Shown here: piece after piece, positions 1-64,000 of the stretch
Numbering within the stretch: position 1 is the first letter of the stretch
Layout of the letters: every line of letters begins with the position of its first letter
Virus record (IMG/VR): IMGVR_UViG_2851955134_000009
Reading direction: 5' to 3' (one strand)
DNA from: a virus
Taxonomy: Duplodnaviria > Heunggongvirae > Uroviricota > Caudoviricetes
DNA length: 64,000 bases
The notes under the pieces: model-generated
What the model saw: the letters and a program-made list of their open reading frames with translations, nothing else
Told to the model about the DNA's origin: nothing
Databases searched by the model: none
Translations under genes and position numbers: made by a program

Positions 1-1053
1 TTACGGGGTAATGCCAACCGCTGCCGCCACTTTGTCGCCACTTGGCAGCGTTGCCAGAGGATTGAAACGGAGCGCCGTTTCTAGATGATCCGGTGCCAGA
101 TGTGCGTAACGCATAGTCATTTTTATATCGTGGTGTCCGAGAATTTTTTGTAAGGCCAGAATGTTTCCACCCGACATCATGAAGTGCGCCGCAAACGTAT
201 GGCGCAGAACGTGTGTGAGTTGACCGCGAGGGAGCACGATAGACGTTTTTTCCATCACGGATAAAAATTGAAAATAGCAGTCTGTGAAGAAATTGAACCC
301 ATCAAGCGCCATGATCTCTTCGTAAAGCTCTTTACTGATAGGGATGCTTCTGTTTTTCTTCCCCTTCGTTCTGACAAAGGTAATTCGGTATTTGGTCACC
401 TGTGAGCGGGTAAGATTTACGGCTTCACGCCAGCGTGCGCCTGTGCTTAAGCATATCTTAACTACCAGTGCCAGAATTGGGTCCTGACGTTTGCAATCAG
501 CCAGCAATTCAACAATCTGCTCATGGGTAAGCCATGCCATCTCTTTTTCTGCGATGGTGAATTTTCGCATGTTCTCCAGTGGGTTCGGATACGACCATTC
601 GCCCAGACGGGATAGTTCGCTAAAAACACTACTTAGATAGCTTTGCTCCAGGTTAATGGTGACCGGGCTTGCTCCTTTCTTCCATTTCTCGCTGAAGTAG
701 ATCTCGCCTGTCAGGCGTTTATCTCGATAGTGGGCAAACATTTTAGAGGTGAGATCGGTTGCAAGAGGATTGCCCAGAGCGTCAACCATCAACAGCAATT
801 TGTCATAGACATGCTGCCCAGCTGTCAGAGATTTACCATGTAGTTTGAACCATAGCTCAACCACGTCTTTCAGTGTTCGACGATCCACTGATTCACCCAG
901 CCAGGGCTTTGCTTCGGTTTCTTCCATCGTGTGGCGCTCAAAAGCCAGTGCTTCGCCTTTGGTGGCGAATTGTTTACGCACACGACGCCCACTTCGTCCG
1001 GCGGGGTAACATTCGCAAAGCCATTTCCCTGTGGTTAGTTTTCGTACTGCCAT
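1..1053 (-). CDS. int: Tyrosine integrase (P2/186-type)
   Basis: 350-aa ORF with C-terminal HxxR...Y catalytic region (LRHTFAAHF ... MRYAHL); stop codon at window position 1-3, so the attachment site lies outside the window. Confidence 0.9.
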   Translation of the reverse strand: MAVRKLTTGKWLCECYPAGRSGRRVRKQFATKGEALAFERHTMEETEAKPWLGESVDRRTLKDVVELWFKLHGKSLTAGQHVYDKLLLMVDALGNPLATDLTSKMFAHYRDKRLTGEIYFSEKWKKGASPVTINLEQSYLSSVFSELSRLGEWSYPNPLENMRKFTIAEKEMAWLTHEQIVELLADCKRQDPILALVVKICLSTGARWREAVNLTRSQVTKYRITFVRTKGKKNRSIPISKELYEEIMALDGFNFFTDCYFQFLSVMEKTSIVLPRGQLTHVLRHTFAAHFMMSGGNILALQKILGHHDIKMTMRYAHLAPDHLETALRFNPLATLPSGDKVAAAVGITP

Positions 1054-1135
1054 AAAAAGCCCTCATATCAGAGGGCTAAATTTAACTGTATATGTAACCA
1101 GTAATCAATGTGTGATTACTATGAAACATACATTG

Positions 1136-2812
1136 CTAAGCAACATGTAGTTCATCGTTGGCGGAAGTGGCTGCTTTGCGCTCCTGCTCAATAGCTAGAG
1201 ACTCTCTATATTCTTTCGCCTCTGCAAACATTGTCCAGTGGGCGTTGATGTTCATGTCTTCAATAACTGATTTGATTTCTTTTAAATTTACGTTAAAAAA
1301 CTCTTTTCGTGAGTTAATTTTATTGACCTGCTTTTCGTTGAAAACTTTATGCAGATGGTTTTCTAATGATGGTGCATCATCACTATAAATCATCGCATGA
1401 ACATCGAACGAAAAAGGAACACTAGCATCTCCGAGTTCACGAACACGATCAAGTGGTTCAAGGCGGCGTGTCATTCCAATTTTATATACATCTTCGCCAA
1501 ATGAACCAATATTACTAATGATATAGACGTGGCCTGATCTGGTTTGTTGAGCCATAGAAATAGCTCGTTGATTTTTAGCTTCAGCTTCTTCATATTTTAA
1601 CTGTAGTTCAGCTATTTTTTGCTCTAAAGCTAAGCGTTGTTCTTCATTTGCAAGCATAAGTTCTTTCGTTGCTTTATTTATAGCTTGCTGAATAGCTTTT
1701 TCTTCTTTTTCAGCTTCTTTTATCGCTTTTTCATATTCTCTACGAGCTCTTTCCTCTTCACGAAGCTGTTCTTTAATCCTTCTTTGCTCTTCTTTTTCTT
1801 CGAGCATAATTTCATTAACTGCTACACCCCATTTTAGCTCGTTGAGTCTTGCCTGAAGATAGATGTCACTTATTTTTGCGGACCTAAAGGCAGAGCCATT
1901 GTAATTTACTAGTTGAAATGCATCTTTTATTTCTTGGGAAAGTTTTCCAAAATTGTTGTGTTTGACTTTTGATAAAATACTGTCAACTCTTCCATTGAAG
2001 GCATCCAAAACAAAGTTTATGGCAGTATTACGCCTGTTTTGCTCAACATAATCACACGAAGCAGCTTTATTAGTTTTTATTAATGATTTGGTTAACTCTC
2101 TGGCTTTTTGTAATTCCTTGCCTGCATCTGTAAATTCATAATTTTCTGCCAGCTCATCAAGTACACTACGGTTAGGGATGATCCATTCATCACCATAACC
2201 TTCAATTTTATTTTTCATTGATTTTGCAACTGCTTCATATTTTTCTGCAAACTCTTTAGCTTCATATGCTGAACCAGCAATCTCCTTTGCTCTTTCTTCT
2301 GCATCAGAAATAATTTTTACTGCATTGTCATTAGCATTTGAGATTAGCTCATTTGCTTTATTATTAGCATTATCAAGACGTTCTTTGGCTTTCAGGCGTG
2401 CATCGCGAGCGTCTTTGGTGATTGCTATAGCTTCGCTATTAGCGTTGCTTATTGTCATCTGAGCTTGATAATTTGCTTCGTTTACTGTTTTAGCCGCCTT
2501 AATTTGGGCTTCATCTATTTTTTGCTTGGCTATTGAGTCCGCATTTTTTATCTTATTCTCTGCATCCATTACTGCGCTGTGCAATTCTTCGTATTGCCAC
2601 AATGGTGCTGCTCGCCCTTCAAGCTCTGATAATTCTCGTACGGTCTGTGCTAGTTTTTCTTGATTTTCAATCAGTTGGTTAGAAAGGGCTATGTTGTTAG
2701 CTGTCAGGTTATCTATAGCCGCTTTGTGTTTTTTACTTTGTTTAAATAATATTACAGCTAGAACAGGGGCGAGAAATGCTAATAAGAGTATAACGATGGC
2801 AAATGAATTCAT
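1136..2812 (-). CDS. Membrane-anchored coiled-coil protein with C-terminal T5orf172/GIY-YIG-like domain (cargo)
   Basis: 558 aa; N-terminal TM helix, long K/E/A-rich coiled coil, C-terminal YIISNIGSFGEDVYKIGMTRR...HxxxF block; ATG with AAGGA RBS; visibly lower GC than flanks. Confidence 0.7.
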   Translation of the reverse strand: MNSFAIVILLLAFLAPVLAVILFKQSKKHKAAIDNLTANNIALSNQLIENQEKLAQTVRELSELEGRAAPLWQYEELHSAVMDAENKIKNADSIAKQKIDEAQIKAAKTVNEANYQAQMTISNANSEAIAITKDARDARLKAKERLDNANNKANELISNANDNAVKIISDAEERAKEIAGSAYEAKEFAEKYEAVAKSMKNKIEGYGDEWIIPNRSVLDELAENYEFTDAGKELQKARELTKSLIKTNKAASCDYVEQNRRNTAINFVLDAFNGRVDSILSKVKHNNFGKLSQEIKDAFQLVNYNGSAFRSAKISDIYLQARLNELKWGVAVNEIMLEEKEEQRRIKEQLREEERARREYEKAIKEAEKEEKAIQQAINKATKELMLANEEQRLALEQKIAELQLKYEEAEAKNQRAISMAQQTRSGHVYIISNIGSFGEDVYKIGMTRRLEPLDRVRELGDASVPFSFDVHAMIYSDDAPSLENHLHKVFNEKQVNKINSRKEFFNVNLKEIKSVIEDMNINAHWTMFAEAKEYRESLAIEQERKAATSANDELHVA

Positions 2813-2832
2813 TTTAAAATCCTTTTACTATA

Positions 2833-3429
2833 TTAATTCGAGACTATTGTACTTCTTATACAAGCAACCACTTCAATATCAGAAAATGCACATTCAAAGC
2901 TATTCTCTGCTGTTGTAATTTTAATCATTCCTTTAGGAAGCCTTGTGATTTTTCGAATGGAATAGGTTCCGTCGATATTGATTAACCAGTTTCCATCAAG
3001 TACTTCAGAAAATTTTTGATCACAAATGTATGTGACGAGTCCATCCTGAACAACAATTGGTGATGAAAGGTTTGCAGGAAGAAATGATGAATCGAAGACA
3101 TATGAACCGTCTTCAATCATTTTGCCTGCGGCAAGGCGAAACTTAACAAGCTCTTCTGTAGCTGCTGTCAGCGAGCTTTGCTTAAGGCCTTGTCCGGTAG
3201 TTAACCATTTGAGGGAGGTTCCTGTTTCAAGAGCACATTGGATTATCCAGTCAGCAGGAAATGTATCCCGCAAATACCTGTTCGCTAGTGTGCTTTTTGA
3301 TACTTCCAAGTGATCAGCTAAAGCCTGTCGTGTCGTAAAGCCATAGGCTTCGACTAATCGCTCAATCGCAGCCTTACCACCTTTATTGGGATTTATTTTG
3401 ATCTCACTTGGGTACTTTGATTTTGACAT
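2833..3429 (-). CDS. cI: CI-type lysogeny repressor (phage 186 CI-like)
   Basis: 198 aa; N-terminal HTH (AIERLVEAYGFTTRQALADHLEVSKSTLANR); divergent from apl/cII as in the 186 switch. Confidence 0.8.
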   Translation of the reverse strand: MSKSKYPSEIKINPNKGGKAAIERLVEAYGFTTRQALADHLEVSKSTLANRYLRDTFPADWIIQCALETGTSLKWLTTGQGLKQSSLTAATEELVKFRLAAGKMIEDGSYVFDSSFLPANLSSPIVVQDGLVTYICDQKFSEVLDGNWLINIDGTYSIRKITRLPKGMIKITTAENSFECAFSDIEVVACIRSTIVSN

Positions 3430-3524
3430 ATCTCTTTTGCGATCCTAGTATCAGTTTTGTACCCAATTGGGTACTTGTCACGATTACTACAGGCTCACCA
3501 CAAGCCAATAGGAGATGTTGCATC

Positions 3525-3746
3525 ATGACCCCTAACATTTCAATAACTCTGAATACGCCACACGTCACAATCGAGCGTTATAGCGAACTTACTGGTCTTT
3601 CAATCGACACAATCAACGATATGTTGGCGGATGGTCGCATTCCTCGGCATCGTCTTCGTAAAGACAAGAAAAGAGAAAAGGTAATGATCAACCTTGCTGC
3701 TCTTACCGTTGATGCACTTACTGATTGCAATGTTGTATTCAACTAG
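3525..3746 (+). CDS. apl: Apl/Cox-like excisionase and transcriptional regulator
   Basis: 73-aa ORF from internal ATG ([14 protein letters not shown]...), first gene of the rightward lytic operon opposite cI. Confidence 0.6.
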
Positions 3747-3778
3747 TTCCATTTTGGGATACATCAGAGGTGTCGACC

Positions 3779-4288
3779 ATGTTTGATTACCAAGTTTCCA
3801 AACATCCACATTTTGATGAAGCCTGTCGTGCATTCGCACTGCGCCACAATCTGGTGCAACTGGCAGAACGTGCGGGCATGAATGTGCAGATTCTGCGGAA
3901 CAAGCTGAACCCAGCTCAACCTCATTTATTAACCGCACCAGAAATCTGGCTGCTTACCGATCTGACTGAAGATTCAACGTTGGTAGATGGTTTTCTGGCA
4001 CAGATTCATTGTCTGCCATGTGTACCGATTAATGAGGTAGCAAAAGAGAAACTGCCGCATTACGTCATGAGCGCAACTGCAGAGATCGGGCGTGTTGCAG
4101 CAGGTGCGGTATCTGGTGATGTAAAAACTAGTGCCGGTCGTCGTGATGCTATCAGCAGCATTAACTCTGTAACACGACTGATGGCGCTGGCTGCTGTTTC
4201 ATTGCAAGCCCGTTTACAGGCTAATCCTGCGATGGCGAGTGCAGTTGATACCATGACTGGCCTTGGTGCTTCATTCGGTTTGCTGTGA
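3779..4288 (+). CDS. cII: CII-like lysogeny establishment regulator (186 CII-like)
   Basis: Internal ATG with AGAGG RBS; [20 protein letters not shown]...GASFGLL closely resembles 186 CII as recalled. Confidence 0.75.
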
Positions 4289-4295
4289 GGTGTTT

Positions 4296-4592
4296 ATGCT
4301 GACGAAAGAACCATCATTTGCATCGCTGCTGGTAAAACAAAGCCCGGCAATGCACTACGGTCACGGCTGGATCACGGGTGAGGATGGAAAACGCTGGCAT
4401 CCATGTCATTCACAAGATGAATTGCTGTCTGAATTGACCACGAGGAAACGGAGAAAGTCCAAATGTATGCGGCAGAAAGTGAAGTGGTTTATCAGTTTCG
4501 TTACAGAGGGGAGAGTTATTCAGTACCTGAAGATGATTTGCTCTGTTGCTATCCGTCATTGTCGGGCGATGGCAGTTACTTTTTCACGTTAA
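4296..4592 (+). CDS. Hypothetical protein (fil-position ORF); 3' end uncertain
   Basis: ATG with GAGG RBS; overlaps 4463..4687 in another frame, so one of the two may be mis-framed. Confidence 0.3.
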   Translation: MLTKEPSFASLLVKQSPAMHYGHGWITGEDGKRWHPCHSQDELLSELTTRKRRKSKCMRQKVKWFISFVTEGRVIQYLKMICSVAIRHCRAMAVTFSR

Positions 4593-4687
4593 AGGATGGG
4601 ACGTTTTTACGGGGAGAGCAGGTTAAAGAGACGATACGAAAAAATGTATCTCCTCTTGAGCGTTACCGTAAGAACAAAGAACGATAG
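4463..4687 (+). CDS. Hypothetical protein
   Basis: 74-aa ORF with GGAGAAAG RBS 7 nt upstream of ATG. Confidence 0.45.
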   Translation: MYAAESEVVYQFRYRGESYSVPEDDLLCCYPSLSGDGSYFFTLKDGTFLRGEQVKETIRKNVSPLERYRKNKER

Positions 4688-4709
4688 CTGCGTTTGGGGG
4701 ATATGAAGT

Positions 4710-5051
4710 ATGGCAATTAATGGCGCTGCAGCAACTGTTCCATTAAGCCCCGGTGAACGCCTGAATGGACTTAATCACATTGCGGAGTTAAGGGCGAAAG
4801 TTTTTGGCCTGAATATTGAGTCAGAGCTTGAGCGGTTTATTAAAGATATGCGTGATCCACGGGATATCAATAATGAACAAAATAAACGGGCACTGGCTGC
4901 CATATTCTTTATGGCAAAAATTCCAGCTGAACGTCATAGCATCAGCATTAATGAGCTGACCACTGACGAAAAGCGGGAGCTGATTAAAGCAATGAATCAT
5001 TTTCGTGCAGTGGTGAGCTTATTTCCCAGACGGCTAACCATGCCGAATTAA
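4710..5051 (+). CDS. Hypothetical protein
   Basis: 113-aa ORF, G-rich RBS upstream of ATG, within early operon. Confidence 0.5.
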   Translation: MAINGAAATVPLSPGERLNGLNHIAELRAKVFGLNIESELERFIKDMRDPRDINNEQNKRALAAIFFMAKIPAERHSISINELTTDEKRELIKAMNHFRAVVSLFPRRLTMPN

Positions 5052-5118
5052 CCAACTAATGAAATTAATGGCGTAAACCCGCCGGGCATCCCTTTATCTA
5101 AATTCAGGAGAATTGATT

Positions 5119-5352
5119 ATGCGTAATATTGAAACCCTCACGACTAAAACCGGACCGGATGACGCAGGGCTTAATATTTTACTGACAGAGGCTCGTCTGG
5201 AAGAACGCCGGGCAAGGGCTGAAGCAATGGCTGCTCGCCTTGATAGCCTGGCGTGTCATATCTCATCCCACCAGCTAAACCACGTGGAAGCGGCAGAACT
5301 GCTGCGCGTGACTGCTGAAGCAATCCAGAACGAAGCGCAGGAGATCCACTAA
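5119..5352 (+). CDS. Hypothetical protein
   Basis: ATG at 5119 with AGGAG RBS (track start at 5113 is TTG); 77 aa. Confidence 0.5.
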   Translation: MRNIETLTTKTGPDDAGLNILLTEARLEERRARAEAMAARLDSLACHISSHQLNHVEAAELLRVTAEAIQNEAQEIH

Positions 5353-5579
5353 TGGCTGATGCAATGGATCTCGTACAGCAGCGCGTTGAAGAAGAACGCC
5401 AGCGCCATATCCGTGCAGCCCGTGCCAAATCACCGGGCGTGTCACGCGTACTTTGCATTGAATGTGAAGCGCCAATTCCGCCAGCACGACGCCGCGCCAT
5501 TCCGGGAGTGCAGCTTTGCATTACCTGTCAGGAAATCGCAGAACTGAAAGGCAAACATTACAACGGAGGTGCTGTATGA
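5352..5579 (+). CDS. TraR/DksA-family C4 zinc-finger protein
   Basis: 75 aa with CxxC-x17-CxxC (CIECEAP...CITCQEI) at C-terminus; start overlaps upstream stop (TAATG). Confidence 0.7.
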   Translation: MADAMDLVQQRVEEERQRHIRAARAKSPGVSRVLCIECEAPIPPARRRAIPGVQLCITCQEIAELKGKHYNGGAV

Positions 5580-6433
5580 GCACCATCCTGAAATGGGCGG
5601 GAAATAAAACCGCCATTATGCCAGAACTGAAAAAATACCTTCCTGCTGGCCCGCGACTGGTTGAACCTTTCGCGGGTTCCTGTGCTGTGATGATGGAAAC
5701 GGATTATCCCAGCTATCTGGTTGCGGATATTAATCCTGATTTAATCAACCTCTATAAAAAGGTTGCCGCTGATTGTGAATCGTTTATATCTCGCGCCAGA
5801 GTTTTATTTGAGATCGCAAACAGGGAGGTGGCTTATTACAACATAAGGCAGGAGTTTAACTGCTCAACTGAAATTACTGATTTCATGAAAGCGGTATATT
5901 TCCTGTATCTCAATCGTCACGGTTACCGTGGTTTATGTCGCTATAACAAGAGCGGGCATTTCAACATTCCCTACGGTAATTATAAAAATCCGTATTTCCC
6001 TGAAAAAGAACTTCGCACATTTGCAGAAAAAGCCCAGCGAGCAACGTTTATCTGCGCCAGCTTTGATGAAACGCTGGCGATGTTGAAGGCGGGAGATGTG
6101 GTGTATTGCGATCCGCCATATGACGGTACGTTTTCCGGCTATCACACTGATGGTTTCACTGAAGATGACCAGTATCACCTGGCATCCGTTCTTGAACATC
6201 GGTCATCAGAAGGACATCCGGTCATTGTTTCTAACAGTGACACATCCCTGATCCGTTCGCTGTATCGCAATTTTACTCACCACTATATCAAGGTAAAACG
6301 CAGCATCGGTGTGGCAGCTGGCGAGGGTAAATCAGCAACAGAAATCATTGCTGTTTCCGGGCCGCGCTGCTGGATGGGATTTGATTATTCGCGTGGCGTG
6401 GATAGTTCTGCCGTGTACGGAGTACGTGCATGA
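5576..6433 (+). CDS. dam: DNA N6-adenine methyltransferase (Dam family, orphan)
   Basis: ILKWAGNK N-terminal motif and DPPY catalytic motif ([10 protein letters not shown]); GGAGG RBS; no adjacent restriction gene. Confidence 0.85.
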
Positions 6434-8844
6434 GTCATGCCGATATGAACAACTGCTGCGGCTTTAACGAGGCTGCCGCAGCATTCTCATGGAACAGCCC
6501 GAAAAAGGCCATTAACCCTTATCTGGACCCGGCGGAAGTTGCGCCGGTTTCTACGCTTTCAAACCTGATCACTCTGTACGCTGCCGATAACGAGCAGGAA
6601 CAGTTGCGCCGCGAGGCACTGAGTGATCAGGTCTGGGAGCGTTATTTCTTTAATGAATCACGTGATCCTGTCCAGCGCGAAATGGAGCAGGATAAGCTCA
6701 TTAGCCGGGCAAAGCTGGCGCATGAGCAGCAGCGTTTTAATTCAGACATGGTCATTCTGGCGGACGTCAACGCCCAGCCTTCCCATATCAGCAAGCCGCT
6801 GATGCAACGTATTGAATACTTCAGCAGCCTGGGCAGGCCAAAGGCTTATTCCCGCTATTTACGTGAGACGATTAAGCCATGTCTGGAACGACTGGAGCAT
6901 GTACGCGACAGTCAGCTATCTGCATCTTTTCGCTTTATGGCAAGCAATGAAGGGCTGGACGGCCTGCTGATCCTGCCTGAAATGAGTCAGGATCAGGTGA
7001 AACGCCTGTCCACCCTGGTAGCTGCGCATATGAGTATGTGCCTTGATGCAGCTTGTGGTGATTTGTATGCCACCGATGACGTTAAGCCAGAAGAAATCCG
7101 CAAGACATGGGAAAAGGTGGCAGCGGAAACCCTGCGTCTGGATGTCATCCCACCTGCGTTTGAGCAACTCCGTCGGAAAAGAAACCGCCGTAAACCCGTG
7201 CCCTATGAACTCATTCCGGGTTCGCTGGCGCGTATGTTGTGCGCCGACTGGTGGTATCGGAAATTATGGAAGATGCGTTGCGAATGGCGGGAAGAGCAGT
7301 TGCGCGCTGTTTGCCTGGTCAGCAAAAAAGCATCTCCTTATGTCAGCTATGAAGCCGTGATGCATAAACGTGAGCAGCGCCGTAAGTCGCTGGAGTTTTT
7401 CCGTTCTCATGAACTGGTGAACGAAGACGGCGACACGCTGGACATGGAGGATGTGGTAAACGCCAGCAGCAGCAACCCTGCGCATCGCCGCAATGAGATG
7501 ATGGCCTGTGTTAAAGGTCTGGAGCTTATCGCGGAAATGCGCGGTGACTGCGCCGTTTTCTACACTATCACCTGTCCGTCGCGTTTCCATTCCACGCTAA
7601 ATAACGGCAGACCAAACCCGACCTGGACAAACGCGACGGTAAGACAAAGCAGCGATTATCTGGTCGGCATGTTTGCTGCATTTCGTAAGGCGATGCACAA
7701 AGCCGGGTTGCGCTGGTATGGCGTGCGGGTGGCTGAGCCGCATCATGATGGCACAGTTCACTGGCACCTGTTGTGTTTCATGCGCAAAAAAGACCGCCGT
7801 GCCATCACTGCATTACTGCGTAAGTTTGCCATCCGTGAAGACCGCGAGGAGCTGGGCAATAACACTGGGCCGCGCTTTAAGTCTGAGTTGATTAACCCGC
7901 GCAAAGGAACGCCGACAAGCTACATCGCGAAATATATCAGTAAGAACATTGACGGTCGTGGTCTGGCTGGCGAGATCAGCAAGGAAACGGGTAAATCTCT
8001 GCGTGATAACGCTGAATACGTGAATGCCTGGGCGTCTCTGCATCGTGTTCAGCAATTCCGCTTCTTTGGTATTCCGGGGCGTCAGGCTTACCGTGAACTT
8101 CGCTTGCTGGCTGGTCAGGCGGCAAGGCAACAGGGTGACAAAAAAGCAGGTGCGCCGGTACTGGATAACCCGCGTCTTGATGCCATTCTGGCTGCTGCTG
8201 ATGCTGGTTGTTTTGCCACCTACATCATGAAGCAGGGCGGCGTACTGGTTCCCCGTAAATATCACCTCATCAGAACCGCTTATGAAATCAACGAAGAGCC
8301 GACCGCCTATGGCGATCACGGCATTCGTATTTATGGCATCTGGTCACCCATTGCAGAGGGCAAGATCTGCACTCATGCAGTGAAGTGGAAAATGGTTCGT
8401 AAAGCCGTTGACGTTCAGGAGGCGGCAGCCGACCAGGGCGCTTGCGCCCCTTGGACTCGTGGCAATAACTGTCCCCTTGCTGAAAATTTGAACCAACAAG
8501 GGAAAGACAAATCAGCTGATGGGGATACCAGGACGGACATTACCCGCATGGATGACAAGGAGTTGCACGATTACCTGCACAGTATGAGCAAAAAAGAGCG
8601 CCGGGAACTGGCTGCAAGGTTACGCCTGGTGAAACCGAAACGGCGTAAAGACTACAAACAGCGAATTACAGACCATCAGCGACAGCAGCTCGTCTATGAA
8701 CTGAAGTCCAGAGGATTTAATGGCAGCGAGAAAGAGGTCGATTTACTCCTTCGCGGCGGCAGTATTCCGTCAGGAGCAGGCCTGCGTATCTTCTATCGGA
8801 ACCAGCGTTTGCAGGAAGATGATAAGTGGCGAAACCTGTATTAA
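6430..8844 (+). CDS. A: Replication initiation endonuclease (P2 gpA family, rolling-circle)
   Basis: 804 aa; active-site tyrosine region [15 protein letters not shown]; ATGA overlap with dam. Confidence 0.85.
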
Positions 8845-8997
8845 TTACGCGGGTTAACAATTCGTGCTCTTAATAATACCAGGCATATCAGGCTAATGAA
8901 CGTAAAAAAACGTTTTACATCAGTAAGATTATTATATACTGTAAATATAAACAGTGGTTATGTATACAGTATTGCTTGTGGTGTCATAGGAGGAAAG

Positions 8998-9186
8998 ATG
9001 CAGGACTATTTTTTGGAGTCTTTGAAGCTCCAGCGCATTGATTTTTTTCTTAAGCTTGTAGCGGCTAGTGAGTGTAGTGATGAAGAGAAGGGGCTGGCTT
9101 TGCAGTGGGTTTCTGAACTGACAGATGAACTCATGGCAAAAATCAGAACCCACGAATACAACCGCTCAATGGATGTCATCAGCTGA
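8998..9186 (+). CDS. Hypothetical small protein
   Basis: 62-aa ORF from ATG with AGGAGG RBS. Confidence 0.45.
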   Translation: MQDYFLESLKLQRIDFFLKLVAASECSDEEKGLALQWVSELTDELMAKIRTHEYNRSMDVIS

Positions 9187-9196
9187 GGTGACCTTT

Positions 9197-9430
9197 ATGC
9201 GCATTGAAATAATGATCGATAAAGAGCAGAAGATTAGCCAGTCTACCTTGGACGCCCTTGAATCCGAGCTTTACCGCAATCTGCGCCCCCTGTATCCCAA
9301 AACGGTAATTCGCATCCGCAAAGGTAGCTCTAACGGTGTGGAACTGACCGGACTGCAACTGGACGAAGAAAGAAAACAAGTGATGAAGATTATGCAGAAG
9401 GTGTGGGAAGACGACAGCTGGCTGCATTAA
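9197..9430 (+). CDS. DinI-like SOS-response modulator
   Basis: 77 aa, MRIEIMIDKE...VWEDDSWLH matches the DinI pattern (MRIEV...W.ES..W); GAGGTG RBS. Confidence 0.7.
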   Translation: MRIEIMIDKEQKISQSTLDALESELYRNLRPLYPKTVIRIRKGSSNGVELTGLQLDEERKQVMKIMQKVWEDDSWLH

Positions 9431-9589
9431 GAAAAGTTGCTGGCGTCTGAACTTGGTTCTGGCGTCAGCAAGGTTGAACAACGAGTACAGTGAGGCGTTA
9501 GGTGTGGCGTTTATTTGATGAGTGAACGCCCGTTCTGCGACAGGTTCGGAGATTAAGGTTGAAACTACGGGCAAAATACCATCTTTTTC

Positions 9590-10015
9590 CTACTTAATTG
9601 AGTCCAGTAACAAGTTACAGTTACTCTCATTGTAGAGAGAACGAGCAATTAGTGTTACCTGCTTTCCATTCATTCCCGGCTTATCCCATAACACAGCTTC
9701 TTGCGACGCCACAAATTCAGCATAATCAATTATGCGTTGTTCGTGATCTGGTTCCTCATAGCCAAAGTATGAGAGCGCATCGTTGTAAGCGTGGTAAGCT
9801 GCTTTCTGTAATATCTTGATATCGGCTGTAGGTACTTGCTCCGTGTAGCTAGGATCTAATTGTGTGCTACTGCCATAGAATGCACATGAAAGGTAAGATA
9901 TTGATTTCTGTTGAGCTTTAGTTCCTTTCTCATAGTTTTTAGCTGTTACCGCCTGAACAGGGACGCTAACAAAGCTTGCAACCAGAATTAAAATTAATAC
10001 GTAAAAGCTTTTCAT
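9590..10015 (-). CDS. Secreted protein of unknown function (cargo)
   Basis: 141 aa with N-terminal signal peptide (MKSFYVLILILVASFVSVPVQA); low GC; GAGGT RBS. Confidence 0.6.
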   Translation of the reverse strand: MKSFYVLILILVASFVSVPVQAVTAKNYEKGTKAQQKSISYLSCAFYGSSTQLDPSYTEQVPTADIKILQKAAYHAYNDALSYFGYEEPDHEQRIIDYAEFVASQEAVLWDKPGMNGKQVTLIARSLYNESNCNLLLDSIK

Positions 10016-10288
10016 TTTGACCTCAGCCGAAACGTTAGAGAGACTATCGAAATTTGTAAAACCCGTGGCGATTCAGTTTGAGATCCTCCCCCTTACATGA
10101 TTTTTAATCAAATATATGCTTTTGTAAGCATACCTGTTAACCGAATTATTTATTTTTAGAGATCTTCCGACATACTGATTATGCCCGCTGAGGAGTTCAC
10201 CTTGCGTAAAGTCCGATTCGCTTTACTCGTCTGTGCATGTCTATGCTGCATGAGATTGCATGATCGTTTGAGGATCGTTTTTGCTAAG

Positions 10289-10312
10289 GCCCGCCAGAAC
10301 TGGCGGGCTTTT
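10289..10312 (+). terminator. Rho-independent terminator
   Basis: GCCCGCC-AGAACT-GGCGGGC hairpin followed by TTTT. Confidence 0.6.
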
Positions 10313-10357
10313 GCGTAGATCATGCTCCTGCATGAAAACCACTACATAAAGCGGGCA

Positions 10358-10376
10358 GGCGTGGCGGGGATACGAG
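10358..10376. other. Candidate cos (cohesive end) site of the P2-like phage
   Basis: GGCGTGGCGGGGA matches the start of the P2/186 19-nt cos sequence as recalled (GGCG[A/T]GGCGGGGAAAGCA.); lies between replication and head genes as expected. Confidence 0.4.
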
Positions 10377-10462
10377 CGCGCGTATTAGGTTTTATTTGAG
10401 AGCTTGTTAAATATGATGTTTCACAATTAGAATTGTCCGTAAATCATTCTGTTGGAGGCATT

Positions 10463-10645
10463 ATGGAATACTTAAGCGAAATCATTAGTTTTTTGGCAGG
10501 GGCGGGTATCAGTTGGGCTATTACTTTCAATGTGTATAATTACAAAGTAAAGCAAATTTGTATGAACCAAAGTTCTCCCATTCAAAATGGAAATACAGTG
10601 ACAAACGGAAGCATTGTCGGTAGAGATCAGACTAATTCTCACTAA
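10463..10645 (+). CDS. Small membrane protein, first gene of candidate cassette
   Basis: 60 aa from ATG with GGAGG RBS; one TM helix (IISFLAGAGISWAITF); C-terminal NGSIVGRDQTN motif repeated in the next ORF. Confidence 0.5.
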   Translation: MEYLSEIISFLAGAGISWAITFNVYNYKVKQICMNQSSPIQNGNTVTNGSIVGRDQTNSH

Positions 10646-10658
10646 GGGAGTGATTGGT

Positions 10659-11225
10659 GTGTTTAGTAAACAGGAGCAATCAGGTAATAGAGTAAGAAAT
10701 GGGAGTATTGTTGGAGGGAGTCAAACAAACCACATTACCAATATAGTTCGTAGTAGTAATCGAACTTTAGAGCGTTTGTACCAAAAGTTCTCTCAAGAAG
10801 ATGGAACTATGGGGGGGCAGGATTTTTGTGATAAGTTAAAGCACTATTTAGCCTCGGATACCAATCCAGATATAAGAGATTTAGCTACAAAGCTAACTGA
10901 TAGTGATAGAACTGAATTAATTTACTTTGCAACTGCTCTTAAAGAGCAAGCCCTCAAGGCGATAATGAAGTGCCAATCTTCCAAAACCGCACAAGAAATA
11001 TATGCGTTTATTCTTGATAAAATTCATGCTGATTTTATGCTCAAAATTACACCTCTTATTCAGAAGGATGAGGACCGAGTAATTGTTGATGAAAAAATTT
11101 CATTGGTATTAGAAAATATTAGTGAAATGTTGGGCGATAATTTGTTAAACTTATCCGAAAAGGATCTTTTGGGACTGTTGTATTTTTTAGGCGGAAATTG
11201 TTATATAAGGTGGGATAAATGTTAG
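10659..11225 (+). CDS. Hypothetical protein, candidate cassette component
   Basis: About 188 aa from GTG at 10659 (GTG at 10650 also possible); low GC; N-terminal NGSIVGGSQTN repeat; ends overlapping next start. Confidence 0.55.
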   Translation: MFSKQEQSGNRVRNGSIVGGSQTNHITNIVRSSNRTLERLYQKFSQEDGTMGGQDFCDKLKHYLASDTNPDIRDLATKLTDSDRTELIYFATALKEQALKAIMKCQSSKTAQEIYAFILDKIHADFMLKITPLIQKDEDRVIVDEKISLVLENISEMLGDNLLNLSEKDLLGLLYFLGGNCYIRWDKC

Positions 11226-11719
11226 TTTATCATCCAGCATATGATGCCTATCATTGTCTATTTAGAATGATGGCAATTATGGAAAATACAAATCGGCTTG
11301 AGATTGATAAGCTTAAAATATTGGATTTTTACATTTTATTTCCTGCGTTATTAAGTGAAGTGAAAATGCCGAGAGAATTTATTAAAATTAAAAAAACAGC
11401 AAAACTACATCATAATGAATATCATGATCCATTGAGTCCAAGGATTATTTTCAAGGAAATGCGTCAAATACAGGATGCAGCACTAAAATGTATGCTTGCG
11501 ACTGGTTATATTGATTCTGATGATTTCAGCAATGGTTTTGTCTCAAGAACAAATAAACAATTACCACTGAACCTAGCCTTAGAAATGGGCGTTTTTTTAG
11601 AGCGCAAAGAACCGTTTTCATCTTTCATTACACAAAAGATGGCTAAATTTGATCTGACTGGACCTGATGGATTGAAGGCTAGAACTAAACTTATGGAGTA
11701 TAGATATGACACTTATTAA
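11219..11719 (+). CDS. Hypothetical protein, candidate cassette component
   Basis: 166 aa; ATG with AAGGTGGG RBS; 7-nt overlap with upstream gene and 14-nt overlap with the ATPase gene. Confidence 0.6.
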   Translation: MLVYHPAYDAYHCLFRMMAIMENTNRLEIDKLKILDFYILFPALLSEVKMPREFIKIKKTAKLHHNEYHDPLSPRIIFKEMRQIQDAALKCMLATGYIDSDDFSNGFVSRTNKQLPLNLALEMGVFLERKEPFSSFITQKMAKFDLTGPDGLKARTKLMEYRYDTY

Positions 11720-13610
11720 GCCTACTCTTATTGTAACCAGATTAACAGTTTTTCAACACGGACATCGTGCATTTGATTGTGAATTCCACAAAGGTGTTAA
11801 CATTATTCGTGGGCGAAATAGTTCTGGTAAAACTACAATAATGGATATGCTGGCATTTTCATTGGGAGCTGAAAATATCAGGTGGAAACCACAGGCTTTG
11901 AAATGCACTAGAACAATCGTTGAAGTGCTTCTCAATAATGAGAAAGCATGCTTTAAACGAGAGATATCTATTGAGCAAATGCGACCTCTTTATATTTATT
12001 GGGGAGCGATGGATAAGGCTTTGAATGCTGGGGAACACGAATGGGATTTATACCCATTCAAGAGAACTGAGAGTAAAATTAGCTTCACCCAAGCTATTTT
12101 CAATGCATTATCAATGCCCTTGGCACAAGGTGCTGGTTCTTCTAATTTGACATTGCATCAGATTTTACGTGTCTTGTATGCAGATCAGCCGTCGTTACAT
12201 AGTCCAATTTTTCGATTTGACAGATTTGATAATGCTCTTACCCGTGAGACGGTAGGTGGATACTTATGTGGTGTTTATAATGATGAGTTGTACAATGCAC
12301 AACTTTCTTTAAGAGATGTTGAGACCGAACTAACAAAGAAAGTTACTGAATTAAAAAGTATCTTTACTGTATTAGGTAGATCTGGACAGGCTCCAGATTT
12401 ACAAGGTATTGATGAGAAAATAAAGCATCTAAATAAATTGAGAGCTATTGAGAATGTAAAACTAACAAATAGAGCTATTATAACTAATGAAGAAGGGGCT
12501 GATTCTGAAAAACGAATGGGTACTATCAGGGAGGAACTCAATGAAGCTAAAAGGAAATTATCTTCCCTAAAAGATAAAATCCAATCTTTGGATTTTGAAA
12601 TTTCAGATTCTGATATGTTTATATCAGAATTAAATGAGCGGCTAAAAAACTTAGAACAGTCTCGAGAAACGCGTGCTATATTTGATAGTATGAATTTTGA
12701 TTTTTGCCCTAGTTGTCTTTCCAAAATAGATAAGGCTCATAATGATCATGTTTGTCATCTATGTAAAGTGGAACAATTAGATGATAAAGCTGAAAATCAG
12801 TTATTAAGAATGAAAAATGAATTAACTCTTCAAATCAAAGAATCTCTTCAATTAATGGATAGAAGAAAAGAAGAGTTGGTAAGATTAAAGCGAGATGTTC
12901 CTTTAGCTGAGAGTGAATTAAAAAGGCTTGAACAGGATTATTTCAAAGAGTCACACTATTGGTCTTCACCGCAAGAGTTAGCTGTAGGTAAAATATATAG
13001 GGAAATTGGACGGCTTGATGAAGAAATAAAAAGAGCTTATGAAGATAAGAAGCTTATTGTTGTTATTAATGAACTTCAAGAGCGTCGCGATGAACTTCAG
13101 GCGGAAAAAAATAGACTTGATGATCTTATTGAACTTTATGAAGAAAAAGAGGAAGTTCTTAAAGATAAAATTTATGCTTCAGTGAGCTCAATAGCACAAG
13201 AGCTTTTACAAGAAGATTTGCCTTTGCAAAAAGAGTTTATGTCTCCTGAAAGTGTGGAGTTTAGTTTTACTGATAATAGCGTTTATGTGAATGGTAGTAA
13301 GAACTTTTCTGAAAGTTCAGCTGTAGTATTAAGGCATATATTCCATTTGGCACTACTTTCAGCAAGTATAGAGAACCACTCAATGCGACTTCCAAGATTT
13401 ATGATGTTAGATGGGATCGACGATGGTGGAATGGAAAAAGAACGGAGTCACAATTTACAGGAAATAATAATTGATGAGTGCTCACGTTATGAACATGATT
13501 ATCAGTTGATATTTGCAACATCTGAAATAAATCCCAAATACAGTGAGAGTGAATATATTGTTGGTGAGTATTATTCGCCAGATAATTATTCATTGAAAAT
13601 AATTGAGTAA
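11706..13610 (+). CDS. SMC/Rad50-like ABC ATPase with long coiled-coil insert and CxxC...CxxC hook-like motif
   Basis: 634 aa; Walker A GRNSSGKTT near N-terminus, about 300-aa K/E-rich coiled coil with CPSC-x10-CHLC, C-terminal Walker-B-like FMMLDGIDD; no TOPRIM or nuclease domain visible. Confidence 0.75.
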   Translation: MTLIKPTLIVTRLTVFQHGHRAFDCEFHKGVNIIRGRNSSGKTTIMDMLAFSLGAENIRWKPQALKCTRTIVEVLLNNEKACFKREISIEQMRPLYIYWGAMDKALNAGEHEWDLYPFKRTESKISFTQAIFNALSMPLAQGAGSSNLTLHQILRVLYADQPSLHSPIFRFDRFDNALTRETVGGYLCGVYNDELYNAQLSLRDVETELTKKVTELKSIFTVLGRSGQAPDLQGIDEKIKHLNKLRAIENVKLTNRAIITNEEGADSEKRMGTIREELNEAKRKLSSLKDKIQSLDFEISDSDMFISELNERLKNLEQSRETRAIFDSMNFDFCPSCLSKIDKAHNDHVCHLCKVEQLDDKAENQLLRMKNELTLQIKESLQLMDRRKEELVRLKRDVPLAESELKRLEQDYFKESHYWSSPQELAVGKIYREIGRLDEEIKRAYEDKKLIVVINELQERRDELQAEKNRLDDLIELYEEKEEVLKDKIYASVSSIAQELLQEDLPLQKEFMSPESVEFSFTDNSVYVNGSKNFSESSAVVLRHIFHLALLSASIENHSMRLPRFMMLDGIDDGGMEKERSHNLQEIIIDECSRYEHDYQLIFATSEINPKYSESEYIVGEYYSPDNYSLKIIE

Positions 13611-13614
13611 TTGT

Positions 13615-13645
13615 ATATGTGGCTGCTATTTTTGTAGCCACATAT
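13615..13645. terminator. Perfect 10-bp hairpin between convergent ATPase and Q genes (possible bidirectional terminator)
   Basis: ATATGTGGCT-(11 nt loop)-AGCCACATAT immediately after the ATPase stop; no clean U-tract. Confidence 0.35.
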
Positions 13646-13675
13646 AAATTACTGTCTGAACTTTATTGTTTTTGT

Positions 13676-14704
13676 TCAAAGTACGTATGGTCTAAACCTA
13701 ATTATTTCTATTTCAAGCCAGTCGTTTAATTGATCAAATCTTTTCTGCATGGGCACCAATTCATTGCGCATAAATACCTTACTAGCCTTCTCCACATCCC
13801 CAAACCCCCCAACATTATTCGGCAAAATTCCCATCATCTGAGGCGGTACGCGGTGTGCAGCCATCATGTCGTCCCGGCTCACGTTCTTGATGTTCAGAAA
13901 TTCATCTTTCGCTGCGACTTCTGACAACGGGATAATCTGAAGTCCGTCCTTTTTGCCGTTAGGCGAGTACATAAACAGATTGCGGAAGTTGCCTGGACCT
14001 TTGGCGCTTTTCATCGCGTTGCGGAGGTTGTTCACATCCTCCTGATTCTGCGCGGCGTCGGTCATGTACATGATGAAGCCTGCATGACTACCGTTGATGT
14101 AATACTTACGGCGGAACAGCGTGGCGGATTCGTTGAGCAGGGCGGATGGAATGGCAGAAAGATAGCCGGGCAGGCCGTAGATCTCCTGGTTGATGTCCGG
14201 TTCCATCAGATGAAAAATGCTGCCTTTCGTGAACTGATACGGCTGGGTTGTCATACCGTATTGCACAAACCAGTAGGTATCCAGGTCTAACCCGCGTCGG
14301 GTGTATTTTGCCAGCGCAGGCTCAAGGGCGATAACTTCACCGAATCGGTTCGTGCGTTTCTCCAGGTAGGCGTTACCAAATACCAGATAGTCCTGCACAA
14401 AACGCGAAAAAGCCTGTTGGCTGAGCAGCGGATGAGGGATATAGGTACTGGTCAGAATGTTGCACTTTACTGCAATCGGGGAACTGTGATGCACGGCAGC
14501 GCGGAAGGTGCGCGCCAGTCCGTCAAAGCTGACGGGAGGCTCATACCAGCGATCTGTCTGAACACATTCCACATAGTCCAGCAGTTCGCGGCGGTCAAGT
14601 ACTGGAACGGGATCACCGAAGCTGAATGCTTCGGCTGAAGTCTGGTTTTTATGCTGGATCTGATTCGTCGCCGCAGCGCGGTTTTTCTTACTCTTTCCCA
14701 TCAA
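13676..14704 (-). CDS. Q: Portal protein (P2 gpQ-like)
   Basis: 342 aa; size and position match P2 Q next to the terminase ATPase. Confidence 0.85.
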   Translation of the reverse strand: MMGKSKKNRAAATNQIQHKNQTSAEAFSFGDPVPVLDRRELLDYVECVQTDRWYEPPVSFDGLARTFRAAVHHSSPIAVKCNILTSTYIPHPLLSQQAFSRFVQDYLVFGNAYLEKRTNRFGEVIALEPALAKYTRRGLDLDTYWFVQYGMTTQPYQFTKGSIFHLMEPDINQEIYGLPGYLSAIPSALLNESATLFRRKYYINGSHAGFIMYMTDAAQNQEDVNNLRNAMKSAKGPGNFRNLFMYSPNGKKDGLQIIPLSEVAAKDEFLNIKNVSRDDMMAAHRVPPQMMGILPNNVGGFGDVEKASKVFMRNELVPMQKRFDQLNDWLEIEIIRFRPYVL

Positions 14705-16467
14705 AAAATCTCCACAATATTGCTGGTATTGGCGGACTCGCCCTGCAGCGGTTCGTTAAACAGTGCGTGCATTGTTGCCCAGGCCAGATCGGCGTGGCTG
14801 GCTTCTTCGCTGCGGCTGGCTTCATAGGTTGGGCGGTTGCCACTGGCGGTGGTGGCACGACGGATTGCCATGAATGACTGCGCAATGTCGGTGTGCCCGG
14901 CGTCAAACTCCAGACGGCGGTGGCTGATAATGTCGTAGGCCTTGAGTACCAGGGCATTTTTAACGTTGGGGTTGTAGACAAACTCCCGGACGGCAGGAAA
15001 GAACGCTTTCACGTTCTCGTAAACTCCGTGACCGACACCTGTCGAGTCGATACCGATATAGGTCACGTTGTACTGTTCGGTCAGTTTTTTGATGGCGTCA
15101 GCCTGGGCGCGGAAGTCCATCCCGCGCCACTGGTGACGCTCAAGAATGCGAAACTTACCGCCTGGCACGGCTGGCGGTGCCACCACCACGCATCCGGCGC
15201 TGTCGCCGTTCTGCGTACCTTTTGCCGGGTCATAACCGATCCACACTTCTCGCCAGCCAAACGGGCGCAGGGCCAGTGCATGAAAGTCGGTCCAGACTTC
15301 CCAACTGTCCACCATGCATGCCTGCAGCTCGCTGAGCGGAAATACGGACGCGAGATCGTCCACGAATTCACACATCAGCAGGTTCTGGTATTCGTCCGGG
15401 CTGTATTCCATGCGCAACTGGTCAAGGTCGAACAGGTTACAGCCGCCGCGCACCGCATCTTCCACGGTGACTATCTGGCGGTATTGCCCGTCTGCACACA
15501 GCAGGCCTGGAGCCAGATTGCTGTGGGACAGGTCGATGTCCACCTTGTCGGCTTTATTGCGCCCACGGTTGAATAGCGCACCGGACCAGAACGGATAAGC
15601 ACTGTGTGTCAGGCTGGATGGCGTGGAAAAATAGGTTTGTCGCCATTTTTTGTGAATAGCCATACCGGAAGCCACTTTGCGCAGCTCCTGGAATTTCGGT
15701 ATCCAGAAATATTCATCCAGATACAGGTTGCCGTGGTAACTCTGGGCCGTGCGGGCATTGGTGCCGAGGAAATACAGTGTGGCCCCGTTGGGAAGCACCA
15801 TCGGATCGCCTTTCAGCTCCACTTCCACTTCTTTGGCGAAGTCGATGATGTACTGCTTAAAGACGTGGGCCTGTGCCTTGCTGGCGGAAAGGAAAATCTG
15901 GTTACGTCCGGTAAGCAGAGCGTCAATCAGGGCTTCACGGGCAAAGTAAAAGGTCGCGCCGATCTGGCGTGACTTCAGCAGGTTGCGGATGCGGTTGGTT
16001 TTTCCGGCTTCCCACCAGTGGCGCTGGTAGTTGAACATGGAGGAATGGAAAATTTCTTCCAGCTTCTCAATCTGTTCATCGGTGAAAACATTCTTTTCAG
16101 GCTGACGGCGTGGGCCTTTGTTGCGGTTGGCGACGTTAGGGTTTAAGTCGGCTTCGTTGCCGCCATTGTTAAACTTGCCGATCCGCGCGTGGCGCTCCGA
16201 CTGGCGCGCCAGCAGGTCAATTTCTTTAAAGTCTTTCCCTTCTTTGTGCTCCTTCATAATGAGCTGGCAGTAGCGTGCGGCGGTAGTGAGCTGCATCTGA
16301 TCCAGCGGCCCATAGTCACCCCACTTGTCGCGTTTTTTCCAGCTGTGAACGGTTGCAACTTTCTCGCCCAGCATTTCAGCAATGCGGGCGACGCGGTATC
16401 CCTGAAAGTACAGCAGCATGGCCTGCCGACGGGGATCGAGATCTGCGGGTGTCAGTGTGGTGTTCAT
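14701..16467 (-). CDS. P: Terminase large (ATPase) subunit (P2 gpP-like)
   Basis: 588 aa; overlaps Q by 4 nt; divergent from O-N-M as in P2. Confidence 0.85.
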   Translation of the reverse strand: MNTTLTPADLDPRRQAMLLYFQGYRVARIAEMLGEKVATVHSWKKRDKWGDYGPLDQMQLTTAARYCQLIMKEHKEGKDFKEIDLLARQSERHARIGKFNNGGNEADLNPNVANRNKGPRRQPEKNVFTDEQIEKLEEIFHSSMFNYQRHWWEAGKTNRIRNLLKSRQIGATFYFAREALIDALLTGRNQIFLSASKAQAHVFKQYIIDFAKEVEVELKGDPMVLPNGATLYFLGTNARTAQSYHGNLYLDEYFWIPKFQELRKVASGMAIHKKWRQTYFSTPSSLTHSAYPFWSGALFNRGRNKADKVDIDLSHSNLAPGLLCADGQYRQIVTVEDAVRGGCNLFDLDQLRMEYSPDEYQNLLMCEFVDDLASVFPLSELQACMVDSWEVWTDFHALALRPFGWREVWIGYDPAKGTQNGDSAGCVVVAPPAVPGGKFRILERHQWRGMDFRAQADAIKKLTEQYNVTYIGIDSTGVGHGVYENVKAFFPAVREFVYNPNVKNALVLKAYDIISHRRLEFDAGHTDIAQSFMAIRRATTASGNRPTYEASRSEEASHADLAWATMHALFNEPLQGESANTSNIVEIF

Positions 16468-16609
16468 GGCACAAACCTACAGCCTTGAATGACGGCTTTC
16501 CCCGCCTGCGGTTTGTGTGGTTGTCGGTACAAATACCGCGCATTGTTTCACTGCCCCCATCACCGCAACCATAAGGCTCCAGTAAGTTTTTTCTAACGGA
16601 GCACGGCTC

Positions 16610-17443
16610 ATGACAGTGAAAGCAAAGCGTTTTCGCATCGGGGTGGAAGGTGCCACCACCGACGGACGCGAAATCCAGCGTGAATGGCTGGAACAGATGG
16701 CAGCCAGCTACAACCCGGCGGTGTATACCGCGCTGATTAACCTTGAGCACATCAAGTCTTATCTGCCGGACAGCACCTTTAACCGCTACGGCAAGGTGAC
16801 GGCGCTGTTTGCTGAAGAAATCACGGAAGGCCCGCTGGCAGGCAAGATGGCGCTGTATGCCGATGTTGAGCCAACGGAGTCCCTGGTGGAACTGGTGAAA
16901 AAAGGCCAGAAATTATTCACCTCTATGGAAGTCAGCCCGAAGTTCGCTGATACGGGCAAAGCCTACCTGGTTGGCCTGGCTGCCACTGATGACCCTGCCA
17001 GTCTGGGTACGGAAATGCTGACATTCAGCGCCAGTGCAGCCCATAACCCGCTGGCAAACCGCAAGCAGAATCCTGCCAATCTTTTTACCGCTGCAGAGGA
17101 AACGGTGATCGAACTGGAAGAAATCCAGGAGGACAAGCCGTCCCTGTTTACCCGTGTCACGGCGCTGTTCACCAAAAAAGAGCAGTCCGACGATGCCCGG
17201 TTCTCTGATGTGCATAAGGCCGTGGAACTGGTCGCCACTGAGCAGCAAAACCTGAGTGCGCGCACCGAAAAATCCCTGTCTGAACAGCAAGAACGCCTGT
17301 CTGAGCTGGAGACAGCCATGCAGGCACAGCTGACCGCCTTTAACGAACTGGTGGACAAGCTGAGCCATGAAGACAGCCGCCAGGACTACCGCCAGCGTGC
17401 AACAGGCGGTAACGCCCACGCTGACACTCTGACCAATTGCTGA
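16610..17443 (+). CDS. O: Capsid scaffolding protein (P2 gpO-like)
   Basis: 277 aa, first gene of rightward head operon. Confidence 0.8.
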   Translation: MTVKAKRFRIGVEGATTDGREIQREWLEQMAASYNPAVYTALINLEHIKSYLPDSTFNRYGKVTALFAEEITEGPLAGKMALYADVEPTESLVELVKKGQKLFTSMEVSPKFADTGKAYLVGLAATDDPASLGTEMLTFSASAAHNPLANRKQNPANLFTAAEETVIELEEIQEDKPSLFTRVTALFTKKEQSDDARFSDVHKAVELVATEQQNLSARTEKSLSEQQERLSELETAMQAQLTAFNELVDKLSHEDSRQDYRQRATGGNAHADTLTNC

Positions 17444-17459
17444 TGGAGCACAAAACCTG

Positions 17460-18518
17460 ATGAAGAAGAATACCCGCTTTGCTTTTAACGCTTACCTGCA
17501 GCAGCTGGCGCGTCTGAACGGTGTGGCAGTTGAAGAACTGTCCAGCAAGTTCACCGTGGAGCCGTCCGTGCAGCAGACGCTGGAAGACCAGATCCAGCAG
17601 TCCGCCGCTTTCCTGACGCTGATTAATGTCACCCCGGTGACTGAACAGTCCGGTCAACTGCTGGGGCTGGGTGTTGGTAGTACCATTGCCGGAACCACTG
17701 ATACCACCGCGAAAGAGCGTGAACCCGTCGATCCGACGCTGATGGTCGATGTGGAATACAAATGCGAGCAGACCAACTTTGACACGGTGCTGACCTACGC
17801 GAAGCTGGATCTGTGGGCGAAGTTTCAGGATTTCCAGGTGCGTATCCGTGACGCCATCGTGAAACGTCAGGCACTGGACCGCATCATGATCGGCTTTAAC
17901 GGCGTGAAGCGTGCGAAAACCTCCAACCGTAGCGAAAACCCGCTGCTGCAGGATGTGAATAAAGGTTGGCTGCAGAAAATCCGTGAGGATGCACCGGATC
18001 ACGTCATGGGCAGCACCACCACGGGCGGTGAAACCACACCGGGCGCGGTGAAAGTCGGTAAAGGTGGCGAATATGCCAACCTGGACGCCGTGGTGATGGA
18101 TGCCGTTAATGAGCTTATCGACGTGGTCTACCAGGACGATGACGATCTGGTGGTGATTTGCGGTCGTGAACTGTTGTCTGATAAGTATTTCCCGCTGGTC
18201 AACAAAGAGCAGGAAAACAGTGAAAAACTGGCTGCCGATATGATCATCAGCCAGAAACGCATGGGTGGCCTGCAGGCCGTGCGTGCGCCGTTCTTCCCGC
18301 CGAATGCGCTGCTGATCACCCGTCTGGATAACCTGTCCATCTACTGGCAGGAAGACACCCGCCGCCGTTCAGTTATCGACAACCCGAAACGTGATCGGAT
18401 TGAAAACTTTGAATCCGTTAACGAAGCCTATGTGGTTGAGGACTACCGCTGCGCCGCACTGGTGGAAAACATCCAGATTGGCGACTTCAGCGCCGCCGCA
18501 GCAGAAGCCGGAGCGTAA
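17460..18518 (+). CDS. N: Major capsid protein (P2 gpN-like)
   Basis: 352 aa, follows scaffold gene. Confidence 0.85.
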   Translation: MKKNTRFAFNAYLQQLARLNGVAVEELSSKFTVEPSVQQTLEDQIQQSAAFLTLINVTPVTEQSGQLLGLGVGSTIAGTTDTTAKEREPVDPTLMVDVEYKCEQTNFDTVLTYAKLDLWAKFQDFQVRIRDAIVKRQALDRIMIGFNGVKRAKTSNRSENPLLQDVNKGWLQKIREDAPDHVMGSTTTGGETTPGAVKVGKGGEYANLDAVVMDAVNELIDVVYQDDDDLVVICGRELLSDKYFPLVNKEQENSEKLAADMIISQKRMGGLQAVRAPFFPPNALLITRLDNLSIYWQEDTRRRSVIDNPKRDRIENFESVNEAYVVEDYRCAALVENIQIGDFSAAAAEAGA

Positions 18519-18521
18519 CCT

Positions 18522-19172
18522 ATGAACCTGAGTCCCGCACGGCAGCATCGCCTGCGCGTTCAGGCTGAACAGGCCGCCCGCGAGGGCGGCAGTGTTCGCC
18601 ACGCGTCGGGCTATGACCTGATGTTGCTGCAACTGGCGGAAGATCGCCGCCGTCTCAAGGGCGTTCAGTCCACGGTCAAAAAAGCGGAAATCAAAGTGGA
18701 GCTGCTGCCGAAGTACGCCGCCTGGGCGGAGGGTGTCCTGGCTGCCGGAGGCACTCAACAGGATGACGTGCTGATGTACGTGATGCTGTGGCGCATTGAT
18801 GCCGGAGATTATGCCGGGGCGCTGGAGATCGGGCGTCATGCCCTGCGTCATGGCTGGGTGATGCCGCTGGGTAACCGCAACGTGCAGACCGTGCTGGCAG
18901 AGGAAATGGCAGACGCAGCGCAGAGCGCAATGCTTGCCGCCACCGGCTTTGATGCCGATCTGTTACTGCAGACACTGGAACTAACAGACGGTCTGGATAT
19001 GCCGGACCAGTCACGGGCGCGTCTGCATAAAGCGATTGGCGCTGTCCTGAGTGAAAGCAATCCGGCTTCCGCCCTTAATCATCTCAACCATGCGTTACAG
19101 CTCGATCCCCGCTGTGGCGTGAAAAAAGACAAACAGCAGCTGGAGCGCAGACTGCGCAATGACAGCCGCTGA
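18522..19172 (+). CDS. M: Terminase small (endonuclease) subunit (P2 gpM-like)
   Basis: 216 aa, P2 order N-M-L. Confidence 0.75.
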   Translation: MNLSPARQHRLRVQAEQAAREGGSVRHASGYDLMLLQLAEDRRRLKGVQSTVKKAEIKVELLPKYAAWAEGVLAAGGTQQDDVLMYVMLWRIDAGDYAGALEIGRHALRHGWVMPLGNRNVQTVLAEEMADAAQSAMLAATGFDADLLLQTLELTDGLDMPDQSRARLHKAIGAVLSESNPASALNHLNHALQLDPRCGVKKDKQQLERRLRNDSR

Positions 19173-19267
19173 CAGAACGTGCCCCCGCGCACGGGCGGCA
19201 CGGGGTGGCGAAAGGCACTGCCACATCAAAACCCCGTCCACCGCCCTTTATTTCAGGAGAAAGCAGC

Positions 19268-19732
19268 ATGAAGTTTGTTGCGCCAGAACAGGCACCGGAA
19301 CAGGCGGAAATCATCAGAAATACGCCGTTCTGGCCTGATGTGGACCTGTCGGAGTTTCGCAGTGTCATGCGCACTGACGGTACGGTGACGCCGCCGCGTT
19401 TAAAGCAGGTTGCGCTGTCGGCAATTTCGGAGGTCAACGCAGAGCTGTATGAGTTTCGCAGACGTCAGCAGATGCTGGGGTATGTGTCGCTGGCTGAGGT
19501 TCCGGCGGAACAGTTGGACGGCAAAAGTGAGCGCATTCAGCACTATTTCAACGCGGTTTACTGCTGGGCACGCGCCATGCTCAACGAACGATACCAGGAC
19601 TATGACGCTACGGCATCCGGTGTGAAGCGAGGCGAGGAACTGGCGGAATCCTGCGGTGATTTGTGGCGTGACGCCCGCTGGGCCATCAGCCGGGTGCAGG
19701 ATGCGCCGCACTGCACAGTGGAGCTTATCTGA
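19268..19732 (+). CDS. L: Head completion/stabilisation protein (P2 gpL-like)
   Basis: ATG at 19268 with AGGAG RBS; 154 aa. Confidence 0.7.
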   Translation: MKFVAPEQAPEQAEIIRNTPFWPDVDLSEFRSVMRTDGTVTPPRLKQVALSAISEVNAELYEFRRRQQMLGYVSLAEVPAEQLDGKSERIQHYFNAVYCWARAMLNERYQDYDATASGVKRGEELAESCGDLWRDARWAISRVQDAPHCTVELI

Positions 19733-19935
19733 TGAAAGTGCGTGCGCATCAGTATGACACGGTGGACGCGCTTTGCTGGCGTCATTACGGGCGCACGCAG
19801 GGTGTCACGGAGCAGGTACTGAAGGCAAATCCGGGGCTTGCCGAATATGGCCCCTTTTTACCTCACGGGCTGCAGGTGGAGCTGCCGGACATTCCGACCA
19901 CCACCACCGTGCAGACCGTCCAGCTATGGGACTGA
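19732..19935 (+). CDS. X: Tail protein X (P2 gpX-like)
   Basis: 67 aa; MKVRAHQYDTVDALCWRHYGRT...GLAEYGPFLPHG resembles P2 gpX as recalled. Confidence 0.8.
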   Translation: MKVRAHQYDTVDALCWRHYGRTQGVTEQVLKANPGLAEYGPFLPHGLQVELPDIPTTTTVQTVQLWD

Positions 19936-19938
19936 ATT

Positions 19939-20154
19939 ATGACGCTTGAGCGAATCAGCGCCTTTATCACGTATTGCATCGCCGTTGTGCTGGCCTGGCT
20001 GGGGGATTTGTCCATCAAGGATGCTTCAACGCTGGGCGGCCTGATGATCGGTGTGCTGATGCTGGCTATCAACTGGTACTACAAACACAAAGCCTACCAG
20101 CTTCTGCGCGACGGGCAGATCTCGCGGGAGGACTATGAATCCATCAATCGTTAA
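19939..20154 (+). CDS. Holin
   Basis: 71 aa with two hydrophobic helices and charged C-terminus, immediately upstream of the lysozyme. Confidence 0.65.
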   Translation: MTLERISAFITYCIAVVLAWLGDLSIKDASTLGGLMIGVLMLAINWYYKHKAYQLLRDGQISREDYESINR

Positions 20155-20650
20155 ACGCTGCCTTGTCGGGGCTGTGCTGGCTATTGCTGCCACGCTGCCG
20201 GGTTTTCAGCAGCTTCACACCTCCGTGGAGGGACTGAAACTGATCGCCGATTACGAAGGCTGTCGTCTGCAGCCGTATCAGTGCAGCGCGGGTGTCTGGA
20301 CCGACGGCATTGGTAATACATCGGGCGTCATTCCCGGCAAAACAATCACGGAACGACAGGCAGCAGAAGGGCTGATCTCCAACGTGCTGCGTGTGGAGCG
20401 GGCGCTGGAAAGGTGTGTGAAGCAACAGCCACCGCAGAAGGTGTATGACGCTACGGTGTCGTTTGCCTTCAACGTGGGGACGGGCAATGCCTGTAGTTCC
20501 ACGCTGGTGAAATTGCTCAATCAGCGGCGCTGGGCGGATGCGTGCCGACAGTTGCCGCGCTGGGTGTATGTAAAAGGTGTGTTTAATCAGGGGCTAGATA
20601 ACCGCCGAGCGCGGGAGATGGCCTGGTGCCTTAAAGGAGCTGGACTATGA
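20135..20650 (+). CDS. Lysozyme/endolysin with N-terminal signal-anchor (SAR-type)
   Basis: 171 aa; hydrophobic N-terminus (LVGAVLAIAATLPG) followed by a lysozyme-like E...D...T region (YEGCRLQPYQCSAGVWTDGIGNT). Confidence 0.75.
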   Translation: MNPSIVKRCLVGAVLAIAATLPGFQQLHTSVEGLKLIADYEGCRLQPYQCSAGVWTDGIGNTSGVIPGKTITERQAAEGLISNVLRVERALERCVKQQPPQKVYDATVSFAFNVGTGNACSSTLVKLLNQRRWADACRQLPRWVYVKGVFNQGLDNRRAREMAWCLKGAGL

Positions 20651-21075
20651 TACGTGCGCTGGCGGTAGTGGCGGCGCTGGCACTCGTTGCGCTGGGCTGG
20701 CAGTCGTGGCGGCTTAACAGCGCCAGCCATACCATCGAAACGCAGCGCGCGGCGCTGAAAAGTAAAGCGCACGAACTAACGAAGAAAAATAGCCAGCTGA
20801 TCAGTCTGTCCATTCTGGCTGAAACCAACAACCGGGAGCAGGCGCGGCTCTACGCCGAAGCAGAACAGACCAGCGCACAGCTGAGACAACGACAACGCCG
20901 GATCGAGGAACTGAAACGTGAGAACGAGGATTTACGCCACTGGGCTGATACTCCTTTGCCTGCTGACATTATCCGGCTGCGGGAACGTCCGGCACTCACC
21001 GGAGGTGCAGCTTACCGTCAGTGGTTGTCCGCGAGTGACGCCGTGTCGGCTGGAGCAGGCAGCACCGCGCACTAA
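20647..21075 (+). CDS. lysB: i-spanin (Rz-like, LysB)
   Basis: 142 aa, N-terminal TM then charged coiled coil; contains embedded lysC in +1 frame. Confidence 0.75.
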   Translation: MIRALAVVAALALVALGWQSWRLNSASHTIETQRAALKSKAHELTKKNSQLISLSILAETNNREQARLYAEAEQTSAQLRQRQRRIEELKRENEDLRHWADTPLPADIIRLRERPALTGGAAYRQWLSASDAVSAGAGSTAH

Positions 21076-21154
21076 CGGTGATCTGAATGCGTTGCTGGAT
21101 GAAACGGAGGCCGCCTGGGCGGTCTGTGCAGACAAAGTGGACATGATTATTTGA
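20918..21154 (+). CDS. lysC: o-spanin lipoprotein (Rz1-like, LysC), 3' end replaced by Mu-like insertion
   Basis: Lipobox LTLSGC; 78 aa; stop codon TGA is the first 3 nt of the inserted element; reconstructed empty site gives a 96-codon ORF. Confidence 0.7.
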   Translation: MRTRIYATGLILLCLLTLSGCGNVRHSPEVQLTVSGCPRVTPCRLEQAAPRTNGDLNALLDETEAAWAVCADKVDMII

Positions 21155-21200
21155 TGCGCCGCGCGATAAATGCGCTCTATCTTGTGCGATAAATGGCATC
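21152..21200. repeat. Right-end terminal repeat region (transposase binding sites)
   Basis: TGATGCGCCGCGCGATAAATGCG...GTGCGATAAATGG, two GATAAAT motifs 22 bp apart; resembles the Mu R-end as recalled. Confidence 0.7.
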
Positions 21201-21229
21201 CACGCGGCGTTTCATTATTTGAAAAAGAA

Positions 21230-21802
21230 TTACATTTCAGGTTCCGTTATGACAGTCCCAACAGGGTGATAGCGGTAGATCGTTGACAGTCCAATATCAT
21301 AGATAATTGCCAGCCGCTTTCTGTCATACCCTTTCTGGAGCAATCTTGCGATCTGCTCATGCTGCTCCTTCGTCAGTTTCGGGCGACGTCCTCCAACTCT
21401 CCCTTGTGCTCGCGCAGCAGCCAGTCCTGCCAGCGTGCGCTCAACTATCAGTTCACGCTCCATTTCTGCCAGTGCACCCATCATATGAAAAAAGAACCTT
21501 CCCATCGGAGTGCTGGTATCGATTGAATCCGTCAGACTGCGAAAATTGACACCTTTTGCGCGTAGCTCTTCTGTGAGAGCAATGAGGTGTTTCATTCTTC
21601 TACCCAACCGATCCAGCTTCCAGACCACCAATGTATCCCCTCTTTTAAGGCACTTTAAAGCGCGTTTCAGGCCTGGTCGTTCCGACTTGGTTCCGCTCAT
21701 TTTGTCCTCAAAAATCTGTTCACATCCTGCGCACATTAATGCATTGCGTTGCAAATCTGTGTTTTGGTCATTTGTTGACACACGTATGTAGCCAATCAGC
21801 AT
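21230..21802 (-). CDS. gin: Serine DNA invertase (Gin/Hin/Cin family)
   Basis: 190 aa from ATG at 21802 (MLIGYIRVSTNDQ...); resolvase catalytic N-terminus and C-terminal HTH; adjacent to invertible tail-fibre segment. Confidence 0.9.
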   Translation of the reverse strand: MLIGYIRVSTNDQNTDLQRNALMCAGCEQIFEDKMSGTKSERPGLKRALKCLKRGDTLVVWKLDRLGRRMKHLIALTEELRAKGVNFRSLTDSIDTSTPMGRFFFHMMGALAEMERELIVERTLAGLAAARAQGRVGGRRPKLTKEQHEQIARLLQKGYDRKRLAIIYDIGLSTIYRYHPVGTVITEPEM

Positions 21803-21915
21803 TAAAAATACTCCCTTTTGAGTGGTTAAAGTACTGAGATAATGTGAGGAGGATTTGAGAGATAAACGTTGGTTTGGGGGAAGGCTCTGCATTGCCTGTT
21901 GGTGTACCGGTTCCA

Positions 21916-21948
21916 TGGCCCACCGCCACACCGCCAGCAGGCTGGTTA
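21916..21948. repeat. Inverted repeat, left crossover site of invertible segment
   Basis: 33-bp TGGCCCACCGCCACACCGCCAGCAGGCTGGTTA, perfect inverted copy at 23394..23426. Confidence 0.8.
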
Positions 21949-22335
21949 CAGTGCAACGGAGCTACGTTCACCAAAGAACAATATCCTGTTCTGGCCAGAG
22001 TCTACCCGACCCTCCGTCTTCCCGATTTGCGCGGTGAGTTTATCCGTGGATGGGACGGTGGTCGCAAGGTTGATACCGGGCGTGCGCTACTTTCATTTCA
22101 GGAAGGGACTATCGTATCCGGTTTTGATGATAATGATACCGGAGATATCAGTTCGCTCGGCTCTACACAATACGGATTTGGTGACGCTTTAACCTCTAAT
22201 CAACTGGGGGTCATAAATGGCAAAAAGTGGATATTTGATGCATCCTCTAAAGGTGCACAAAGATATGACTGGTGGGCTTATGTATCAGCTCGCCCCCGCA
22301 ATATCGCATTTAACTATATCGTGAGGGCGGCGTGA
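21949..22335 (+). other. Silent alternative tail-fibre C-terminal cassette (Sv'-like)
   Basis: Shares the GEGSALPVGVPVPWPTATPPAGWL junction and the C-terminal NYIVRA with the expressed fibre; no own ATG (track start is TTG inside the repeat). Confidence 0.7.
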
Positions 22336-22341
22336 TACCGT

Positions 22342-22956
22342 TCAGCCGGCAAGCGCCAGTGGCGCTTCCGGCCAGCTGATTTCAGGTGCCTTGCTGATAT
22401 CCAGTGCGTTCAGCTCGTCGATATAATCCAGCACGGCGTTCAGTTTTGCCGTTTCTTCTGGTTTCAGACTGCGACCTGCCCGCAGTTTGAGGTTGATGAG
22501 GTCGATGGACTTCATCGCCTGATCCACCCGTTCCTGGCGTTGCAGTCTGGCAACCTCCAGCTCTGCGGCTCGCTGCCGTTCAGTATCGGTTACCCACGCC
22601 TCACCGTTCCAGGTATCCCATGGCGTGGCCGGCTGTTTTGTGGTGGTGTCCGCCGGGTAATCACCCGGCTGGGTAATCTGAACGGGAGTACCGTTCTCCG
22701 TGCTGTATACCGTCTCGCCGCGGTGATCAGGCACATGTTCCCACCCGTTCAGCGTGGCAGTCCGGCAAACCACGTAACCCGAAATTGCCTCCGGCGGTGC
22801 ATCGGCGCACGAATGTGCCGGAGTACCCACCCCAAGGGCGAGATACTCCACAGAGGATGAGGTGTATTCCCGGGTTTCCTCGTCATAGTGATATACAGTG
22901 ATATCGCCCGCTACAGTGGCGATACCGTTTTCATCCAGAACTGCAGTGTTACTCAT
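22342..22956 (-). CDS. Tail fibre assembly protein (Mu U-like chaperone)
   Basis: 204 aa, immediately downstream of the fibre gene, inside the invertible segment. Confidence 0.8.
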   Translation of the reverse strand: MSNTAVLDENGIATVAGDITVYHYDEETREYTSSSVEYLALGVGTPAHSCADAPPEAISGYVVCRTATLNGWEHVPDHRGETVYSTENGTPVQITQPGDYPADTTTKQPATPWDTWNGEAWVTDTERQRAAELEVARLQRQERVDQAMKSIDLINLKLRAGRSLKPEETAKLNAVLDYIDELNALDISKAPEISWPEAPLALAG

Positions 22957-24725
22957 TAAACTGCCCTCACAATGTAATTAAGTGCAATGCTACGGGGTCT
23001 GACAGTGATACCCTTCGCATACCCGCTTCTGATAGAGGTCAGAATAGTAGCCTGCATACCATTGTCTGACATTGCCACGACAGGATCGCTGAATGTTGTC
23101 CCGTCCGGCATTTTAAAGCTGCCCTCACGAAGGTCTGTAATGGAATCTTCATTGTTGAATCCCATGCCGACTATCCCCGAGGTTCCCGTAGTGTCCTGGT
23201 TATAATAATCCAGCATTGCTGTTCTTAACAGCGTTGCCCCTTGTGCGGACAGCAACTTACGTCCTGTATCAACTTTGCGCCCGTCGTCCCATCCACGGAT
23301 AAACTCACCGCGCAAATCGGGAAGACGGAGGGTCGGGTAGGCTCTGGCCAGAACAGGATATTGTTCTTTTGTAAAGGCGCGCCCGTCGCACTTTAACCAG
23401 CCTGCTGGCGGTGTGGCGGTGGGCCACGGAACAGGCACACCAACGGGTAGCGCCGAGCCTTCTCCTAAACCAAGGTAATTGAGGACATCTTTTATACTGC
23501 CCTTAGCGATAATAGCGCGACCAATAGCTGTAAGGGTTGCCAGCGCTGCGCGGTCTGCTCCGGTAAAATAAGGCAACCGATCTGCTGCAGTGGCAAGTCC
23601 TGCCAGAGCAGTGAGCGTGGCATCTGCCGGTTGTTTTCCGTTTGCCAGATCGTATGCAGCCTTGACCGCTTTCGGTGTGGCGGCCAGTATTTCAGACGTG
23701 CTGTTGATGGCACTGCTCAGTTGTACGGTGCCTTTTGCCGTCAGCGAGGCCGCAGGCACTCCCGTTATCTGACTCCACGGGTGAGTGTGGCTGGCAGGCG
23801 CCTTGCCGGCTGCCAGGTCGTATGCAGCCTTGACCGCTTTCGGTGTGGCGGCCAGCGTTTCAGACGTGCTGTTGATGGCACTGCTCAGTTGTACGATCCC
23901 TTTACGGGTCGTTGTTGCATCCTGGGCTGTGTATTTTCCCCGGGCCAGATCATACGCGATTTTCACAGCCTTCGGCGTGGCAGCCTCAGTTTCTGATTGA
24001 CTGTCCGTGGCGCTGCTCAGTTGTACGGTGCCTTTTGCCGTCAGTGAAGCCGCAGGCACTCCCGTTATCTGACTCCACGGGTGAGTGTGGCTGGCAGGCG
24101 CCTTGCCGGCTGCCAGGTCGTATGCAGCCTTGACCGCTTTCGGTGTGGCGGCCAGCGTTTCAGACGTGCTGTTGATGGCACTGCTCAGTTGTACGATCCC
24201 TTTACGGGTCGTTGTTGCATCCTGGGCTGTGTATTTTCCCCGGGCCAGATCATACGCGATTTTCACAGCCTTCGGCGTGGCAGCCTCAGTTTCTGATTGA
24301 CTGTCCGTGGCGCTGCTCAGTTGTACGGTGCCTTTTGCCGTCAGTGAAGCCGCAGGCACTCCCGTTATCTGACTCCACGGGTGAGTGTGGCTGGCAGGCG
24401 CCTTGCCGGCTGCCAGGTCGTATGCAGCCTTGACCGCTTTTGGTGTGGCGGCCAGCGTTTCAGAGGTGCTGTTGGTGGCACTGCTCAGTTGGGTGAACCC
24501 CTTAGCTGTCAGTGTCGCGTCCGGGTGGTTACGGGAACGTACGTGTTCAGCCAGTGACTGTGCGGCTTCCTCCGTTTTCTTCTTCAGCCATTTCGTCCTG
24601 TTTGCCAGTTGCCGGGGGGCTCGATTTGATATCCCGTCTGCACCACCCAGAACCGGATCTGATGTCTCCAGTTGATAGATATTTTCTTCCCACTTTTCTG
24701 TTTCATTCAGGTTTCCCATAATCAA
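22956..24725 (-). CDS. Tail fibre protein (Mu S-like) with repetitive shaft
   Basis: 589 aa; about 100-aa repeats (GTVQLSSA..S.SET.AATPKAVK.AYDLA); C-terminal 145 aa lies inside the invertible segment. Confidence 0.85.
   Translation of the reverse strand: MIMGNLNETEKWEENIYQLETSDPVLGGADGISNRAPRQLANRTKWLKKKTEEAAQSLAEHVRSRNHPDATLTAKGFTQLSSATNSTSETLAATPKAVKAAYDLAAGKAPASHTHPWSQITGVPAASLTAKGTVQLSSATDSQSETEAATPKAVKIAYDLARGKYTAQDATTTRKGIVQLSSAINSTSETLAATPKAVKAAYDLAAGKAPASHTHPWSQITGVPAASLTAKGTVQLSSATDSQSETEAATPKAVKIAYDLARGKYTAQDATTTRKGIVQLSSAINSTSETLAATPKAVKAAYDLAAGKAPASHTHPWSQITGVPAASLTAKGTVQLSSAINSTSEILAATPKAVKAAYDLANGKQPADATLTALAGLATAADRLPYFTGADRAALATLTAIGRAIIAKGSIKDVLNYLGLGEGSALPVGVPVPWPTATPPAGWLKCDGRAFTKEQYPVLARAYPTLRLPDLRGEFIRGWDDGRKVDTGRKLLSAQGATLLRTAMLDYYNQDTTGTSGIVGMGFNNEDSITDLREGSFKMPDGTTFSDPVVAMSDNGMQATILTSIRSGYAKGITVRPRSIALNYIVRAV
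23394..23426. repeat. Inverted repeat, right crossover site of invertible segment
   Basis: Reverse complement of 21916..21948, located inside the fibre gene at the constant/variable junction. Confidence 0.8.
23640..24480. repeat. 300-bp tandem repeats within the tail-fibre gene
   Basis: 23761..24060 and 24061..24360 are identical, with diverged partial copies on both sides. Confidence 0.85.
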
Positions 24726-25312
24726 CTGCTCCCGTGGTTATAACTGCCATCATGGATGGCGGTATTGTTATAGCGAATGGCCACAGACTGATACTCCAGG
24801 CTGGCCAGATGGCAGCGGGCCGGTGCAAATGCAGCCAGCGTCTGACGCAGCATCGCGGCCTGATCGTTAGTAATGGGCTGTTTCAGAATAACGCGATAAA
24901 CTGCCCAGGCGGCTGCATCTCCATGAACAAACAGTCCGTTATAGCTGCGATTGCCGTCGTAACTGAGACGACCTGTGCCTTCAATCAGATCCACTTCACC
25001 AAAGCCAAAACGGCGGATAACTTCCCGGATTGACCACGGCGTCCCTTTATACCGGTGCAGTTCGATGGCTGCTTTTATAAGCATGCGGCGAACATCGTCC
25101 GATTCCGCCAGCTCCCAGCCATCGCCAGACAGTGAGAACTGCTCGCCCAGCCATGGCAGCGCGGAACTGTCGACGATATCGACGAGAAAGACCATCAGTA
25201 CGCTCAGGTCGATGTTATCCAGCCGTCCTGCCAGTCTTCCCAGCGTCCTGAGACTGATATCACCCTCAAGCGGTGGCGGGAGTTGTAATGGCTCAGTCAT
25301 CAGACACTCCAC
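24722..25312 (-). CDS. Baseplate/tail protein (P2 gpI-like, Mu gp48 position)
   Basis: 196 aa, between J-like baseplate gene and tail fibre. Confidence 0.7.
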   Translation of the reverse strand: MECLMTEPLQLPPPLEGDISLRTLGRLAGRLDNIDLSVLMVFLVDIVDSSALPWLGEQFSLSGDGWELAESDDVRRMLIKAAIELHRYKGTPWSIREVIRRFGFGEVDLIEGTGRLSYDGNRSYNGLFVHGDAAAWAVYRVILKQPITNDQAAMLRQTLAAFAPARCHLASLEYQSVAIRYNNTAIHDGSYNHGSS

Positions 25313-26396
25313 TCATGTTAAGAGTGATTGCCGTACAGTTTGCCCATTCGTTTTCTGCCACCACCCGCAGTGCCGGTGTCACCAGTTCAACCTGGTACAC
25401 CCCGGAAACGGACAATGCACTGATAATCTGGCTGGGGACAATATCACGCCCCAGCGTGGCGGCACGTGATGCCACCCAGTTCTGTATGGCGCTGTTAGCG
25501 GCATCTTTTACAGACCTGGCATCCTGATCACGATAGATCGTAATCCTGGCTTCAATGGTGTAATCCACCTTCACTGGTGTTTTAGCCCGCACTGTATCAG
25601 TGAGTGGCCTGACTTTCTCATCAGAGCAGAAACTCTCTACCAGCGTGAGAACACCGCCGTCCGGCAGACCGGTACTGAGCAGCGGATACAGATCTACGGT
25701 CCCGGGAACCGGGGAAAGCACAGCAACATCGACAATGTTGGGATGGGCCTGCATGGCATGAAAGCGGTATGCGCCACGGCTTCCGGCATTGGTGAATGAC
25801 TCCGGGGCCAGCCTGATACGCTCCCGGAGCCTGTCATCGTCTTCCTGTTCTGAACCGCCGGAACTGGCCGTCAGATTGCTCACCAGCAGGTCGACGTTAT
25901 CAATCTCATCGAGTAACTGACTGACCTGCGCAGGTTGCCAGCCGTTACCAGCGGTACCGGGTTCGGTACAGGTGGACGTGACATTGACCAGCAGCAATCC
26001 GGCCTTCAGTACCACATCTGTATCGGTGGCAAAAATAACGCTGTCGGAAGCGCTGACGCGGGTGCCTGCCGGGATCAGCACATCAATGGCCAGTGCCTCA
26101 TCTACGGAGAACTGGAGCGTGGTGGTGGCAGGCTGCGCGGCAAGACGGTATACACCGACCAGTTCACCGAGGTAATCAATCATCGGCTCACGGGCAAAGG
26201 CGACCAGATTCTGCTTTGCTGCCTCCTGTACCGCAACCCTGACCAGCATTTCGCGATAGGCCCACAGATCAATCAGCAGACGTTCTGCCTGTGCCGGGTA
26301 CAGCGTTTTGCCGGTATCCGCTTCATACTTCGCAATCATTTCTGCCGTGATTTTGTCGGCATCGCGTTCAATAAAATCGGGTTCTGTCAGCGCCAT
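25293..26396 (-). CDS. Baseplate protein J-like
   Basis: 367 aa in W-J-I order. Confidence 0.75.
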   Translation of the reverse strand: MALTEPDFIERDADKITAEMIAKYEADTGKTLYPAQAERLLIDLWAYREMLVRVAVQEAAKQNLVAFAREPMIDYLGELVGVYRLAAQPATTTLQFSVDEALAIDVLIPAGTRVSASDSVIFATDTDVVLKAGLLLVNVTSTCTEPGTAGNGWQPAQVSQLLDEIDNVDLLVSNLTASSGGSEQEDDDRLRERIRLAPESFTNAGSRGAYRFHAMQAHPNIVDVAVLSPVPGTVDLYPLLSTGLPDGGVLTLVESFCSDEKVRPLTDTVRAKTPVKVDYTIEARITIYRDQDARSVKDAANSAIQNWVASRAATLGRDIVPSQIISALSVSGVYQVELVTPALRVVAENEWANCTAITLNMSGVSDD

Positions 26397-26734
26397 AGCA
26401 GCTCCTGAGTCCGGGTCTGTCCGTCTGAGCCTTTCCAGCTCACCCGGAGCGTAAGATGTTCGCCGTCGACGGCGGGTTTAACTGACATAAGCTGGCAGCG
26501 GGGCTCCCAGCGCCGGATGGCATCGACGGATTCGCGCACCACATGCGGAATGGCCCGGTCTACAGGCCAGTCGATATAAAGATGCAGATTGCTGCCGAAC
26601 TCCGGGCGATGCGGGTCGCTGCCGCGGGGAGTCCGCAGGATAATTTGAATCGCCTGCCGGATATCATCCAGCCCCCGGACAATTTCGCCGGGAGCCTGCA
26701 GGGCTGGTTGCCAGAATACTGAGGTCGTTTTCAT
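26387..26734 (-). CDS. Baseplate wedge protein (GPW/gp25-like)
   Basis: 115 aa, conserved position between V-like and J-like. Confidence 0.7.
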   Translation of the reverse strand: MKTTSVFWQPALQAPGEIVRGLDDIRQAIQIILRTPRGSDPHRPEFGSNLHLYIDWPVDRAIPHVVRESVDAIRRWEPRCQLMSVKPAVDGEHLTLRVSWKGSDGQTRTQELLWR

Positions 26735-26788
26735 GGGGGCAGTATTGCCCCCGTGCGGGAACGCTGATATTAAAGGCGTTTAAGAAGC

Positions 26789-27385
26789 TCAGTGGGAGTG
26801 GTGGCTGGAGTTTTCGCCATCAGACAGCATACTGCCCGTGGCATGGGCATTCCCTTTAATCTCGATATTGCCATGGATGGTCGCGGTAACACCTTTACCA
26901 CCAGAACCCGCCATGCCTCCTTCGTAAATCAGCTTTCCCCTGACACGCAGATCTCCGGTAAGTTCGGTTTCCGGTGCGTCAATCGTGGCTTTCTGTGTTT
27001 TCAATACCACATCAGCACCACACTCAATGACAATATGCTCAATGCCGCCCCGGATGGTCAGAGTGTGCGTCTTCCGGTTGTAGCTGTACTCTGCACCATC
27101 AGCAAACCGGGTTCCCCGGATATTTTTGTCACTGAACGGTGGTTTATCGACGTCTGAATACACCGCGCCCAGAATAACACCATCCTCGCCGTTGGCATCG
27201 AGCAGCACCTCAACCTGCTCCCCCACGTCAGGGAGCCAGTAATCTTTGTTATCCTGGGTATTGCGCTGCAGCACGTTAAGCCAGTTTGTGCGCAGGTTAT
27301 CGCATTCAGGCAGACGAACGCGGGCCTGAACCCTGTCGGCATCAACGGCACTGACCGTACCGACCTGACGAGTGACACCAGTCAT
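26789..27385 (-). CDS. Baseplate spike/hub protein (gpV-like)
   Basis: 198 aa with Gly-rich C-terminus. Confidence 0.7.
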   Translation of the reverse strand: MTGVTRQVGTVSAVDADRVQARVRLPECDNLRTNWLNVLQRNTQDNKDYWLPDVGEQVEVLLDANGEDGVILGAVYSDVDKPPFSDKNIRGTRFADGAEYSYNRKTHTLTIRGGIEHIVIECGADVVLKTQKATIDAPETELTGDLRVRGKLIYEGGMAGSGGKGVTATIHGNIEIKGNAHATGSMLSDGENSSHHSH

Positions 27386-28536
27386 TTTTTCTTCTCCTTA
27401 ATCACCGTCGATGTACTGCCATCCGGGTGATAAACCGTGAGTTTCTGAGTTTTTTGTTTTTTCCCTCTTGTGACTGGCCCCCGTGCCACTTCCAGCTCTG
27501 TGGTGTAGCCGCTGTTACGGTCAAACGCATGGCGGGCAGTGGTTATGAGCCATGGCCCGGATAACTGCCCAAAACCCACCAGTTCAATTTTGTTGCCTGC
27601 TGTCAGTTGAGGTGTTCCCGTCAGCGTCAGGGAGCCGTTCTGCTGGTATTCGTTATGTCTGGCCAGTGCTGAATCCGCTTTAATCCGGGCACTGTCCGGG
27701 TCGCTGACGCGGCTGTTAACTTTAAGTGAGTCAGCGCTGGTAACCTTACCACCTTTGAGCTTTTTGTCGCTTTCACGGGTACCACCATCAGCTTCGTAGA
27801 CGATCAGTTTTTTACTGCTGCTTTTCTGGTGTTTTACCTTTGCAGATTTATAGACCCGGTTGATGGTGTCACGCAGGGAAAAGCGGGCCACATCCTGCGG
27901 TTTTAACTGCCTGACCGGCTCCTGACTGCGCAGTGTGGCCAGATGAGAAAAAATCAGCTGGTCACTGACCACTTTCACTGCATAACCATACTCGCTGGCC
28001 AGCCGGCGCAGAAAACCCACGTCGGTTTCAGCATACTGGGTCACCCGGTCGATTCTGATGGACTCAATGCTGCCCACCAGTTTCAGTCGGTGCTTTCTGG
28101 CAATCCGCCCCGCAACAGCTGCCAGCGTGGTGTTCTCAAAACCACGACTGGTTTTAGTCCGCAGAGCACTGTTAACCGAGGTGGCCACCCCACGGATAGA
28201 AACAACGGAAGCGGGCGAACTCACTTCGATCTCGTCTATAGAGAACGTACCGCAGGACAGCAGCTTCTCGCCCTGATAGCCCATTTTCAGCGTCAGCGTG
28301 TCACCCTTGCCCGGATACCACTTATCCAGCCAGCGGCCATCGGTGTCGTCCAGCTCCACCTCAATGGTATCGGACTCATTTTTGATGTTATCGCTCCAGG
28401 TCACACGGGTGACATAAGGCGCGATATCAGAGGTGATGTTTTTCTGCAGATACCACAGAGTGAACACCGGTGTCAGCACATCGCTGACGCTGGTTAACGC
28501 TGATGTGACTTGCGCAGTGCTGTTTATCTCAGCCAT
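27382..28536 (-). CDS. Tail protein (P2 gpD-like, Mu P position)
   Basis: 384 aa, downstream of tape measure in Mu order. Confidence 0.7.
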   Translation of the reverse strand: MAEINSTAQVTSALTSVSDVLTPVFTLWYLQKNITSDIAPYVTRVTWSDNIKNESDTIEVELDDTDGRWLDKWYPGKGDTLTLKMGYQGEKLLSCGTFSIDEIEVSSPASVVSIRGVATSVNSALRTKTSRGFENTTLAAVAGRIARKHRLKLVGSIESIRIDRVTQYAETDVGFLRRLASEYGYAVKVVSDQLIFSHLATLRSQEPVRQLKPQDVARFSLRDTINRVYKSAKVKHQKSSSKKLIVYEADGGTRESDKKLKGGKVTSADSLKVNSRVSDPDSARIKADSALARHNEYQQNGSLTLTGTPQLTAGNKIELVGFGQLSGPWLITTARHAFDRNSGYTTELEVARGPVTRGKKQKTQKLTVYHPDGSTSTVIKEKKK

Positions 28537-28739
28537 GGGGCAATATCCTCTTCTGTACGGGCTTCTTCAGCCTCAATCACCGGGATCAGTAACAACAGCC
28601 CGGAGGGCAGCACCGGCGTGATGGCCACGTGCGGATTGGCGGCAATAATCCGGGGATAGCCCAGCGGGTCACCGTAGTACTGCCATGCCAGCGAATCCCA
28701 GCGCTCTCCGTCACGGGTAACATGTTCAAGAAACATCAC
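28524..28739 (-). CDS. Tail protein X-like
   Basis: 71 aa; WDSLAWQYYGDP...PSGLLLLIP pattern resembles gpX family. Confidence 0.6.
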   Translation of the reverse strand: MMFLEHVTRDGERWDSLAWQYYGDPLGYPRIIAANPHVAITPVLPSGLLLLIPVIEAEEARTEEDIAPWLR

Positions 28740-29620
28740 ACACTCCTCGTCAGTATTCTGGCGGCCATTGCACTTAATCCCGGAGACATGCGGTTGAATG
28801 CTGTGCTGGCGGCGTTAAGCTGCCCGGAAACGGTATCCAGAGCACCTGCAATATTTCTTTTGTCCACACCACTCAGCGCAGACTGTGCCTGCTGTACATA
28901 CGTGGCTGCTTCGCTGGCTGTTCTGGCCAGACTGATGGCATCGGGCATGGATTCAGAGAGTGCGTTAAACGCCGGAACACTTTTCCCCAGAGCCCCGGAG
29001 ATATTACCCAGTCCGCTCATCAGCCCCGGCACACGGGTCAGTGCGACAACGGGGTTATCCTTCATTTTCTGTGTCACCCGAACGGCGCTGATAGTGGTCT
29101 GGAGTACAGACTGCGCCTGTTTCGCATAGTTGACGCCGTTGCGGATGAACTGCGCCACCCCTGAAGGTGAAGGAATGGCACCGGAGACCGCCCCGACACC
29201 CGGGAGCTTCGTGCGTATTGCCGGTGGTTGCAGAGGATTTTTCGGATCACCGGTGTATTCCCGGAGAGACACGGTGGCACTGACAGCCAGCACGTTACCG
29301 GTGCTGTCTGTCTGCTCGCTGGTTGCGGTCACATCGGTAATCACGAACCAGCCACGATAGTCACCGTTGCCGAAGACCAGCGCCAGTGCCTGATGGGCTT
29401 TCATGGTTGTTCGCAGTCTCGCCAGCTCCACATCGGGTGCACAATAATGCTGATGGAAGACCAGACTTATCTGGATTTCGTCCAGCCTGTCGCCGACGAA
29501 CTGCAGGCCAGGCTTACCCCCGATGCGGGCATGCTCCGCATAATCGACGCCGAACGTGGCCTCGAAGCCGTCCCAGTAGGTAATCAGATCAAACTCAATA
29601 TCACCCAGTACGGCAAACAT
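28736..29620 (-). CDS. Tail protein (P2 gpU-like N-domain, Mu N position)
   Basis: 294 aa, directly downstream of tape measure. Confidence 0.65.
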   Translation of the reverse strand: MFAVLGDIEFDLITYWDGFEATFGVDYAEHARIGGKPGLQFVGDRLDEIQISLVFHQHYCAPDVELARLRTTMKAHQALALVFGNGDYRGWFVITDVTATSEQTDSTGNVLAVSATVSLREYTGDPKNPLQPPAIRTKLPGVGAVSGAIPSPSGVAQFIRNGVNYAKQAQSVLQTTISAVRVTQKMKDNPVVALTRVPGLMSGLGNISGALGKSVPAFNALSESMPDAISLARTASEAATYVQQAQSALSGVDKRNIAGALDTVSGQLNAASTAFNRMSPGLSAMAARILTRSV

Positions 29621-32571
29621 CAGCGGTACTCCTTACGTTGTTTCTGAGCCAGCAGACGCTCCAGCATTTTTTCCAGCTCATGCAGACTCATATTCAGGGC
29701 ACCAGTCAGTCCTGCAGGCGCTGTGGTTTCCCTGCCATTGAGGAAAAACTGAGGATTAAAGCTGACCTGGATACCACCAGACGTTCCACCGCCGGTTGCA
29801 GCTGCACCACGGCCTGAATATCCGGCAGCCAGGATTTCAGGCGAGGGGATACGGGGAACATCCGGTGTCATCTCATTTGCCAGACGTTGACCTGGTAAAG
29901 TCGATGCCCGGGTGGAGATCGGAATAGCGGGCATGGAAGACAAACTATTGATTACGGATCCGATCGCATTTTTAGCAGACGACATAAACCCGTTGATATC
30001 GGGCAACGGCATACTGAAGCGAACACCTGAAGTGTTATCCCGTATTTCTGGCCCCTGAATGCTCACGGGCATTCTGGGGAGCAGTTCACTGGCCATTCGC
30101 TGCCCGGCCAGAGCTGCAATCGGAGTGCTCCGCTGCAGGCCAATGGCGGCCCCCTGCGCGATATTGTCACCAAAGCCCATAAACACGCGGCTCGGCGAAT
30201 GAATACCCAGCTTTTCACTGAACCAGCCACTGATGCTGTCACCCATTCCGGTTACACTGGATTTGAGCGACTCCCATTTGTTTTTGATACCGTTAATCAG
30301 ACCGTCGACAAGATGGCCACCGAAGTCGGTGAACTTTGCCGGCAGATCAACACCAAGATATTTCAGCGCAGCTGCAAAGGCTTTATAGAGCAGACCTGCC
30401 GGCGACCAGTTAATCAGCAGCTTACCAGTTCCCGCGATACCGCCGTTAAAGGCCTCCTGAATGTCAGACCAGCACTGTTTAAACCAGCTACTGATGCTGT
30501 CACCCATTCCGGTTACACTGGATTTGAGCGACCCCCATTTGTTTTTGATACCGTTAATCAGACCGTCGACAAGATGGCCACCGAAGTCGGTGAACTTTGC
30601 CGGCAGAGCAACGCCGAAATATTTCAGCGCAGCCGCAAAGGCTTTATAGAGCAGCCCTGCCGGCGACCAGTTAATCAGCAGCTTACCAGTTCCCGCGATA
30701 CCGCCGTTAAAGGCTTCCTGAATGTCAGCCCAGCGCTGTTTAAACCAGCCACTGACTGTCCCCCAGTTGCGGTAGATAAGGTAAGCTGCTGCCGCGACAG
30801 CGGTGATAACGAGACCGATGGGATTCATCATCAGCGCTCGCCCAATCCAGAGAACGGCACGTGCAGCGCTCATAAAACCGCGAACGAGGCTGCCCGCCAG
30901 AACTTTGCTGAGTTTCAGTCCTCCGCTGGTCAGTCGGCTAAATCCAGTGACAAGCCAGCGTAATTTGCCACCTTCTCCTAGTGCGGTAGTCAGTCGATGC
31001 CAGTTGGTCCGGAGTAAAACAGCAGTTTTCCAGACGTTCACAAAGGGGGAAATAAGGAGATTCAGCCCCAGTTTGAGACCAACAGTCGCTATCTTAATCG
31101 CAAGGAGCGCACTGATGAGCTTAAAAGCCCCACTGACAAATTGCGGGTGAGTCGCCACCCAGTGTTTTGCCCCCTGAATGAGTGGGATCAGCTCCTGAGT
31201 CAGAGAAATAAAAGAGGGGGCGAGCTGATCGCCCAGCGTAATAGCCAGATCGCGACTGCTGACCATAAGCGCTTTAGTGGCTTCAAGGGGAGATTTCAGC
31301 CGCTGATCGTAAGCACTGGCAAGCAAATCGTTATCCGCAGCCCTGAGAGCACCGGCACGGATCTCGCGATATCTGTCCATGTTGGCCAGCATCGGGCGGA
31401 TAAATGCCATGACCTGCATATCCGCGAACATATCGCCCAGACCAAAGTTTTTCGCCAGAGCCTGAAGTGCCTCATCTCTTGCCGTATCATTCTTTATTTT
31501 CATGGCGGATTTGAAGCCGGCCAGCGCTTCGGGGCTTTTGGCATTGAGGTAACGTTCTATAACACTCAACATCCCTTCAATCGGAGAGATCCCCGCAGCC
31601 TTATAACTCGCAACAGAACCCTGCAAATCAATACCCAGATCAGCAAACTGTTTCTGAGTATCGCGGGCAAAAATTTTGGTAAGAAAGTTTTTAAAATTAT
31701 TGGCTGCTTCGTCGGTGGAGCCCGCACCGATTTTTGCTATCTGGAGACTGGCCCCGATTTCAGCAACAGCCTCTTTTCCACTGGCAATACCCGCCATCAT
31801 TGGGGCCAGGGACTGCATCCACTTGACCTGATCCGGGATTTCAAATGACCCCTGGTCACCGGCATAAGCCATAATATTCTGGACGGCACTAAAATCTCTG
31901 GCCGCACCTTTCAGGGAGTTTTGCCAGACTGCGGCCACTTTTGCCCAGTCCTGAGATGACGTGCGTGTTGCCGTTGCCGCGCGGGCAATATCCGGCATCA
32001 GAAAACCGATATCTGACAAGTTATCAATATTGTCGCTGATGAGCGAACCCACCGCCTCCTGCAGTTCATCCTGATACTGATTGTATTTTTGCGCCCAGCC
32101 TTTTATCTGTCCGGCAAGTGCATCCCGCGTTTTATTGTCATATTTTGCGGTGATCGACATATCAATCATTTTGTCCTGAAAAGACATGGACTGCTGAACG
32201 GCAGGGGAAACCGTATGATAAACAGTCTGTGCCATGCCATACGCTTCAATCCCCTGACCATACAGCGCCATGCGGTTAGCTTTCAGCGCATCACTGGTGG
32301 CTGATGCCGCTGACAGACGGCGCTGCTGGCGCTCAATTTGCTCCATGGTGCGGCTTACCCGCAGCAGCTCGCTGTTGAGATGCTGCATCCGGGAAGAGCC
32401 CAGTTGACCATAACGTTCTGTTGCACGGGTTAAAGCGTTCTGACGTTCCTGCAGGCGGCGTGAGGTATCGCTCAGGGAATCAAGCGCACGGCGGGTACCG
32501 CTCATTGCAGAACGGAATGTGCTGCCAATCATCCCGCCGATAACAACGCCGACTGAAAACTGTCCCGACAT
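29620..32571 (-). CDS. Tail tape measure protein
   Basis: 983 aa, helical and Gly/Ala-rich, internal 87-aa tandem duplication. Confidence 0.85.
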   Translation of the reverse strand: MSGQFSVGVVIGGMIGSTFRSAMSGTRRALDSLSDTSRRLQERQNALTRATERYGQLGSSRMQHLNSELLRVSRTMEQIERQQRRLSAASATSDALKANRMALYGQGIEAYGMAQTVYHTVSPAVQQSMSFQDKMIDMSITAKYDNKTRDALAGQIKGWAQKYNQYQDELQEAVGSLISDNIDNLSDIGFLMPDIARAATATRTSSQDWAKVAAVWQNSLKGAARDFSAVQNIMAYAGDQGSFEIPDQVKWMQSLAPMMAGIASGKEAVAEIGASLQIAKIGAGSTDEAANNFKNFLTKIFARDTQKQFADLGIDLQGSVASYKAAGISPIEGMLSVIERYLNAKSPEALAGFKSAMKIKNDTARDEALQALAKNFGLGDMFADMQVMAFIRPMLANMDRYREIRAGALRAADNDLLASAYDQRLKSPLEATKALMVSSRDLAITLGDQLAPSFISLTQELIPLIQGAKHWVATHPQFVSGAFKLISALLAIKIATVGLKLGLNLLISPFVNVWKTAVLLRTNWHRLTTALGEGGKLRWLVTGFSRLTSGGLKLSKVLAGSLVRGFMSAARAVLWIGRALMMNPIGLVITAVAAAAYLIYRNWGTVSGWFKQRWADIQEAFNGGIAGTGKLLINWSPAGLLYKAFAAALKYFGVALPAKFTDFGGHLVDGLINGIKNKWGSLKSSVTGMGDSISSWFKQCWSDIQEAFNGGIAGTGKLLINWSPAGLLYKAFAAALKYLGVDLPAKFTDFGGHLVDGLINGIKNKWESLKSSVTGMGDSISGWFSEKLGIHSPSRVFMGFGDNIAQGAAIGLQRSTPIAALAGQRMASELLPRMPVSIQGPEIRDNTSGVRFSMPLPDINGFMSSAKNAIGSVINSLSSMPAIPISTRASTLPGQRLANEMTPDVPRIPSPEILAAGYSGRGAAATGGGTSGGIQVSFNPQFFLNGRETTAPAGLTGALNMSLHELEKMLERLLAQKQRKEYR

Positions 32572-32646
32572 AGTGGTTAACCTCCGGGGAAGGTGAAAAG
32601 ACGTGAGGGGATAACGCAGAACAGCCGCTACTGGCGGCTGTCTGTA

Positions 32647-32904
32647 CTATGATTTGTCGCCGTACTCGCTTTTTATTTGCTCTTCAGCCTGCTCCAGCCA
32701 CATCTCCAGATCGTCAGTATCGAGGGCATCAATCTCCCCCGGCTGAAACCGGAACCATCTCGCCAGCAGCCCCTGCGCCTGCGTCAGCGCCTTTGTCGCT
32801 CTCACCCATCCCCGTGATGAGCTGAAATCGTTTCTGTAACTGCAGGTAATCAGCCAGATCCATATTGTCGAGATCTTCCGGGAGAAGACCAGTACTGCGG
32901 GCAA
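32647..32904 (-). CDS. Frameshift extension of tail assembly chaperone (E'/T-like), expressed only as a fusion
   Basis: ORF in +1 (= -2) frame relative to the chaperone, overlapping its 3' end; no own start (track start is TTG). Confidence 0.6.
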   Translation of the reverse strand: MPAVLVFSRKISTIWIWLITCSYRNDFSSSRGWVRATKALTQAQGLLARWFRFQPGEIDALDTDDLEMWLEQAEEQIKSEYGDKS

Positions 32905-33064
32905 TCAGCGGTTCGTCCCAGTCTGCCGGGTTTTTGCTGATTTTGCGCACCTGCTTCAGGTCTTTTACCGTCAGGCGTTTCAGTTCAACCAGCTCAATTC
33001 TGGTGCCTGCAGCAGTGGTGAAGGGATAAGACAATTTAAAAGTATCGGATGGGGTCTGTGACAT
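32729..33064 (-). CDS. Tail assembly chaperone (gpE/G-like)
   Basis: 111 aa, upstream of tape measure; G5 run 2 codons before stop. Confidence 0.75.
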   Translation of the reverse strand: MSQTPSDTFKLSYPFTTAAGTRIELVELKRLTVKDLKQVRKISKNPADWDEPLIARSTGLLPEDLDNMDLADYLQLQKRFQLITGMGESDKGADAGAGAAGEMVPVSAGGD

Positions 33065-33161
33065 GATTGTGCTCCTGTGTAAGTTCAGGGCAGTATGTCG
33101 GGAGAAGCGCGTGACGGATATTAAAGGAGATTAAGAAGAAGGGGCCGGAGCCCCTGTGATG

Positions 33162-33443
33162 TCAGCAAGTGCGAAACCCCTTGCAGTTACGCAGGAAAGC
33201 GATGAGAAGCGTCTTTCCCTCAGATTTGCCGGTGCCGGAGAACCAGTGGTCGGGAGGCTCCCATGCTTCAATCAAATCCGCCAGTCTGCGGGCCTTTGAA
33301 CGTGTGCAGTCAATCGGGTCATTGGTTTTACGGGTATTAAAAAGGGTTTCCACCCCCGGAATATCAAGGAGGGTAAACCACGTACCATTTGACATGCCCA
33401 GTGCCGCACATCGTCCTCCTTTATCCGTCAGTTCAACACTCAC
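33162..33443 (-). CDS. Hypothetical protein between tail tube and chaperone genes
   Basis: 93-aa ORF, same strand as tail operon. Confidence 0.4.
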   Translation of the reverse strand: MSVELTDKGGRCAALGMSNGTWFTLLDIPGVETLFNTRKTNDPIDCTRSKARRLADLIEAWEPPDHWFSGTGKSEGKTLLIAFLRNCKGFRTC

Positions 33444-33445
33444 CG

Positions 33446-33967
33446 TCAGCCCCCGATATTGATACGGTAGTCAGTCAGTTGATCAACACCGCCGACCCGG
33501 AAGATGTTGGCCAGATAGTCCAGTTGCAGCAGCTCTTCACCATCCAGTACCTGTCTGATATACGTGCATGTGAAGCTACTGGAGAACTCGGCGTTCTCGT
33601 GCTGTTTGAACGTCCCCAGCGGGTTCTTCTTGAACATAATCGTCAGGAAGGTGACCAGCGGGATTTCGTCAATCAGCCCCTGCGAGCTGTAGCGCTGGAC
33701 GCTGGAACGACACTGCAGTGCCAGCGACCTGTACGGGTTCGCGGCAGACAGCATCGCATCGCGGTAAAAGCTGTTCCATTTGATTTCGCCTTCCAGTTTG
33801 TCAAAACCAGCCGGGAGTTCCACCTTACCCACCATCCCCAGCGCCTTGTGTTCCTGCATAATCATGGAGACATCGGGGAGTTTAACTTCCTCAGCCCGTC
33901 CCAGCAGGTTAGTACCATCCAGATAGATGTTGGCATTCGTGATGCGGTTTATCTCAATCTTTGACAT
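33446..33967 (-). CDS. Tail tube protein
   Basis: 173 aa, immediately after sheath gene. Confidence 0.8.
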   Translation of the reverse strand: MSKIEINRITNANIYLDGTNLLGRAEEVKLPDVSMIMQEHKALGMVGKVELPAGFDKLEGEIKWNSFYRDAMLSAANPYRSLALQCRSSVQRYSSQGLIDEIPLVTFLTIMFKKNPLGTFKQHENAEFSSSFTCTYIRQVLDGEELLQLDYLANIFRVGGVDQLTDYRINIGG

Positions 33968-35394
33968 CAGTTGCCCCCTTTCAGGGTTAACAGGTATTCC
34001 GAGGTGATCTCAGTCTCAAACGTCAGTCGCTCCAGCGGCGGTGGTGGCGTATATTTGTAGCTCAGCAACAGGTGCCCGGCGGCCAGCTCCGTCTCCGGAT
34101 TGCGGGCCGGATCAAACCAGCAACGGAAGCCCAGTACCGCACCATCACCAGTCATTTTGCGACCGTAGGCGTTGACCGACTCCGTCAGTGCATCAATCAG
34201 CGCCTGAGTAATCGGCATGTCGATGTACTGCTGGCTGAAATAACGAATGGACTCGTTGATCACATCACCGGTGCGGCGAACGTTCTCAAAGTTACGCATA
34301 TGGGTGACCGTTGGCCATGCTGCCGTCCGGTTACCCCACAGACGAAGGCCGCTGCCGTAACTGCTGAATACCGTGGTGATCCCCTGTTCGTTAAGCAGGT
34401 TCACCTCACTCTGCGGGTCATCAATCATCGCGGACAGCTGGCGCTCCACGCCGGTGATCCCCAGAATCTCCTGATTGGAGGATGACCACCAGTAGCCCTT
34501 GTCCAGATCGACTCTGGCACGCAGACCTGCTGCACGCTGGCTGAGCGGCTCCAGACGCTCCGTGTTTGTCACCGGGTCATATACCTTCACATGCGGATAG
34601 CACAGACGGACGCGGTCGGAGCTGGTATTGAAGTTAATGGTGCCTTCCGGGCCACGACCTGCCAGAGCCTGTGCAAAGGTGGTACCGACAGGCGCATCAA
34701 TGTAGGTTACCGCGCCCAGCTTCTCTGTCATGGCGATAAGCTCAACTGCTACACTCTTCTGGGTGCAGAACACCGGCGCAATCAGAATTTTGGCAAAATA
34801 GCCGTACAGGTTGAAGCTGTCGTTAAGCAGCTTCATGCCGGTTCGGTTTCCGGCGCTGTTCACCCCGCCGATGATGTCCGCCGCAGTCACCTTCGACGGG
34901 TCCGCGTACTCATAGCTCACCTTCACGCTGCCACCGGCCTCAATAGCCTTGCCCAGGTTCGTGAGCACACCCGCCTGCGCATCAACACGGTAGTCCGTGT
35001 TCGCCGTGTGGGTGGTGCTGCCTTCACTGTTTTTCACCACCACATTAGCGACAACCGGATGCGCAAGTCTGGCCTGCCCTGTCGATTTGTCAAAGGTAAC
35101 CACTTCACCCTGGATCGCCGTTTTATGTTTCGCCGGGTCGAGGACGTTAATGACCAGAACGGTGCCTGCACCATGGTCATAAATCGCATCCAGCGCCTGC
35201 GGAATGGTAAAGCCGGTGAACTGGCTGCCAAATGCCGCTGCGTCTTTCTCAGACAGGCACTGTACCAGCGTATTGACGTCCCCCATCGGGGCGGTACCAA
35301 TCAGGCCAATAACGGCAGATTTCACCGTTTTAACCGGGCGGGCACCGTTTTCCACCTCAATGGTTTCGGGACCATGCAGATAGTTAGCTGCCAT
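33967..35394 (-). CDS. Contractile tail sheath protein
   Basis: 475 aa, sheath-tube-chaperone-tape measure order. Confidence 0.85.
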   Translation of the reverse strand: MAANYLHGPETIEVENGARPVKTVKSAVIGLIGTAPMGDVNTLVQCLSEKDAAAFGSQFTGFTIPQALDAIYDHGAGTVLVINVLDPAKHKTAIQGEVVTFDKSTGQARLAHPVVANVVVKNSEGSTTHTANTDYRVDAQAGVLTNLGKAIEAGGSVKVSYEYADPSKVTAADIIGGVNSAGNRTGMKLLNDSFNLYGYFAKILIAPVFCTQKSVAVELIAMTEKLGAVTYIDAPVGTTFAQALAGRGPEGTINFNTSSDRVRLCYPHVKVYDPVTNTERLEPLSQRAAGLRARVDLDKGYWWSSSNQEILGITGVERQLSAMIDDPQSEVNLLNEQGITTVFSSYGSGLRLWGNRTAAWPTVTHMRNFENVRRTGDVINESIRYFSQQYIDMPITQALIDALTESVNAYGRKMTGDGAVLGFRCWFDPARNPETELAAGHLLLSYKYTPPPPLERLTFETEITSEYLLTLKGGN

Positions 35395-35638
35395 GGGTGT
35401 CCTCCGTTTTCACTTCGCTGTCACTGCTGCTTCTGCGCTTTGGTGACTGCACAGCCGGTGTGCCGGCGAGTTTAGTCTCTTCAGGTACCGGCGTCAGATG
35501 TTTCAGCGCCACCAGTACCTTCACGTAGTCATGCTCCTCCGGCAGGGAAAACGTCTTCCCCGGCCAGAGCAGGATTTCGGTTCCGTCCGACAGCGTGACG
35601 CCGCTGGCCGGGCCGGAATAGCGGTATGCTTTCATCAC
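35384..35638 (-). CDS. Hypothetical protein (Mu gp38 position)
   Basis: 84-aa ORF in morphogenesis operon. Confidence 0.5.
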   Translation of the reverse strand: MMKAYRYSGPASGVTLSDGTEILLWPGKTFSLPEEHDYVKVLVALKHLTPVPEETKLAGTPAVQSPKRRSSSDSEVKTEDTHGS

Positions 35639-36099
35639 TCGCTTTCCTCATAGTTCACTTCGGTTAACAGCGGGCCGGACGGTAAATCGCTGTCTTCGAT
35701 AAAGACGCTTTCAGTCGCGAAGTCGAGGGCGTATTGCCACAGCCCCCTGACTTCACCGATAAACACCTCGCGGGTCAGCCAGATACGACGGCGGCAGCCG
35801 GGCGGGGTGTAGCCACCGAGAATGCGGCGGACAGCATCCAGGACATTAATCGCCCCTTTTTTACCGTTGAGCTGGCGGAAGACCACCGTGACGCAGAGCT
35901 GGATAGTCTGAGGCTGGATCACCGCACCGGTATCATCCGGCCTGTCAAAGCGCGAACCGGCATAGCTCAGCAGCAACGCGCCAACCGGATGGTTCAGGCG
36001 ATATTCAGCCGGTTTCTCCGGGAAGTACTCCACCTGCAGTTGCGGCAGGTTCTCGCGTAACCGGGCCAGTACCGCATCAAGGACGGGCAGAACGTTCAT
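35635..36099 (-). CDS. Virion morphogenesis protein (Mu gp37 position)
   Basis: 154 aa, overlapping neighbours. Confidence 0.55.
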   Translation of the reverse strand: MNVLPVLDAVLARLRENLPQLQVEYFPEKPAEYRLNHPVGALLLSYAGSRFDRPDDTGAVIQPQTIQLCVTVVFRQLNGKKGAINVLDAVRRILGGYTPPGCRRRIWLTREVFIGEVRGLWQYALDFATESVFIEDSDLPSGPLLTEVNYEESE

Positions 36100-36545
36100 C
36101 AGTATTTCTCCAGTAAACCGTCACGACCGCCGAAAGTGGCCGGGCGACTGCGTACACGAAACTCTCCTGGCTCAGGCACATCTTTCTGAGTGGACGGCAG
36201 CCCCAGCGTGAGCCTGTTATCACGTAACTCCCTGAGTTGCCGCAGCGCTTCTTTGTGGTCATCCTTCACCGTATCCGGGAGGTCACCTTCCGGGCGGCGG
36301 GCGTAGAGCCGGTAACGGACCAGCGTGATGGCAATGTCCCGCAGAACGGTCGGTATCTCCGCCAGCGGCAGGATATAGCGTCCGCGCAGATGGGCATCAA
36401 TCAGCTCGTCGGCATAGCGGATACAGCTGTCCACCACACGGGTATTCACTGTTGCAGGCGAGTCGAAGTCCATATCTTCACTGGTGAGCTCGATCAGCGT
36501 TCGTTCCGGCACCTGCGCAAGCAAATCCTCCAGGGTGCAGTACAT
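36099..36545 (-). CDS. Head-tail connector-like protein (Mu gp36 position)
   Basis: Start reassigned to internal ATG (MYCTLEDLLAQ...) 1 nt after upstream stop; 148 aa. Confidence 0.55.
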   Translation of the reverse strand: MYCTLEDLLAQVPERTLIELTSEDMDFDSPATVNTRVVDSCIRYADELIDAHLRGRYILPLAEIPTVLRDIAITLVRYRLYARRPEGDLPDTVKDDHKEALRQLRELRDNRLTLGLPSTQKDVPEPGEFRVRSRPATFGGRDGLLEKY

Positions 36546-36546
36546 C

Positions 36547-36882
36547 TCACACCCCGCGCAGGATACGGATGATGTCGCCTTCGGCCTTTGCCTCATCCAG
36601 TGCAATGCCACAGGATTTACCACTGTCAGCCTGAGGAACAGCCCTTGATTTGGCATCAGACTGTACCAGTGCCCCTCTGGAAACTGCCGCTCCCGTTTCA
36701 ACTGCAAGGATCCCGGTCACACTCACCGGGGTCAGATCACCTGCACGGGCATCCACCTGGGCGACACCGACGGCAACGGCACCCTGCTTACATGCGCCGT
36801 TATCTGCTCCCACAAACCTCTGCTGAGTAAGTGCAGTACTGGCTGTGACTGTCATGGTCAGAGTGACCTGCTGTGTAGTCAT
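36547..36882 (-). CDS. Hypothetical protein downstream of major capsid
   Basis: 111 aa, Ala/Gly/Val/Thr-rich. Confidence 0.5.
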   Translation of the reverse strand: MTTQQVTLTMTVTASTALTQQRFVGADNGACKQGAVAVGVAQVDARAGDLTPVSVTGILAVETGAAVSRGALVQSDAKSRAVPQADSGKSCGIALDEAKAEGDIIRILRGV

Positions 36883-36892
36883 AGACTTCTCC

Positions 36893-37846
36893 TTACTTCA
36901 CTATATTTGTAACGAGATAACCGGCATCCCCGCCCACGACCGCCACCTTATAGATGTCGGTATAACGGCAGTACTTCACCTTTCCGCCCACTCCATCGTA
37001 TTTATCTGCCACCGGCATCCCCTTACGTCGCAGGGTATACCCGAACGATGGTTCATTTTCGTCGGCACTTTCGGCACCTTCTCGCGGTGGAGTGACATAG
37101 AAGAGCATGAGATTATCTCCCCAGATGTCCACCGGATATTTGTTCCGGTTGCCTGCATCAGTCATGGATGCCATGGAAACAGGCTCACCCACAATGACCT
37201 TGTCCAGACCAAAAAGCTCCCTGAGGATTTGCGGGGTGATCCGTTTTCTCTCATTAAGTCCCAGAGCAGTGGTGATGGCTGGATGATATCTCAGCAGGGG
37301 CATCACACTGGCTCCCATGACCATCAGATTGGGTCTGACCCCGATCTTACTTCGCACAGCTTCAATGCCTCCCTCAATGACCTCAACAGGATCACCATGG
37401 CCTCCTTCCCAGCGTTCAACAGACGTCATCGTCTTTACCGAAGATGCCGGGTACACTTTTTTGTCCTGCGCAAGACGGGCAGCAATAAGCTCACGGCGAA
37501 GATGAATGCCATTTGTCACCCGCCGGATTGCCTTGGCCTCTTCGTTGAACATTGACTCCGTCTGTTCACGGTAGTCCACAGGTGCAGCAAGATCGTGCTC
37601 ATGCAACACCAGATCCAGCGTACTGCTCTTTTCCCTGATCAGAACATTACTGTCTGCCCCCACAGCACGGACGGTATCAACTTCCACAAACGCTGATCTC
37701 CCGAAAACGGGGACCGTTACCGCTTCTCTGTCCGTATACACAACCGGAAATATATGTTCTCCGATGAAGGCTGCATTCCTGTAGCCACGCGCGATGCTGG
37801 TCATAACAGGATCAACAACGCGTTTATTTTTTAAGTAATCAGACAT
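36893..37846 (-). CDS. Major head protein (Mu T-like)
   Basis: 317 aa, after protease/scaffold gene. Confidence 0.8.
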   Translation of the reverse strand: MSDYLKNKRVVDPVMTSIARGYRNAAFIGEHIFPVVYTDREAVTVPVFGRSAFVEVDTVRAVGADSNVLIREKSSTLDLVLHEHDLAAPVDYREQTESMFNEEAKAIRRVTNGIHLRRELIAARLAQDKKVYPASSVKTMTSVERWEGGHGDPVEVIEGGIEAVRSKIGVRPNLMVMGASVMPLLRYHPAITTALGLNERKRITPQILRELFGLDKVIVGEPVSMASMTDAGNRNKYPVDIWGDNLMLFYVTPPREGAESADENEPSFGYTLRRKGMPVADKYDGVGGKVKYCRYTDIYKVAVVGGDAGYLVTNIVK

Positions 37847-37855
37847 GCTTTCTCC

Positions 37856-38971
37856 TTACAGGCAGCGTGTGACAGCAGCCTCATAGCTGATGCCTTCTTT
37901 TTTCGACAGTTCCACAGCCTTCTGGTGCAGTGCCAGACGGTCAGGGTCGGCTTCTGCAAACTCCGTCACATCCACTTTCACCGTGTCGCCGACACGCTCC
38001 TTCGTGGCCTGTTCGGCGAAGTTCATCACCGGCTCCCCGTCGGAGAGCAGCGAACGGAAGGCGGTGGCCAGCGGTGTGCGGCTTTCCCCCTCAGCAAACT
38101 CCACCGGCTTGTCGCCACCGGCGACGGCATCCAGCAGGGCAACCACCACGGAGGAGGCGCGGGGAGCCAGACGGCCCTCTGCGACCAGTTTTTCTGCAAA
38201 GGCCACATTGTCCTTATGCAGTTGCTCCTGTCTGACCTGTGCATCACGCGCATCGCGATCAGCAGCCTGCTGCTTCAGGCGGCGGTTCTCCGCCTGAAGG
38301 GCTTCAATCTCTTCTTTTGTCATCGATGATTCCTCGTTACTTGCGGAAGACGGCACCTGGCCTGTCTCACTGAATTGCGCACCTGCTGCATCCTGCGACG
38401 GTGTGTCGCGGTACGCCTCTTCGCGCAGACTGTTGAGCTGCCATTCCGGCAGAACTTTTTCTGCTTCGTCCAGACTGAAGCGGGCGATCAGAAAATCGCG
38501 CAGCTTTCCCCACAGTGAGGCATTCGTGATGGCCTGCCAGTCGGCGAACTCCACCACACCTTCTTCCTGCTCACTGAAGGACACCTGTTTCAGTCCTTTG
38601 ACGGAAGGTGGCTGTGCCCCAAGAAAGCCCACATGGCGCAGGTAGAGCACGCCGGGCTTCGGATTGGACGGTGAATCCGGGAGGTAGAAAGAGGCAGACA
38701 CTTTTTTGAATCGTCCGTCGGTGACCATCTCAGCAAACTGCGGGTCCAGCTGGGCAGGCTCTGCCATCAGATCGACGCCGCTGAGCGACAGGGCTTTCAC
38801 CCAGCCCCACGCCGGGTCTTCCGTTCTGGGATGACCAATCACGAGTGGTGCTTCATGGACGGACGGGTCATAGGCTTTCACGCAGGCGGCAAGATCGTCT
38901 GGCGTGAACGGCAGTTTTTTGCCGTGCATATCGGTATGAGTACCGGCTTTAAAAATGTGAATGGCTGACAT
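37856..38971 (-). CDS. Head maturation protease/scaffold (Mu I-like)
   Basis: 371 aa with acidic coiled-coil C-terminal half. Confidence 0.75.
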   Translation of the reverse strand: MSAIHIFKAGTHTDMHGKKLPFTPDDLAACVKAYDPSVHEAPLVIGHPRTEDPAWGWVKALSLSGVDLMAEPAQLDPQFAEMVTDGRFKKVSASFYLPDSPSNPKPGVLYLRHVGFLGAQPPSVKGLKQVSFSEQEEGVVEFADWQAITNASLWGKLRDFLIARFSLDEAEKVLPEWQLNSLREEAYRDTPSQDAAGAQFSETGQVPSSASNEESSMTKEEIEALQAENRRLKQQAADRDARDAQVRQEQLHKDNVAFAEKLVAEGRLAPRASSVVVALLDAVAGGDKPVEFAEGESRTPLATAFRSLLSDGEPVMNFAEQATKERVGDTVKVDVTEFAEADPDRLALHQKAVELSKKEGISYEAAVTRCL

Positions 38972-39185
38972 TTTGCTGTCCCGCGTTATGTTGTCGGAGA
39001 CAGTTTGTGAGAAATGCGGGCCCGGCGATTTTAATCTGCTTTAGAAAACATCAGGGGAGAAGGACAGGGAAAGCAATGTGGTGAACCGGAGGCAGTTATA
39101 AAACAGAGGCTGTAAAGCCTTTATAAAGGTAATACAGCCCCTCATTCGCTGGCAATGATAAATCACCCGCCTGAAGAGAGAAAAC

Positions 39186-39644
39186 TCAGCGACGGGCCGC
39201 TGCTTCAAGATGGCGGACAATGGTATCGAGGATGGGGACTACCACTTCAGGCTGTAGCTCTCCATCCTCCGTCACCGGCAGGAACGGGCGGGCCGGAAGT
39301 TCAACAGACTCATTACGCCCCGTTTTACCCCCGAACTGGTGAATGGCACCGTAAACAACGTTGGTCCCCACAACAGCCTGCCGGTCGTCATGCTCGGTTG
39401 ATACTGACCCCATCAGACGCCCGGTATCCTGCAGTGTCTGTCCGTTACGTTCTTCCGCTGCCAGCGAGGGCATCCACCCCGGACGCCCCTCATCAAGAAA
39501 GTTAAACTGTGTTTCCGCCAGCAGGGTTCCGGCGATTTTGCGCATCGCAGGCTCCATGTCTGTGGCAGCCAGATCCAGCGCACGGAGGCTCCGGCGCAGG
39601 GATTTATCATTAATGGTGACACTGACCAGGTTATCGGAAGCCAT
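39186..39644 (-). CDS. Virion morphogenesis protein (Mu G-like)
   Basis: 152 aa between F-like and protease. Confidence 0.65.
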   Translation of the reverse strand: MASDNLVSVTINDKSLRRSLRALDLAATDMEPAMRKIAGTLLAETQFNFLDEGRPGWMPSLAAEERNGQTLQDTGRLMGSVSTEHDDRQAVVGTNVVYGAIHQFGGKTGRNESVELPARPFLPVTEDGELQPEVVVPILDTIVRHLEAAARR

Positions 39645-39646
39645 TG

Positions 39647-40468
39647 TTATCCTCTCAGTTCCTGTTGTGCCAGTGGCTGAAGCGTACCCTGATAGCGGGC
39701 CAGGTCGGGACGGTATGCTGCCCCCGGTGCATAAGACCAGCCGACGTCGGTGGTCACCTTCGTGGTGCCGGTATTAAAGGTGGCCACGTTCCACATTTCG
39801 CCGGTTTTCTCTGAGACCAGTTTCAGTTCCTGGCCCATGGCAGAGCCGGAGCTGATAACCTTCAGGCCACGGGCACGTACATCCGCCGCACTCAGGGCAA
39901 TCACACTACAGCGGCAGCGCCAGCCGTTCGGCGGGTAAAATGCCTGCCAGAACGGGTCATCCCAGCGCAGCACCAGACCATGCAGCGCCAGATGGCTCCT
40001 GCGGGTATGGCTGTCGTTGATGCCGGTATACATCCAGTACGGCCTGTCGTCGACGTTTTCCATCTGCTCCGCCCAACGACCGGCGCTGTAGAGTACGGAC
40101 ATATTGGTGCGAAAGATGGTATCGAGCCGCCACGGACTGCCCTGCTGAATGGTGACCGGCTCACCCGTTACCGGGTCAGTCGTGTCACGCGGTCCCCACC
40201 ATCCCCTGCGCTTCAGCGCCGGCTCCAGCTCCTGCCGGAACCAGCGATCGGTTTTTCCTTCATCAACAGCCTGCTGCAGTGTCCCGCGAATATCTTCCAG
40301 AATATCCAGGCGGGTCACTTTAGCGACGGTAAAGGCGCGGGCATGGGCGTCCTGCCACATTTCTTCCTGGTCCCAGGTAATCTGATACCCTTTGGACTTC
40401 AGGTAGCTGACTGCCCGCTTCGGGGGAAGCGTCATGCAGTACGCCAGTTCAGCCGTTGTCACGCTCAT
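39647..40468 (-). CDS. Minor head protein (Mu F-like)
   Basis: Start set to ATG at 40468 (GGGGG RBS); about 273 aa; follows portal. Confidence 0.7.
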   Translation of the reverse strand: MSVTTAELAYCMTLPPKRAVSYLKSKGYQITWDQEEMWQDAHARAFTVAKVTRLDILEDIRGTLQQAVDEGKTDRWFRQELEPALKRRGWWGPRDTTDPVTGEPVTIQQGSPWRLDTIFRTNMSVLYSAGRWAEQMENVDDRPYWMYTGINDSHTRRSHLALHGLVLRWDDPFWQAFYPPNGWRCRCSVIALSAADVRARGLKVISSGSAMGQELKLVSEKTGEMWNVATFNTGTTKVTTDVGWSYAPGAAYRPDLARYQGTLQPLAQQELRG

Positions 40469-41945
40469 GCAGCTGCCCCCAGATATTTGCCACAAAGAGA
40501 ATACGGGCCAGCCGCTCCTGCAGATCGTCCGTGTTCATCTGAGGGTAGAGCTCCGCCAGTTCGCCCAGCAGCTCAGTCGGGTTAACCCCGTTTTCGACCC
40601 GTCTGAACAGAGGTGCCAGGACGGGTTCCAGCGTGCCATTTAACACACCTCCGTTCATCAGAATGTCCAGCGCGTCGTCAAGCTGCTGCTGAGCCTGAAT
40701 ATCGGCATCAATCGCCTCGGCAAATGACAGCGGCAGCATGTTCTTCTCGCATTCTGACGGTGGTGTCTCGTCAATATCGCCGTCCTGCAGCTGGTACTCA
40801 CGCTTGAAGTATTGCGGGGTCAGACGCAGACCCGCCCGGGTGAGTTTTTCATCGCGGGTGGCACGGGTGTCATCAATGGCCTCCTGTTCCCACATGGCCC
40901 AGACCGGACACGGCACATCGCCGAAGTTCAGGGTGACCACCGTTCTTATGACCTGATTCACTGCCGCCTGAATGATGTCCGCATCCGCATCGCGGATATC
41001 AGCCGTCACCTCCAGCCCGGCCTGTGCAGAGGCCTTGTTACTGTTCGCTTCCGTGGTCTGATTCTGACCGAGTAATGCAATGGAGATCTCACTGCGTGAC
41101 AGTGTGATCAGCTCGCGGAATACCTCGCTGCTGTCCGCCTTGCCATCCGCTGCTTTGAGTTCGATGCTGCTGTCATCAGGGATGGCGGCCACCGCGTCCT
41201 CCACCATCTGCTCCATGGAGTCCAGCAGTTTTTCAATCTCTGCATCATTTGCACCCCTCGGGTGCTTACCGATGACCCAGGGGGAGCCAAACTTTTCGGC
41301 AAAGCGGAGCCAGAATTTCATCCCGCCTTTCTTGAAGGCGACCGGCCAGAAGCACATGGACAGGTCCGGGAAACCGTAAGGATTGTCATACGAGGCATCC
41401 TGTGCCGGCACCACGAATTTTGACGGTGACAGCAGCTCACCCTCCACACCCGCATCACGAGCCCGGAAGCGCAGGCAGTTGTCCGTATCAAACTGAAACC
41501 ACTCAGGCGGTTTGCCGACAATATCCGTCACCGCCCACGCCCTGACCGAACGGCCCCACATGATTTCACAGGGCTGATACCCGTAGAGCACGGCATCGCT
41601 CATCTCACCGATGATGCGGGACAGATCCAGATCGTCGAGCATGTCGCGGATGAAACGGAAGACCCGGGCAGAAGCGTGACCGCGCTCCAGTCCACGTTCC
41701 AGCGATTTGACCGCTGCTTTACGTCTGCGGATACAGCCCCCGACCAGCGGGTCGGTGCGCAGTTCGCGGTAGATACGGATATCCCGTCCCTGAGCCTTGA
41801 GAATGGGATCAGGGTTGGGCAGGTACATTCCCAGAGCGTAAAAGTCGATGGCGCGGCTGCGGGAGGCAATCTGCGCGGTCAGTGACTTTTTGGGTTCGGC
41901 AAACGCCACGAACTCATCGGGTGAAACCCAGATACCTTTTGCCAT
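40449..41945 (-). CDS. Portal protein (Mu gp29-like)
   Basis: 498 aa, ATGA overlap with terminase large subunit. Confidence 0.8.
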   Translation of the reverse strand: MAKGIWVSPDEFVAFAEPKKSLTAQIASRSRAIDFYALGMYLPNPDPILKAQGRDIRIYRELRTDPLVGGCIRRRKAAVKSLERGLERGHASARVFRFIRDMLDDLDLSRIIGEMSDAVLYGYQPCEIMWGRSVRAWAVTDIVGKPPEWFQFDTDNCLRFRARDAGVEGELLSPSKFVVPAQDASYDNPYGFPDLSMCFWPVAFKKGGMKFWLRFAEKFGSPWVIGKHPRGANDAEIEKLLDSMEQMVEDAVAAIPDDSSIELKAADGKADSSEVFRELITLSRSEISIALLGQNQTTEANSNKASAQAGLEVTADIRDADADIIQAAVNQVIRTVVTLNFGDVPCPVWAMWEQEAIDDTRATRDEKLTRAGLRLTPQYFKREYQLQDGDIDETPPSECEKNMLPLSFAEAIDADIQAQQQLDDALDILMNGGVLNGTLEPVLAPLFRRVENGVNPTELLGELAELYPQMNTDDLQERLARILFVANIWGQLHERDNG

Positions 41946-43468
41946 CAGAATCCCTCCAGCATACGGGCCGCCTGACGACGACGTCGTGAGCTTGCCTTCA
42001 CCGGCCCTTTGTTAATTTCACGGCTGGCGAAATACGCCAGCGCCAGTGCGATGGCTGAATCCCCGTGGCGTTTACCACCATCAGCCTTTGCTTTTGAGCG
42101 TTGTTCCGGCACGCGGGGGACACCGTTCACCACCTGAACGGCCCGCAGGTCATCCAGTGTGTCTTCATCTTTTGGTAAGTCCAGCAGGTTACCGTCTTCC
42201 AGTGCAGCTTTGACCGGAGGCATATGCTCCCGGTACCAGCCTTCGGTTGGCATCACCTGCTGAACCCGGCTGGAGCCGTAGCGCTGCATGGCGTATTCAG
42301 CCAGATAGGCACCATTACCACGGGCATCAAATGCTGCACCCAGCAGACCGGGCAGGCCATCCATCAGATACCAGGTGATTTGCTCCTGCTGTCTGAACGG
42401 CACGTTACGCAGCTCCAGTACGAATGGCACGCGTCGTACCAGGTTCTTCTCCTGCAGCAGGGGATAGTCCACCGACAAATCACCGCTGCGACCAAAGTCG
42501 CGCCCCAGGAAAGAGCGGGCATCAGTGGGGAGTGCCTCCAGCAAGGGTTTCAGATGCTCATCAAGCCAGTCCTGTGTCTCGTGGAAGCGAACCTCATCAG
42601 ACAGCAGTTCATAACCTTCCTTGCAGGTCAGACGCAATACTGGCGTATCAGCGGACATTCGGGACTCTATCAGGGCACGGGACAGCCAGGCACCGCCACC
42701 GTTGGCCGGAATACAGTCAAGCTCTTCGGATGCGCCGGCACCGTAGAATTTGTACACCGACGCCATCCAGGCCAGCTCGGATGCCTCCGACCATTCCTTC
42801 CCGGTGCGCAGACAAACGCGCTGGAACAGCCCCTCAGATACGGCTTCCCGGAAAGTGATGCGATGTACGCTGCCTCCCTGACGTCCGGCACGGATATCTC
42901 CGATAAGCGTACTGAATGGATTGTCGTCACCGTCATGGGTGGAGATAACGCGTACCTTGCCCCCCCAGATAAGCATCGCCAGCGCCGCTTTCAGCAGTTC
43001 GTCCAGTTGCTCATGGAACGCCGCTTCGTCGATAACAATAATACCCTGACGGCCACGCAGGTTAGACGGGCGGCTGGAGAGCGCGACAATGCGAAAGCCG
43101 GAGTCAGGAAATTTGATGGTGTAAGTCCTGATGTGTTTGTCGTCGTCGTCCTCTTCCCAGAATCCTTCTTCAATTTCACTGGCCGCATAGTTGAATGCCC
43201 GTGCCCACATCGCACACGCCTGAATGTATTCGACGGTCATGTCCTGGTTATAAGCGATGTAATACACATTCATCCCGCCTGCTGGCGCAGAAGAGGCGGC
43301 GGTCAGTACGTTATCGGATGCCTCAGCCCATGTAATACCGGTACGACGGCTCTTTTCTATCACCTTAAGCGGAGAGGCATCTGCCACCCAGCGCTGCTGG
43401 TAGGGCAACAGAACGGGAGGGGCATCATAACCGGAAGTGTCTGGTATTACCGGCGTGAACTGGCTCAT
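41945..43468 (-). CDS. Terminase large subunit
   Basis: 507 aa, position upstream of portal. Confidence 0.8.
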   Translation of the reverse strand: MSQFTPVIPDTSGYDAPPVLLPYQQRWVADASPLKVIEKSRRTGITWAEASDNVLTAASSAPAGGMNVYYIAYNQDMTVEYIQACAMWARAFNYAASEIEEGFWEEDDDDKHIRTYTIKFPDSGFRIVALSSRPSNLRGRQGIIVIDEAAFHEQLDELLKAALAMLIWGGKVRVISTHDGDDNPFSTLIGDIRAGRQGGSVHRITFREAVSEGLFQRVCLRTGKEWSEASELAWMASVYKFYGAGASEELDCIPANGGGAWLSRALIESRMSADTPVLRLTCKEGYELLSDEVRFHETQDWLDEHLKPLLEALPTDARSFLGRDFGRSGDLSVDYPLLQEKNLVRRVPFVLELRNVPFRQQEQITWYLMDGLPGLLGAAFDARGNGAYLAEYAMQRYGSSRVQQVMPTEGWYREHMPPVKAALEDGNLLDLPKDEDTLDDLRAVQVVNGVPRVPEQRSKAKADGGKRHGDSAIALALAYFASREINKGPVKASSRRRRQAARMLEGF

Positions 43469-44013
43469 GTGGCAATCCCCAGAATCTCGCGACGAAGTGC
43501 CTGTACTGCGTCGCTTGACAATCCGCCCTTACGGGCAATTTTCTCGGCCGCATTCGCTGCAAGTTCTGCTTTTTCCTTGACCTCACTCTGAAAACGCTTG
43601 AGATTGACAGAGGCGCGGGTCAGGGTCGCAATATTGCGGGAAGCGGTGGCCAGCAATTTCGCCCGATCAGTCGGATCATTCTCGTCACTGACTTGTTGCA
43701 GACGCATCAGGATGTCGATCATCTCCGTCTGGATCAACGTCATCAGTCCCGCAGAACGGTCATCCGCATCATCCCCCGCTTCACGAGCCATCAGCCTGGC
43801 TGCTTCAGTTGCCGCACGAACACGGGCCAGTTGCTGCTCCATTTTGTAGCCGAACCGCTGCAGGGAGGAGCGGGTTATCACATATCCCCTCTCTTTTAAC
43901 AAACTTTCAAGTTCAGCATAGCCGGTGAAATTATTCTCCGTCAGCGCCCGCTCCAGCCAGCGGCGGACATCCGTCGGCAGAGAATCAATGCTGCTGCGAC
44001 GTCCCATAATCAC
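43465..44013 (-). CDS. Terminase small subunit-like protein (Mu gp27 position)
   Basis: 182 aa helical protein directly upstream of terminase large subunit. Confidence 0.55.
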   Translation of the reverse strand: MIMGRRSSIDSLPTDVRRWLERALTENNFTGYAELESLLKERGYVITRSSLQRFGYKMEQQLARVRAATEAARLMAREAGDDADDRSAGLMTLIQTEMIDILMRLQQVSDENDPTDRAKLLATASRNIATLTRASVNLKRFQSEVKEKAELAANAAEKIARKGGLSSDAVQALRREILGIAT

Positions 44014-44321
44014 TCACTCCAGTATTTTTCCGGTCGGGCAATACCCGGGCCGCATTCCACGGTGTATTCCACAATATCCACACCAAGGCGACTCAGATCG
44101 GCAAACCAGTCACCGGACGGTCTCTTCTCCAGCTCCACCATTTTGCGATCTGCCAGATAATCAAGCTCCCGGCGCAGCTCCAGTTGCGTGGTGTCCGGGT
44201 AGATGGCGCGGGACACGTCCAGCAGCAGCGTCTCGCTGGCGGTGTAAGGGCGGGTTTTGTTCAGGGCAACCAGCAGACTCCAGCGCAGGGATTCACGGCG
44301 TACCCGGGTAATATCGACCAT
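44010..44321 (-). CDS. Hypothetical protein
   Basis: 103-aa ORF coupled to neighbours. Confidence 0.45.
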   Translation of the reverse strand: MVDITRVRRESLRWSLLVALNKTRPYTASETLLLDVSRAIYPDTTQLELRRELDYLADRKMVELEKRPSGDWFADLSRLGVDIVEYTVECGPGIARPEKYWSE

Positions 44322-44647
44322 TATTGACCTCCGGTATTGCGGTACTGCTGTACCACTTCCAGTTTGTTGTAAAGCGCGTCCAGTTTGGCCTCGATGACTG
44401 TCTGGCCACGGATATAATCCTCGCGACGGACATAATTCAGCGGTAAATCCGCTTTAAATCGCATAAATTCTTTTTCCAGCTCGCCCCAGTTGGATGCAGA
44501 CTGTTGCAGGGCCTGTTCAAGAGAGGCGAATCGTGCCGCCTGGCGTTCTTCTGTTTTACTGAACAACCATTTGGCGAGCCCTCCCACAAACCCCATGAAG
44601 GTGAGCAAAAAACTCACCACCGTCCAGAATTCAACCTGCAGTGTCAT
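44321..44647 (-). CDS. Membrane protein, lysis-region
   Basis: 108 aa with N-terminal TM helix. Confidence 0.5.
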   Translation of the reverse strand: MTLQVEFWTVVSFLLTFMGFVGGLAKWLFSKTEERQAARFASLEQALQQSASNWGELEKEFMRFKADLPLNYVRREDYIRGQTVIEAKLDALYNKLEVVQQYRNTGGQ

Positions 44648-45294
44648 TTCTGTAATCCTTCCCGTTCATCCAGTAGCGCGTTTATCTGGTTCCGCCAGCG
44701 ACGACATTGCCCTGCGTTGTCGATGATGTTGGCGAGAACGTCACGCTGGGAGACGCCTGAGTCGCGTAGCCAGGCGTCAGCGGTTTCAGGTTGCCCGGTC
44801 GCTGTGCCAGAGCGGGTGCCAGTGGCGGCAACTGAGTCTGAATGACCGCTGTCGACGGATGCGTTGTCATATCCGAGTGCGGCGTTGTACTGGCGCACGA
44901 AACCGCGAGTAAACACGCACTCAATGGGATGGCTCTTACCTTTTTCATCAATCCAGCGCTGTGTGACATCGTTAATTTGCCCCTGTAGTTGTTTATTCCG
45001 GCTCTCCAGTTGAGCAATCTGCTCAAGGTAACTGGCTTCAGCCTGCTGCCCGGCGGCCACCTGCTCCTGATACCGTTTTGCCCAGGCCCGCAACGCAGCG
45101 TTCTCAAGCGTTGCCTGCTCCGTTTTGTATTTGTCGAATGCTGACTGCAACTGACTGAGCGCGGTATTACCGTCACGCTTTGCAGAGTCATGACCACTGC
45201 TGTATCCCATGGCATACAGGCCGACCAGAAAGGCATTGATAAGAATGGCCAGCAGAATGCCGCGCCACGGCAGCTTTTTAACCAGATGCCACAC
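44644..45294 (-). CDS. Spanin-like lysis protein (TM plus coiled coil)
   Basis: Start set to GTG at 45294 with GGGAGG RBS; TM GILLAILINAFLVGLYAMGY then coiled coil. Confidence 0.55.
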   Translation of the reverse strand: MWHLVKKLPWRGILLAILINAFLVGLYAMGYSSGHDSAKRDGNTALSQLQSAFDKYKTEQATLENAALRAWAKRYQEQVAAGQQAEASYLEQIAQLESRNKQLQGQINDVTQRWIDEKGKSHPIECVFTRGFVRQYNAALGYDNASVDSGHSDSVAATGTRSGTATGQPETADAWLRDSGVSQRDVLANIIDNAGQCRRWRNQINALLDEREGLQK

Positions 45295-46018
45295 AACTGC
45301 TGCCTCCCCATGTGAGATATCGCGGTGCCAGCTCGCGCAGGATGCGTTGTGGATAATGGCGGTTCTCCCGCCAGCTGGCAGCATTGCGTCCGGCATTCAC
45401 CGTGGCGACATGTCCGAACCAGCGCTGACTGTCCAGCCCCAGATATGCGGCGAGCCGCTGGTCACGGCGCACCCAGCCCGGGCCACCGTTATAGCCCGAC
45501 AGTGTCATGGCCATACGCTCGCAGTCGCTGGCGGCACTGATGCGCTGCCACAGCCAGCGGTCATAACTGACCAGCGCCCGGATAGCCCATGCCGGATTAA
45601 ACGGCTCTCGACTGCTCAGCGCCGGCATCAACTGGCTTATCCAGTCGGCAGTGGCAGGCATAAACTGCGCCAGTCCCTGAGCCCCCACCGGCGAGATCGC
45701 ATCAGGTCGCCAGCCGCTTTCCTGATGCAGTTGCGCAGCGAAATCAGCCACCGGCGCAGACAGTCCCCATTCAAGCCGGGCATTACGGATCACATCATCG
45801 CGATACTGCAGGGCAGCCCGCGGGGGCTGTGCTGCGGATGCCTGACTGAAAAAGCCACCACACCAGAGCAACATTGCGACAAAGAATACCCATGCCATAT
45901 GAACCAGAAAGGTCCCGGCGCGGACTGACAGGCGTTCGGTTCTGATGAAGACCCGAAAGGCTTCGAAAGCCAGTTTCAGGGACATGCATACAATCCAGGT
46001 GATCTGCGGCCAGTTCAT
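45278..46018 (-). CDS. Lytic transglycosylase endolysin with N-terminal membrane anchor
   Basis: SLT-type motif (LHQESGWRP...AQGLAQFMPAT) and hydrophobic N-terminus; follows holin-like gene. Confidence 0.75.
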   Translation of the reverse strand: MNWPQITWIVCMSLKLAFEAFRVFIRTERLSVRAGTFLVHMAWVFFVAMLLWCGGFFSQASAAQPPRAALQYRDDVIRNARLEWGLSAPVADFAAQLHQESGWRPDAISPVGAQGLAQFMPATADWISQLMPALSSREPFNPAWAIRALVSYDRWLWQRISAASDCERMAMTLSGYNGGPGWVRRDQRLAAYLGLDSQRWFGHVATVNAGRNAASWRENRHYPQRILRELAPRYLTWGGSSCVASG

Positions 46019-46020
46019 GA

Positions 46021-46371
46021 TTAAAGCCCCATCGCAACAGCCAGACAGACAGCTGCAACAATCAGTGCACGACGAAGCAGGGCGGCAGCAAACACCAGAT
46101 GAAGCCCGGTCTGTACGGGCCAGCGCCCCTCAGCCATGAGGCGCTCGTCATGCTTCAGGTACTGCCCCGGGCGGGCCTTCGGGAAGAGCGAGCGGTCCAG
46201 CCAGTAGCCGAGAACGGAGGCGAGGGAGATGAGAGAGAGCTTGTACACCACCACCGGCAGCTGCTGGGGCGAGACCAGCGCGATGATGAGGAGCAGCAGT
46301 ACGGCGGCAACAAGCCAGCCACGCAGGCGGGTTTTTTGTACGTCTGCGATAAGGGAGGTGAGTTTTTTCAT
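46021..46371 (-). CDS. Holin-like membrane protein
   Basis: 116 aa with 2-3 TM helices, first gene of leftward late/lysis operon. Confidence 0.55.
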   Translation of the reverse strand: MKKLTSLIADVQKTRLRGWLVAAVLLLLIIALVSPQQLPVVVYKLSLISLASVLGYWLDRSLFPKARPGQYLKHDERLMAEGRWPVQTGLHLVFAAALLRRALIVAAVCLAVAMGL

Positions 46372-46503
46372 AAAGATGTCTCCTTGTGTAGTGGAGACAG
46401 CATCACAAATACGGGGCGCGAAGGATTTTAAAGCGCGTTAAGAGAGCCGGGGATACGGGATGCGCAGAATAAACGATGAATTATTCACAGAGGAGAATAC
46501 GAT

Positions 46504-47247
46504 ATGACGCACACACTGAATCCGGTCATCACTGTCACTGTGTCCGGTCCTGTGGGCAGCGGTAAAAGTTACGTACTGGCGCGGATAGAAGAGATGGTGA
46601 AACAGGAACTCGGAAACAGCGTCATTGTCGATGCTGCTGACGTGGAGAATGAGCGCCGTATGAGTGGCGATGATCTGACGACCTGGCAGAAGCCACGGGC
46701 TGGCACAGTGATCAGGCTGGAGGAATACACGGGACAGGGCCTGTTGTCATACGGCGAGGAGCGTATCTGTCGGACGAATGAGCTGCTGGATGTTATATGC
46801 CCCGCGGGCCGGCAACCCTGGATACTGCCCGATGCACTGCATGCCACCATTGCGGCACTGATGACAGTTTACGATCAGGAACTGCTCATGAAGGAGTTAC
46901 GTAAACTCACCGGTCAGCCAACAGAATGTTTTTCGGCCCCGAAGTACGGGAAGCAGGAACACATCCCGGTGAACACAATCCCCGTTAACCAGCCTCCCCG
47001 GTTCTTCGACGAATACATTCTGACACCGGAAAATAAAGCTGAGCATGAAGAGATCAAAGAGGCGTTGTTCCGGGAAATCAGGAAGATTGCTGAAATGCAA
47101 CTGGGGGGCGGGCTGGACAGAGTGATGGCGAGAGGAGAATGGGAGTCGCTGTTTGAAAGAGTTTCCCCGGAATTACTGCCCCTCGCACTGGCTATCGGGA
47201 TTATGCAGACAGCAGATAAACCTCACTTACGTTCATCAAACACGTAG
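46504..47247 (+). CDS. P-loop NTPase of unknown function (accessory)
   Basis: 247 aa; Walker A GPVGSGKS at residues 15-22; lies between lysis genes and repressor. Confidence 0.55.
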   Translation: MTHTLNPVITVTVSGPVGSGKSYVLARIEEMVKQELGNSVIVDAADVENERRMSGDDLTTWQKPRAGTVIRLEEYTGQGLLSYGEERICRTNELLDVICPAGRQPWILPDALHATIAALMTVYDQELLMKELRKLTGQPTECFSAPKYGKQEHIPVNTIPVNQPPRFFDEYILTPENKAEHEEIKEALFREIRKIAEMQLGGGLDRVMARGEWESLFERVSPELLPLALAIGIMQTADKPHLRSSNT

Positions 47248-47300
47248 CGCAGAATATTTTGCCGGTGAGTACATAAAAATCATCATTTAAGGAGTGCATC

Positions 47301-47516
47301 ATGAATCCCCGATTAACGTTAACAGAACATCAGCGCCGTGCTGAAGCAGTGAACAATGTTCTGGAAGATATTATCCGGTTACATCGCGGAGAACTGAGTG
47401 TCTGTCGTGCCGCTTTTCATTTTCAGGGAATACAAAAGCAGTTTGATACTTCTGTTTTTGCAGAAGGTATTACTTATGCCCTGGACCGGATAAGGTCAGA
47501 AAATCGCCCCGGATAA
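47301..47516 (+). CDS. Hypothetical small protein
   Basis: 71 aa; AAGGAG RBS. Confidence 0.5.
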   Translation: MNPRLTLTEHQRRAEAVNNVLEDIIRLHRGELSVCRAAFHFQGIQKQFDTSVFAEGITYALDRIRSENRPG

Positions 47517-47707
47517 TCCCTAAACCACATTAACAGAAATCCCACTATCCCTGCCGCATCATGAAAGAACGACCAGCCCGGTGCTTCGGACCCACCGGGC
47601 TGGCCATCGTCCCACAGAAGTGGCTGTGAGCCGACCGAGGTTCAGTCAGTCTCGCGAGACCAGACTAGCCTGCCATATTTTTAATAATTGTAAAAGGCTT
47701 ACAGATT

Positions 47708-48472
47708 ATGAAAATGCAGACATTACCCATCGTTCCATGGATTGGTGGCAAACGCCGCCTTGCAAAACACATTCTGCCGCTGTTTCCGGCGCATGAATGT
47801 TATGTGGAGCCGTTTTGTGGGGCAGCAGCGCTCTATTTTCTTAAGACACCCGGCAAGATCGAAGTCATCAATGATATCAACGGTGAACTGGTGAATCTGT
47901 ACCGGGTGGTAAAGCATCACCTGGAAGAATTTGTCCGCCAGTTCAAATGGGCGCTGGTCAGCCGTCAGATCTACAAATGGCTGCAGATCACCCCGGAAGA
48001 AACACTGACGGATATCCAGCGTGCGGCACGGTTCTACTACCTTCAGAAGCAGGCGTTTGGCGGCAAGGTGGCAGAGCACAGCTTCGGTACCTCCACCACA
48101 TCCCCGCCACGCTTCAACCTGCTGCGTATTGAAGAAGAACTGTCAGCGGCACACCTGCGGCTTTCCAGAACAGTCATAGAACACATGGACTGGCAACAGT
48201 GCATTGAGCGTTATGATCGTCCGCACACGCTGTTCTACTGCGACCCACCGTACCTGGGTACGGAAGGCTATGGTGTGGATTTTCCTGAAGGGAACTACTC
48301 GCGGCTGGCAGAGCTGGCCCGGTGCATCAGAGGAAAAATGATAATTTCGGTGAACGACATCCCGCAGATGCGCGAGGTGTTCACTGGACTGAACATACAG
48401 ACAGTGAATATCAACTACAGTCTGGCGGGTAAATCCACGCCGCGCCGTGAACTGCTAATCTGCAACTTCTGA
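47708..48472 (+). CDS. DNA N6-adenine methyltransferase (Dam-like, orphan)
   Basis: 254 aa; PWIGGKRRL N-terminal motif and DPPY catalytic motif (LFYCDPPYLGT); no restriction partner. Confidence 0.85.
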   Translation: MKMQTLPIVPWIGGKRRLAKHILPLFPAHECYVEPFCGAAALYFLKTPGKIEVINDINGELVNLYRVVKHHLEEFVRQFKWALVSRQIYKWLQITPEETLTDIQRAARFYYLQKQAFGGKVAEHSFGTSTTSPPRFNLLRIEEELSAAHLRLSRTVIEHMDWQQCIERYDRPHTLFYCDPPYLGTEGYGVDFPEGNYSRLAELARCIRGKMIISVNDIPQMREVFTGLNIQTVNINYSLAGKSTPRRELLICNF

Positions 48473-48588
48473 AACAAAACCGGAAAGCACAATGCTTTCC
48501 GGTAAACCAAACAACTTCCACTATGTCACTGGCGATGTTTTCTGAAATCATCCAGATCAACCACCTGTCTTTTGTGTCCGGGTCAGTA

Positions 48589-48936
48589 TCAGCCTGCGAT
48601 TTTTCCTGGTTTTGGCTGAGTATAGAAGCGCCCAACCTCAAGAAATGAGCGTCGTTGCTCCGGAGTCATTTCATCAAATGCGTCCATTAATTTCTGTTTG
48701 TCTGGTGACATTTTTGGGATAGCGTTGGTAGTTGCATCCCCTCTCTGTCCCGTAACAACGTAAAGCACGTCAAGCCCCAAAGTAGCCCAAATTGCCAAAG
48801 CATCTGCTCCGGGAGCGGATTCATCCTTTTCCCACCGCAATTGGCTTTTATAGGATGCCCCCACCAATTCAGCAAACTCAGACTGACTAAATCCTAGGCG
48901 GTTTCGTTCTTCTTTTAATCGTGAACCAAGTGACAT
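48589..48936 (-). CDS. Repressor-like HTH protein (XRE/Cro-C1 type)
   Basis: 115 aa; HTH (RLGFSQSEFAELVGASYKSQLRWE); divergent from Ner-like early operon. Confidence 0.7.
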   Translation of the reverse strand: MSLGSRLKEERNRLGFSQSEFAELVGASYKSQLRWEKDESAPGADALAIWATLGLDVLYVVTGQRGDATTNAIPKMSPDKQKLMDAFDEMTPEQRRSFLEVGRFYTQPKPGKIAG

Positions 48937-49029
48937 TTTTGTCCCAATATCTATTTACATATCCCATTATTGGGATAATAATCTAACAAATATAAAGCAA
49001 ACATCATTGCACTAAACAAGGAGACAACA
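48937..49029. promoter_or_regulatory. Divergent promoter/operator region between repressor and early operon
   Basis: AT-rich; inverted repeat CCCAATA (48943..48949) / TATTGGG (48968..48974); GGAG RBS before early gene. Confidence 0.45.
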
Positions 49030-49218
49030 ATGACTGCAGACCAGGTCAAAGCTCATTTCCGTCGCAATGGGATCACTTTTACCCAGTGGGCAAAACAGAA
49101 CAACTACACCAGAGCGGAGGTTTACCGCGTACTGAATGGCCAGGTAAAAGCGAACTACGGCAAAGCCCATGAAATCGCTGTCAAGCTGGGATTAAAAACC
49201 ATCACTGACGCCGCTTAA
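49030..49218 (+). CDS. Ner/Cro-like small DNA-binding protein
   Basis: 62 aa, first early gene; HTH-like NYTRAEVYRVLNGQ. Confidence 0.55.
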   Translation: MTADQVKAHFRRNGITFTQWAKQNNYTRAEVYRVLNGQVKANYGKAHEIAVKLGLKTITDAA

Positions 49219-49271
49219 AAAGATACAGCATACGAAAAAGATTATCACATATTGAAAAAAGAGGTGTGCAG

Positions 49272-49580
49272 ATGAGTAAGACGAATGTTTCAAGCTCCGG
49301 CAGTCGCATCCTCCGGGTACTAAAAGCGCTGCGTGGTCATGCTCTGAACGGTATTTCCAACGGTGAACTGGCAGCAGCACTGCACGAGTCACCGGCGAAC
49401 ATCAACCGGGCACTCAACACCCTCATTGAAGAAGGGCTGGCTCTGAAACTGGAGAACGGACGTTTCGCACCGGGCATTCAGTTGCTGCAGATCGCCATGG
49501 CCCACAGTAACGAGATGGCACGTGCACAGGATCGTATTAACGAAATTAACCAACGTGTTATTTCAGGAAGTCGTTTGTAA
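49272..49580 (+). CDS. Hypothetical DNA-binding protein
   Basis: ATG at 49272 with GAGG RBS; 102 aa. Confidence 0.5.
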   Translation: MSKTNVSSSGSRILRVLKALRGHALNGISNGELAAALHESPANINRALNTLIEEGLALKLENGRFAPGIQLLQIAMAHSNEMARAQDRINEINQRVISGSRL

Positions 49581-49590
49581 GGAGTAATCA

Positions 49591-50508
49591 ATGGGACGCA
49601 CCAAATCACCGGTTAGCACTGAACTGAACGTCGAGGTACCGCTGTCGGATGATCTCAATGTCAGTCTGAACGCCATGACACAGCATCGCATGGAAATCAT
49701 GCAACAGTTCGGCGATGGTCTGCCCTATGAGCGCGATCGTGTTGTCCATGAGGCACGCTTTTATATGGCACAGAGCGCTGAGGCCATGCTGGAGGCAGGT
49801 AAACGGCTAATAATCCTTAAGGAAAATGAACCACACGGGGAGTTTATAAAGATTCTTGAAAGTGAGTTGGGGCTGGCATACCGGACATCTGTGAGAATGA
49901 TGCAGGCATCGACAAAATACTTATCCCCGGCGCTGAAACCAAATGTGCCAACGTTGGCACATTTGGGAAAAGCCAAACTTTTCGAATTAATGACAGAAGA
50001 CGACGAAGAGCTTGCCGAACTGGCCGACGGCGGTACGGTTGCCGGCCTGACGCTTGACGATGTTGATCGCATGTCAGTACGTGAACTTCGTCAGGCCCTG
50101 CGCGAAGCGCGCGAAACCAATGCAGCACAACAGCGTGTTCTAGCCGACAAAAATGAAAAAATCGACTCACTCTCCACCAGGCTGGAGAAAAAATCCCGTA
50201 TTCAACCGCCTGAGCCTGATGAAGAGGTGAAGAAGCTGCGGGCGGAAGTGACCGCATTAGCGGTTGAGGCGGAATCTGCCATCGCCGTCCGGCTCTCCGG
50301 TGCCTTTGAAACCCTGTGTGAATACTGCAGTAAAAACATGATTGATACCCCCAGAGATTTCATGGCCGGTCTGGTCTGCCAGATTGAACGCAGTGTTCAT
50401 GCATTGCGTGAGACGTTCGACCTTGATGCCGCACCATCGGGTAACGATGTCCCCGCATGGCTGACCGAACCGGAGCCTGAAATCAACCGACCGGAGGGCA
50501 TGCGTTAA
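49591..50508 (+). CDS. Hypothetical early protein
   Basis: 305 aa, acidic, coiled-coil segment. Confidence 0.55.
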   Translation: MGRTKSPVSTELNVEVPLSDDLNVSLNAMTQHRMEIMQQFGDGLPYERDRVVHEARFYMAQSAEAMLEAGKRLIILKENEPHGEFIKILESELGLAYRTSVRMMQASTKYLSPALKPNVPTLAHLGKAKLFELMTEDDEELAELADGGTVAGLTLDDVDRMSVRELRQALREARETNAAQQRVLADKNEKIDSLSTRLEKKSRIQPPEPDEEVKKLRAEVTALAVEAESAIAVRLSGAFETLCEYCSKNMIDTPRDFMAGLVCQIERSVHALRETFDLDAAPSGNDVPAWLTEPEPEINRPEGMR

Positions 50509-50825
50509 TGAACACGAATAATACACAAAATATCCTGATGGACAGCCCGGAAGCACTGGGGCACGCACTGTGTAATCTGCTGCCGGAGATGGTGCAGGGT
50601 TTCCGCGTGGTGACACCTTCCGGTGAAATCTGCGTACCCGCACAGGAGGCGCATCCGTTTGTACTGACGATGGAAGTGATGCTGATGCAGCAGATAAGAC
50701 GTCTGCAGCATCAGTCAGCATTGCGCCCGGCAGTTGCGCCGCAACCGGTAAATAACGTGGTGAAAACCTGCGATGGCGAAACCCTGCGCGACCGTGCCAG
50801 AAAAATTGCCGCCAGAATCGGATAA
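50508..50825 (+). CDS. Hypothetical protein
   Basis: 105 aa; TAATG overlap. Confidence 0.45.
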   Translation: MNTNNTQNILMDSPEALGHALCNLLPEMVQGFRVVTPSGEICVPAQEAHPFVLTMEVMLMQQIRRLQHQSALRPAVAPQPVNNVVKTCDGETLRDRARKIAARIG

Positions 50826-50840
50826 CAGGGAAGACAAGCT

Positions 50841-52610
50841 ATGACCCCGGCACTGACTGAAAAACTTGTTGAAACAGCCCGCGCGGCACGTAATGCGGGG
50901 CATGGTAAACGCGGTGCAATATACGACGCTGCCTGTGCTGAACTTGGCATGTCCCGCGCCACTCTGCTGCGCAGGCTGAAGGAGGTCTCTGTGACTGATA
51001 AACGCAAAAAACGCGCCGATGCCGGACGCAGCACCCTGACCCGCGACGAAGCCGCGCTGATATCTGCCACACTACGTGAGGCCACCCGCAAGAACGGTAA
51101 GCGTCTCTATTCCATCGCGGATGCAGTGGAAACCCTGCGGGCTAACGGCTTTATCTCCGCAGGCAGAACAGATGAAACCACCGGTGAGTTTTTCCCGTTG
51201 TCCGAAGATGCCATCAGTCGTGCCCTGCGTAACTATGGCCTGCACCCGGAACAACTGGATGCCCCTGCACCGCATACCGAAGTGGCCAGTCTGCACCCCA
51301 ATCATGTCTGGCAGATTGACGCCTCACTCTGCACGCTTTACTACCTGAGCAATGGACATAAAGGGCTGCAGGTGATGGACAGCGCGAAATTCTACAAAAA
51401 CAAGCCCGCTAACCTTGCCCGTATCGCCAGTGACCGCGTGTGGAGTTACGAGATTACCGACCATGCCAGCGGCTGGATTTACGTTGAGTATGTGACGGGT
51501 GCGGAATCCGGTGAGAACCTGTGTTCTGTGCTTATCAACGCCATGCAGGAGCGTGGCGGCGCAGACGTGCTGCACGGCGTGCCAAAAATACTCTATCTCG
51601 ACCCCGGCTCGGCAAACACCGCGGGTATGACGAAAAACATGTGCCGCTCACTGGGCATCGACCTGATAGCGCACAAGCCGCATAACGCCCGCGCCACCGG
51701 ACAGGTGGAAAAGGCGCGTGACATTATCGAACGCAAGCTGGAGCCGGGTCTGAAGTTCCGGCCGGTTCACAGTCTGGAAGAACTCAACGCGCTGGCCGCG
51801 AAATGGCGCAGCCACTTTAACGCCACGGCTGTTCACAGCCGCCACGGTAAAACCCGCACGGATATCTGGCTGAAGATTACTGCTGAGCAGCTGAAAAAAG
51901 CGCCTTCCGTTGAGGTATGTCGTGAACTGGCTGTGGCGGCACCAGAACTCCGCAAAGTCACGCCAAAACTTCGTGTCTCGTTCCGGGGCACTGAATTTGA
52001 CGTATCAACGGTACCGGGCGTACTGGTCGGTGAAAAACTGATGATTACCCGTAACCCGTGGCGCAGCGATGTGGCACAGGTGGTTCTGACCGGTGAGGAC
52101 GGCCACGAGACGTTCTTCCTGGTCGAAGAGGTCAGAAAGAACGAGTTTGGCTTTGCTGAAGGCGCGGCGGTATTTGGCGAAAGTTACAAAGCCCTGCCGG
52201 AAACCCCGGCGCAGATGGCGGCAAAAGAAACCGAAGCGCTGGTCACCGGTACAGACAACGCCGCAGATGCAGCTGCCGCACGCAAGGCGAAGGCGCTGCC
52301 GTTCGGCGGGCGGCTTGACCCGTATAAACATATTGATGACGCCACACTTCCGGCCTGTATACCGAAGCGTGGTCAGGCCTCTGACGTACGCGGACCGCGC
52401 ACTGAACAGCGTCCCATGACTCATGTGGAGGCCGCGAAAGCCCTGCGCGGGAAGTTTAGCGCAAACGGCCTGACCTGGACGCCGGAACATTACCGCCAGT
52501 TAACAGCACAGTACCCGGACGGCGTACCGGAAGCCGCACTGGATGAAGTCATGGCCACGCTGACCACGCCGGCCCGCAGCAGCGTTATCAGCATTGTTAA
52601 CGGCAACTGA
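50841..52610 (+). CDS. DDE transposase (retroviral-integrase-type core), transposable-phage A-like
   Basis: 589 aa; N-terminal HTH; core with HVWQIDAS, YLDPGSANT and downstream E; followed by AAA+ partner. Confidence 0.8.
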   Translation: MTPALTEKLVETARAARNAGHGKRGAIYDAACAELGMSRATLLRRLKEVSVTDKRKKRADAGRSTLTRDEAALISATLREATRKNGKRLYSIADAVETLRANGFISAGRTDETTGEFFPLSEDAISRALRNYGLHPEQLDAPAPHTEVASLHPNHVWQIDASLCTLYYLSNGHKGLQVMDSAKFYKNKPANLARIASDRVWSYEITDHASGWIYVEYVTGAESGENLCSVLINAMQERGGADVLHGVPKILYLDPGSANTAGMTKNMCRSLGIDLIAHKPHNARATGQVEKARDIIERKLEPGLKFRPVHSLEELNALAAKWRSHFNATAVHSRHGKTRTDIWLKITAEQLKKAPSVEVCRELAVAAPELRKVTPKLRVSFRGTEFDVSTVPGVLVGEKLMITRNPWRSDVAQVVLTGEDGHETFFLVEEVRKNEFGFAEGAAVFGESYKALPETPAQMAAKETEALVTGTDNAADAAAARKAKALPFGGRLDPYKHIDDATLPACIPKRGQASDVRGPRTEQRPMTHVEAAKALRGKFSANGLTWTPEHYRQLTAQYPDGVPEAALDEVMATLTTPARSSVISIVNGN

Positions 52611-52620
52611 GGAGGGAAAC

Positions 52621-53787
52621 ATGCTGGTACTGAAGCAGCAACTGAAAGAGGCCCGTATTCCACAGGCGGTGGCGGCGAGAGCTGTCGATGTTTCTGAGGC
52701 CACGCTGGCCCAGATTGTGAATCATAACGCGTGGCCCCGCACCAGCCCCGGAGAAGTGCGCCGGCGTCTTGCGTCCTGGCTGGAAAGTCAGGGGATTGAT
52801 ACAACGAAGAGTTTTGATGCTGTACAGGGCGCGGCCACGCCCCGTACAGCGGGTACCACAGATAAAACGAGCCTCAGTGAGGAAGAGAATATGTTACTCA
52901 AAAAACAGGTGTTATTTCCAGCAACCAAAAAAGCGTTTGGTCTTTTCCGTGACCCGTTCGCCGATGAAGCCATGCAGGGTTCTGATGATGTGTTCACCAC
53001 CCCGGACATTCGCTACGTGCGTGAGGCGCTGTACCAGACAGCCCGTCATGGTGGGTTTATGGCCGTCATCGGTGAGTCCGGTGCGGGTAAATCCACGCTG
53101 CGCCGCGACCTGACTGAACGTATTAACCGCGAGAATGCGCCGGTAATTGTTATCGAGCCATACATCATCGCTATGGAAGACAACGATGTGAAAGGGAAAA
53201 CCCTGAAGGCAGCAGCTATTGCCGAAGCCATTATCAGTACCATCGCACCACTGGAAAGCATCAGACGCAGTCAGGACGCCCGCTTTCGCCAGTTGCATCG
53301 CGTCCTGAAAGACAGCAGCCAGGCGGGGTTCAGCCACGTTCTGGTGATTGAGGAGGCCCACAGTCTGCCCATTCCGACACTGAAACACCTCAAACGCTTT
53401 TTTGAGCTGGAGTCCGGTTTCAAAAAACTGCTGTCCATCGTGCTGATTGGCCAGCCGGAACTGGCGACAAAACTGTCTGAACGCAATATGGAAGTCCGTG
53501 AAGTCGTTCAGCGCTGTGAGGTGGTCGAACTTCTGCCTCTGGACAATAACCTTGAAGAATTTCTGACGTTCAAACTGCAACGGGCCGGTAAACAACTGAC
53601 GGACATTATGGACGCCAGCGCAGTGGATGCCATACGTGCCCGCCTGAGCAATCCGGGAAGTCATCGTAAAAATATGGTCAGCCTGCTGTATCCGCTGGCC
53701 GTCAGTAACCTGGTAATAGCCGCCATGAATCTGGCCGCTGAAATCGGGGTTCCACAGGTCAACGCTGACGTTGTCAAAGGAGTTTAA
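52621..53787 (+). CDS. AAA+ ATPase transposition helper (Mu B-like)
   Basis: 388 aa; N-terminal HTH; Walker A GESGAGKST; Walker B VLVIEEAH. Confidence 0.8.
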   Translation: MLVLKQQLKEARIPQAVAARAVDVSEATLAQIVNHNAWPRTSPGEVRRRLASWLESQGIDTTKSFDAVQGAATPRTAGTTDKTSLSEEENMLLKKQVLFPATKKAFGLFRDPFADEAMQGSDDVFTTPDIRYVREALYQTARHGGFMAVIGESGAGKSTLRRDLTERINRENAPVIVIEPYIIAMEDNDVKGKTLKAAAIAEAIISTIAPLESIRRSQDARFRQLHRVLKDSSQAGFSHVLVIEEAHSLPIPTLKHLKRFFELESGFKKLLSIVLIGQPELATKLSERNMEVREVVQRCEVVELLPLDNNLEEFLTFKLQRAGKQLTDIMDASAVDAIRARLSNPGSHRKNMVSLLYPLAVSNLVIAAMNLAAEIGVPQVNADVVKGV

Positions 53788-53789
53788 TA

Positions 53790-54059
53790 ATGAAATCCAC
53801 CACAGGTATCAACCAGCAAATCAGCAAAGTGCAGTCAGCCATTATGGCGCTTAAGGCGACGAACACGGATGTACAAAGCATCACCATCAGGGGTAACAAA
53901 CCTGTCATCCGCGTTTCCCGGAGTGCGCATTGCATGCGCATGCTTGAGCAGGGAAAGGCCTGTTATCTGTATACCGGACATGACCACAGGGGATATTTCC
54001 GTCAGGGCGTTTTCGAACTGCACGGCTGTCGCGTCGTGTGGCCGGAATCTTTGTGGTAA
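53790..54059 (+). CDS. Hypothetical protein
   Basis: 89-aa ORF directly after the ATPase gene. Confidence 0.45.
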   Translation: MKSTTGINQQISKVQSAIMALKATNTDVQSITIRGNKPVIRVSRSAHCMRMLEQGKACYLYTGHDHRGYFRQGVFELHGCRVVWPESLW

Positions 54060-54086
54060 TCAGCACAACCGGAGAAATCATAAAAT

Positions 54087-54617
54087 ATGGCAAAAAGTAC
54101 AAAAGGGGCAAAACGTATCAAGGCCGCAGCGGCACTCTGGGTACCAGGGACACGCGAAGAGGTCATTGAGGGAATCAGACTACTCGGTGACGCACAACGT
54201 GAACTGGTCAGGGCTGAAACAGAAATGAATGACGCCATTGGCGATATCACCGCACGTTATGCCCCGCTCACCGAGAGCCTGAAAAAACGCATGGCCGAAC
54301 TGCAGTCCGGTATCCAGACATGGTGTGAGGCGCACCGTGATGAACTGACCGGCAACGGGAAGGTGAAGTTCGCTAACCTTACCACCGGCGAGGTGCAGTG
54401 GCGAAACCGTCCGCCATCAGTCAGTATCCGTGGGGCGGATAATGTTATTGAATTACTGAGACGTCTGGGGCTTGAGCGCTTTATTCGTGTAAAAGAGGAA
54501 ATAAATAAAGACGCTATCCTGAATGAAAAAGAGGCCGTGAAAAATATTCCCGGTATTTCCATTAAAAGCGACATTGAGGATTTTTCAATAATTCCTTTTG
54601 AGCAGGATGTGCAGTAA
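54087..54617 (+). CDS. gam: Gam-like host-nuclease inhibitor
   Basis: 176 aa; strong similarity to Mu Gam as recalled (RIKAAAA...TEMNDAI...WCEANRDELT...SIRG...FIR.K.EINK.AIL...SDIEDFSIIPFEQ). Confidence 0.85.
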   Translation: MAKSTKGAKRIKAAAALWVPGTREEVIEGIRLLGDAQRELVRAETEMNDAIGDITARYAPLTESLKKRMAELQSGIQTWCEAHRDELTGNGKVKFANLTTGEVQWRNRPPSVSIRGADNVIELLRRLGLERFIRVKEEINKDAILNEKEAVKNIPGISIKSDIEDFSIIPFEQDVQ

Positions 54618-54714
54618 ACACACCACGTTAATTATTTAATAAAAACATTTTCTTTTTTATTCCGGCGTCAGCGCCGCGGGCTTCTGCACGCCGGAAACAG
54701 AGGAGAATTAAATC

Positions 54715-54909
54715 ATGATATTTAAATGTATTCAGTGCGAGAGGGATATAACAGCCCTGCGTTTTCACAGCGCCATCGCCGTGATGTCCGGTAAATACCA
54801 CATCCCTGCGGTACGCGTCACCCTGGTCTGCCCGTACTGCAGCCAGCATTTTTCGGCGGACGTGCCCGTCATGGAATTCTCCCGCCCTGACAGGGAGGAC
54901 GCGCAATGA
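54715..54909 (+). CDS. Small zinc-ribbon protein
   Basis: 64 aa with CxxC (CIQC) and CxxC (CPYC); GAGGAG RBS. Confidence 0.5.
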   Translation: MIFKCIQCERDITALRFHSAIAVMSGKYHIPAVRVTLVCPYCSQHFSADVPVMEFSRPDREDAQ

Positions 54910-55178
54910 TTACCCCACAGGAAGCACGACAGCGCACCCGAACCCTTGTTGAACACTATGTCAACGAGTGTGAATGCCGCAACCTCACCGATGTGAAGCA
55001 CGTCCTGACGGCACTAATCAGTATGGCCGCTCAGGCCATTGTGGCAACCAACGGAAAGGCGGCTGCCCTGCAGGTACTGGTGAACACACTCACCCACACG
55101 GCAGAGCATGAGGTGCCGTACCGGATGGAAACCACTGCAGAAGGCGGCCTGCACATCACCGTCAGCCGGAAGCACTGA
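54906..55178 (+). CDS. Hypothetical protein
   Basis: 90 aa, ATGA overlap. Confidence 0.45.
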   Translation: MITPQEARQRTRTLVEHYVNECECRNLTDVKHVLTALISMAAQAIVATNGKAAALQVLVNTLTHTAEHEVPYRMETTAEGGLHITVSRKH

Positions 55179-55187
55179 GGGCGCGGC

Positions 55188-55484
55188 ATGACACGGAACA
55201 CCATACTCACCCGCACCGCCCTCTACCGTCTGGCCCTGCAGCGTTTCGGGCCGGACGCACAGGCCCTGAAACTGACAGAAGAGGCCGCTGAACTGGCGGC
55301 CAGTGCTGCCCGCAATCTGAACGGACAGGGCAGCGAAAGTGACCTCGCGGCAGAGCTGGCAGACGTGGAAATCATGACAGAGCAATTGCGCCTTCAGGGA
55401 ATGGACCGGCTGATTGACTTCCACAAACAGAAAAAACTGGAACGTCTGGCTGCACGACTGGGCGTGATTTACACGAACGAGTAA
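55188..55484 (+). CDS. MazG-like nucleotide pyrophosphohydrolase domain protein (tentative)
   Basis: 98 aa with paired acidic helices KLTEEAAELA ... AELADVEIM typical of the MazG/NTP-PPase fold. Confidence 0.45.
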   Translation: MTRNTILTRTALYRLALQRFGPDAQALKLTEEAAELAASAARNLNGQGSESDLAAELADVEIMTEQLRLQGMDRLIDFHKQKKLERLAARLGVIYTNE

Positions 55485-55498
55485 CCGGGAGGCATTCA

Positions 55499-55714
55499 AT
55501 GGCTGACATACTCAGGGAAATCACCGCATGGACACTGATTCTTACTGGCCTGGCGACATGCCTCAGTGCGGGAGCAGCCCTGGCTGCCCTGCTGATGCAC
55601 ATAACAACACAGTGGTTATGGGAAAAGCTTAAAGCAGCATACAGCCTGAAAGAGCTGTCCGACGCTGTCCGGGCATGGAAACGGCAGAAAAATACCGGAG
55701 ATACAGAACAATGA
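55499..55714 (+). CDS. Small membrane protein
   Basis: 71 aa, one TM helix. Confidence 0.45.
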   Translation: MADILREITAWTLILTGLATCLSAGAALAALLMHITTQWLWEKLKAAYSLKELSDAVRAWKRQKNTGDTEQ

Positions 55715-56394
55715 CAGACCAGAATAAACACATTGAGAAACTGAAAAAGTTGCTGGCGCTGGCCGCATCCGGCAACCCGCACGAGGCCGCTCTGGCACTG
55801 CGCCGAGCCCGTAAACTGATGGATGTTCACGGCATCACACATTCCGACATTGCTATGAGTGATATTGATGAAACCATCAGTCATTACTGGCCGACAGGCA
55901 GTCTCCGTCCACCGCGCTACATGCTGGGCCTGATGAACATCATCCGCGAGGCATTTGGTGTTAACTCCATCATTCACCCCGGCACGCATCCGTCTGTGGG
56001 GTTCTACGGTAACCGGGAACGAGCGGCACTGGCTGCGTACACCTGGGAAGTGCTGGTCCGCCAACTGAAAAAGGCGCGTCAGCAGTATATCAGCGCACAG
56101 AACAAAAGAATAAAAAACGCCACCCGTACCAGCCGTGGAGACCAGTTTGCTGAAGGCTGGGTACTGGCCGTTATCAGTGAAATACAGTCCTTTGCCCTGA
56201 CCGATGATGAGCGTGAACTGATGCAACAGTGGCTGGAACATAAATACCCGCAAACGCAAACCACCAGGGCGCGTAAACCGGGAAGAAGCCGCAATGGCGA
56301 CGTCTCGCGCTATGCGGGGTTTCGTGAAGGGCAGAACGTCAGACTGCACCGCCCGGTCAGTGGGCAGGAACAGCAGAAACTGGAGGCCAGATGA
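55711..56394 (+). CDS. Hypothetical protein (DUF2786-like N-terminus)
   Basis: ATG at 55711 (ATGA overlap); N-terminal KLKKLLALAASGNPHEAA motif. Confidence 0.5.
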   Translation: MTDQNKHIEKLKKLLALAASGNPHEAALALRRARKLMDVHGITHSDIAMSDIDETISHYWPTGSLRPPRYMLGLMNIIREAFGVNSIIHPGTHPSVGFYGNRERAALAAYTWEVLVRQLKKARQQYISAQNKRIKNATRTSRGDQFAEGWVLAVISEIQSFALTDDERELMQQWLEHKYPQTQTTRARKPGRSRNGDVSRYAGFREGQNVRLHRPVSGQEQQKLEAR

Positions 56395-56621
56395 TTACGT
56401 TATCAGGTAACAGCCGGAAATTAAAAGCCTGCCGAATATCTCCCAGATACCTTTTTGCCCGCGCCTTTTTTAAGAACGTCAGGCCGGGGATCACAATTGG
56501 TGTTATTGCCGGACGCGAACAGGTTGAAAAATACATGTCAGGTGCATGGTGGAATAAAGACCCTGTCATTGCTGCCCGTAATATTCATATCAGTTGGGGG
56601 GATATTCAGAATGACTGCTGA
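56391..56621 (+). CDS. Hypothetical protein
   Basis: 76 aa, ATGA overlap. Confidence 0.35.
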   Translation: MITLSGNSRKLKACRISPRYLFARAFFKNVRPGITIGVIAGREQVEKYMSGAWWNKDPVIAARNIHISWGDIQNDC

Positions 56622-56826
56622 ATCTGTTGTATGTGCCCTGTTCTGGTATTGTTTTGTCGGTTGGTGTACTGCTGAACTGCACCGCCGTTCAGGGTTTTAT
56701 TCACGTTACAGTGGTGCCGGTTACTGGATTAGCTGGTCGGTGATGTTCCTGTGCTGGCCTGTGGCATTTCCTTTATATGTCTATTATATCAGTGATGCAG
56801 GCAGAAGGAGCAACGATGATGACTAA
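56611..56826 (+). CDS. Small membrane protein
   Basis: Internal ATG at 56611 with G-rich RBS; two TM helices. Confidence 0.4.
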   Translation: MTAESVVCALFWYCFVGWCTAELHRRSGFYSRYSGAGYWISWSVMFLCWPVAFPLYVYYISDAGRRSNDDD

Positions 56827-57268
56827 ACAACGTCTTATCCAGCTTATCCATATTGCCCGTAATGAACTGGGTATGGATGAAGACACCTACCGCCAGATGT
56901 TACAGGGGCTGACCGGTAAAGCCTCAACCAAAGGAATGGATACCACACAACTAAACTGCGTGCTGGAATCCATGAAAAAGAAAGGCTTTCGCGTTAAACC
57001 AGCCAGAAAAGCCAGCTCCGGTTTACCGCTGGATAACCATCCGCAGTCCAGGAAAATTCGTGCGCTATGGCTTGAAATGGCTGCTGCCGGCATTGTTCGT
57101 GACCGTTCAGAAAATGCATTAGCGAGGTGGATCAAGCGGGAAACGGGCATCAGCGCCCTGCGCTGGCTCAGTACTGAACAGGCAGGCAGTGTTATTGAGA
57201 AACTGAAGAAGTGGCAGCACAGAGCTGCGGGAGTAAAACATGAGCGACCTGAATCAGTTTCGAAGTAA
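56816..57268 (+). CDS. gemA: GemA-like regulatory protein (Mu gp16 family)
   Basis: 150 aa; MTKQRLIQLIHIARNELGMDEDTYRQML...; AGGAG RBS. Confidence 0.65.
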   Translation: MMTKQRLIQLIHIARNELGMDEDTYRQMLQGLTGKASTKGMDTTQLNCVLESMKKKGFRVKPARKASSGLPLDNHPQSRKIRALWLEMAAAGIVRDRSENALARWIKRETGISALRWLSTEQAGSVIEKLKKWQHRAAGVKHERPESVSK

Positions 57269-57638
57269 AGGGCCGGAACTCCTGGTGGAACTGGCACAGC
57301 ATACCTCTGAGACCGTTCGCGAGATTATTGATATTGAGCCCGCAATTGCCGACCAGATTGGTCAGGCCGTCGCGAACCGCATGATGCAGGTCTGGGGCGG
57401 GCAAAACGTTTATTTCCCGATGGGCATGGTATGGAAGGTCAGTCAGCGCGACCGGGAAATCTTCAGGGAGTTTAACGGACGTAACCACCATGAACTGGCC
57501 CGCAAATTTGGTGTTTCGCTTCAGTGGGTCTACAGCGTGGTTAAGCGGGTAAGAAAAGAAGAACTGGATCGGATGCAGGGCAGGTTGTTTGATGAAGATC
57601 TGCCAGAGGAGACGAAAGACGTTAACAAATCCAGATAA
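57240..57638 (+). CDS. mor: Mor-like middle-operon transcriptional activator
   Basis: 132 aa; C-terminal HTH (ELARKFGVSLQWVYSVVKR); position after gemA as in Mu. Confidence 0.65.
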   Translation: MSDLNQFRSKGPELLVELAQHTSETVREIIDIEPAIADQIGQAVANRMMQVWGGQNVYFPMGMVWKVSQRDREIFREFNGRNHHELARKFGVSLQWVYSVVKRVRKEELDRMQGRLFDEDLPEETKDVNKSR

Positions 57639-57682
57639 TTCCTGCTTGTTAAAGTCCTTTCAAAAATCTCCTTATTGTATAA

Positions 57683-57714
57683 AAGCACGGTAGACCCCTT
57701 ACCGTGCTTTTTTT
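57683..57714 (+). terminator. Rho-independent terminator ending the early operon
   Basis: Perfect 10-bp stem AAGCACGGTA/TACCGTGCTT, 7-nt loop, followed by T7. Confidence 0.8.
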
Positions 57715-57752
57715 ATGCTCTCTCTTTAGTATTCAGGATGCAGGGAGAAAAT

Positions 57753-58385
57753 ATGTTTGACGTTTCGTTGTTAAATCTGCCATGGGCAACACTGGTGACC
57801 CTGACCAGTGGCTATATTGGGTATTTTATTGCGAATGTGGGACTGAAGGATCACCACAAGCCCATTGAGGTGACTTTTTCTTCGCTGATTTTTGGCCTGA
57901 CAGCAATGATGGCTTACCAGGCTGTTATGTGGGCAGGTCTGAATGCCTGGCTGGCAACACCACCAGCACTTCTGTGTGCCGTTACATGCGGTGCGTGGTG
58001 GCGCAGGTACGGTCGCAAATGGATGTACAGATTACTGTGGAATAATGATATTTCATGGTCTGACGATACCAGCTCAGCATGGCAGGCAATGTTTGATCAA
58101 ACAGGCTTCAGCGTTACCGAGGTCAGAGTGATTCTTCGCGATGGTTCCGGTATGATGTCACGGCTGCCAGGGAACTTTGAAGAGTGGCCTAACGGTCCGT
58201 TTACCCTGGGGAATAAAGGCGATATGGTTCTTTACGTCACGCACAGCAGCCCTTCAGGCAGTAACGAATGGGAAGAGTATAAAGGCGTGGTTGATAAGTA
58301 CTGGGGAGCTCTGGCAACCTATATTCCAGCAGATCAGATTGCCAGAGTGGAGATCAGGCGCGTTCGTGCAACGAACGATGAATGA
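57753..58385 (+). CDS. Membrane protein moron at the element left end
   Basis: ATG at 57753 with GGGAG RBS; 210 aa; 3 predicted TM helices at N-terminus; separated from early operon by a strong terminator. Confidence 0.6.
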   Translation: MFDVSLLNLPWATLVTLTSGYIGYFIANVGLKDHHKPIEVTFSSLIFGLTAMMAYQAVMWAGLNAWLATPPALLCAVTCGAWWRRYGRKWMYRLLWNNDISWSDDTSSAWQAMFDQTGFSVTEVRVILRDGSGMMSRLPGNFEEWPNGPFTLGNKGDMVLYVTHSSPSGSNEWEEYKGVVDKYWGALATYIPADQIARVEIRRVRATNDE

Positions 58386-58689
58386 TGTTTATTTTTTCCC
58401 TGGGGCAGGGGCTGCCGGCATAGTGGTTTTATTGGCAGAGGAAGACGATTCTCCTTTTCTACCGGAATCGCGCTCGAACGTCACGATGTGCTTGCTTTTG
58501 GGCTTTTCTGAGTAATCCAGGCTATCATGCTTATTGTTTTGAGTAGTCATTGGAATCATCCTTTTTGTTGCGGGTCATGTTTCAGCAAACTCGATTCTAA
58601 GTTGCCAGGAAGGATGATTTCAATGCCCGACTTATCTATCGTATAGCGGAAAAGAATTTCAGTTCTGTTCACCAGAACCCATGTTAACC

Positions 58690-58746
58690 CACTCCAATTC
58701 GTTATTTATCTCACGGATCCCCCTTCATTTATCTCATGTCTGATCA
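58690..58746. repeat. Left-end terminal repeat region (transposase binding sites)
   Basis: Reverse complement reads TGATCAGACATGAGATAAATGA...GTGAGATAAATAA, same motif spacing as the right end. Confidence 0.7.
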
Positions 58747-58771
58747 ATTATTGCGTGTCAGGAGCGAAACA

Positions 58772-59203
58772 GTGAACAAACCACAATCCCTGCGCCACGC
58801 CCTCAATAAAGCGGTGCCTTATGTCCGCAATAACCCGGACAAACTGCATCTGTTTGTGGATAACGGTTCGCTGGTTGCCACGGGGGCCAGCTCCATGTCA
58901 TGGGAGTACCGCTACACCCTGAACGTGGTGATTGAGGATTTCAGCGGCGACCAGAATCTGCTGATGGCCCCGGTTTTGCTGTGGCTGCGTGATAACCAGC
59001 CCGATGCCATCAATAACCCGGCGTTACGGGAAAAGCTATTCACCTTTGAGGTGGATATTCTGCGCAACGATGTCTGTGATATCAGCCTCAACCTGCAACT
59101 GACGGAGCGTGTGCTGGTCAGCACTGACGGCAGTGTGTCGAGCGTTGAAGCTATAGCGGAACCTGATGAACCTGAAGAAATGTGGACGGTGAAACGTGGC
59201 TGA
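58772..59203 (+). CDS. R: Tail completion protein (P2 gpR-like)
   Basis: GTG at 58772 with AGGAG RBS; the track start at 58736 lies inside the Mu-like end and is probably not native. Confidence 0.75.
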   Translation: MNKPQSLRHALNKAVPYVRNNPDKLHLFVDNGSLVATGASSMSWEYRYTLNVVIEDFSGDQNLLMAPVLLWLRDNQPDAINNPALREKLFTFEVDILRNDVCDISLNLQLTERVLVSTDGSVSSVEAIAEPDEPEEMWTVKRG

Positions 59204-59642
59204 ACTGCAGAAAGTGGACGACTGGCTGAGTGCCTTGCTGGCGAATCTGGAGCCAGCCGCAAGAAGCCGCATGATGCGCCAGCTGGCGCAGGAACTACGC
59301 CGGACACAGCAGCAAAATATCAGAATGCAGCGCAATCCAGATGGCAGCAGTTATGAACCGCGACGGGTAACAGCACGCAGTAAAAAAGGCCGTATCAAAC
59401 GTCAGATGTTTGCAAAGCTGCGCACCACAAAATACCTGAAAACTTCCGCCAGCGCCGACTCTGCCAGCGTGCAGTTTGAAGGCAAGGTGCAGCGCATTGC
59501 CCGCGTTCACCATTACGGCCTGCGAGATCGCGTCAGTCGTAAGGGACCGGAGGTGCGTTACGCAGAGCGTCGCCTTCTGGGTGTAAATGATGATGTTGAG
59601 GCAATGACCCGCGACATGATTCTGCAATGGCTGGCGGGGTGA
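59196..59642 (+). CDS. S: Tail completion protein (P2 gpS-like)
   Basis: 148 aa, overlapping R stop. Confidence 0.75.
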   Translation: MAELQKVDDWLSALLANLEPAARSRMMRQLAQELRRTQQQNIRMQRNPDGSSYEPRRVTARSKKGRIKRQMFAKLRTTKYLKTSASADSASVQFEGKVQRIARVHHYGLRDRVSRKGPEVRYAERRLLGVNDDVEAMTRDMILQWLAG

Positions 59643-59710
59643 TCTTTGTATCAGCACTGATACAAGTTGCAGCACTGCCGCCTTTCTTCCCCTGATGGCA
59701 ACCTTTCCCT

Positions 59711-60289
59711 ATGAACGCACAATTAACCGAAATCATGCGCCTTATCACCAACCTGATCCGCACAGGGGTAGTCACCGAAGTGGACAGGGAAAACTGGCTT
59801 TGCCGGGTGAAAACGGGCGAGCTTGAAACCAACTGGATCAGCTGGCTGACGCTGCGTGCCGGGAATGCCCGTACATGGTGGCGACCATCGGAAGGTGAGC
59901 AGGTGGTGCTGCTGAGTCTGGGCGGCAATCTGGAAACCGCCTTTGCGCTGCCCGCTGTCTATTCGAATCAGTTCGCACCACCGTCGACGTCGGCGGACGC
60001 CTGCGTGACAGAACATCCTGACGGTGGCTGGTTTGAATACGAACCCGCCACCGGGCGCTGGTATGTCAGGGGCATCAAATCAATGGTCATTGAGGCTGCT
60101 GACAACATCACCATGAAAACCAGTGAGTTTGTACTGGAGGCTGACCGCACGCGCATTAACAGCGAAGTGGTGATCAATGGTGGCGTTACCCAGGGCGGCG
60201 GAGCGATGAGTTCTAACGGGATCGTGGTTGATGCGCATCAGCATACTGGCGTCCTGAAAGGCGGCGATACAACCGGAGGCCCGGTATGA
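59711..60289 (+). CDS. V: Baseplate spike protein (P2 gpV-like)
   Basis: 192 aa, V-W-J-I order. Confidence 0.8.
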   Translation: MNAQLTEIMRLITNLIRTGVVTEVDRENWLCRVKTGELETNWISWLTLRAGNARTWWRPSEGEQVVLLSLGGNLETAFALPAVYSNQFAPPSTSADACVTEHPDGGWFEYEPATGRWYVRGIKSMVIEAADNITMKTSEFVLEADRTRINSEVVINGGVTQGGGAMSSNGIVVDAHQHTGVLKGGDTTGGPV

Positions 60290-60645
60290 CGCTTTATAGC
60301 GGGATGAACAATACCAGCGGCAAAGTCATTACTGATATTGATCATCTGCGCCAGTCGGTGCGGGACATTCTGCTGACACCGCAGGGTAGCCGTATTGCCC
60401 GCCGGGAATATGGTTCCCTGCTGTCGGCACTGATAGATCAGCCACAAAATCCGGCATTACGCCTGCAGGTCATGTCGGCAGTGTATGTGGCGCTGAGTCG
60501 CTGGGAGCCACGGTTGACGCTGGATTCCATCACCATCAACAGCAATTTTGACGGTTCAATGGTGGTGGAGCTGACCGGGCGGCGGAATAACGGTGTGCCT
60601 GTGTCCCTTTCCGTATCAACAGGAGCAGAGAATGGCAGTGATTGA
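60286..60645 (+). CDS. W: Baseplate wedge protein (P2 gpW-like)
   Basis: 119 aa, ATGA overlap with V. Confidence 0.8.
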   Translation: MTLYSGMNNTSGKVITDIDHLRQSVRDILLTPQGSRIARREYGSLLSALIDQPQNPALRLQVMSAVYVALSRWEPRLTLDSITINSNFDGSMVVELTGRRNNGVPVSLSVSTGAENGSD

Positions 60646-61540
60646 CCTTTCGCAGTTGCCTGCACCGCAGATTGTGGATGTGCCGGACTTTGAGACGCTG
60701 CTTGCCGAACGCAAGGCAGAATTTGTGGCGCTTCATCCGAAAGATGAGCAGGAAGCAGTGATCCGCACGCTGGAACTGGAATCTGAACCCGCCACTAAAT
60801 TGTTGCAGGAGAACGCTTACCGTGAGTTGCTTCTGCGCCAGCGCATTAACGAAGCCGCGCAGGCGGTGATGGTGGCTTACGCGATGGGCGGCGATCTTGA
60901 CCAGCTCGCTGCCAACTACAACGTGACACGCCTGACGGTGACGCCTGCTGATAATGATGCTGTGCCGCCCGTTGCAGCTGTGATGGAAAGCGATGAAGCG
61001 TTGCGCCTGCGTGTGCCTGCAGCCTTTGAAGGGCTTTCTGTTGCGGGGCCAACTGCAGCTTATGAATTTCATGCCCGAAGCGCCGACGGTCGGGTGGCGG
61101 ATGCCAGTGCAACCAGCCCGGCACCTGCAGAGGTGGTGCTGACTGTCCTTAGCCGCGAAGGCGATGGAACTGCAGAAAAAGACCTGCTGGACGTGGTGGA
61201 AAAAGCTCTGAACAGTGAGAACGTCCGCCCGGTGGCTGACCGTCTTACGGTTCGCAGCGCAGAAATCATCCCGTATCGCGTGGAAGCCACCATTTTTCTC
61301 TATCCTGGACCGGAAGCAGAGCCGGTAATGGCAGCGGCAAAAGCCAGCCTGCAGAAGTACATCGCCAGTCAGACGCGTCTTGGTCGGGATATTCGCCGTA
61401 GCGCCATCTTTGCCGCCCTGCATGTTGAGGGGGTGCAGCGTGTGGAGCTGGCTTCTCCTCTGGCGGATGTGGTCCTGAACAAAACACAGGCGGCATCATG
61501 TACGCAGTGGAGCGTAACCAACGGAGGAACGGATGAATAG
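60632..61540 (+). CDS. J: Baseplate protein (P2 gpJ-like)
   Basis: ATG at 60632 with AGGAG RBS (MAVIDLSQLPAPQ...); 302 aa. Confidence 0.8.
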   Translation: MAVIDLSQLPAPQIVDVPDFETLLAERKAEFVALHPKDEQEAVIRTLELESEPATKLLQENAYRELLLRQRINEAAQAVMVAYAMGGDLDQLAANYNVTRLTVTPADNDAVPPVAAVMESDEALRLRVPAAFEGLSVAGPTAAYEFHARSADGRVADASATSPAPAEVVLTVLSREGDGTAEKDLLDVVEKALNSENVRPVADRLTVRSAEIIPYRVEATIFLYPGPEAEPVMAAAKASLQKYIASQTRLGRDIRRSAIFAALHVEGVQRVELASPLADVVLNKTQAASCTQWSVTNGGTDE

Positions 61541-62138
61541 TCTGCTGCCACCGGGTTCAACACCACTGGAGCGCCGACTGGCGCAAACCTGCAGCGGGAT
61601 TTCTGATCTGCAGGTGCCGCTTCGTGATTTGTGGAATCCGGCAACCTGTCCGGTCAGTTTCCTGCCTTATCTCGCCTGGGCGTTCTCTGTGGATCGCTGG
61701 GACGAGGGCTGGACAGAAAGCGTCAAGCGCCAGGTGGTGAAGGATGCTTTTTATATTCATCAGCATAAAGGGACCACCAGTGCCGTGCGGCGGGTGGTGG
61801 AGCCGTTCGGATTCCTGATCCGCATTATTGAGTGGTGGCAGACCGGAGAAACACCGGGCACGTTTCGCCTGGATATCGGCGTGCAGGACCAGGGCATCAC
61901 TGAAGATACCTATCTGGAACTTGAGCGACTGATAAGCGATGCCAAACCATGTAGCCGCCACATGATCGGCATGTCCATCAATCTGCAGACCAGCGGCCCG
62001 CATTGGGTGGGAGCCGCCAGCTATCTTGGCGAAGAAATCACGATCTATCCGTATATCAACGAAACGATTATTTCCGGTGGCACCGCGCATGAAGGCGGGG
62101 CGGTCCATGTTATTGACACAATGAGAGTGAATCCATGA
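61533..62138 (+). CDS. I: Baseplate protein (P2 gpI-like)
   Basis: 201 aa, GGAGG RBS. Confidence 0.8.
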   Translation: MNSLLPPGSTPLERRLAQTCSGISDLQVPLRDLWNPATCPVSFLPYLAWAFSVDRWDEGWTESVKRQVVKDAFYIHQHKGTTSAVRRVVEPFGFLIRIIEWWQTGETPGTFRLDIGVQDQGITEDTYLELERLISDAKPCSRHMIGMSINLQTSGPHWVGAASYLGEEITIYPYINETIISGGTAHEGGAVHVIDTMRVNP

Positions 62139-63493
62139 GCACAAAATTTTATACCCTGCTGACGGATATTGGCGCGGCGAAACTTGCCAGCGCCGCCGCG
62201 CTCGGTGTGCCGCTAAAAATTACCCATATGGCGGTGGGCGATGGCGGTGGAGTATTGCCAACGCCGGACGCAAAGCAGACGGCACTGGTAAATGAGAAAC
62301 GCCGGGCTGCGCTGAATATGCTTTATATCGACCCGCAGAACAGCAGCCAGATTATTGCCGAACAGGTGATCCCTGAAAACGAGGGCGGTTGGTGGATACG
62401 TGAAGTGGGCCTGTTTGATGAGTCAGGGGCATTGATTGCCGTGGGCAACTGCCCGGAAAGCTATAAGCCGCAACTGGCTGAAGGTAGCGGGCGCACTCAG
62501 ACCGTGCGCATGGTGCTGATTACCAGCAGCACGGACAATATCACCCTGAAAATCGACCCTGCTGTAGTGCTGGCAACCCGCAAGTATGTGGATGACAAGG
62601 CACTGGAGCTGAAGGTGTACGCGGATGATCAGATGGCAAAACATCTTGCCGCACCGGACCCGCATTCACAGTACGCGCCAAAAGCCAGCCCGACATTTAC
62701 CGGAACCCCCAAAGCGCCAACGCCAGCGGCGGGGAATAATACCACGCAGGTTGCGACCACTGCGTTTGTACAGGCGGCACTGACGGCCCTTATTAATGGT
62801 GCGCCAGCCACGCTGGACACGCTGAAAGAAATAGCCGCAGCCATTAACAATGATCCGAATTTCAGTACCACCATTAACAATGCGCTGGCACTAAAAGCAC
62901 CGTTGTCGAGTCCGGCACTCACCGGAACGCCAACAGCCCCCACGGCGGCGCAGTCGGTCAACAATACACAGATTGCCACTACGGCTTTTGTGAAATCGGC
63001 GATTGCAGGAATGGTGGGTTCTGCACCTGCTGCACTGGATACACTGAACGAACTGGCGGCGGCACTGGGGAATGATCCGAACTTTGCCACGACAATGCTT
63101 AATGCGCTGGCAGGTAAACAACCGCTGGACAATACGCTTACCAATTTGAGTGGAAAGGATGTAGCTGGTCTTCTCACATACCTTGGTTTAAGAGCAAGCG
63201 GGCAGTACACCGATAATTTGTTATTTACAGGTCCTGATGGTCTTAAGATTCAGGTGTTTCGCCGGACGCTCGCAAATTTGACTACTGTCGGTGTAGTAAA
63301 TTCTGTGCCAGTGACTTTCCCTGTCCCGTTCCCTGTTAATTGCTGGGGCGTTTTTTCTACCAAATTAACATGGGTTCAGATAACTAACTCATGCGAGTGG
63401 GTAAGCAATACAGGATTTACCGCTCAGGTCATGATGAATATTGCTGTAAATACAAACACCTCAGACGCTATGTTTTTAGCTATAGGATATTAA
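62135..63493 (+). CDS. H: Tail fibre protein (P2 gpH-like)
   Basis: 452 aa; conserved N-terminus, repeated TTAFV/NDPNF shaft motifs, low-GC C-terminal domain. Confidence 0.8.
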   Translation: MSTKFYTLLTDIGAAKLASAAALGVPLKITHMAVGDGGGVLPTPDAKQTALVNEKRRAALNMLYIDPQNSSQIIAEQVIPENEGGWWIREVGLFDESGALIAVGNCPESYKPQLAEGSGRTQTVRMVLITSSTDNITLKIDPAVVLATRKYVDDKALELKVYADDQMAKHLAAPDPHSQYAPKASPTFTGTPKAPTPAAGNNTTQVATTAFVQAALTALINGAPATLDTLKEIAAAINNDPNFSTTINNALALKAPLSSPALTGTPTAPTAAQSVNNTQIATTAFVKSAIAGMVGSAPAALDTLNELAAALGNDPNFATTMLNALAGKQPLDNTLTNLSGKDVAGLLTYLGLRASGQYTDNLLFTGPDGLKIQVFRRTLANLTTVGVVNSVPVTFPVPFPVNCWGVFSTKLTWVQITNSCEWVSNTGFTAQVMMNIAVNTNTSDAMFLAIGY

Positions 63494-63494
63494 T

Positions 63495-63935
63495 ATGAAT
63501 CGTTTTGTGTTCAGTCCATCTGAGTCCCGTTTTTATGCCATCGAGTGGCAGGCTGATTATGTTGATAATAATTGTTGGCCACATGATGCCATTAACGTTA
63601 GTGACAGCATTTATTATGAGTTTTCCGGCACTCCCCCTACAGGTAAGCAACTTATAACTTTAAATAACATGCCAGCATGGGGTGATATTCCTCCACCTAC
63701 ACGAGAAGAATTAATTGTCGCTGCTGATGTGGAGAAGCAAAAAAGAATAGATTTAGCCAATGATTACATGAACGGTAAGCAATGGCCTGGTAAAGCAGCT
63801 ATTGGTCGTCTGAAAGGTGAGGAACTGGCACAATATAATTTGTGGCTGGATTATCTGGACGCACTGGAGCTGGTCGATACCGCCAGTGCGCCAGATATTG
63901 AATGGCCTACGCCTCCGGCAGTTCAGGCCAGATGA
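63495..63935 (+). CDS. G: Tail fibre assembly protein (P2 gpG-like)
   Basis: 146 aa; C-terminal ...WLDYLDALELVDTASAPDIEWP typical of fibre assembly chaperones. Confidence 0.75.
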   Translation: MNRFVFSPSESRFYAIEWQADYVDNNCWPHDAINVSDSIYYEFSGTPPTGKQLITLNNMPAWGDIPPPTREELIVAADVEKQKRIDLANDYMNGKQWPGKAAIGRLKGEELAQYNLWLDYLDALELVDTASAPDIEWPTPPAVQAR

Positions 63936-64000
63936 CATCTGGCGCGGTGCTGGTATCAGTTGCCGTCACCGCGTCAATGTAATCCAGTACAGCGTTAAGG
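63907..64000 (-). CDS. Partial convergent tail fibre assembly gene (3' end only, rest outside window)
   Basis: Minus-strand frame encodes ...LNAVLDYIDAVTATDTSTAPDVIWPELPEA-stop, a fibre-assembly-chaperone C-terminus overlapping the end of G. Confidence 0.5.
   Translation of the reverse strand, partial: LNAVLDYIDAVTATDTSTAPDVIWPELPEA

Follow-up and report, generated by a model that had tools for sequence, protein, structure and literature searches.

Two orphan adenine methyltransferases in nested P2-like and BcepMu-like prophages, and a conserved structured leader upstream of one of them

The 64,000-nucleotide stretch of viral DNA analysed here (the window) carries two evolutionarily separate orphan methyltransferases of the D12 N6-adenine class, one in a P2/186-like prophage and the other in a BcepMu-like (Mu-like) transposable prophage inserted within it. 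The reading we favour, and consider fairly probable, is that both modify phage DNA during lytic growth, without reprogramming the lysogen, and that the Mu-like enzyme supplies a late, translationally gated anti-restriction function with a target other than GATC. Both enzymes are of types already known, and they change little in themselves: one is a phage copy of Dam, present in 23% of complete E. coli genomes, and the other is the already catalogued M.EcoMIV, whose gene is found in 555 of 5,426 such genomes (10%), the ST131 lineage included. The new lead is the leader of the Mu-like gene, a candidate new RNA motif with strong covariation. The features discussed are listed in Table 1.

Table 1. 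Features of the window, in order of position.
Feature	Coordinates	Strand	Remarks
TraR/DksA C4 zinc-finger gene	5352..5579	+	PF01258, 43.5 bits; directly 5' of the P2-like dam; order shared with 813R9
P2/186-like prophage Dam	5576..6433	+	D12-class N6-adenine methyltransferase, 285 aa, intact
P2 gpA-type replication (nicking) protein	6430..8844	+	annotated in relatives as replication protein GpA/replication endonuclease; 3' of dam
Target-site duplication ATTATT, left copy	21146..21151	.	6 bp
BcepMu-like transposable prophage	21152..58746	.	37,595 bp; in the 186/P2-like prophage, between lysC and gene R
Holin	46021..46371	-	PF13272, 140.9 bits; opens the leftward lysis/late operon; divergent from the methylase unit
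Two-gene cassette	46504..47516	+	247-aa protein (46504..47247) and 71-aa protein (47301..47516)
Structured 5' leader of the Mu-like methylase gene	47558..47716	+	roughly 150 nt, three-part, conserved
Leader hairpin H1	47573..47603	+	11-bp stem of variable sequence
Predicted long-range helix, 5' strand CUGUGAGCC	47624..47632	+	pairs with the ribosome-binding region
Leader hairpin H3	47638..47671	+	long, imperfect; palindromic tip GTCTCGCGAGAC; covariation
Predicted long-range helix, 3' strand GGCUUACAG	47696..47704	+	overlaps Shine-Dalgarno AAGG (47694..47697), 5' of ATG 47708
BcepMu-like orphan D12-class N6-adenine methyltransferase	47708..48472	+	254 aa, intact; M.EcoMIV / phage B3 ORF48 / phi1026b gp26 subfamily
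GC-rich hairpin	48479..48503	.	between the convergent methylase and repressor genes, shared; terminator-like on the minus strand
Putative prophage repressor	48589..48936	-	XRE-type HTH, 115 aa; convergent with the methylase gene
Mor-family transcription activator	57240..57638	+	PF08765, 148 bits; candidate late-gene activator
Target-site duplication ATTATT, right copy	58747..58752	.	6 bp

The nested prophages and their methylase genes

The inner prophage is 92-99.7% identical to phage PhiKM, EC958 Phi2 and the VTB96937v prophage, relatives that are classified as Bcepmuvirus. Its termini, TGATGCGCC... on the left and ...GTCTGATCA on the right, were read from the sequence with the junctions aligned to the empty insertion site, which is visible in phage Cartapus; these ends (TGATG... 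and ...GATCA) fit TG...CA termini. With the flanking ATTATT duplication, the empty site bears out the nesting that had been proposed from the letters. A DDE transposase (rve domain, 50841..52610), TG...CA termini, a short target-site duplication and a non-specific site (the insertion sites of the EC958 and VTB96937v relatives differ from one another) together mark a transposable phage of the Mu/BcepMu type. The nested junction occurs in none of the 5,426 complete E. coli genomes.

Both ORFs that the sequence-only reading had picked out as DPPY-type N6-adenine methylases are of that class: PF02086 matches them at 254 bits (P2-like) and 102 bits (Mu-like), against a cutoff of 22, FxGxG, D54 and DPPY are invariant in the two enzymes and five aligned phage homologues, and K14 is kept in both enzymes. 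In each of the two, FxGxG (motif I) lies N-terminal to DPPY (motif IV); the third glycine of motif I is replaced by A or C in the enzymes and homologues here and by L in T4 Dam. The fold of both is settled, at the level of sequence, by matches to the solved structures of DpnM, EcoDam and T4 Dam. The further description of both as "Dam-like" fits the P2-like enzyme fully, and the Mu-like one at the level of family only.

The P2-like enzyme matches E. coli Dam structures at E 3e-73, scores 318 bits on TIGR00571 (cutoff 114.85), and in alignment keeps the equivalents of EcoDam K9, Y119, L122, R124, N126 and P134; E. coli genomes contain 100% identical copies under the annotation "DNA adenine methylase". 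It appears to be a true Dam relative, most likely GATC-specific, and, with its GATC contacts retained, most likely repeats the work of host Dam instead of contributing a new motif. The gene had been assigned to the early operon, and the order cox-cII-fil-B-orf80-Zn finger-dam-A in phage 813R9 (99.5% identical) agrees; the operon runs opposite cI, and the dam ATG overlaps the stop codon of the preceding TraR-type gene. The product of the downstream ORF at 6430..8844 is a replication initiator and no restriction enzyme. The early operon is presumably repressed in the lysogen. The P2-like Dam, whose gene is transcribed as part of the early replication set (B, dam, A), would keep fast-replicating phage DNA fully GATC-methylated, a state that may guard it against nicking by MutH and cutting by GATC-specific restriction enzymes; no new motif would result in a Dam-positive host.

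The Mu-like enzyme is identical at 253 of 254 positions to M.EcoMIV (WP_000783854), the product of an EC958 gene within the Phi2 coordinates; its identity to ORF48 of Pseudomonas phage B3 is 64%. Identities to the subfamily members B3 ORF48, phi1026b gp26 and the phiHAP-1 methyltransferase run from 63 to 65%, and the PADLOC model PDLC03253 matches at 374 bits. The subfamily occurs in pandemic ST131 and in many Enterobacterales, Pseudomonas and Burkholderia phages. That its gene in the window stands next to the repressor was seen correctly: the convergent repressor gene is 116 bp away, and its product has HTH_3/HTH_31 matches just under the gathering score, matches to PHROG repressor families, and DicA/RstR-like matches below cutoff.

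The leader of the Mu-like methylase gene

The leader preceding the Mu-like gene folds with a z-score of -4.24 and has no Rfam match at E<=1. With a covariance model it was detected ahead of the homologous gene at 44 of 80 species loci, and upstream in phages B3 and phi1026b. Double changes occur at 28 of its 33 pairs, and 91.5% of cells are paired (shuffles, 72.4%; slid controls, 29-42%); these counts were taken on a model-fitted alignment and are biased towards the structure. In the H1 stem all 11 pairs show compensatory changes (44 sequences). The 3' end of the H1 loop is a conserved ...AAC in most relatives, from which the loop here, CTTCGGACC, departs. RNAalifold also returned the helix over the ribosome-binding site when given 22 diverse leaders aligned independently with MAFFT (pairs UA13/CG7 and GC10/AU7). 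Formed between 47624-47632 and 47696-47704, it is predicted to cover the Shine-Dalgarno sequence, as in ribosome-binding-site occlusion of the com-mom type; the CUGUG of its 5' strand can instead pair with CACAG at 47613..47617.

Two candidates for transcriptional signals near the gene were set aside. One was that the palindrome GTCTCGCGAGAC (47649..47660) might be a Mor/C activator site present in repeated copies; the window has a single copy, which is better taken as the tip of H3. A sigma-70 promoter directly 5' of the gene was considered as well, and its TAATAAT -10-like element is not conserved in other genera. No promoter or Mor/C-type activator site could be defined around the locus.

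In relatives the gene lies in late or Com-linked settings. A com-methyltransferase operon is present in phage B3 (ORF47 Com, ORF48 methyltransferase) and in at least 11 genome loci, the Com gene in some relatives standing between leader and methylase gene, and in phi1026b, phiHAP-1 and POA1180 the homologues end late or lysis modules. In the window no Com-like ORF adjoins the Mu-like gene, and none with a PF10122 match lies immediately upstream; the Mu-like part has a single CxxC...CxxC ORF, at 54715..54909, and PF10122 does not match it either. The helix over the ribosome-binding site, taken with the late-operon and Com context in relatives, points to modification of phage DNA in the lytic phase. 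The mRNA of the Mu-like enzyme would begin with the three-part leader, its long-range helix lying over the ribosome-binding site, and modification would be late and translationally gated: potentially toxic, it would be off in the lysogen and would later shield progeny DNA from restriction. A leader over the ribosome-binding site, sometimes accompanied by a Com gene, offers a testable mechanism for the silence of this methylase in lysogens.

A further possibility, which we put forward tentatively and think rather less likely to be right than wrong, is that the leader is an undescribed, widely distributed cis-regulatory RNA gating a methylase harmful to the host, and that the B3 ORF48/M.EcoMIV subfamily is of broad or relaxed specificity. 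The leader would then work through H1, H3 and competition between the small CACAG/CUGUG hairpin and the helix lying over the ribosome-binding site. Gating of a methylase that is harmful when unrestrained would suggest a broad or relaxed adenine specificity like that of Hia5. One in ten E. coli genomes would in that case harbour a silent but switchable m6A methylase that is nearly non-specific.

Target specificity of the Mu-like enzyme

Structures of EcoDam and T4 Dam with DNA are reported to show base contacts by K9, L122, R124 and P134, with Y119 intercalating. The arginine that reads the G of GATC is R124 in EcoDam and R116 in T4 Dam. At the EcoDam contacts the Mu-like enzyme has K9->P, L122->K, R124->A, N126->H and P134->S, and an aromatic residue at position 119 is the sole Dam contact retained. 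Across its subfamily the positions K9/Y119/L122/R124/N126/P134 are P, F, K, variable, variable and S/T, with A, E, N, S or G in place of R124. Observed/expected GATC is 0.88 in the P2-like DNA, as against 0.38-0.58 in four BcepMu-like phages. The loss of contact residues, together with the GATC depletion of the phage lineage, argues that the target is probably not canonical GATC and is possibly relaxed: the catalytic core is intact, and the DNA-reading hairpin and N-terminal loop lack the residues with which Dam reads GATC. The loss of single contacts is no proof of a new specificity, as T4 Dam reads GATC without a residue aligned to EcoDam K9. GATC depletion is an indirect indication, and has also been reported for E. 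coli mobile elements generally (PMC4659465).

It is conceivable, though in our judgement unlikely, that both enzymes are plain GATC Dams, the Mu-like one reading GATC by way of a diverged hairpin and being redundant with host Dam. Both score above the TIGR00571 "Dam family" threshold, the nearest solved structures for both are of GATC enzymes (DpnM, EcoDam, T4 Dam), and M.EcoMIV has been described as a predicted Dam homologue (Forde et al.; PMC4659465); an additional GATC enzyme would not show in a Dam-positive methylome, and T4 Dam gives a precedent for recognition without a K9 equivalent. The Mu-like enzyme, however, passes TIGR00571 marginally, by just 2.5 bits (117.4 vs 114.85), and reaches 68 of the 441 bits of the Dam equivalog NF008152. 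The G-reading arginine is replaced throughout its subfamily, which also has a conserved K in place of L122 and S or T in place of P134, and a phage methylating its own GATC sites would not be expected to be depleted of them. We therefore keep to a non-GATC target as the probable one, and advise against annotating or modelling the Mu-like enzyme as a GATC Dam.

In 2015 REBASE listed no activity or specificity for the M.EcoMIV subfamily (PMC4659465). Several leads to a recognition sequence were followed and dropped: M.EcoGIX is a plasmid-borne single-strand methyltransferase, unrelated; YhdJ accounts for the ATGCAT motif seen in a Salmonella strain carrying a BcepMu-like prophage; and M.BceJIV of Burkholderia (GTWWAC) is a beta-class enzyme. 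Literature leads through VHML and phiE125 yielded no recognition site for the subfamily.

Activity in the lysogen, neighbouring genes and known systems

The sequence-only reading had gone further, supposing that two different methylases in one nested locus would layer methylation on the host chromosome. This is not supported for either enzyme. The P2-like Dam keeps the EcoDam contacts and sits in a lytic early operon opposite cI, and its likely target, GATC, is already methylated by host Dam. On the Mu-like side, RT-PCR of the EC958 lysogen found transcription of M.EcoMIV, whose gene is 99.6% identical, to be significantly below that of dam (low, but not zero), and no motif in the EC958 SMRT data could be assigned to it (PMC4659465); moreover, the conserved helix covers the ribosome-binding site, and the genes of relatives lie in late operons or behind Com. 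A Salmonella lysogen with a reported BcepMu-like prophage (the methylase gene is presumed) shows only the five expected motifs, which is weak evidence in the same direction. By contrast, transcripts of the phi1026b homologue reach 21,563 RPKM in a lysogen of B. pseudomallei (PMC2920897), so that activity in the lysogenic phase may be possible for some members. The Mu-like gene of the window is also a separate unit, convergent with the repressor and outside the early and late operons, and is carried by one in ten complete E. coli genomes, ST131 included. Even so, we regard it as improbable that methylases expressed from these prophages add an epigenetic layer that alters host expression. The other role named in that reading, anti-restriction, seems the most plausible for both enzymes.

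The methylases had also been described as having no adjacent endonuclease, and this holds: Pfam, NCBIfam and PADLOC show no nuclease or restriction domain in the genes flanking either one, and no nuclease-like neighbour of the Mu-like gene recurs in 80 related loci or five phages, the scope of the statement being limited by the two neighbours of unannotated function at 46504..47516. That this cassette supplies the partner of a cryptic restriction or defence module, with the Mu-like enzyme as its modification half, is very improbable. In its favour, the three genes lie side by side in one orientation, PADLOC's top model for the enzyme is labelled "MTase_II" rather than "orphan", and the 247-aa protein carries a Walker-A-like GPVGSGKS. 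Against it, neither cassette protein is matched by Pfam, NCBIfam or PADLOC or shows a nuclease motif, the methylase gene is set apart by its own leader, and in most relatives, which lack the cassette, that leader directly follows the holin-proximal motif. The cassette proteins match phrog_3787 and phrog_4490. The motif itself, GATTTTAAAGCGCGTTAAGAG, lies at 46424 and has a degenerate copy at 47521, the duplication on either side of the cassette being placed at 46429 and 47521; it was considered as a shared late-promoter element and rejected, being found at these two places only.

Among known systems, the P2-like enzyme is closest to E. coli Dam (M.EcoKDam), with the same fold, motif order and main GATC-contact residues. 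It differs from the chromosomal enzyme in scoring under the equivalog cutoff (287 vs 441), in N120R and R137N substitutions and a longer C-terminal tail, and in being phage-borne and co-transcribed with replication genes. Dam genes of Peduoviridae (Klebsiella phage 4LV2017, Escherichia phage 813R9) have the same early-operon position, with DNA 96-99.5% identical.

The Mu-like enzyme has its nearest counterpart in M.EcoMIV of E. coli ST131 EC958 Phi2 (PMC4659465), which is the same BcepMu-like prophage with the gene in the same slot between lysis genes and repressor. EC958 Phi2 is inserted between aroA and ycaL, whereas the prophage here is inserted in a P2-like prophage and has about 1.15 kb of additional right-end cargo. 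Phage B3 shares the leader and the methyltransferase subfamily with the window; in B3, however, a Com gene stands between the two and the operon is embedded in late tail genes, while in the window no Com adjoins the gene, which points away from the divergent late operon.

Mu-like prophages are known to replace mom by com-linked adenine methyltransferases that are silent in lysogens (PMC3299994). Hia5, Hin1523 and Nma1821 (Drozdz et al., 2012; PMC3299994) are such enzymes: non-specific, distantly related to Dam, with a divergent target-recognition region, and adding no methylation in lysogens. They form a sequence family different from that of the window enzyme, and relaxed specificity is a feature of the Hia5 type. 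The 1000 top PSI-BLAST relatives of Hia5 do not include B3 ORF48 (PMC3299994); judged through B3 ORF48 as a 64% identical stand-in, the window enzyme falls outside the Hia5 family.

Niche and apparent logic are also shared with com-mom of phage Mu: a transposable phage carries an adenine-modifying anti-restriction function, RNA structure would occlude the translation start, and a Com zinc-ribbon protein is linked to the enzyme in relatives (PMC3299994). Mom is an acyltransferase-fold enzyme making acetamido-adenine (PMC3299994), while the window enzyme is a methyltransferase, and mom lies at the right end of Mu, while the gene here is central in its prophage. The Mu-like enzyme may be a functional substitute for Mom, and its leader would extend the logic of com-mom to a true methyltransferase family.

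Two methylases in nested prophages

Two orphan Dam-like adenine methylases, layering methylation on the host chromosome, had been proposed for this locus in the sequence-only reading. Both enzymes are real: the P2-like and Mu-like ORFs are open and full length, match Pfam PF02086 (D12-class N6-adenine methyltransferases; 254 and 102 bits, respectively, gathering score 22) and PHROG phrog_56, and keep motif I (FxGxG), the EcoDam residues D54 and K14 and the catalytic DPPY, which confirms the observation. Their orphan status also stands: no restriction gene turned up in the flanks of either, which include the TraR-type zinc-finger and gpA replication initiator genes beside the P2-like dam, and clustering of the neighbors of the Mu-like gene in 80 loci found no recurrent nuclease. 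With 1,238 of 5,426 complete E. coli genomes carrying the P2-like gene and 555 the Mu-like one, both are common, and both had been catalogued before; as stated, then, the finding is an ordinary one.

The left part of the P2-like prophage carries, in order, int, an ATPase gene, cI, cox-cII-fil-B-orf80-Zn finger-dam-A, and head and lysis genes; its R, S and baseplate genes resume past the Mu-like insertion. Its early region is 99.5% identical to that of Escherichia phage vB_EcoM-813R9 and 97% to that of Klebsiella phage 4LV2017. The BcepMu-like transposable prophage has counterparts in the E. coli strains VTB96937v (a prophage, 99.7% identity) and EC958 (ST131; prophage Phi2, 92-98%) and in Escherichia phage PhiKM of the genus Bcepmuvirus (92%). 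It lies between lysC and gene R: phage Cartapus retains the empty site (GACATGATTATTGCGTGTC), while in the window the element starts with TGATGCGCC and ends with GTCTGATCA, flanked by a 6-bp target duplication. The insertion has replaced the C-terminus of LysC (Rz1), which now ends at a stop codon supplied by the element's first bases, and R (GTG at 58772) and S have lost their connection to the late operon upstream. The P2-like prophage is therefore probably defective and, we infer, probably crippled for tail completion. The P2-like/Mu-like junction is absent from all 5,426 complete E. coli genomes.

The Mu-like right terminus (58741..58746) reads TGATCA, placing a GATC site on the transposon's last bases; the left end, TGATGC, has none. 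The left end carries an invertase gene and, after it, tail-fibre segments in inverted repeat, in agreement with the published invertible region of EC958 Phi2. A right-end segment common to the VTB96937v prophage and missing from Phi2 contains a small ORF and a predicted membrane protein that matches no family. In the P2-like prophage, the integrase and cI genes are separated by a 558-aa ORF that could be accessory or defence cargo; its annotation in 813R9 is "chromosome segregation ATPase".

Features of the nested prophages and of the Mu-like methylase region
Feature	Position	Strand	Remarks
186/P2-like (Peduoviridae) prophage	1..21151 and 58747..64000		
558-aa ORF	1136..2812	-	
P2-like methylase gene	5576..6433	+	285 aa
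Target duplication	21146..21151 and 58747..58752		ATTATT
BcepMu-like prophage	21152..58746		
Invertase gene	21230..21931	-	
Invertible tail-fibre region	21230..24200		
Cassette-flanking motif	46429 and 47521		TAAAnnnCRTTAAYAG
Two-gene cassette	46504..47516	+	
247-aa protein (phrog_3787)	46504..47247	+	Walker-A-like GPVGSGKS
71-aa protein (phrog_4490)	47301..47516	+	
Leader	47558..47716	+	covariance model; also L093 5724..5872, L008 3350..3500 and 42 further loci
Hairpin H1	47573..47603	+	11-bp stem, free sequence
Long-range helix (predicted)	47624..47632 : 47696..47704	+	CUGUGAGCC : GGCUUACAG; covers AAGG Shine-Dalgarno
Leader hairpin H3	47638..47671	+	
Mu-like methylase gene	47708..48472	+	254 aa
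GC-rich hairpin	48479..48503		11 bp
CxxC...CxxC ORF	54715..54909		
Right-end segment	57596..58746		
Predicted membrane protein	57753..58385		
Small ORF	58389..58559	-	

Target specificity of the two enzymes

The P2-like enzyme matches E. coli Dam structures (E 3e-73) and scores 318 bits against the TIGR00571 Dam-family model (cutoff 114.85) and 287 against the chromosomal Dam equivalog, below its cutoff of 441; its best PADLOC model is "orphan methyltransferase". Alignment with EcoDam and T4 Dam (the latter sequence checked against PDB 1q0s) shows that it keeps K9, Y119, L122, R124, N126, P134, Y138 and K139, the residues that reportedly read GATC in the co-crystals of those two enzymes. It is an ordinary phage Dam, whose specificity is most likely for GATC. 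Although the longest frame begins at TTG 5516, it is ATG 5576 that overlaps the preceding gene's stop codon; expression would accompany the lytic early operon, opposed by cI.

The Mu-like enzyme is a much weaker Dam relative (DpnM, E 4e-17; EcoDam, E 4e-14), clearing TIGR00571 by only 2.5 bits, and its best PADLOC model (PDLC03253, 374 bits) belongs to a different cluster from that of the P2-like enzyme. It is identical at 253 of 254 positions to WP_000783854 of EC958, encoded inside a BcepMu-like prophage between aroA and ycaL whose invertible tail-fibre segment (1005540..1007607) is the one published for Phi2 (PMC4134206). Identity and location together make it M.EcoMIV of Forde et al. (2015), who reported a Phi2-borne D12 orphan whose transcription in mid-log LB was significantly below that of dam and to which no SMRT motif could be assigned; in 2015, none of its homologues above 65% identity had a known recognition site (PMC4659465). 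Our literature search found no recognition sequence for the subfamily. Among beta- and gamma-proteobacteria, at least 80 species have relatives with 62-87% identity, and phage homologues include phi1026b gp26 (65%), Pseudomonas phage B3 ORF48 (64%), the phiHAP-1 methylase (63%), and proteins of Acinetobacter phage Acba_11 (58%), Ochrobactrum phage POA1180 (40%) and Campylobacter CJIE1 (cje0220, 35%).

In the aligned Mu-like subfamily the catalytic core is invariant and the positions with which Dam reads GATC are replaced: K9 by P, Q or A, L122 by a conserved K, R124 by A, E, N, S or G, and P134 by S, T or R, with N126 variable. The subfamily hairpin has a conserved pattern of its own, FGGK...FG..TT. 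The GATC observed/expected ratio is 0.38-0.58 in all four BcepMu-like genomes examined (that of the window and the related L001, L002 and L006), where CTAG alone among 4-bp palindromes is more depleted; in the P2-like DNA it is 0.88, and GATC is not avoided. Replaced contacts and GATC depletion argue, indirectly, against the Mu-like enzyme being a canonical GATC Dam. T4 Dam likewise lacks a K9 equivalent in the alignment, and GATC depletion is general among E. coli mobile elements (PMC4659465).

The idea that two new methylations are stacked on the host chromosome finds no support: the P2-like enzyme most likely duplicates host Dam, and the Mu-like enzyme is essentially off in the lysogen, going by what has been published on a copy with 99.6% identity (PMC4659465). 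New leads come from the latter: its non-Dam recognition hairpin and a conserved leader over its ribosome-binding site.

A structured leader ahead of the Mu-like methylase gene

Between the 71-aa gene and the methylase start lie 190 nt with a much stronger fold than shuffled sequence (z = -4.24); at E<=1 nothing in Rfam matches the leader. In an alignment of eleven enterobacterial leaders compensatory changes are plain to see, and a covariance model derived from these eleven matches 44 of the 80 species loci (E<2e-4), directly upstream of the methylase or com start, including loci of Pseudomonas, Burkholderia, Iodobacter, Massilia, Halomonas and a Francisella MAG, and also phi1026b and B3. In the 44-sequence alignment, which is model-fitted and leans towards the structure, the share of paired cells is 91.5% (shuffles, 72.4%; slid controls, 29-42%), and double changes occur at 28 of 33 pairs. 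RNAalifold, run on an independently made MAFFT alignment of 22 diverse leaders, likewise returns the long-range helix, with UA13/CG7 and GC10/AU7 as pairs. The last G of the Shine-Dalgarno sequence lies 10 nt before ATG 47708. An alternative pairing of the helix's CUGUG with CACAG (47613..47617) could act as a switch. The H1 loop ends in ...AAC in most relatives, unlike that of the window (CTTCGGACC).

The two-gene cassette, with the holin control region on one side and the leader on the other, is an insertion specific to E. coli-type phages and missing in most relatives: in other genera, the leader is directly 3' of a holin-proximal motif, GATTTTAAAnnGCGTTAAnAG. It is flanked by two motif copies, the one at 47521 degenerate, and neither of its proteins has a match in Pfam, NCBIfam or PADLOC. 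Beyond the methylase gene, a hairpin separates it from the convergent repressor gene; the T-run after this hairpin is on the minus strand only, making it terminator-like for the repressor gene and not for the methylase gene.

Com, Mom and proposed late expression

The largest neighbor cluster in the 80 loci is a small zinc-ribbon protein immediately upstream of the methylase, which is Com (PF10122, 50.5 bits, cutoff 22.9). B3 (ORF47 com, ORF48 methylase) and at least 11 loci share the order leader, com, methylase, with com overlapping the methylase start. In the window no Com gene adjoins the Mu-like methylase, and the sole CxxC...CxxC ORF of the Mu-like part has no PF10122 match.

Homologues of the Mu-like enzyme sit at the ends of late/lysis operons or behind com. 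Taken with the occluded start and the near-silent EC958 copy, this context suggests late, gated expression: the conserved leader structure would occlude the translation start, and modification of progeny DNA would protect it from restriction once it enters the next host. A promoter for the gene could not be assigned, and transcription of the phi1026b homologue in a Burkholderia lysogen (PMC2920897) runs counter to this reading.

B3 has Com and an adenine methylase (its activity then untested) in place of Mom (Drozdz et al. 2012, PMC3299994). The com-linked Hia5, Hin1523 and Nma1821 of Mu-like prophages are near-non-specific adenine methylases, of a family that adds no methylation in lysogens; B3 ORF48 falls outside the 1000 closest relatives of Hia5 (PMC3299994), making the Mu-like subfamily a separate lineage in the same niche. 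Taken as a whole, the evidence makes the BcepMu-like methylase gene look like a functional stand-in for Mu mom.

Follow-up and report, generated by a model that had tools for sequence, protein, structure and literature searches.

A probable semi-essential early segment with a conserved head and a mosaic tail in a BcepMu-like prophage of Escherichia coli

The interval at positions 53790-56826 of the window (the whole 64,000-nt stretch of viral DNA analysed here, IMG/VR record IMGVR_UViG_2851955134_000009) was identified, with a probability which we put at roughly 85%, as a semi-essential segment with a conserved head and a mosaic tail, belonging to the early operon of a transposable BcepMu-like prophage (Bcepmuvirus). 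The prophage spans window positions 21152-58746 (37.6 kb). The block is 99.9% identical to a locus in E. coli strain FDN-4 and shares 97.7% identity with Escherichia phage PhiKM (PQ738613, classified Bcepmuvirus) across 94% of its length. It is carried by 632 of 5,426 complete E. coli genomes (~12%), only on the chromosome and already annotated, so that its early genes would be expressed on induction in many clinical and commensal strains. The region is of a known kind, and its type, the element and most of the annotations are already public. No experimental work was found in the literature searched on eight of the nine genes (all but Gam), and the value of the analysis lies in a short list of candidates for host-takeover or counter-defence screens, namely the Kil-like protein, the zinc-ribbon protein, the MazG-type enzyme and the DUF2786/DUF7168 protein.

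Layout of the block and its predicted transcript

The interval is filled exactly by nine plus-strand open reading frames (Table 1), and the RefSeq annotation of the 99.9% identical E. coli locus has the same nine CDS. Each of the nine proteins matched a PHROG family (E 1e-12 to 1e-77), indicating that the genes are real and conserved rather than chance reading frames. On the left the block is bounded by the transposition ATPase B, which matched BcepMu gp08 at 2e-145 (phmmer), and on the right by GemA and Mor, both of which matched their counterparts in Mu and BcepMu (phmmer). The initial annotation had placed about nine small genes between the transposition genes and gemA/mor and had described a semi-essential region; the nine reading frames between B and GemA/Mor agree with the former, and the position of the block, which is that of the kil-to-gemA region of Mu, agrees with the latter.

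Table 1. Features of the block and its boundaries (window coordinates)
Feature	Position	Strand	Description
Transposition ATPase B, left boundary	52621-53787	+	ExeA/AAA family (RefSeq annotation)
o89	53790-54059	+	89 aa, basic; probable remote homologue of Mu Kil (gp5); RefSeq 'HI_1482 family'
Gam	54087-54617	+	176 aa; Mu-type, predicted dsDNA end-binding host-nuclease inhibitor
Hairpin, gam-to-Zn64 spacer	54647-54708	+	RNA fold
Zn64	54715-54909	+	64 aa; zinc-ribbon-like, C5xxC8 ... C39xxC42
o90	54906-55178	+	90 aa; phrog_3691
MazG98	55188-55484	+	98 aa; single-domain predicted all-alpha NTP pyrophosphohydrolase, MazG superfamily
tm71	55499-55714	+	71 aa; single-pass membrane protein, charged C-terminal tail
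DUF2786 + DUF7168 protein	55711-56394	+	227 aa; largest of the nine genes
o76	56391-56621	+	76 aa, basic; phrog_3681
tm71b	56611-56826	+	71 aa; aromatic-rich, two probable membrane segments
GemA, right boundary	56819-57268	+	Pfam GemA 2e-40
Mor, right boundary	57240-57638	+	phmmer
Terminator-like hairpin	57681-57711	+	13-bp stem then T-run; consensus scan, pattern match only

The nine genes share one orientation with the upstream ner-like gene, transposase A and ATPase B and with the downstream GemA and Mor genes, and the intergenic gaps within the block range from -11 to +27 nt, the sole exception being a 97-nt spacer 3' of gam. Given this shared orientation, and since most neighbours overlap or lie less than 30 nt apart, a single transcript made after induction or infection most likely covers all nine genes. 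The early transcript would run from a promoter-like site near 48954-48982 (consensus match only) to the terminator-like hairpin 3' of mor. None of ten proteins (the nine and GemA) scored above cut-off in NCBIfam.

The head of the block: o89, Gam and Zn64

The o89 protein matched phrog_2041 at 3e-36, and its next-best PHROG families, matched weakly over nearly their full length, are annotated as Kil (phrog_6381, E 0.019; phrog_2743, E 0.11). In the reverse direction Mu Kil and BcepMu gp07 gave weak matches to phrog_2041 (E 0.2 and E 0.008), and a local HMM built on o89 ranked Mu Kil at the top of 37 proteins with only 6.6 bits. Two motifs, (K/R)P.I and GC(R/Q)(V/I)(V/I)W, are common to o89 and Mu Kil, of which BcepMu gp07 has only the second, in the weaker form (S)VRVTW. 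The first position 3' of B is occupied by o89 here, by Kil in Mu and by gp07 in BcepMu. The weak reciprocal profile matches (E 0.008 to 0.2), taken together with synteny, suggest that o89 is probably a remote relative of Mu Kil. Early in the lytic cycle, such a Kil-like protein would disturb the division of the host or the functions of its envelope. A PDB sequence search with o89 returned nothing. The initial annotation did not mention a Kil-like first gene.

The second protein, described from the outset as Gam-like, matched Pfam PF07352 with 139.6 bits (cut-off 28.3; 9.9e-41, profile positions 1-148 of 149), phrog_491 at 5.5e-73 and Mu Gam at 1e-65 (phmmer), and at the level of sequence its identity is unambiguous. 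Its predicted action is to bind the incoming linear genome at its ends and to block RecBCD-type exonucleases.

The spacer 3' of gam contains a hairpin with a GC-rich inner stem (54660-54696) and an outer stem in which a U-tract is paired with GAGGAG, the Shine-Dalgarno sequence of Zn64. It folds with -29.5 kcal/mol (z -3.4) and none of 200 shuffled sequences folded as well. The hairpin is conserved in relatives with 78-79% Gam identity, which show one double change from C:G to U:A but also several single mismatches at other positions. Intrinsic terminators were considered on both strands and rejected, since on the plus strand the U-tract lies 5' of the stem and not 3', and on the minus strand the tract 3' of the stem is A-rich. 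No Rfam match was obtained for the hairpin, nor for any part of 47000-60000 at permissive thresholds.

Zn64 matched phrog_3401 at 1e-40, and its four cysteines, C5, C8, C39 and C42, which form two CxxC pairs, are invariant among 13 unique sequences, in keeping with the zinc-ribbon protein first proposed. No curated zinc-ribbon profile of Pfam or NCBIfam scored above threshold for Zn64 (Sgf11, 19.2 versus 26.4; YnfU, 14 versus 27). The PhiKM annotation omits this gene and calls a reading frame on the opposite strand instead. Diverged copies at the same position in three distant loci (L044, L048 and L053) matched phrog_3401 at 4e-25 to 3e-13 and retain both CxxC pairs, and the possibility that Zn64 is a mis-called reading frame was rejected because diverged family members are conserved at the same position.

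The tail of the block

In MazG98 the metal-binding motif EExxE...ExxD is intact (E31-E32-x-x-E35 and E56-x-x-D59). Among 70 sequences of its family, which extend down to 31% identity, E31 and D59 never vary, and conservation is at least 90% at E32, E35 and E56. The protein matched phrog_2245 at 2.8e-34, and structure prediction gave the helical-bundle fold of MazG/HisE/dUTPase-like enzymes, although only one of five AF2 models was confident (84 versus 54-65). A Foldseek search with MazG98 returned nothing significant (best E 0.19). The nearest structural matches of MazG98 are S. solfataricus MazG (1vmg), HisE (3c90) and iMazG (2q5z). At the sequence level the MazG98 family is distinct from these small MazG-type enzymes and from RS21-C6/DCTPP1. 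PDB sequence searches with MazG98 as a single sequence and with its close family gave only noise (IWS1, KaiA, designed coils), and the best match of the 70-sequence profile (5ie9, E 0.011) stood among coiled-coil artefacts. The MazG-type assignment made initially holds as regards the motif, the PHROG family, the modelled fold and the 18 of 70 family members which match Pfam MazG (E <=0.01), whereas MazG98 itself had no match with the Pfam MazG profile and stayed below the cut-offs of other curated profiles (Pfam PRA-PH, 14.5 bits versus 21.3; NCBIfam hisI, 14.3 versus 42.7). MazG98 is a predicted NTP pyrophosphohydrolase of the MazG superfamily. Such an enzyme would convert an NTP-type substrate to the monophosphate and PPi, and its most likely role would be the conditioning of nucleotide pools during replicative transposition. 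Cyanophage MazG reportedly prefers dGTP and dCTP.

Two further proteins account for the small membrane proteins noted at the start. The first, tm71, matched phrog_3958 at 1e-41 and has one clear transmembrane segment (Kyte-Doolittle 19-mer maximum 1.98, residues 13-31). The second, tm71b, matched phrog_6436 at 1e-12 and has two aromatic-rich segments, with Wimley-White 19-mer values of -5.8 (residues 5-23) and -14.6 kcal/mol (residues 38-56) and a Kyte-Doolittle maximum of 1.49, under the threshold of 1.6. The o90 protein matched phrog_3691 at 3.6e-55 and nothing in Pfam, NCBIfam or PADLOC, and o76 matched phrog_3681 at 1.8e-52.

The 227-aa protein contains DUF2786 (PF10979, 42.9 bits versus 23.9) and DUF7168 (PF23771, 92.1 versus 25.5). 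Phage records of Pseudomonas and Ralstonia contain it as well, among them that of the Mu-like phage B3, and it adjoins ParB in an SPI-7-type island. A PDB sequence search with this protein returned nothing. The initial annotation did not mention this protein, the product of the largest gene.

Conservation across relatives and alternative explanations

Conservation was followed across 42 complete IMG/VR loci, 32 of them close relatives and 10 distant. Both o89 and Gam were present in all 42. Zn64 was present in 32 of 32 close relatives and, by tblastn, in 3 of 10 distant ones, to which the three further distant loci that were read (those with the diverged copies) are added. In Klebsiella phage KP12, as in BcepMu, DUF3164 occupies the position of Gam, indicating that even Gam is replaceable; the zinc-ribbon gene is still present in KP12 despite this exchange. 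The tail behaved otherwise. Among the 10 distant relatives, MazG98 and the DUF2786 protein each occur in seven and o90 and tm71b each in three, while tm71 and o76 are absent from all. Among close relatives o76 is missing from 2 of 32, and in several tm71 is missing or is represented by an allele of 67-70% identity; KP12 has a 72% identical copy of o76. Two allelic forms of tm71b occur in E. coli, ~92% and ~38-41% identical to the copy in the block. The head, consisting of the Kil-like, Gam and zinc-ribbon genes, is retained in nearly all sampled relatives and is not freely accessory, while the six genes after Zn64 are a mosaic. The earlier description of the whole as an accessory block fits the six tail genes better than the first three.

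Retention of the head in sampled relatives which share A and B, with KP12 as the exception, would also be expected if the block were part of the core transposition and replication machinery and not accessory, and the whole block is 95-99% identical in most E. coli carriers (595 of 632), a near-invariance which shows that, within this species, the block is no island of fast turnover. We nevertheless regard a core function as very unlikely, as six of the nine genes are each lacking in some, or in every one, of the distant relatives whose A and B are homologous, the B-to-GemA interval measures anywhere between 1.3 and 4.3 kb across relatives and contains unrelated alternatives, and the BcepMu interval has HU-like, SSB-like and DUF3164 genes and a different pyrophosphatase. 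Mu has only Gam in common with the block by phmmer, and the semi-essential region of Mu, which is equivalent in position, is dispensable for growth. Alternatively, the small genes could be defence or superinfection-exclusion cargo, expressed by the prophage to the benefit of the lysogen, since exclusion factors are commonly small membrane proteins and tm71b has two very different alleles. This appears extremely improbable: ten proteins (the nine and GemA) had no match among 5,027 PADLOC models (E <=0.1), the genes are part of the early lytic operon, 3' of the repressor-controlled promoter region, a consensus scan of the plus strand found no internal promoter-like site, and a separate cargo gene is located 3' of the mor terminator, in the place expected for a moron.

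As to MazG98, it would be unlikely, in our estimation, that its primary function is anti-defence, through hydrolysis of (p)ppGpp or another signalling nucleotide and a blunting of abortive infection, rather than the conditioning of dNTP pools. The precedent for such a function is Atd1 of Pectobacterium phage PcCB7V, a single-domain MazG-like protein with ppGpp-hydrolysing activity that gives protection from the toxicity of TIR-STING and retron-TIR (bioRxiv 10.1101/2022.06.09.495361). Both proteins are phage-encoded single MazG-type catalytic domains and have the same catalytic motif, MazG98 is encoded among early genes beside a nuclease inhibitor, and the relative L048 has a second gene of a 'host nuclease inhibitor' family (phrog_1518) in the same interval. 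However, the only matches of MazG98 in a tblastn search of 50,697 phage records (E <=1e-3) were to four BcepMu-like phages, with no Pectobacterium phage among them, so that MazG98 is not a close relative of Atd1, and its substrate is not readable from its sequence. Its structural neighbours are house-cleaning or metabolic enzymes, which also counts against an anti-defence role, and a cyanophage MazG is reported not to hydrolyse (p)ppGpp (PMC6850273). Nucleotide-pool conditioning is the role that we favour for MazG98, and what points to an anti-defence role of the block is literature precedent, by analogy with Atd1. A wider proposal, in which the retained head (Kil-like, Gam and zinc-ribbon) would be a functional unit with the zinc-ribbon protein working together with the end-binding protein, beside which it is always encoded, and in which MazG98 and/or the DUF2786/DUF7168 protein would be counter-defence factors, we consider speculative and quite unlikely.

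Comparison with Mu, BcepMu and PhiKM

The corresponding region of Mu (Mup05-Mup17) resembles the block in its position between B and gemA/mor, its strand and its tight packing. Gam, GemA and Mor are homologous, Kil is first after B where the probable Kil relative stands here, and small CxxC proteins are also found in the Mu region (gp6 and gp13). It differs in that A and B belong to other families, an rve/Tn552-type transposase and an ExeA-type ATPase being present here, in that no counterpart of the other seven block genes was detected by phmmer, and in that it contains no MazG-type or DUF2786 gene.

BcepMu (gp01-gp09) has homologous A, B, GemA, Mor, repressor, ner-like and DUF3102 genes (phmmer), with gp07, the weak phrog_2041 match, directly after B and a pyrophosphatase gene, gp06, within the same interval. 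In contrast to the block, it has DUF3164 in place of Gam together with the HU-like and SSB-like genes, and single-sequence phmmer found no counterpart of Zn64, o90, DUF2786, o76, tm71 or tm71b. The gp06 protein is a pyrophosphatase of a different family (phrog_5658), and no similarity between it and MazG98 could be detected. It was considered as an orthologue of MazG98 and rejected, as profile HMMs of the MazG98 family failed to detect it, and the two pyrophosphatases are accordingly analogous and not demonstrably orthologous.

In PhiKM and the matching E. coli prophage the gene order is identical to that found here, but tm71b and the right-end cargo occur as different alleles.

Gene content and layout of the early block

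Nine ORFs, all on the plus strand, filled window 53790-56826 end to end, and the same nine CDS are present in the RefSeq annotation of a 99.9% identical locus in E. coli FDN-4. Each protein matched a PHROG family (9/9, E 1e-12 to 1e-77). The initial annotation, which had placed about nine small genes between the transposition genes and gemA/mor, is confirmed. Adjacent genes overlapped by 4-11 nt or were separated by 2-27 nt, the sole exception being a 97-nt spacer 3' of gam. This tight packing, together with a promoter-like site upstream and a hairpin with T-run 3' of mor, suggests a single early transcript of approximately 8.7 kb.

The gam-to-Zn64 spacer is the block's one sizeable gap. It contained a conserved GC-rich hairpin (fold z -3.4), the outer stem of which forms between a U-tract and the Zn64 Shine-Dalgarno sequence. 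A canonical terminator was ruled out as its identity and an Rfam search gave no match. Among distant relatives one compensatory change (C:G to U:A) was observed, with several single mismatches in others.

Features of the window, with tblastn presence of block genes in close (n=32) and distant (n=10) relatives
Feature	Coordinates	Strand	Size	Close	Distant	Remark
PD-Lambda-1 gene	1136-2812	-	558 aa			GC ~0.37
CI-type repressor gene	2833-3429	-
P2-like replication gene A	6430-8844					Pfam Phage_GPA
Lamassu/ABC-3C-type cassette	10614-13610	+				GC 0.33-0.40
Packaging ORF	13676-14704
Packaging ORF	14701-16467					large terminase by PHROG
Rz/Rz1-type lysis (spanin) genes	20647-21075
Direct repeat ATTATT	21146-21151, 58747-58752		6 bp
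BcepMu-like prophage	21152-58746		37,595 bp
Gin-type invertase and tail-fibre/fibre-assembly region	21230-21931, 22956-24725	-
Promoter-like site	48954-48982					between divergent repressor and ner-like gene
DDE transposase	50841-52610					upstream of block
Transposition ATPase	52621-53787					ExeA/AAA-type; upstream of block
o89	53790-54059	+	89 aa	32/32	10/10
Gam	54087-54617	+	176 aa	32/32	10/10
Spacer hairpin	54647-54708
Zn64	54715-54909	+	64 aa	32/32	3/10
o90	54906-55178	+	90 aa	32/32	3/10
MazG98	55188-55484	+	98 aa	32/32	7/10
tm71	55499-55714	+	71 aa	25/32	0/10
DUF2786 protein	55711-56394	+	227 aa	32/32	7/10
o76	56391-56621	+	76 aa	30/32	0/10
tm71b	56611-56826	+	71 aa	32/32	3/10	18 close at >=80% identity (two alleles)
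GemA	56819-57268					downstream of block; Pfam 2e-40
Mor	57240-57638					downstream of block
Hairpin	57681-57711					13-bp stem, then T-run; 3' of mor
210-aa membrane protein	57753-58385	+	210 aa
Small CDS of FDN-4	~58389-58550	-
P2 tail gene R	58736-59203

The Gam-like gene named initially was readily confirmed (PF07352, 139.6 bits against a cut-off of 28.3, whole profile covered; Mu Gam, 1e-65). In Klebsiella phage KP12 (locus L004, 3610-4221) and BcepMu (gp05, locus L087, 1928-2545) its position is held by a DUF3164 protein (Pfam match 3e-80 for KP12), and in KP12 the zinc-ribbon gene still follows directly, which points to DUF3164 and Gam as alternatives in function. The predicted zinc-binding protein corresponds to Zn64, where two CxxC pairs (C5xxC8 and C39xxC42) were invariant in 13/13 unique sequences; its matches to curated zinc-ribbon profiles were sub-threshold only. 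At the position of this gene in the PhiKM record (L003, 6839-7060), as placed by RefSeq and family conservation, GenBank calls an opposite-strand ORF, probably a mis-annotation.

Tiny membrane proteins were also found as proposed, tm71 with one clear transmembrane segment (Kyte-Doolittle 1.98) and tm71b with two segments rich in aromatic residues, which score as favourable by the Wimley-White octanol scale (-5.8 and -14.6 kcal/mol) and fall just under the Kyte-Doolittle threshold. DUF2786 and DUF7168 both scored above cut-off in the 227-aa protein, which has homologues in 178 phage records, chiefly from phages of Ralstonia and Pseudomonas, JBD25 and the Mu-like B3 among them; in an SPI-7-type island of FDN-4 a RefSeq DUF2786 protein adjoins ParB. 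For o90 and o76 no match was obtained beyond their PHROG families, and PADLOC models matched none of the ten proteins searched (the nine and GemA).

A probable Kil-like first gene

The family of o89, phrog_2041, has no assigned function and RefSeq labels the protein 'HI_1482 family'. Its next-best PHROG matches were two Kil-annotated families, phrog_6381 (E 0.019, over almost the full length) and phrog_2743 (E 0.11), the latter being the family of Mu Kil itself. When Mu Kil was compared with 38,880 PHROG families the sole non-Kil match was phrog_2041 (E 0.2), and BcepMu gp07 matched phrog_2041 at E 0.008. All three proteins are encoded by the first gene 3' of the transposition ATPase gene B and share a (K/R)P.I motif; o89 and Mu Kil have in common a C-terminal GC(R/Q)(V/I)(V/I)W, where BcepMu gp07 has a weaker SVRVTW. 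Each score is weak, and from these reciprocal matches and the synteny we consider remote homology of o89 to Kil the best reading, at slightly better than even odds.

Retained head and mosaic tail

Eighty IMG/VR loci were collected via Gam and every block gene was scored by tblastn in close (Gam at least 88%) and distant relatives (Gam 72-79%, transposase A 58-92%). Three of the seven distant loci lacking a tblastn match to Zn64 (L044, L048, L053) carried a diverged zinc-ribbon gene of phrog_3401 (4e-25 to 3e-13) directly 3' of gam. With the presence pattern in the table, this divides the block into a retained head (o89, Gam, zinc-ribbon), which is not freely accessory, and a mosaic tail. The B-to-GemA interval spanned 2.8-4.3 kb in close and 1.3-3.3 kb in distant relatives, and alternative tail cargo in L048 included a protein of the 'host nuclease inhibitor' family (phrog_1518). 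In 32 further loci (L054-L085), where Gam was only 61-63% identical, none of the other eight genes was found.

MazG98 and its possible action on a nucleotide pool

MazG98 matched phrog_2245, 'nucleoside triphosphate pyrophosphohydrolase' (2.8e-34), the name that an identical protein carries in some RefSeq genomes. Close homologues were confined to Enterobacterales; when 1.84 billion representatives were searched with a profile, 10,432 relatives were found, mostly of 90-110 aa. In an alignment of 70 sequences, down to 31% identity, E31 and D59 were invariant and E32, E35 and E56 at least 90% conserved, a pattern that reads as the EExxE...ExxD signature of all-alpha NTP pyrophosphohydrolases; among these members Pfam MazG matched 18/70, PRA-PH 4/70 and MazG-like 3/70. 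MazG98 itself scored above no Pfam or NCBIfam cut-off, and sequence searches of the PDB gave weak matches (best 5ie9, E 0.011, obtained with the broad profile). The suggested MazG-like assignment is thus correct at superfamily level, while MazG98 stays below the family cut-offs.

We infer that MazG98, whose active site is intact, alters a nucleotide pool. It may clean or reshape dNTP pools for replicative transposition or, like Atd1, which removes (p)ppGpp (bioRxiv 10.1101/2022.06.09.495361), it may act on an alarmone or other signalling nucleotide. By tblastn against 50,697 phage records, which returned only four BcepMu-like phages, MazG98 is no close relative of Atd1, and the reported case of cyanophage MazG (PMC6850273) shows that phage MazG proteins need not use (p)ppGpp. 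BcepMu has a different pyrophosphatase in the matching interval, gp06 (phrog_5658), with no detectable relationship to MazG98.

Relation to the Mu semi-essential region

The block, which the initial annotation had called a classic semi-essential region, is the BcepMu-lineage counterpart of the Mu kil-to-gemA semi-essential region. BcepMu homology extended to the transposase (gp09), ATPase (gp08), GemA (gp02), Mor (gp01), repressor (gp17), ner-like protein (gp16) and DUF3102 (gp10), whereas only Gam, GemA and Mor of the compared proteins matched phage Mu. The classical Mu-type scheme is the best-supported picture of function: on infection or induction the early operon would supply transposition proteins and host-modifying factors, Gam would shield linear DNA ends from RecBCD, the Kil-like protein may perturb host division and MazG98, as a compact NTP pyrophosphohydrolase, may alter the nucleotide pool. 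Protection from RecBCD is established for Mu Gam; for the present protein, membership of that family is shown.

The exact sequence, the gene calls and the names Gam, NTP-pyrophosphohydrolase and DUF2786 are already public in RefSeq/GenBank. Added here are the link to Kil, the pattern of conservation in head and tail, the zinc-ribbon gene as a constant neighbour of the end-protection gene, and the MazG assignment of MazG98, confirmed at the level of the predicted fold. These four additions leave the category unchanged: the region is of a familiar type and was correctly described.

The prophage, its insertion site and defence genes

The block was 97.7% identical to Escherichia phage PhiKM, a Bcepmuvirus per GenBank, and was found in 632/5,426 complete E. 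coli genomes, chromosomal in every case and at 95-99% identity in 595 of the 632. The BcepMu-like prophage has TGAT...ATCA termini with repeated GATAAATG-type motifs, is flanked by the direct repeat, and was inserted by transposition into a P2-like prophage, between the lysis genes and tail gene R. The empty site, rebuilt from the flanks and one repeat copy, has unbroken matches of 100% identity in many P2-like prophages of E. coli. Through the insertion, gene R now starts with phage-end sequence in place of its own, and the P2 late operon is probably disrupted.

At the left prophage end a Gin-type DNA invertase (phrog_125, 1e-95) adjoins tail-fibre and fibre-assembly genes, suggesting that, like Mu, this prophage has an invertible segment for host range. 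The 210-aa membrane protein gene (phrog_12870; no match in Pfam or PADLOC) lies 3' of the terminator-like hairpin, between mor and the right end, and is present only in a subset of otherwise near-identical relatives, a moron/cargo pattern; in FDN-4 RefSeq places a small opposite-strand CDS just 3' of it.

The P2-like prophage carries defence cargo in low-GC regions. Between replication gene A and the packaging genes, a three-gene cassette encodes an ABC-3C CTD9 effector-domain protein, a middle component MC5 (weak LmuC match) and an LmuB-type ABC ATPase (PADLOC 1e-42). This is a defence system of Lamassu/ABC-3C type at a P2 hotspot. The PD-Lambda-1 match (PADLOC 2e-120; DUF4041 and T5orf172/MUG113 domains) adjoins the CI-type repressor gene, which presumably belongs to the P2-like prophage.

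What the first reader, a model, noticed from the sequence alone, without database searches (positions are those of the whole stretch)
57683..58385. Terminator-insulated membrane protein moron at the left end of the Mu-like element
The early operon ends at a strong intrinsic terminator (57683..57714). A separately initiated 210-aa protein with three N-terminal TM helices and a soluble C-terminal domain follows, just inside the left end. A terminator-flanked, autonomously expressed gene at a prophage end is the usual signature of a moron expressed in the lysogen, for example superinfection exclusion or abortive infection.
Basis: partly seen in the sequence, partly recalled or inferred. Interest (0 to 1): 0.5.

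Follow-up and report, generated by a model that had tools for sequence, protein, structure and literature searches.

The report
Two-gene accessory cassette at prophage end
The gene is real and is optional cargo at the end of a Mu-like prophage, but it is one half of a conserved two-gene cassette (a membrane protein plus a tiny proline-rich protein read from the opposite strand) that moves between unrelated phages and is a plausible, untested anti-phage system.

Summary
A strong intrinsic terminator (57681-57714) follows mor. A 210-aa ORF (57753-58385) then encodes three uncharged helices and a C-terminal Sm/LSm-like beta-barrel. It stops 361 bp inside the end (58746) of a 37.6-kb BcepMu-type transposable prophage, which sits inside a P2-like prophage.

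The moron reading is supported by comparison. Of 639 complete E. coli genomes with this gemA-mor region, 117 carry the cassette and 531 have mor followed by about 190 bp and the end. BcepMu and phage PhiKM also lack it. Homologues occur in HK97-like and P2-like phages (there in the gpQ-gpA defence hotspot) and in alpha-proteobacterial islands next to Abi genes.

- The gene has a near-universal partner, a convergent 53-aa disordered proline-rich ORF (58389-58550) with its own conserved sigma-70 promoter.
- There is no terminator downstream.
- The gene's own promoter is only a weak candidate, overlapping the terminator.

The gene lacks the motif shared by the element's four late promoters. It matches no Pfam, PADLOC or NCBIfam model; its only family is phrog_12870, function unknown. 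Expression in lysogens and any defence function remain untested. My best guess is a lysogen-expressed, membrane-acting exclusion or abortive-infection module restrained by the microprotein.

The parts
57240..57638 (+). mor, the last gene of the early operon (context). Nucleotide similarity to cassette-less relatives ends at 57595, inside its 3' end.
   Evidence: Pfam Mor, 1.1e-43. BLASTN against phage PhiKM stops at 57595.
57681..57714 (+). Intrinsic terminator closing the early operon: 13-bp stem, 5-nt loop, seven T. An A-tract lies upstream, so it may also stop leftward transcription.
   Evidence: -19.1 kcal/mol, z = -7.0. Kept by position in relatives with different stems. Bidirectionality is inferred from the sequence only.
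57691..57719 (+). Candidate weak promoter for the 210-aa gene: -35 TAGACC (57691-57696, in the hairpin loop), 17-nt spacer, -10 TATGCT (57714-57719).
   Evidence: Read from the sequence; 8 of 12 matches, below the scan's threshold. The same geometry occurs in variants with another hairpin: TGGATA-17-TATTCT in L063 and TGGATT-18-TATTCT in L008. Inferred, not shown.
57753..58385 (+). 210-aa membrane protein: three helices, an amphipathic basic stretch and a cytoplasmic Sm/LSm-like beta-barrel. Family phrog_12870, distantly related to DUF6338.
58389..58550 (-). Convergent partner ORF, 53 aa (56 aa if read from the ATG at 58559). Hydrophilic, no predicted secondary structure. Motifs [YF]xxP[KR] and C-terminal PxPxKK. 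Its stop codon lies 3 nt from the stop of the 210-aa gene.
   Evidence: phrog_15726, 1.2e-41. Annotated in RefSeq as WP_001571575.1. Present beside homologues in gamma- and alpha-proteobacteria; alignment A2. AF2 gives no secondary structure and pTM 0.18.
58594..58623 (-). Sigma-70-type promoter for the small ORF: TTGAAA, 18 nt, TAGAAT. No terminator lies between it and the hairpin at 57681-57711, so its transcript would run antisense through the 210-aa gene.
   Evidence: 10 of 12 matches. Identical hexamers in L063; conserved in L002, L003, L005 and L008. No terminator on the - strand after the small ORF.
58702..58746 (.). End of the element: two direct copies of (T/C)ATTTATCTCA(C/T)G (58702-58715 and 58726-58739) and the terminus ...TGATCA. 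These are probable transposase-binding sites.
   Evidence: Sequence. Conserved in relatives up to ...TCTGATCA or ...CCTATCA, after which the flanks differ. Inverted GATAAATG copies lie at the other end, 21151-21200.
58747..58751 (.). 5-bp target-site duplication ATTAT; the other copy is at 21146-21150. The element therefore spans 21151-58746 (37,596 bp).
   Evidence: The intact P2-like prophage of REL606 reads ...gacatgATTATtgcgtg.... Window sequence.

Best explanation
The feature is a mobile two-gene accessory cassette (a moron in the broad sense). It occupies the cargo slot between mor and the left end of a BcepMu-type transposable prophage.

Gene 1 encodes a 210-aa inner-membrane protein. 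It has three weakly hydrophobic helices, of which the first and the start of the second are very conserved. Its C-terminal Sm/LSm-like small beta-barrel is predicted to face the cytoplasm. Gene 2 is read convergently, with stop codons 3 nt apart. It encodes a 53-aa disordered proline-rich microprotein ending in PxPxKK.

The cassette is dispensable for phage growth.

I think it most likely is expressed from the prophage and protects the lysogen against other phages by acting at the membrane, either by blocking entry or by abortive infection through permeabilisation. In this model the membrane protein is the effector. The microprotein, together with the antisense transcript from its strong promoter, keeps the effector low or inactive until infection disturbs that balance. 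The PxxP-plus-lysine tail may bind the small beta-barrel.

Shown here: the anatomy, the optional presence, the mobility between phage types, the pairing of the two genes, and the absence of the late-promoter motif. Inferred: expression in the lysogen, a defence role, the effector/regulator roles and the tail-barrel contact.
For: - Optional cargo: BcepMu has mor as its last gene, 364 bp from the end. PhiKM is 92-99% identical to this element elsewhere but goes from mor to the end in about 190 bp.
- In complete E. coli genomes, 639 carry gemA-mor, 117 carry the cassette and 531 carry the short end.
- Mobility: homologues lie between the head-tail connector and head-completion genes of an HK97-like phage, and between portal/ogr and gpA of a P2-like phage. 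Rousset et al. define that interval as a defence hotspot (PMC9122126). Another lies in a phage that encodes a Mu F-like protein (L061).
- In alpha-proteobacteria, homologues sit in small islands with a resolvase and an integrase, next to Abi_alpha or DUF4145 genes.
- Pairing: a convergent 33-84-aa proline-rich ORF abuts the stop codon in nearly every intact locus with enough flank, down to 37% identity of gene 1.
- Regulation: four late promoters share TTAAWATC-N23-CTGYCYYS with no mismatch, and none lies near the cassette. A conserved terminator insulates the cassette from the early operon. A conserved 10/12 promoter drives gene 2.
Against: - There are no expression data, and no experiment on any family member was found.
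- No match to any PADLOC model. The defence argument is guilt by association, resting on one P2-hotspot locus and two islands with Abi-type neighbours.
- The promoter of gene 1 is weak (8/12) and missed the consensus scan. The strongest promoter is antisense to it, so the membrane protein may be nearly silent in lysogens.
- Within Enterobacterales Mu-like prophages the gene is syntenic and diverges about as much as core early genes (60-69% against 47-67%). That also fits a long-resident phage gene with a phage-specific role.
- The tail-barrel contact is pure inference, and the microprotein has been lost in symbiont lineages that keep gene 1.
Confidence: 0.45

Rival explanations
1. Selfish toxin-antitoxin or addiction cassette with no defence role. 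The membrane protein is a toxin. The labile microprotein and/or its antisense RNA is the antidote. The pair persists on mobile elements because losing it kills the cell.
For: The two-gene convergent layout has abutting stops and a strong promoter only on the small gene. It occurs on several kinds of mobile elements. The microprotein is predicted to be disordered, as many antitoxins are.
Against: A transposable prophage does not excise, so addiction brings it little benefit. Gene 1 survives without the small ORF in symbiont genomes, which argues against strong unrestrained toxicity. Gene 1 is often a pseudogene in Bradyrhizobium. TA and abortive infection are not mutually exclusive.
Confidence: 0.15
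2. Lysogenic-conversion gene unrelated to phages. The protein forms an oligomeric membrane channel or sensor that changes host physiology (ions, osmotic or envelope stress), on the model of a ring-forming Sm-like cytoplasmic domain under three helices, as in MscS.
For: The architecture is three helices, then an amphipathic basic helix, then an Sm-like barrel. Sm-like domains commonly form rings (established knowledge). The first helix is highly conserved and rich in polar residues.
Confidence: 0.15
3. Lytic-cycle accessory of the phage itself. The gene is expressed by read-through of the mor terminator (or from late transcripts in other phages) and acts in lysis timing, host takeover or exclusion during lytic growth.
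For: It lies downstream of and co-oriented with the early operon, and in the HK97-like phage it is co-oriented with late genes. The helical part gives weak holin-like structural matches among viral proteins (E 0.02-0.5). Its divergence in Enterobacterales resembles that of core early genes.
Against: A strong, conserved terminator stands between it and mor. It has no late-promoter motif. The element has its own holin, SLT lysin and downstream lysis genes at 44010-46371. PhiKM, deposited as a phage record, and BcepMu lack the gene.
Confidence: 0.12
4. Single-gene moron. The small ORF is an irrelevant or untranslated by-product of the element's end.
For: The small ORF is short and of low complexity. 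It is missing in L006, L007 and L015 and is doubtful in the P2-like locus L052.
Against: An ORF of the same size, orientation, position and C-terminal PPxPxKK motif lies beside homologues in non-Mu contexts in alpha-proteobacteria and in other phages, where no Mu end exists. It has its own PHROG family and a conserved promoter.
Confidence: 0.08

Closest known systems
Phage morons that encode membrane exclusion proteins, e.g. HK97 gp15, P22 SieA, T4 Imm (recalled from the literature, not tested here)
   Same: An optional gene inserted between genes that are adjacent in related phages. It encodes a small inner-membrane protein with little periplasmic exposure. It is insulated from the neighbouring operon and is carried by a prophage.
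   Different: No sequence or profile similarity to any of them. It is a two-gene convergent unit. It has a folded cytoplasmic Sm-like domain. There is no terminator of its own downstream. Expression and phenotype are untested.
Two-component membrane-acting abortive-infection or TA systems (lambda RexAB, hok/sok-type antisense-controlled membrane toxins; recalled)
   Same: A membrane protein is paired with a second small component. Antisense or convergent transcription across the membrane-protein gene is a plausible control. The unit is carried by a prophage.
   Different: No homology. The partner here is a translated, conserved proline-rich microprotein rather than a short RNA or a cytoplasmic sensor such as RexA. 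Toxicity has not been shown.
Pfam DUF6338 (PF19865), an uncharacterised family of integral membrane proteins
   Same: Similar size and N-terminal helices. Four homologues score 22.5-25.9 bits against it over the TM2 to post-TM3 region.
   Different: All scores are below the gathering threshold of 26.5, and the window protein gives no hit at all. DUF6338 has no known function, so membership would explain nothing.
MscS-family mechanosensitive channels
   Same: Three transmembrane helices, the last continuing into an amphipathic helix, followed by a cytoplasmic Sm-like beta domain (architecture only).
   Different: hhalign probability 0.1%. MscS is not among the structural matches. The protein lacks the large alpha-beta vestibule domain and is 76 residues shorter.
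Cargo of the P2 gpQ-gpA defence hotspot (Rousset et al. 2022, PMC9122126)
   Same: One homologue (L052) lies exactly in that interval of a P2-like phage. This window's own P2-like prophage carries a Lamassu-type system in that interval.
   Different: In this window the cassette is in a Mu-like prophage, not in the P2 hotspot. The family is not among the systems I could find described in that paper.

Membership tests
Moron (extra gene unit in a phage genome) | Present in one phage and absent between the same neighbours in a close relative | tested here: met
   PhiKM, BcepMu and 531 E. coli genomes have mor followed directly by the end; 117 genomes carry the cassette.
Moron (extra gene unit in a phage genome) | Own promoter | tested here: inconclusive
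   Gene 1 has only an 8/12 candidate overlapping the terminator, conserved in geometry. Gene 2 has a conserved 10/12 promoter.
Moron (extra gene unit in a phage genome) | Own terminator downstream | tested here: not met
   No terminator after either stop codon. The only terminator is the one upstream, shared with the early operon.
Moron (extra gene unit in a phage genome) | Expressed from the repressed prophage | not testable with these tools
   This needs RNA-seq or 5' end mapping of a lysogen.
Known anti-phage defence systems (PADLOC-DB v2.0.0) | Profile match to a component of a known or candidate system | tested here: not met
   No family at E up to 1 for either protein.
Pfam DUF6338 | Score at or above the gathering threshold of 26.5 bits | tested here: not met
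   The query gives no hit at E up to 10. Homologues P0052, P0060, P0069 and P0051 score 22.5-25.9 bits.
MscS-like channels | Sequence or profile homology to the MS_channel core (TM3 plus beta domain) | tested here: not met
Phage holins | Located in the lysis cassette, under late control, about 70-150 aa with no large soluble domain | tested here: not met
   The element's holin and SLT lysin lie at 45278-46371, downstream of a late-promoter motif. This gene has a 90-residue folded domain and no such motif. Holin-like structural matches are weak.
Mu/BcepMu core (transposition, regulation, virion) | Conserved in all members; homology to a known component | tested here: not met
   Absent from BcepMu and PhiKM. 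No Pfam or NCBIfam match; the PHROG family has unknown function.
Toxin-antitoxin pair | Adjacent toxin gene and small antidote gene, with toxicity relieved by the antidote | tested here: inconclusive
   The gene pairing is conserved. Toxicity and neutralisation cannot be tested here.

The most novel reading that the evidence does not exclude
A previously undescribed anti-phage system spread among Mu-like, P2-like and HK97-like temperate phages and genomic islands of Proteobacteria. Its effector is a ring-forming three-helix membrane protein with a cytoplasmic Sm-like barrel. The effector is held in check by a convergently transcribed, intrinsically disordered microprotein whose PxxP-lysine tail docks on the barrel, as SH3 ligands do, and by the microprotein's antisense transcript. 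Infection releases the effector to block DNA entry or to depolarise the cell.
Probability: 0.2. Interest if true: 0.7.

Novelty: new variant of a known kind. Interest (0 to 1): 0.5.

Why it matters
Prophage cargo slots are a productive source of new defence systems. Here an uncharacterised family (521 representatives at 50% identity, all of one architecture) turns out to travel as a fixed pair with a microprotein. The pair occurs in at least three or four unrelated temperate-phage backbones (Mu-like, P2-like, HK97-like and at least one other), including one established defence hotspot.

If it is defensive, it adds a membrane effector with an Sm-like domain and a microprotein regulator to the known repertoire. 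It also marks the mor-proximal end of E. coli BcepMu-type prophages, which are present in about 12% of complete genomes, as a cargo slot worth mining.

If it is not defensive, it is still a clean natural presence/absence polymorphism (117 genomes against 531) for testing what such cargo does for uropathogenic and commensal E. coli.

Tried and rejected
- Hairpin as a Mor-binding dyad driving the gene as a middle or late transcript: the dyad occurs only once in the window, and the real late-promoter motif is different and absent here.
- MscS homology: rejected by hhalign and by the fold searches.
- Holin or antiholin: only weak BFVD matches to the helical part, and the lysis cassette is elsewhere.
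- SNIPE/PD-lambda-1 (membrane-bound nuclease): I read the paper. It has a different architecture, with one TM helix, DUF4041 and a GIY-YIG domain.
- Klebsiella phage KP12 as an example of different cargo in the slot: the ORF after its mor is a Mu gp27 (terminase small subunit) fragment in a partial, probably permuted record, so I dropped it.
- A structured RNA in 57500-58900: no Rfam match better than E 0.59.
- Sequence search of solved structures with the family profile: nothing below E 0.6.
- The afdb50 fold library was not available.
- Literature searches for the protein accession, DUF6338 and Mu-like moron defence found nothing relevant.
- Plasmids: only one distant full-length hit and some Bradyrhizobium fragments.
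- Base composition: the cassette has 0.47-0.51 GC in its coding part, falling to 0.42 toward both flanks, against 0.42-0.63 in the early operon. That is not distinctive.

Full report
**1. What is in the sequence**

mor (57240-57638, Pfam Mor 1.1e-43) follows gemA. It is followed by a hairpin with a 13-bp stem at 57681-57711 and a run of seven T. As RNA the hairpin folds at -19.1 kcal/mol, z = -7.0 against shuffles.

An ORF starts 38 nt after the T-run, at ATG 57753, with GGGAG 5 nt upstream. It ends at TGA 58385 and encodes 210 aa. The start is the invariant first residue of 33 aligned homologues.

**2. The surrounding element**

The window holds a P2-like prophage:
- gpA at 6430-8844
- portal at 13676-14704
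- lysis genes up to about 21150
- gpR onward from 58772

A 37,596-bp transposable prophage (21151-58746) is inserted into its lysC gene.

The right boundary is fixed in three ways. First, 117 E. coli genomes match up to 58747-58752 and then diverge into different host genes such as rstB, yecR, tnaB, mdfA and kefF. Second, more than a thousand genomes match only from 58747 onward, and those matches are the P2 lysC/tail-gene junction. Third, the intact junction in REL606 reads gacatgATTATtgcgtg, which gives a 5-bp duplication ATTAT at 21146-21150 and 58747-58751.

The element is of the BcepMu type:
- Late genes run leftward from a holin at 46371, and early genes run rightward to mor.
- Its transposition ATPase is 59% identical to BcepMu gp08.
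- In BcepMu, mor is gene 01 at the left end, so 'left end' is a fair name.

The 210-aa gene stops 361 bp from that end. The terminal 45 bp carry two direct copies of a 14-bp repeat and the terminus TGATCA, which is conserved in relatives.

**3. The protein**

It matches nothing in Pfam, NCBIfam or PADLOC. It belongs to phrog_12870, of unknown function.

A word-seeded search found 72 relatives in Enterobacterales and alpha-proteobacteria. A full profile search found 521 representatives at 50% identity. Almost all are 200-215 aa and align end to end, so the family has one architecture and is rare. Four homologues fall just below the threshold of DUF6338, an uncharacterised membrane family.

The AlphaFold2 model (pLDDT 82) has helices 11-28, 37-60 and 65-97, a short helix, and a beta domain at 119-205. 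The three long helices carry no basic residue and only one acidic one (E39), and are only moderately hydrophobic. Basic residues sit in loop 1 and right after helix 3, which suggests an N-out, C-in topology with the beta domain in the cytoplasm.

**4. It is optional cargo**

BcepMu has no gene between mor and its end. Escherichia phage PhiKM is 92-99% identical to this element over most of its length. Its similarity stops at 57595, inside the 3' end of mor, and its own mor is followed by about 190 bp and the end.

In complete E. coli genomes, 639 of 5426 have this gemA-mor segment. Of these, 117 have the cassette and 531 have the short PhiKM-type end.

A third form has an extra 80-aa gene between mor and the terminator. 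It carries a 75% or 87% identical copy of the 210-aa gene. The slot is therefore variable, and the cassette is not needed for transposition, virion formation or lysis.

**5. It moves between elements**

In Enterobacterales Mu-like prophages the homologue always follows mor. Its identity (60-69%) is similar to that of core early genes. Elsewhere it sits in other places:
- between the head-tail connector and head-completion genes of an HK97-like phage (L056/L071)
- between portal/ogr and the replication gene gpA of a P2-like phage (L052), which is the interval Rousset et al. define as the P2 defence hotspot (PMC9122126)
- after a Mu F-like gene in another phage (L061)
- in small alpha-proteobacterial islands with a serine recombinase and an integrase, next to an Abi_alpha gene (L009) or a DUF4145 gene (L011)
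- near a DUF4411/M78-peptidase pair in a sphingomonad

**6. The missed partner**

On the opposite strand an ORF of 53 aa (58389-58550; 56 aa if read from 58559) ends 3 nt from the stop of the 210-aa gene. It belongs to phrog_15726 and is annotated in RefSeq.

An ORF of the same orientation, position (stops within about 20 nt) and size (33-84 aa) lies beside nearly every intact homologue that has enough flanking sequence. This holds in non-Mu contexts and at 37-42% identity of the large protein.

The small proteins are hydrophilic and variable, but they share an aromatic-x-x-Pro-basic motif and a C-terminal PPxPxKK-type tail. AlphaFold2 predicts no secondary structure for the window copy (single sequence, so this is weak evidence).

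The ORF has been lost in the Arsenophonus, Pantoea persica and Phlomobacter copies and is doubtful in L052.

**7. Signals**

The only consensus-grade promoter in the cassette is TTGAAA-18-TAGAAT on the minus strand (58623-58594, 10/12). It drives the small ORF and is conserved in relatives.

No terminator follows either stop codon. Transcripts from this promoter should therefore run antisense through the 210-aa gene until the hairpin at 57711-57681. That hairpin has an A-tract on its other side and may work in both directions (inference).

For the 210-aa gene I find only a weak candidate promoter: TAGACC (in the hairpin loop), 17 nt, TATGCT (immediately after the T-run). The same geometry recurs where the hairpin sequence differs: TGGATA-17-TATTCT in L063 and TGGATT-18-TATTCT in L008.

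The hairpin is not a repeated operator. Four late operons of the element share TTAAWATC-N23-CTGYCYYS without a mismatch, at 46393-46431, 38996-39034, 33086-33124 and 26735-26773. The scan, which allowed up to two mismatches, found five sites in all (the fifth, with two mismatches, lies outside the element) against 0.56 expected by chance. The cassette has no copy, so it is outside the presumed Mor-dependent late regulon.

**8. Interpretation**

The evidence establishes an optional, mobile, two-gene cassette that is insulated from the early operon. It does not establish expression in the lysogen or a function.

I favour a lysogen-expressed, membrane-acting exclusion or abortive-infection module, for four reasons:
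- the kind of slots it occupies
- the Abi-type neighbours in islands
- the effector-like membrane protein
- the restraint implied by a strong antisense promoter and a disordered partner

A PxxP-plus-lysine tail is the classic ligand type for small beta-barrels of the SH3/Sm kind, so a direct tail-barrel contact is an attractive but untested idea.

The rivals are a pure addiction module, a conversion gene with a physiological role, and a lytic-cycle accessory gene. They are listed with their tests in the Rival explanations section.

**9. Verdict**

The moron interpretation is supported in its comparative sense. It is incomplete in anatomy and unproven in function.

The family is uncharacterised, and the pairing with a microprotein appears to be undescribed in the literature I could search. 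I rate it a new variant of a known kind (prophage accessory or defence cargo), of moderate interest.

Noticed in passing
window 21146-21150 and 58747-58751 (element 21151-58746): The BcepMu-type prophage is inserted inside the lysC (Rz1-like) gene of a P2-like prophage, with a 5-bp duplication ATTAT. This is a prophage within a prophage, and it should cripple lysis and late-operon continuity of the P2-like phage.
   Followed up: yes
window 46393-46431, 38996-39034, 33086-33124, 26735-26773 (all - strand): Four perfect copies of TTAAWATC-N23-CTGYCYYS lie upstream of the lysis, head, tail and baseplate operons. They are probably the Mor-dependent late promoters of this phage group, analogous to Mu's four late promoters.
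   Followed up: partly
window 10614-13610 (+): A Lamassu / ABC-three-component type defence system sits in the gpA-gpQ hotspot of the P2-like prophage: CTD9 effector 10614-11225, MC5 middle component 11219-11719 and an LmuB-like SMC ATPase 11706-13610. A DinI-like gene lies at 9125-9430.
   Followed up: partly
window 21230-22335: A Gin-like serine invertase (21230-21931, -) lies next to an alternative tail-fibre C-terminal segment on the opposite strand (21869-22335). This is probably an invertible host-range segment at the other end of the Mu-like element. The tail-fibre gene at 22956-24725 contains internal repeats of roughly 300 bp.
   Followed up: no
L063-L067 5663-5905 (E. coli variants of the same prophage): An extra 80-aa gene with no Pfam or PADLOC match sits between mor and the terminator in prophages that carry 75-87% identical copies of the 210-aa gene. 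This is a second layer of cargo in the same slot.
   Followed up: partly
L013, L014, L016, L017 (Bradyrhizobium), L015 (Phlomobacter): Homologues of the 210-aa gene are frameshifted or reduced to fragments in several Bradyrhizobium genomes and plasmids and in an insect-symbiont genome. This suggests frequent decay.
   Followed up: no
L021 (PQ738613.1) 20233-20560; L023 (OM835952.1) 10282-10611: The PhiKM record contains a stretch of host DNA, annotated as an Fe2+ ABC transporter permease, between its tail-fibre gene and the element end. The KP12 record is filed under Vequintavirinae and has a Mu gp27 fragment right after mor. Both look like assembly or permutation artefacts of packaged Mu-type DNA.
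   Followed up: partly
window 5516-6433 and 47708-48472: There are two D12-class adenine methyltransferase genes, one in the P2-like prophage and one in the Mu-like prophage next to its HTH repressor (48589-48936, -).
   Followed up: no

Follow-up and report, generated by a model that had tools for sequence, protein, structure and literature searches.

Boundaries and target-site duplication of a BcepMu/B3-type transposable prophage inserted in lysC of a P2/186-like prophage

The closest described relatives of the element reported here are the transposable phages BcepMu (Bcepmuvirus), phiE255, PhiKM and KP12, which encode homologous transposases, and Pseudomonas phage B3 (Beetrevirus), which shares the transposase lineage. 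The early operon of BcepMu and its relatives is inverted, with mor adjoining the left end, and B3 likewise has an inverted early region with mor at the left end; in both BcepMu and B3 mor is gene 1 and adjoins position 1 of the record. In BcepMu and phiE255, imperfect repeats of 23 bp, presumed to be sites for the transposase, are found at the ends (PMC2920897). Relatives of BcepMu that have an rve core characteristically end in TG...CA (PMC2628397), as Mu and B3-like phages generally do (PMC8705779). The target duplication made by B3 is 6 bp long and has been interpreted as the trace left by 'a B3/Tn552 family transposase' (PMC8705779). A search of the literature found no direct statement on BcepMu's own target duplication length and no paper on phage PhiKM.

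Escherichia phage Mu (Muvirus) resembles the element in its near-random insertion, its TG...CA ends and its multiple transposase sites per end. Both also encode Gam, Mor, head genes of the Mu type and an AAA+ partner for target capture, and in both the right end has a Gin-type invertible tail-fibre segment. However, Mu duplicates 5 bp of its target compared with 6 bp for the element, and its transposase has MuA-specific domains that are lacking in the element's. The Mu early operon reads inward from the left end, where the repressor is located, whereas that of the element reads outward toward the end.

We identified positions 58704..58746 of a 64-kb stretch of DNA (hereafter the window) as the mor-proximal terminus of a complete 37.6-kb BcepMu/B3 prophage that transposed into the 3' end of lysC in a resident P2/186-like prophage (Table 1), a reading to which we assign a probability of about 0.93. 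The element is 37,595 bp long, its first bases being 5'-TGATG and its last GATCA-3', and ATTATT abuts it on both sides. The reverse complement of the mor-proximal end reads TGATCAGACATGAGATAAATGAAGGGGGATCCGTGAGATAAAT, and the other end reads TGATGCGCCGCGCGATAAATGCGCTCTATCTTGTGCGATAAAT. At each end the repeat core [CT]G[AC]GATAAAT occurs twice behind a terminal 5'-TGA with a period of 23 bp (16-bp gap), and the two pairs are mutually inverted. The composite pattern TGAT-N9-GATAAAT-N16-GATAAAT has exactly two matches in the window, one per end and in inverted orientation, and none in shuffled versions of it (0/100 shuffles). The GATAAAT heptamer alone is not enriched in the window (9 observed vs ~6 expected), and therefore the signal lies in the arrangement and not in the heptamer. 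Mirrored ends with a 5'-TGAT start, two GATAAAT motifs and ATTATT directly outside had been proposed in a sequence-only reading of the window, and all of these hold; the spacing of 22 bp given there does not, as the period is 23 bp.

An inverted copy of the right terminus, 12 nt long and 83% complementary (TGATGCGCCGCG), is found at 21203..21214, 39 nt inside the end. This could represent a third transposase site in inverted orientation, or a chance similarity.

Table 1. Features of the element and of the prophage that carries it. Positions refer to the window; L001 is the uninterrupted P2-like prophage in NZ_CP032204.1.
Feature	Position	Strand	Basis and remarks
Full-length BcepMu/B3-type transposable prophage	21152..58746	-	97-98.5% identical, collinear E. 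coli copies; orientation opposite to that of the BcepMu reference record
Left copy of the 6-bp target-site duplication ATTATT	21146..21151	.	Single copy in the L001 empty site
Right copy of the 6-bp target-site duplication ATTATT	58747..58752	.	Empty site and other insertions
Recombinase-proximal ('right') terminus	21152..21194	+	5'-TGA and two GCGATAAATG sites, 23 bp apart; putative transposase-binding sites
Mor-proximal ('left') terminus	58704..58746	-	5'-TGA and two TGAGATAAAT sites, 23 bp apart; last base A at 58746
Gin/Hin-type serine recombinase adjoining the right end	21230..21802	-	Pfam Resolvase and HTH_7; acts on the invertible tail-fibre segment
DDE transposase, 589 aa, rve core	50841..52610	+	Pfam rve only; phrog_310; transcribed toward 58746
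AAA+ transposition ATPase, functional analogue of MuB	52621..53787	+	Pfam AAA_22; phrog_296 'DNA transposition protein'; 'ExeA family' in other copies
Mor-family transcription activator, last gene of the early/middle operon	57240..57638	+	Pfam Mor, E 1e-43
Truncated P2-like lysC (Rz1-like spanin)	20960..21154	+	64 codons, compared with 82 in L001
P2-type tail completion gene R, 143 aa, most likely GTG start	58772..59203	+	Pfam P2_Phage_GpR; P2 start alignment; PGAP in L001
AGGAG ribosome-binding site	58760..58764	+	7 nt upstream of GTG; conserved with the stretch upstream of P2 R
In-frame ATG inside the element	58736..58738	+	R start in the program-made ORF list; most likely not the native one

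The length of the duplication was read from other copies of the element. Taken alone, the window fits a 5-bp as well as a 6-bp duplication, and a T occurs just outside the mor end in four of the first insertions read, as it would if this were a true Mu-type phage with one terminus lying 1 nt further out or in and a coincidental sixth base. Both flanks were read for six further E. coli insertions, in kefF, rstB (strain ABU 83972), irp2, ybhJ and two intergenic sites, which together with the window copy gives seven independent insertions. All seven have the same termini, TGATG... and ...(T/C)NATCA, and exactly 6 bp are duplicated in each (ATTATT, ACAGGA, ATTTGT, CATATG, GTGATT, ATTAGC and CCCTTT). 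Just outside the mor end, different insertions have T, G or C; outside the other end, whose outermost base (21152) is defined by the seven insertions, they have T, A, G or C. There are 117 near-full-length matches to the mor end in 5,426 complete E. coli genomes; among the matches listed, most stop exactly at 58746. The varying outside bases and the position at which most of the matches listed stop rule out a shifted end with a duplication of 5 bp. The transposase is also unlike that of Mu, as described below, and we consider a Mu-type origin of the ends exceedingly improbable. The sequence-only reading had noted that strict TG...CA ends give a 6-bp duplication and had looked to other copies for the exact termini; the comparison settles this question as a 6-bp duplication with strict TG...CA ends.

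In a second alternative, the two ATTATT copies would be native P2-like sequence or a repeat that arose by chance, and the 37.6-kb block would have been brought in by recombination. Hexamers rich in A and T are frequent, and a single 6-bp match is of modest significance. However, uninterrupted relatives that are 100% identical on both sides of the insertion read GACATGATTATTGCGTGTCAGG, with exactly one ATTATT at which the two flanks abut. One of these is L001, which is 100% identical over the flank and reads GTGGACATGATTATTGCGTGTCAGGAGCGAAACAGTGAAC, again with one ATTATT. The junction is thus not native P2-like DNA, a possibility raised when the site was first read. In addition, the six other insertions behave alike with unrelated hexamers. 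Chance repetition or recombination is accordingly left with hardly any probability, and transposition into a P2-like target remains the preferred reading.

An element with this mor-proximal end is found in approximately 117 of the 5,426 complete E. coli genomes. The targets are near-random, with copies interrupting kefF, rstB, irp2, ybhJ, proP, gudD, dcuC, lplA and other genes. The window copy and the kefF copy are collinear over their whole length at 97-98.5% identity. When both junctions were searched by megablast against the same 5,426 genomes, many matched the P2-like half only and many the element half only, and neither junction was spanned by any genome. The exact junction likewise had no matches (0) in species-representative genomes, and no exact-protein record was found for the ATG-extended R product (58736..59203) that this insertion would create. 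One E. coli match (H1) extends 16 nt past the element end; we attribute this extension to chance similarity of an unrelated flank.

We also identified an orphan relic of a related mor-proximal end. In plasmid pMS1718-1 (NZ_CP097712.1) approximately 145 bp, at ~2501..2650, correspond to 58593..58737 of the window with 89.7% identity; both GATAAAT sites are intact and the terminal bases are altered. The surroundings of this relic include IS1/IS3 remnants and an adjoining LysR-family gene. The relic occurs at many other places in E. coli, including 105 matching plasmid places counted, and among the matches listed the plasmids are mostly large avian-pathogenic E. coli plasmids.

The element is a BcepMu/B3-type transposable phage that is distinct from the Mu transposase lineage. 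In tblastn searches the transposase is 98.5% identical to that of Escherichia phage PhiKM (placed in Bcepmuvirus by NCBI taxonomy), 92% to that of Klebsiella phage KP12, 68% to BcepMu gp09 (residues 1-577, 98% of the length) and phiE255 gp40, and ~56% over its full length to those of B3-like Pseudomonas phages. Pfam searches found the rve domain above cut-off and none of the MuA-specific domains. A sequence search of the PDB with the transposase returned only marginal matches to retroviral-integrase cores and no MuA chain, even at E<=1. Every defining feature of the BcepMu/B3 type that could be tested was found in the element, and three features of Mu proper, namely the 5-bp duplication, a MuA-type transposase and the Mu early-region layout, were absent from it. 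The earlier description of the element as 'Mu-like' is better replaced by BcepMu/B3-type, a transposase lineage different from that of Mu. Similarly, the term 'left end' for the mor-proximal terminus is right by BcepMu/B3 convention, because mor is gene 1 next to position 1 in both phages, but not in the sense used for Mu, where it denotes the repressor and early-promoter end.

The element shares with BcepMu and its relatives the inverted early operon with mor adjoining the left end, the TG...CA ends with two 23-bp-phased repeats each, in identical register, and the combination of a P2-like tail/baseplate module with a Mu-like head module. Both ends in the window, the diverged left end of the irp2 copy and both BcepMu ends fit a common register, TGA-N10-GATAWWT-N16-GATAWWT. 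The terminal bases outside the conserved motifs differ, being TGAT in the element and TGAA in BcepMu. BcepMu has an acyltransferase where the right end of the E. coli element has the Gin-type recombinase and the invertible tail-fibre segment, and the accessory genes at the left end, described below, are the element's own. B3 has the same inverted early region as the element, and TG-CA ends and a 6-bp target duplication are reported for it (PMC8705779). However, it is a siphovirus with a different late region, and the motifs at its ends are less strictly kept (GAAATAC/GATAAAG at the left end; a second site shifted by 1 nt at the right end).

The end pattern was surveyed in other species at 80 loci with a gene for a related transposase (50-94% identity), 56 of the loci being full-length. 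These loci come from Enterobacterales, Burkholderiales, Neisseriales, Pseudomonadales and others. The strict pattern is present in 22 of the 56 full-length loci, and 39 of the 56 have it with at most two mismatches (<=2). It is always located 1.7-7.7 kb downstream of the transposase gene and on the opposite strand, and no instance was found elsewhere in these loci in ~2.4 Mb of scanned strand. The architecture of the mor-proximal end recurs at the same relative place in other species. A 6-bp duplication is the norm for this family; the literature documents it for B3 and related prophages, and we measured it for the E. coli element.

How the duplication is made can be proposed by analogy with DDE transposase chemistry, for which Mu is the model (summarised in PMC8705779). 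The rve-type transposase is presumed to bind the two 23-bp-phased sites at each end and, together with its AAA+ partner, would assemble a transpososome in which the ends are paired. It would then nick 3' of the terminal CA at each end, and the two 3'-OH groups would be joined to target phosphates staggered by six bases. Filling of the resulting gaps would produce the ATTATT duplication. We infer both the binding of the transposase to the repeats and the six-base stagger as the cause of the duplication.

The genes of the element are arranged in two divergent arms. The early operon (transposase, ATPase, gam, gp16 and mor) is encoded on the + strand in the direction of 58746, and the late genes on the - strand in the direction of 21152; the regulatory region is internal, at ~48.5-49.6 kb. 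Annotated copies encode the DDE transposase, ExeA-family AAA+ ATPase, Gam, gp16 and Mor, as well as a Dam methylase and holin and transglycosylase lysis genes. Their head genes are Mu-type (DUF3486, terminase, DUF935 portal and Mu F-like protein), and their tail genes are P2-type sheath, tube, baseplate and tail-fibre genes. A terminator scan identified a terminator-like hairpin of 13 pairs 3' of mor, at 57681..57711. Rfam at gathering threshold identified no RNA family in the whole window.

In the window the DNA adenine methylase gene (47708..48472, + strand) lies in the middle of the element, in the regulatory region that separates the divergent early and late arms. The copies are most divergent over 46.9-50.4 kb, with 80-95% identity compared with 97-99% elsewhere. 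At the right end of the element, the serine recombinase adjoins an invertible tail-fibre segment in annotated copies, and segment 22291..23476 of the window is in the opposite orientation in the irp2 copy (L005). This inversion fits a Gin-type invertible host-range switch run by the recombinase. Nearby, 23708..24491 shows the signal of a 484-bp internal direct duplication.

Two accessory genes lie between mor and the left end, at 57753..58385 (+ strand) and 58389..58550 (- strand). The first encodes a product of 210 aa (phrog_12870) whose N-terminal half appears hydrophobic by eye and for which there was no Pfam or PADLOC match. This gene is absent from the annotated irp2 copy, in which no sequence matched that part of the window. 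The second encodes a hydrophilic product of 53 aa (phrog_15726), and a 16-nt inverted repeat (58548..58563 / 58610..58625) covers its start codon and ribosome-binding site.

The insertion lies in the 3' end of lysC, at the lysC/R overlap and 20 bp upstream of the R start codon. The target locus is arranged as in P2, the end of lysC and the start of R overlapping by 38 nt, and R most likely starts here at the homologous codon, a GTG compared with the ATG of P2. The start of the P2 gpR coding sequence, ATG 8455, aligns codon-for-codon with GTG 58772, and the two proteins are 50% identical. The stretch upstream is also conserved (tgtcaggacgaaaacgATG in P2 vs tgtcaggagcgaaacaGTG in the window), including TGTCAGGA(G/C)GAAAAC, and in relatives of this prophage it is the coding tail of lysC. 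The Pfam GpR model (PF06891) matches residues 1-131 of the GTG product over model positions 1-133 of 133 (E 6e-48), beginning at residue 1, and PGAP also picks the GTG in L001.

It is also conceivable that R starts upstream of this codon, at TTG 58751 or at the ATG within the element, the latter giving a 12-residue N-terminal extension. Both codons are in frame with R with no intervening stop, and the TTG equivalent to 58751 was chosen by the annotators of the closely related phage Cartapus, which is why we regard the GTG as best-supported rather than proven. However, neither codon has a site comparable to the AGGAG that precedes the GTG, and residues 1-4 of the ATG open reading frame share nothing with close homologues. 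Along with the alignment to P2 and the limits of the Pfam model, these observations make an upstream start unlikely, and we retain the GTG. The ATG precedes the last base of the element (58746) and misleads ORF callers. The sequence-only reading had recognized that this ATG lies inside the element and had suggested GTG 58772 with its AGGAG as the native start, which the evidence above supports.

The resident prophage, which differs from P2 in its 186-type CI repressor, has been damaged by the insertion. The truncated LysC ends in ...VDMII, its TGA stop codon being the first three bases of the element, and the last 18 codons are lost. R and S are now 37.6 kb from the rest of the late operon. 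They are detached from the late P_O-type promoter and, judging from the structure of the operon, would no longer be expressed. The last open reading frame before the 58746 end is on the opposite strand, and given this and the terminator-like hairpin after mor, read-through from the element into R is unlikely. Through the truncation of lysC and the detachment of R and S the prophage is probably crippled.

It has to be considered whether the insertion is itself functional, with the left arm of the element driving R and S and so coupling the late functions of the two prophages, or with a hit on the essential late operon of a resident prophage being selected in competition between prophages. Shared orientation is the one observation in favor of such ideas. 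The terminator-like hairpin 3' of mor is strong, the last open reading frame before the end has the opposite strand, and the junction occurs in no other complete E. coli genome; we consider a functional insertion very unlikely.

The P2/186-like prophage also carries defence genes away from the insertion. A PD-Lambda-1 anti-phage defence gene (1136..2812, - strand; 558 aa; PADLOC E 2e-120; Pfam DUF4041 and T5orf172) is found between the integrase (1..1053) and the 186-type CI repressor (2833..3429). A Lamassu/ABC-3C-like set of three genes (10614..13610, + strand) occupies the tin/old hotspot of P2, immediately ahead of the portal gene Q, and has a low GC content (0.33-0.37). It encodes a CTD9-domain protein, an MC5 middle component and an LmuB-like SMC ATPase (PADLOC E 1e-42).

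The biology of this element is already known, as near-identical copies are present in many sequenced E. coli genomes and the sibling phage PhiKM is in GenBank. Its nesting in a P2-like prophage was seen in no complete E. coli genome searched, but is expected because transposition is near-random. Our understanding of transposable phages is unchanged, and the value of the analysis is mainly for annotation. The start of the P2-like R gene is corrected, where the ATG carried by the element would otherwise extend the protein. The limits of a transposable prophage that is common in E. coli are now known exactly, and the 6-bp duplication together with the TGA-N10-GATAWWT-N16-GATAWWT pattern offers a means of delimiting BcepMu-type prophages across many Gamma- and Betaproteobacteria.
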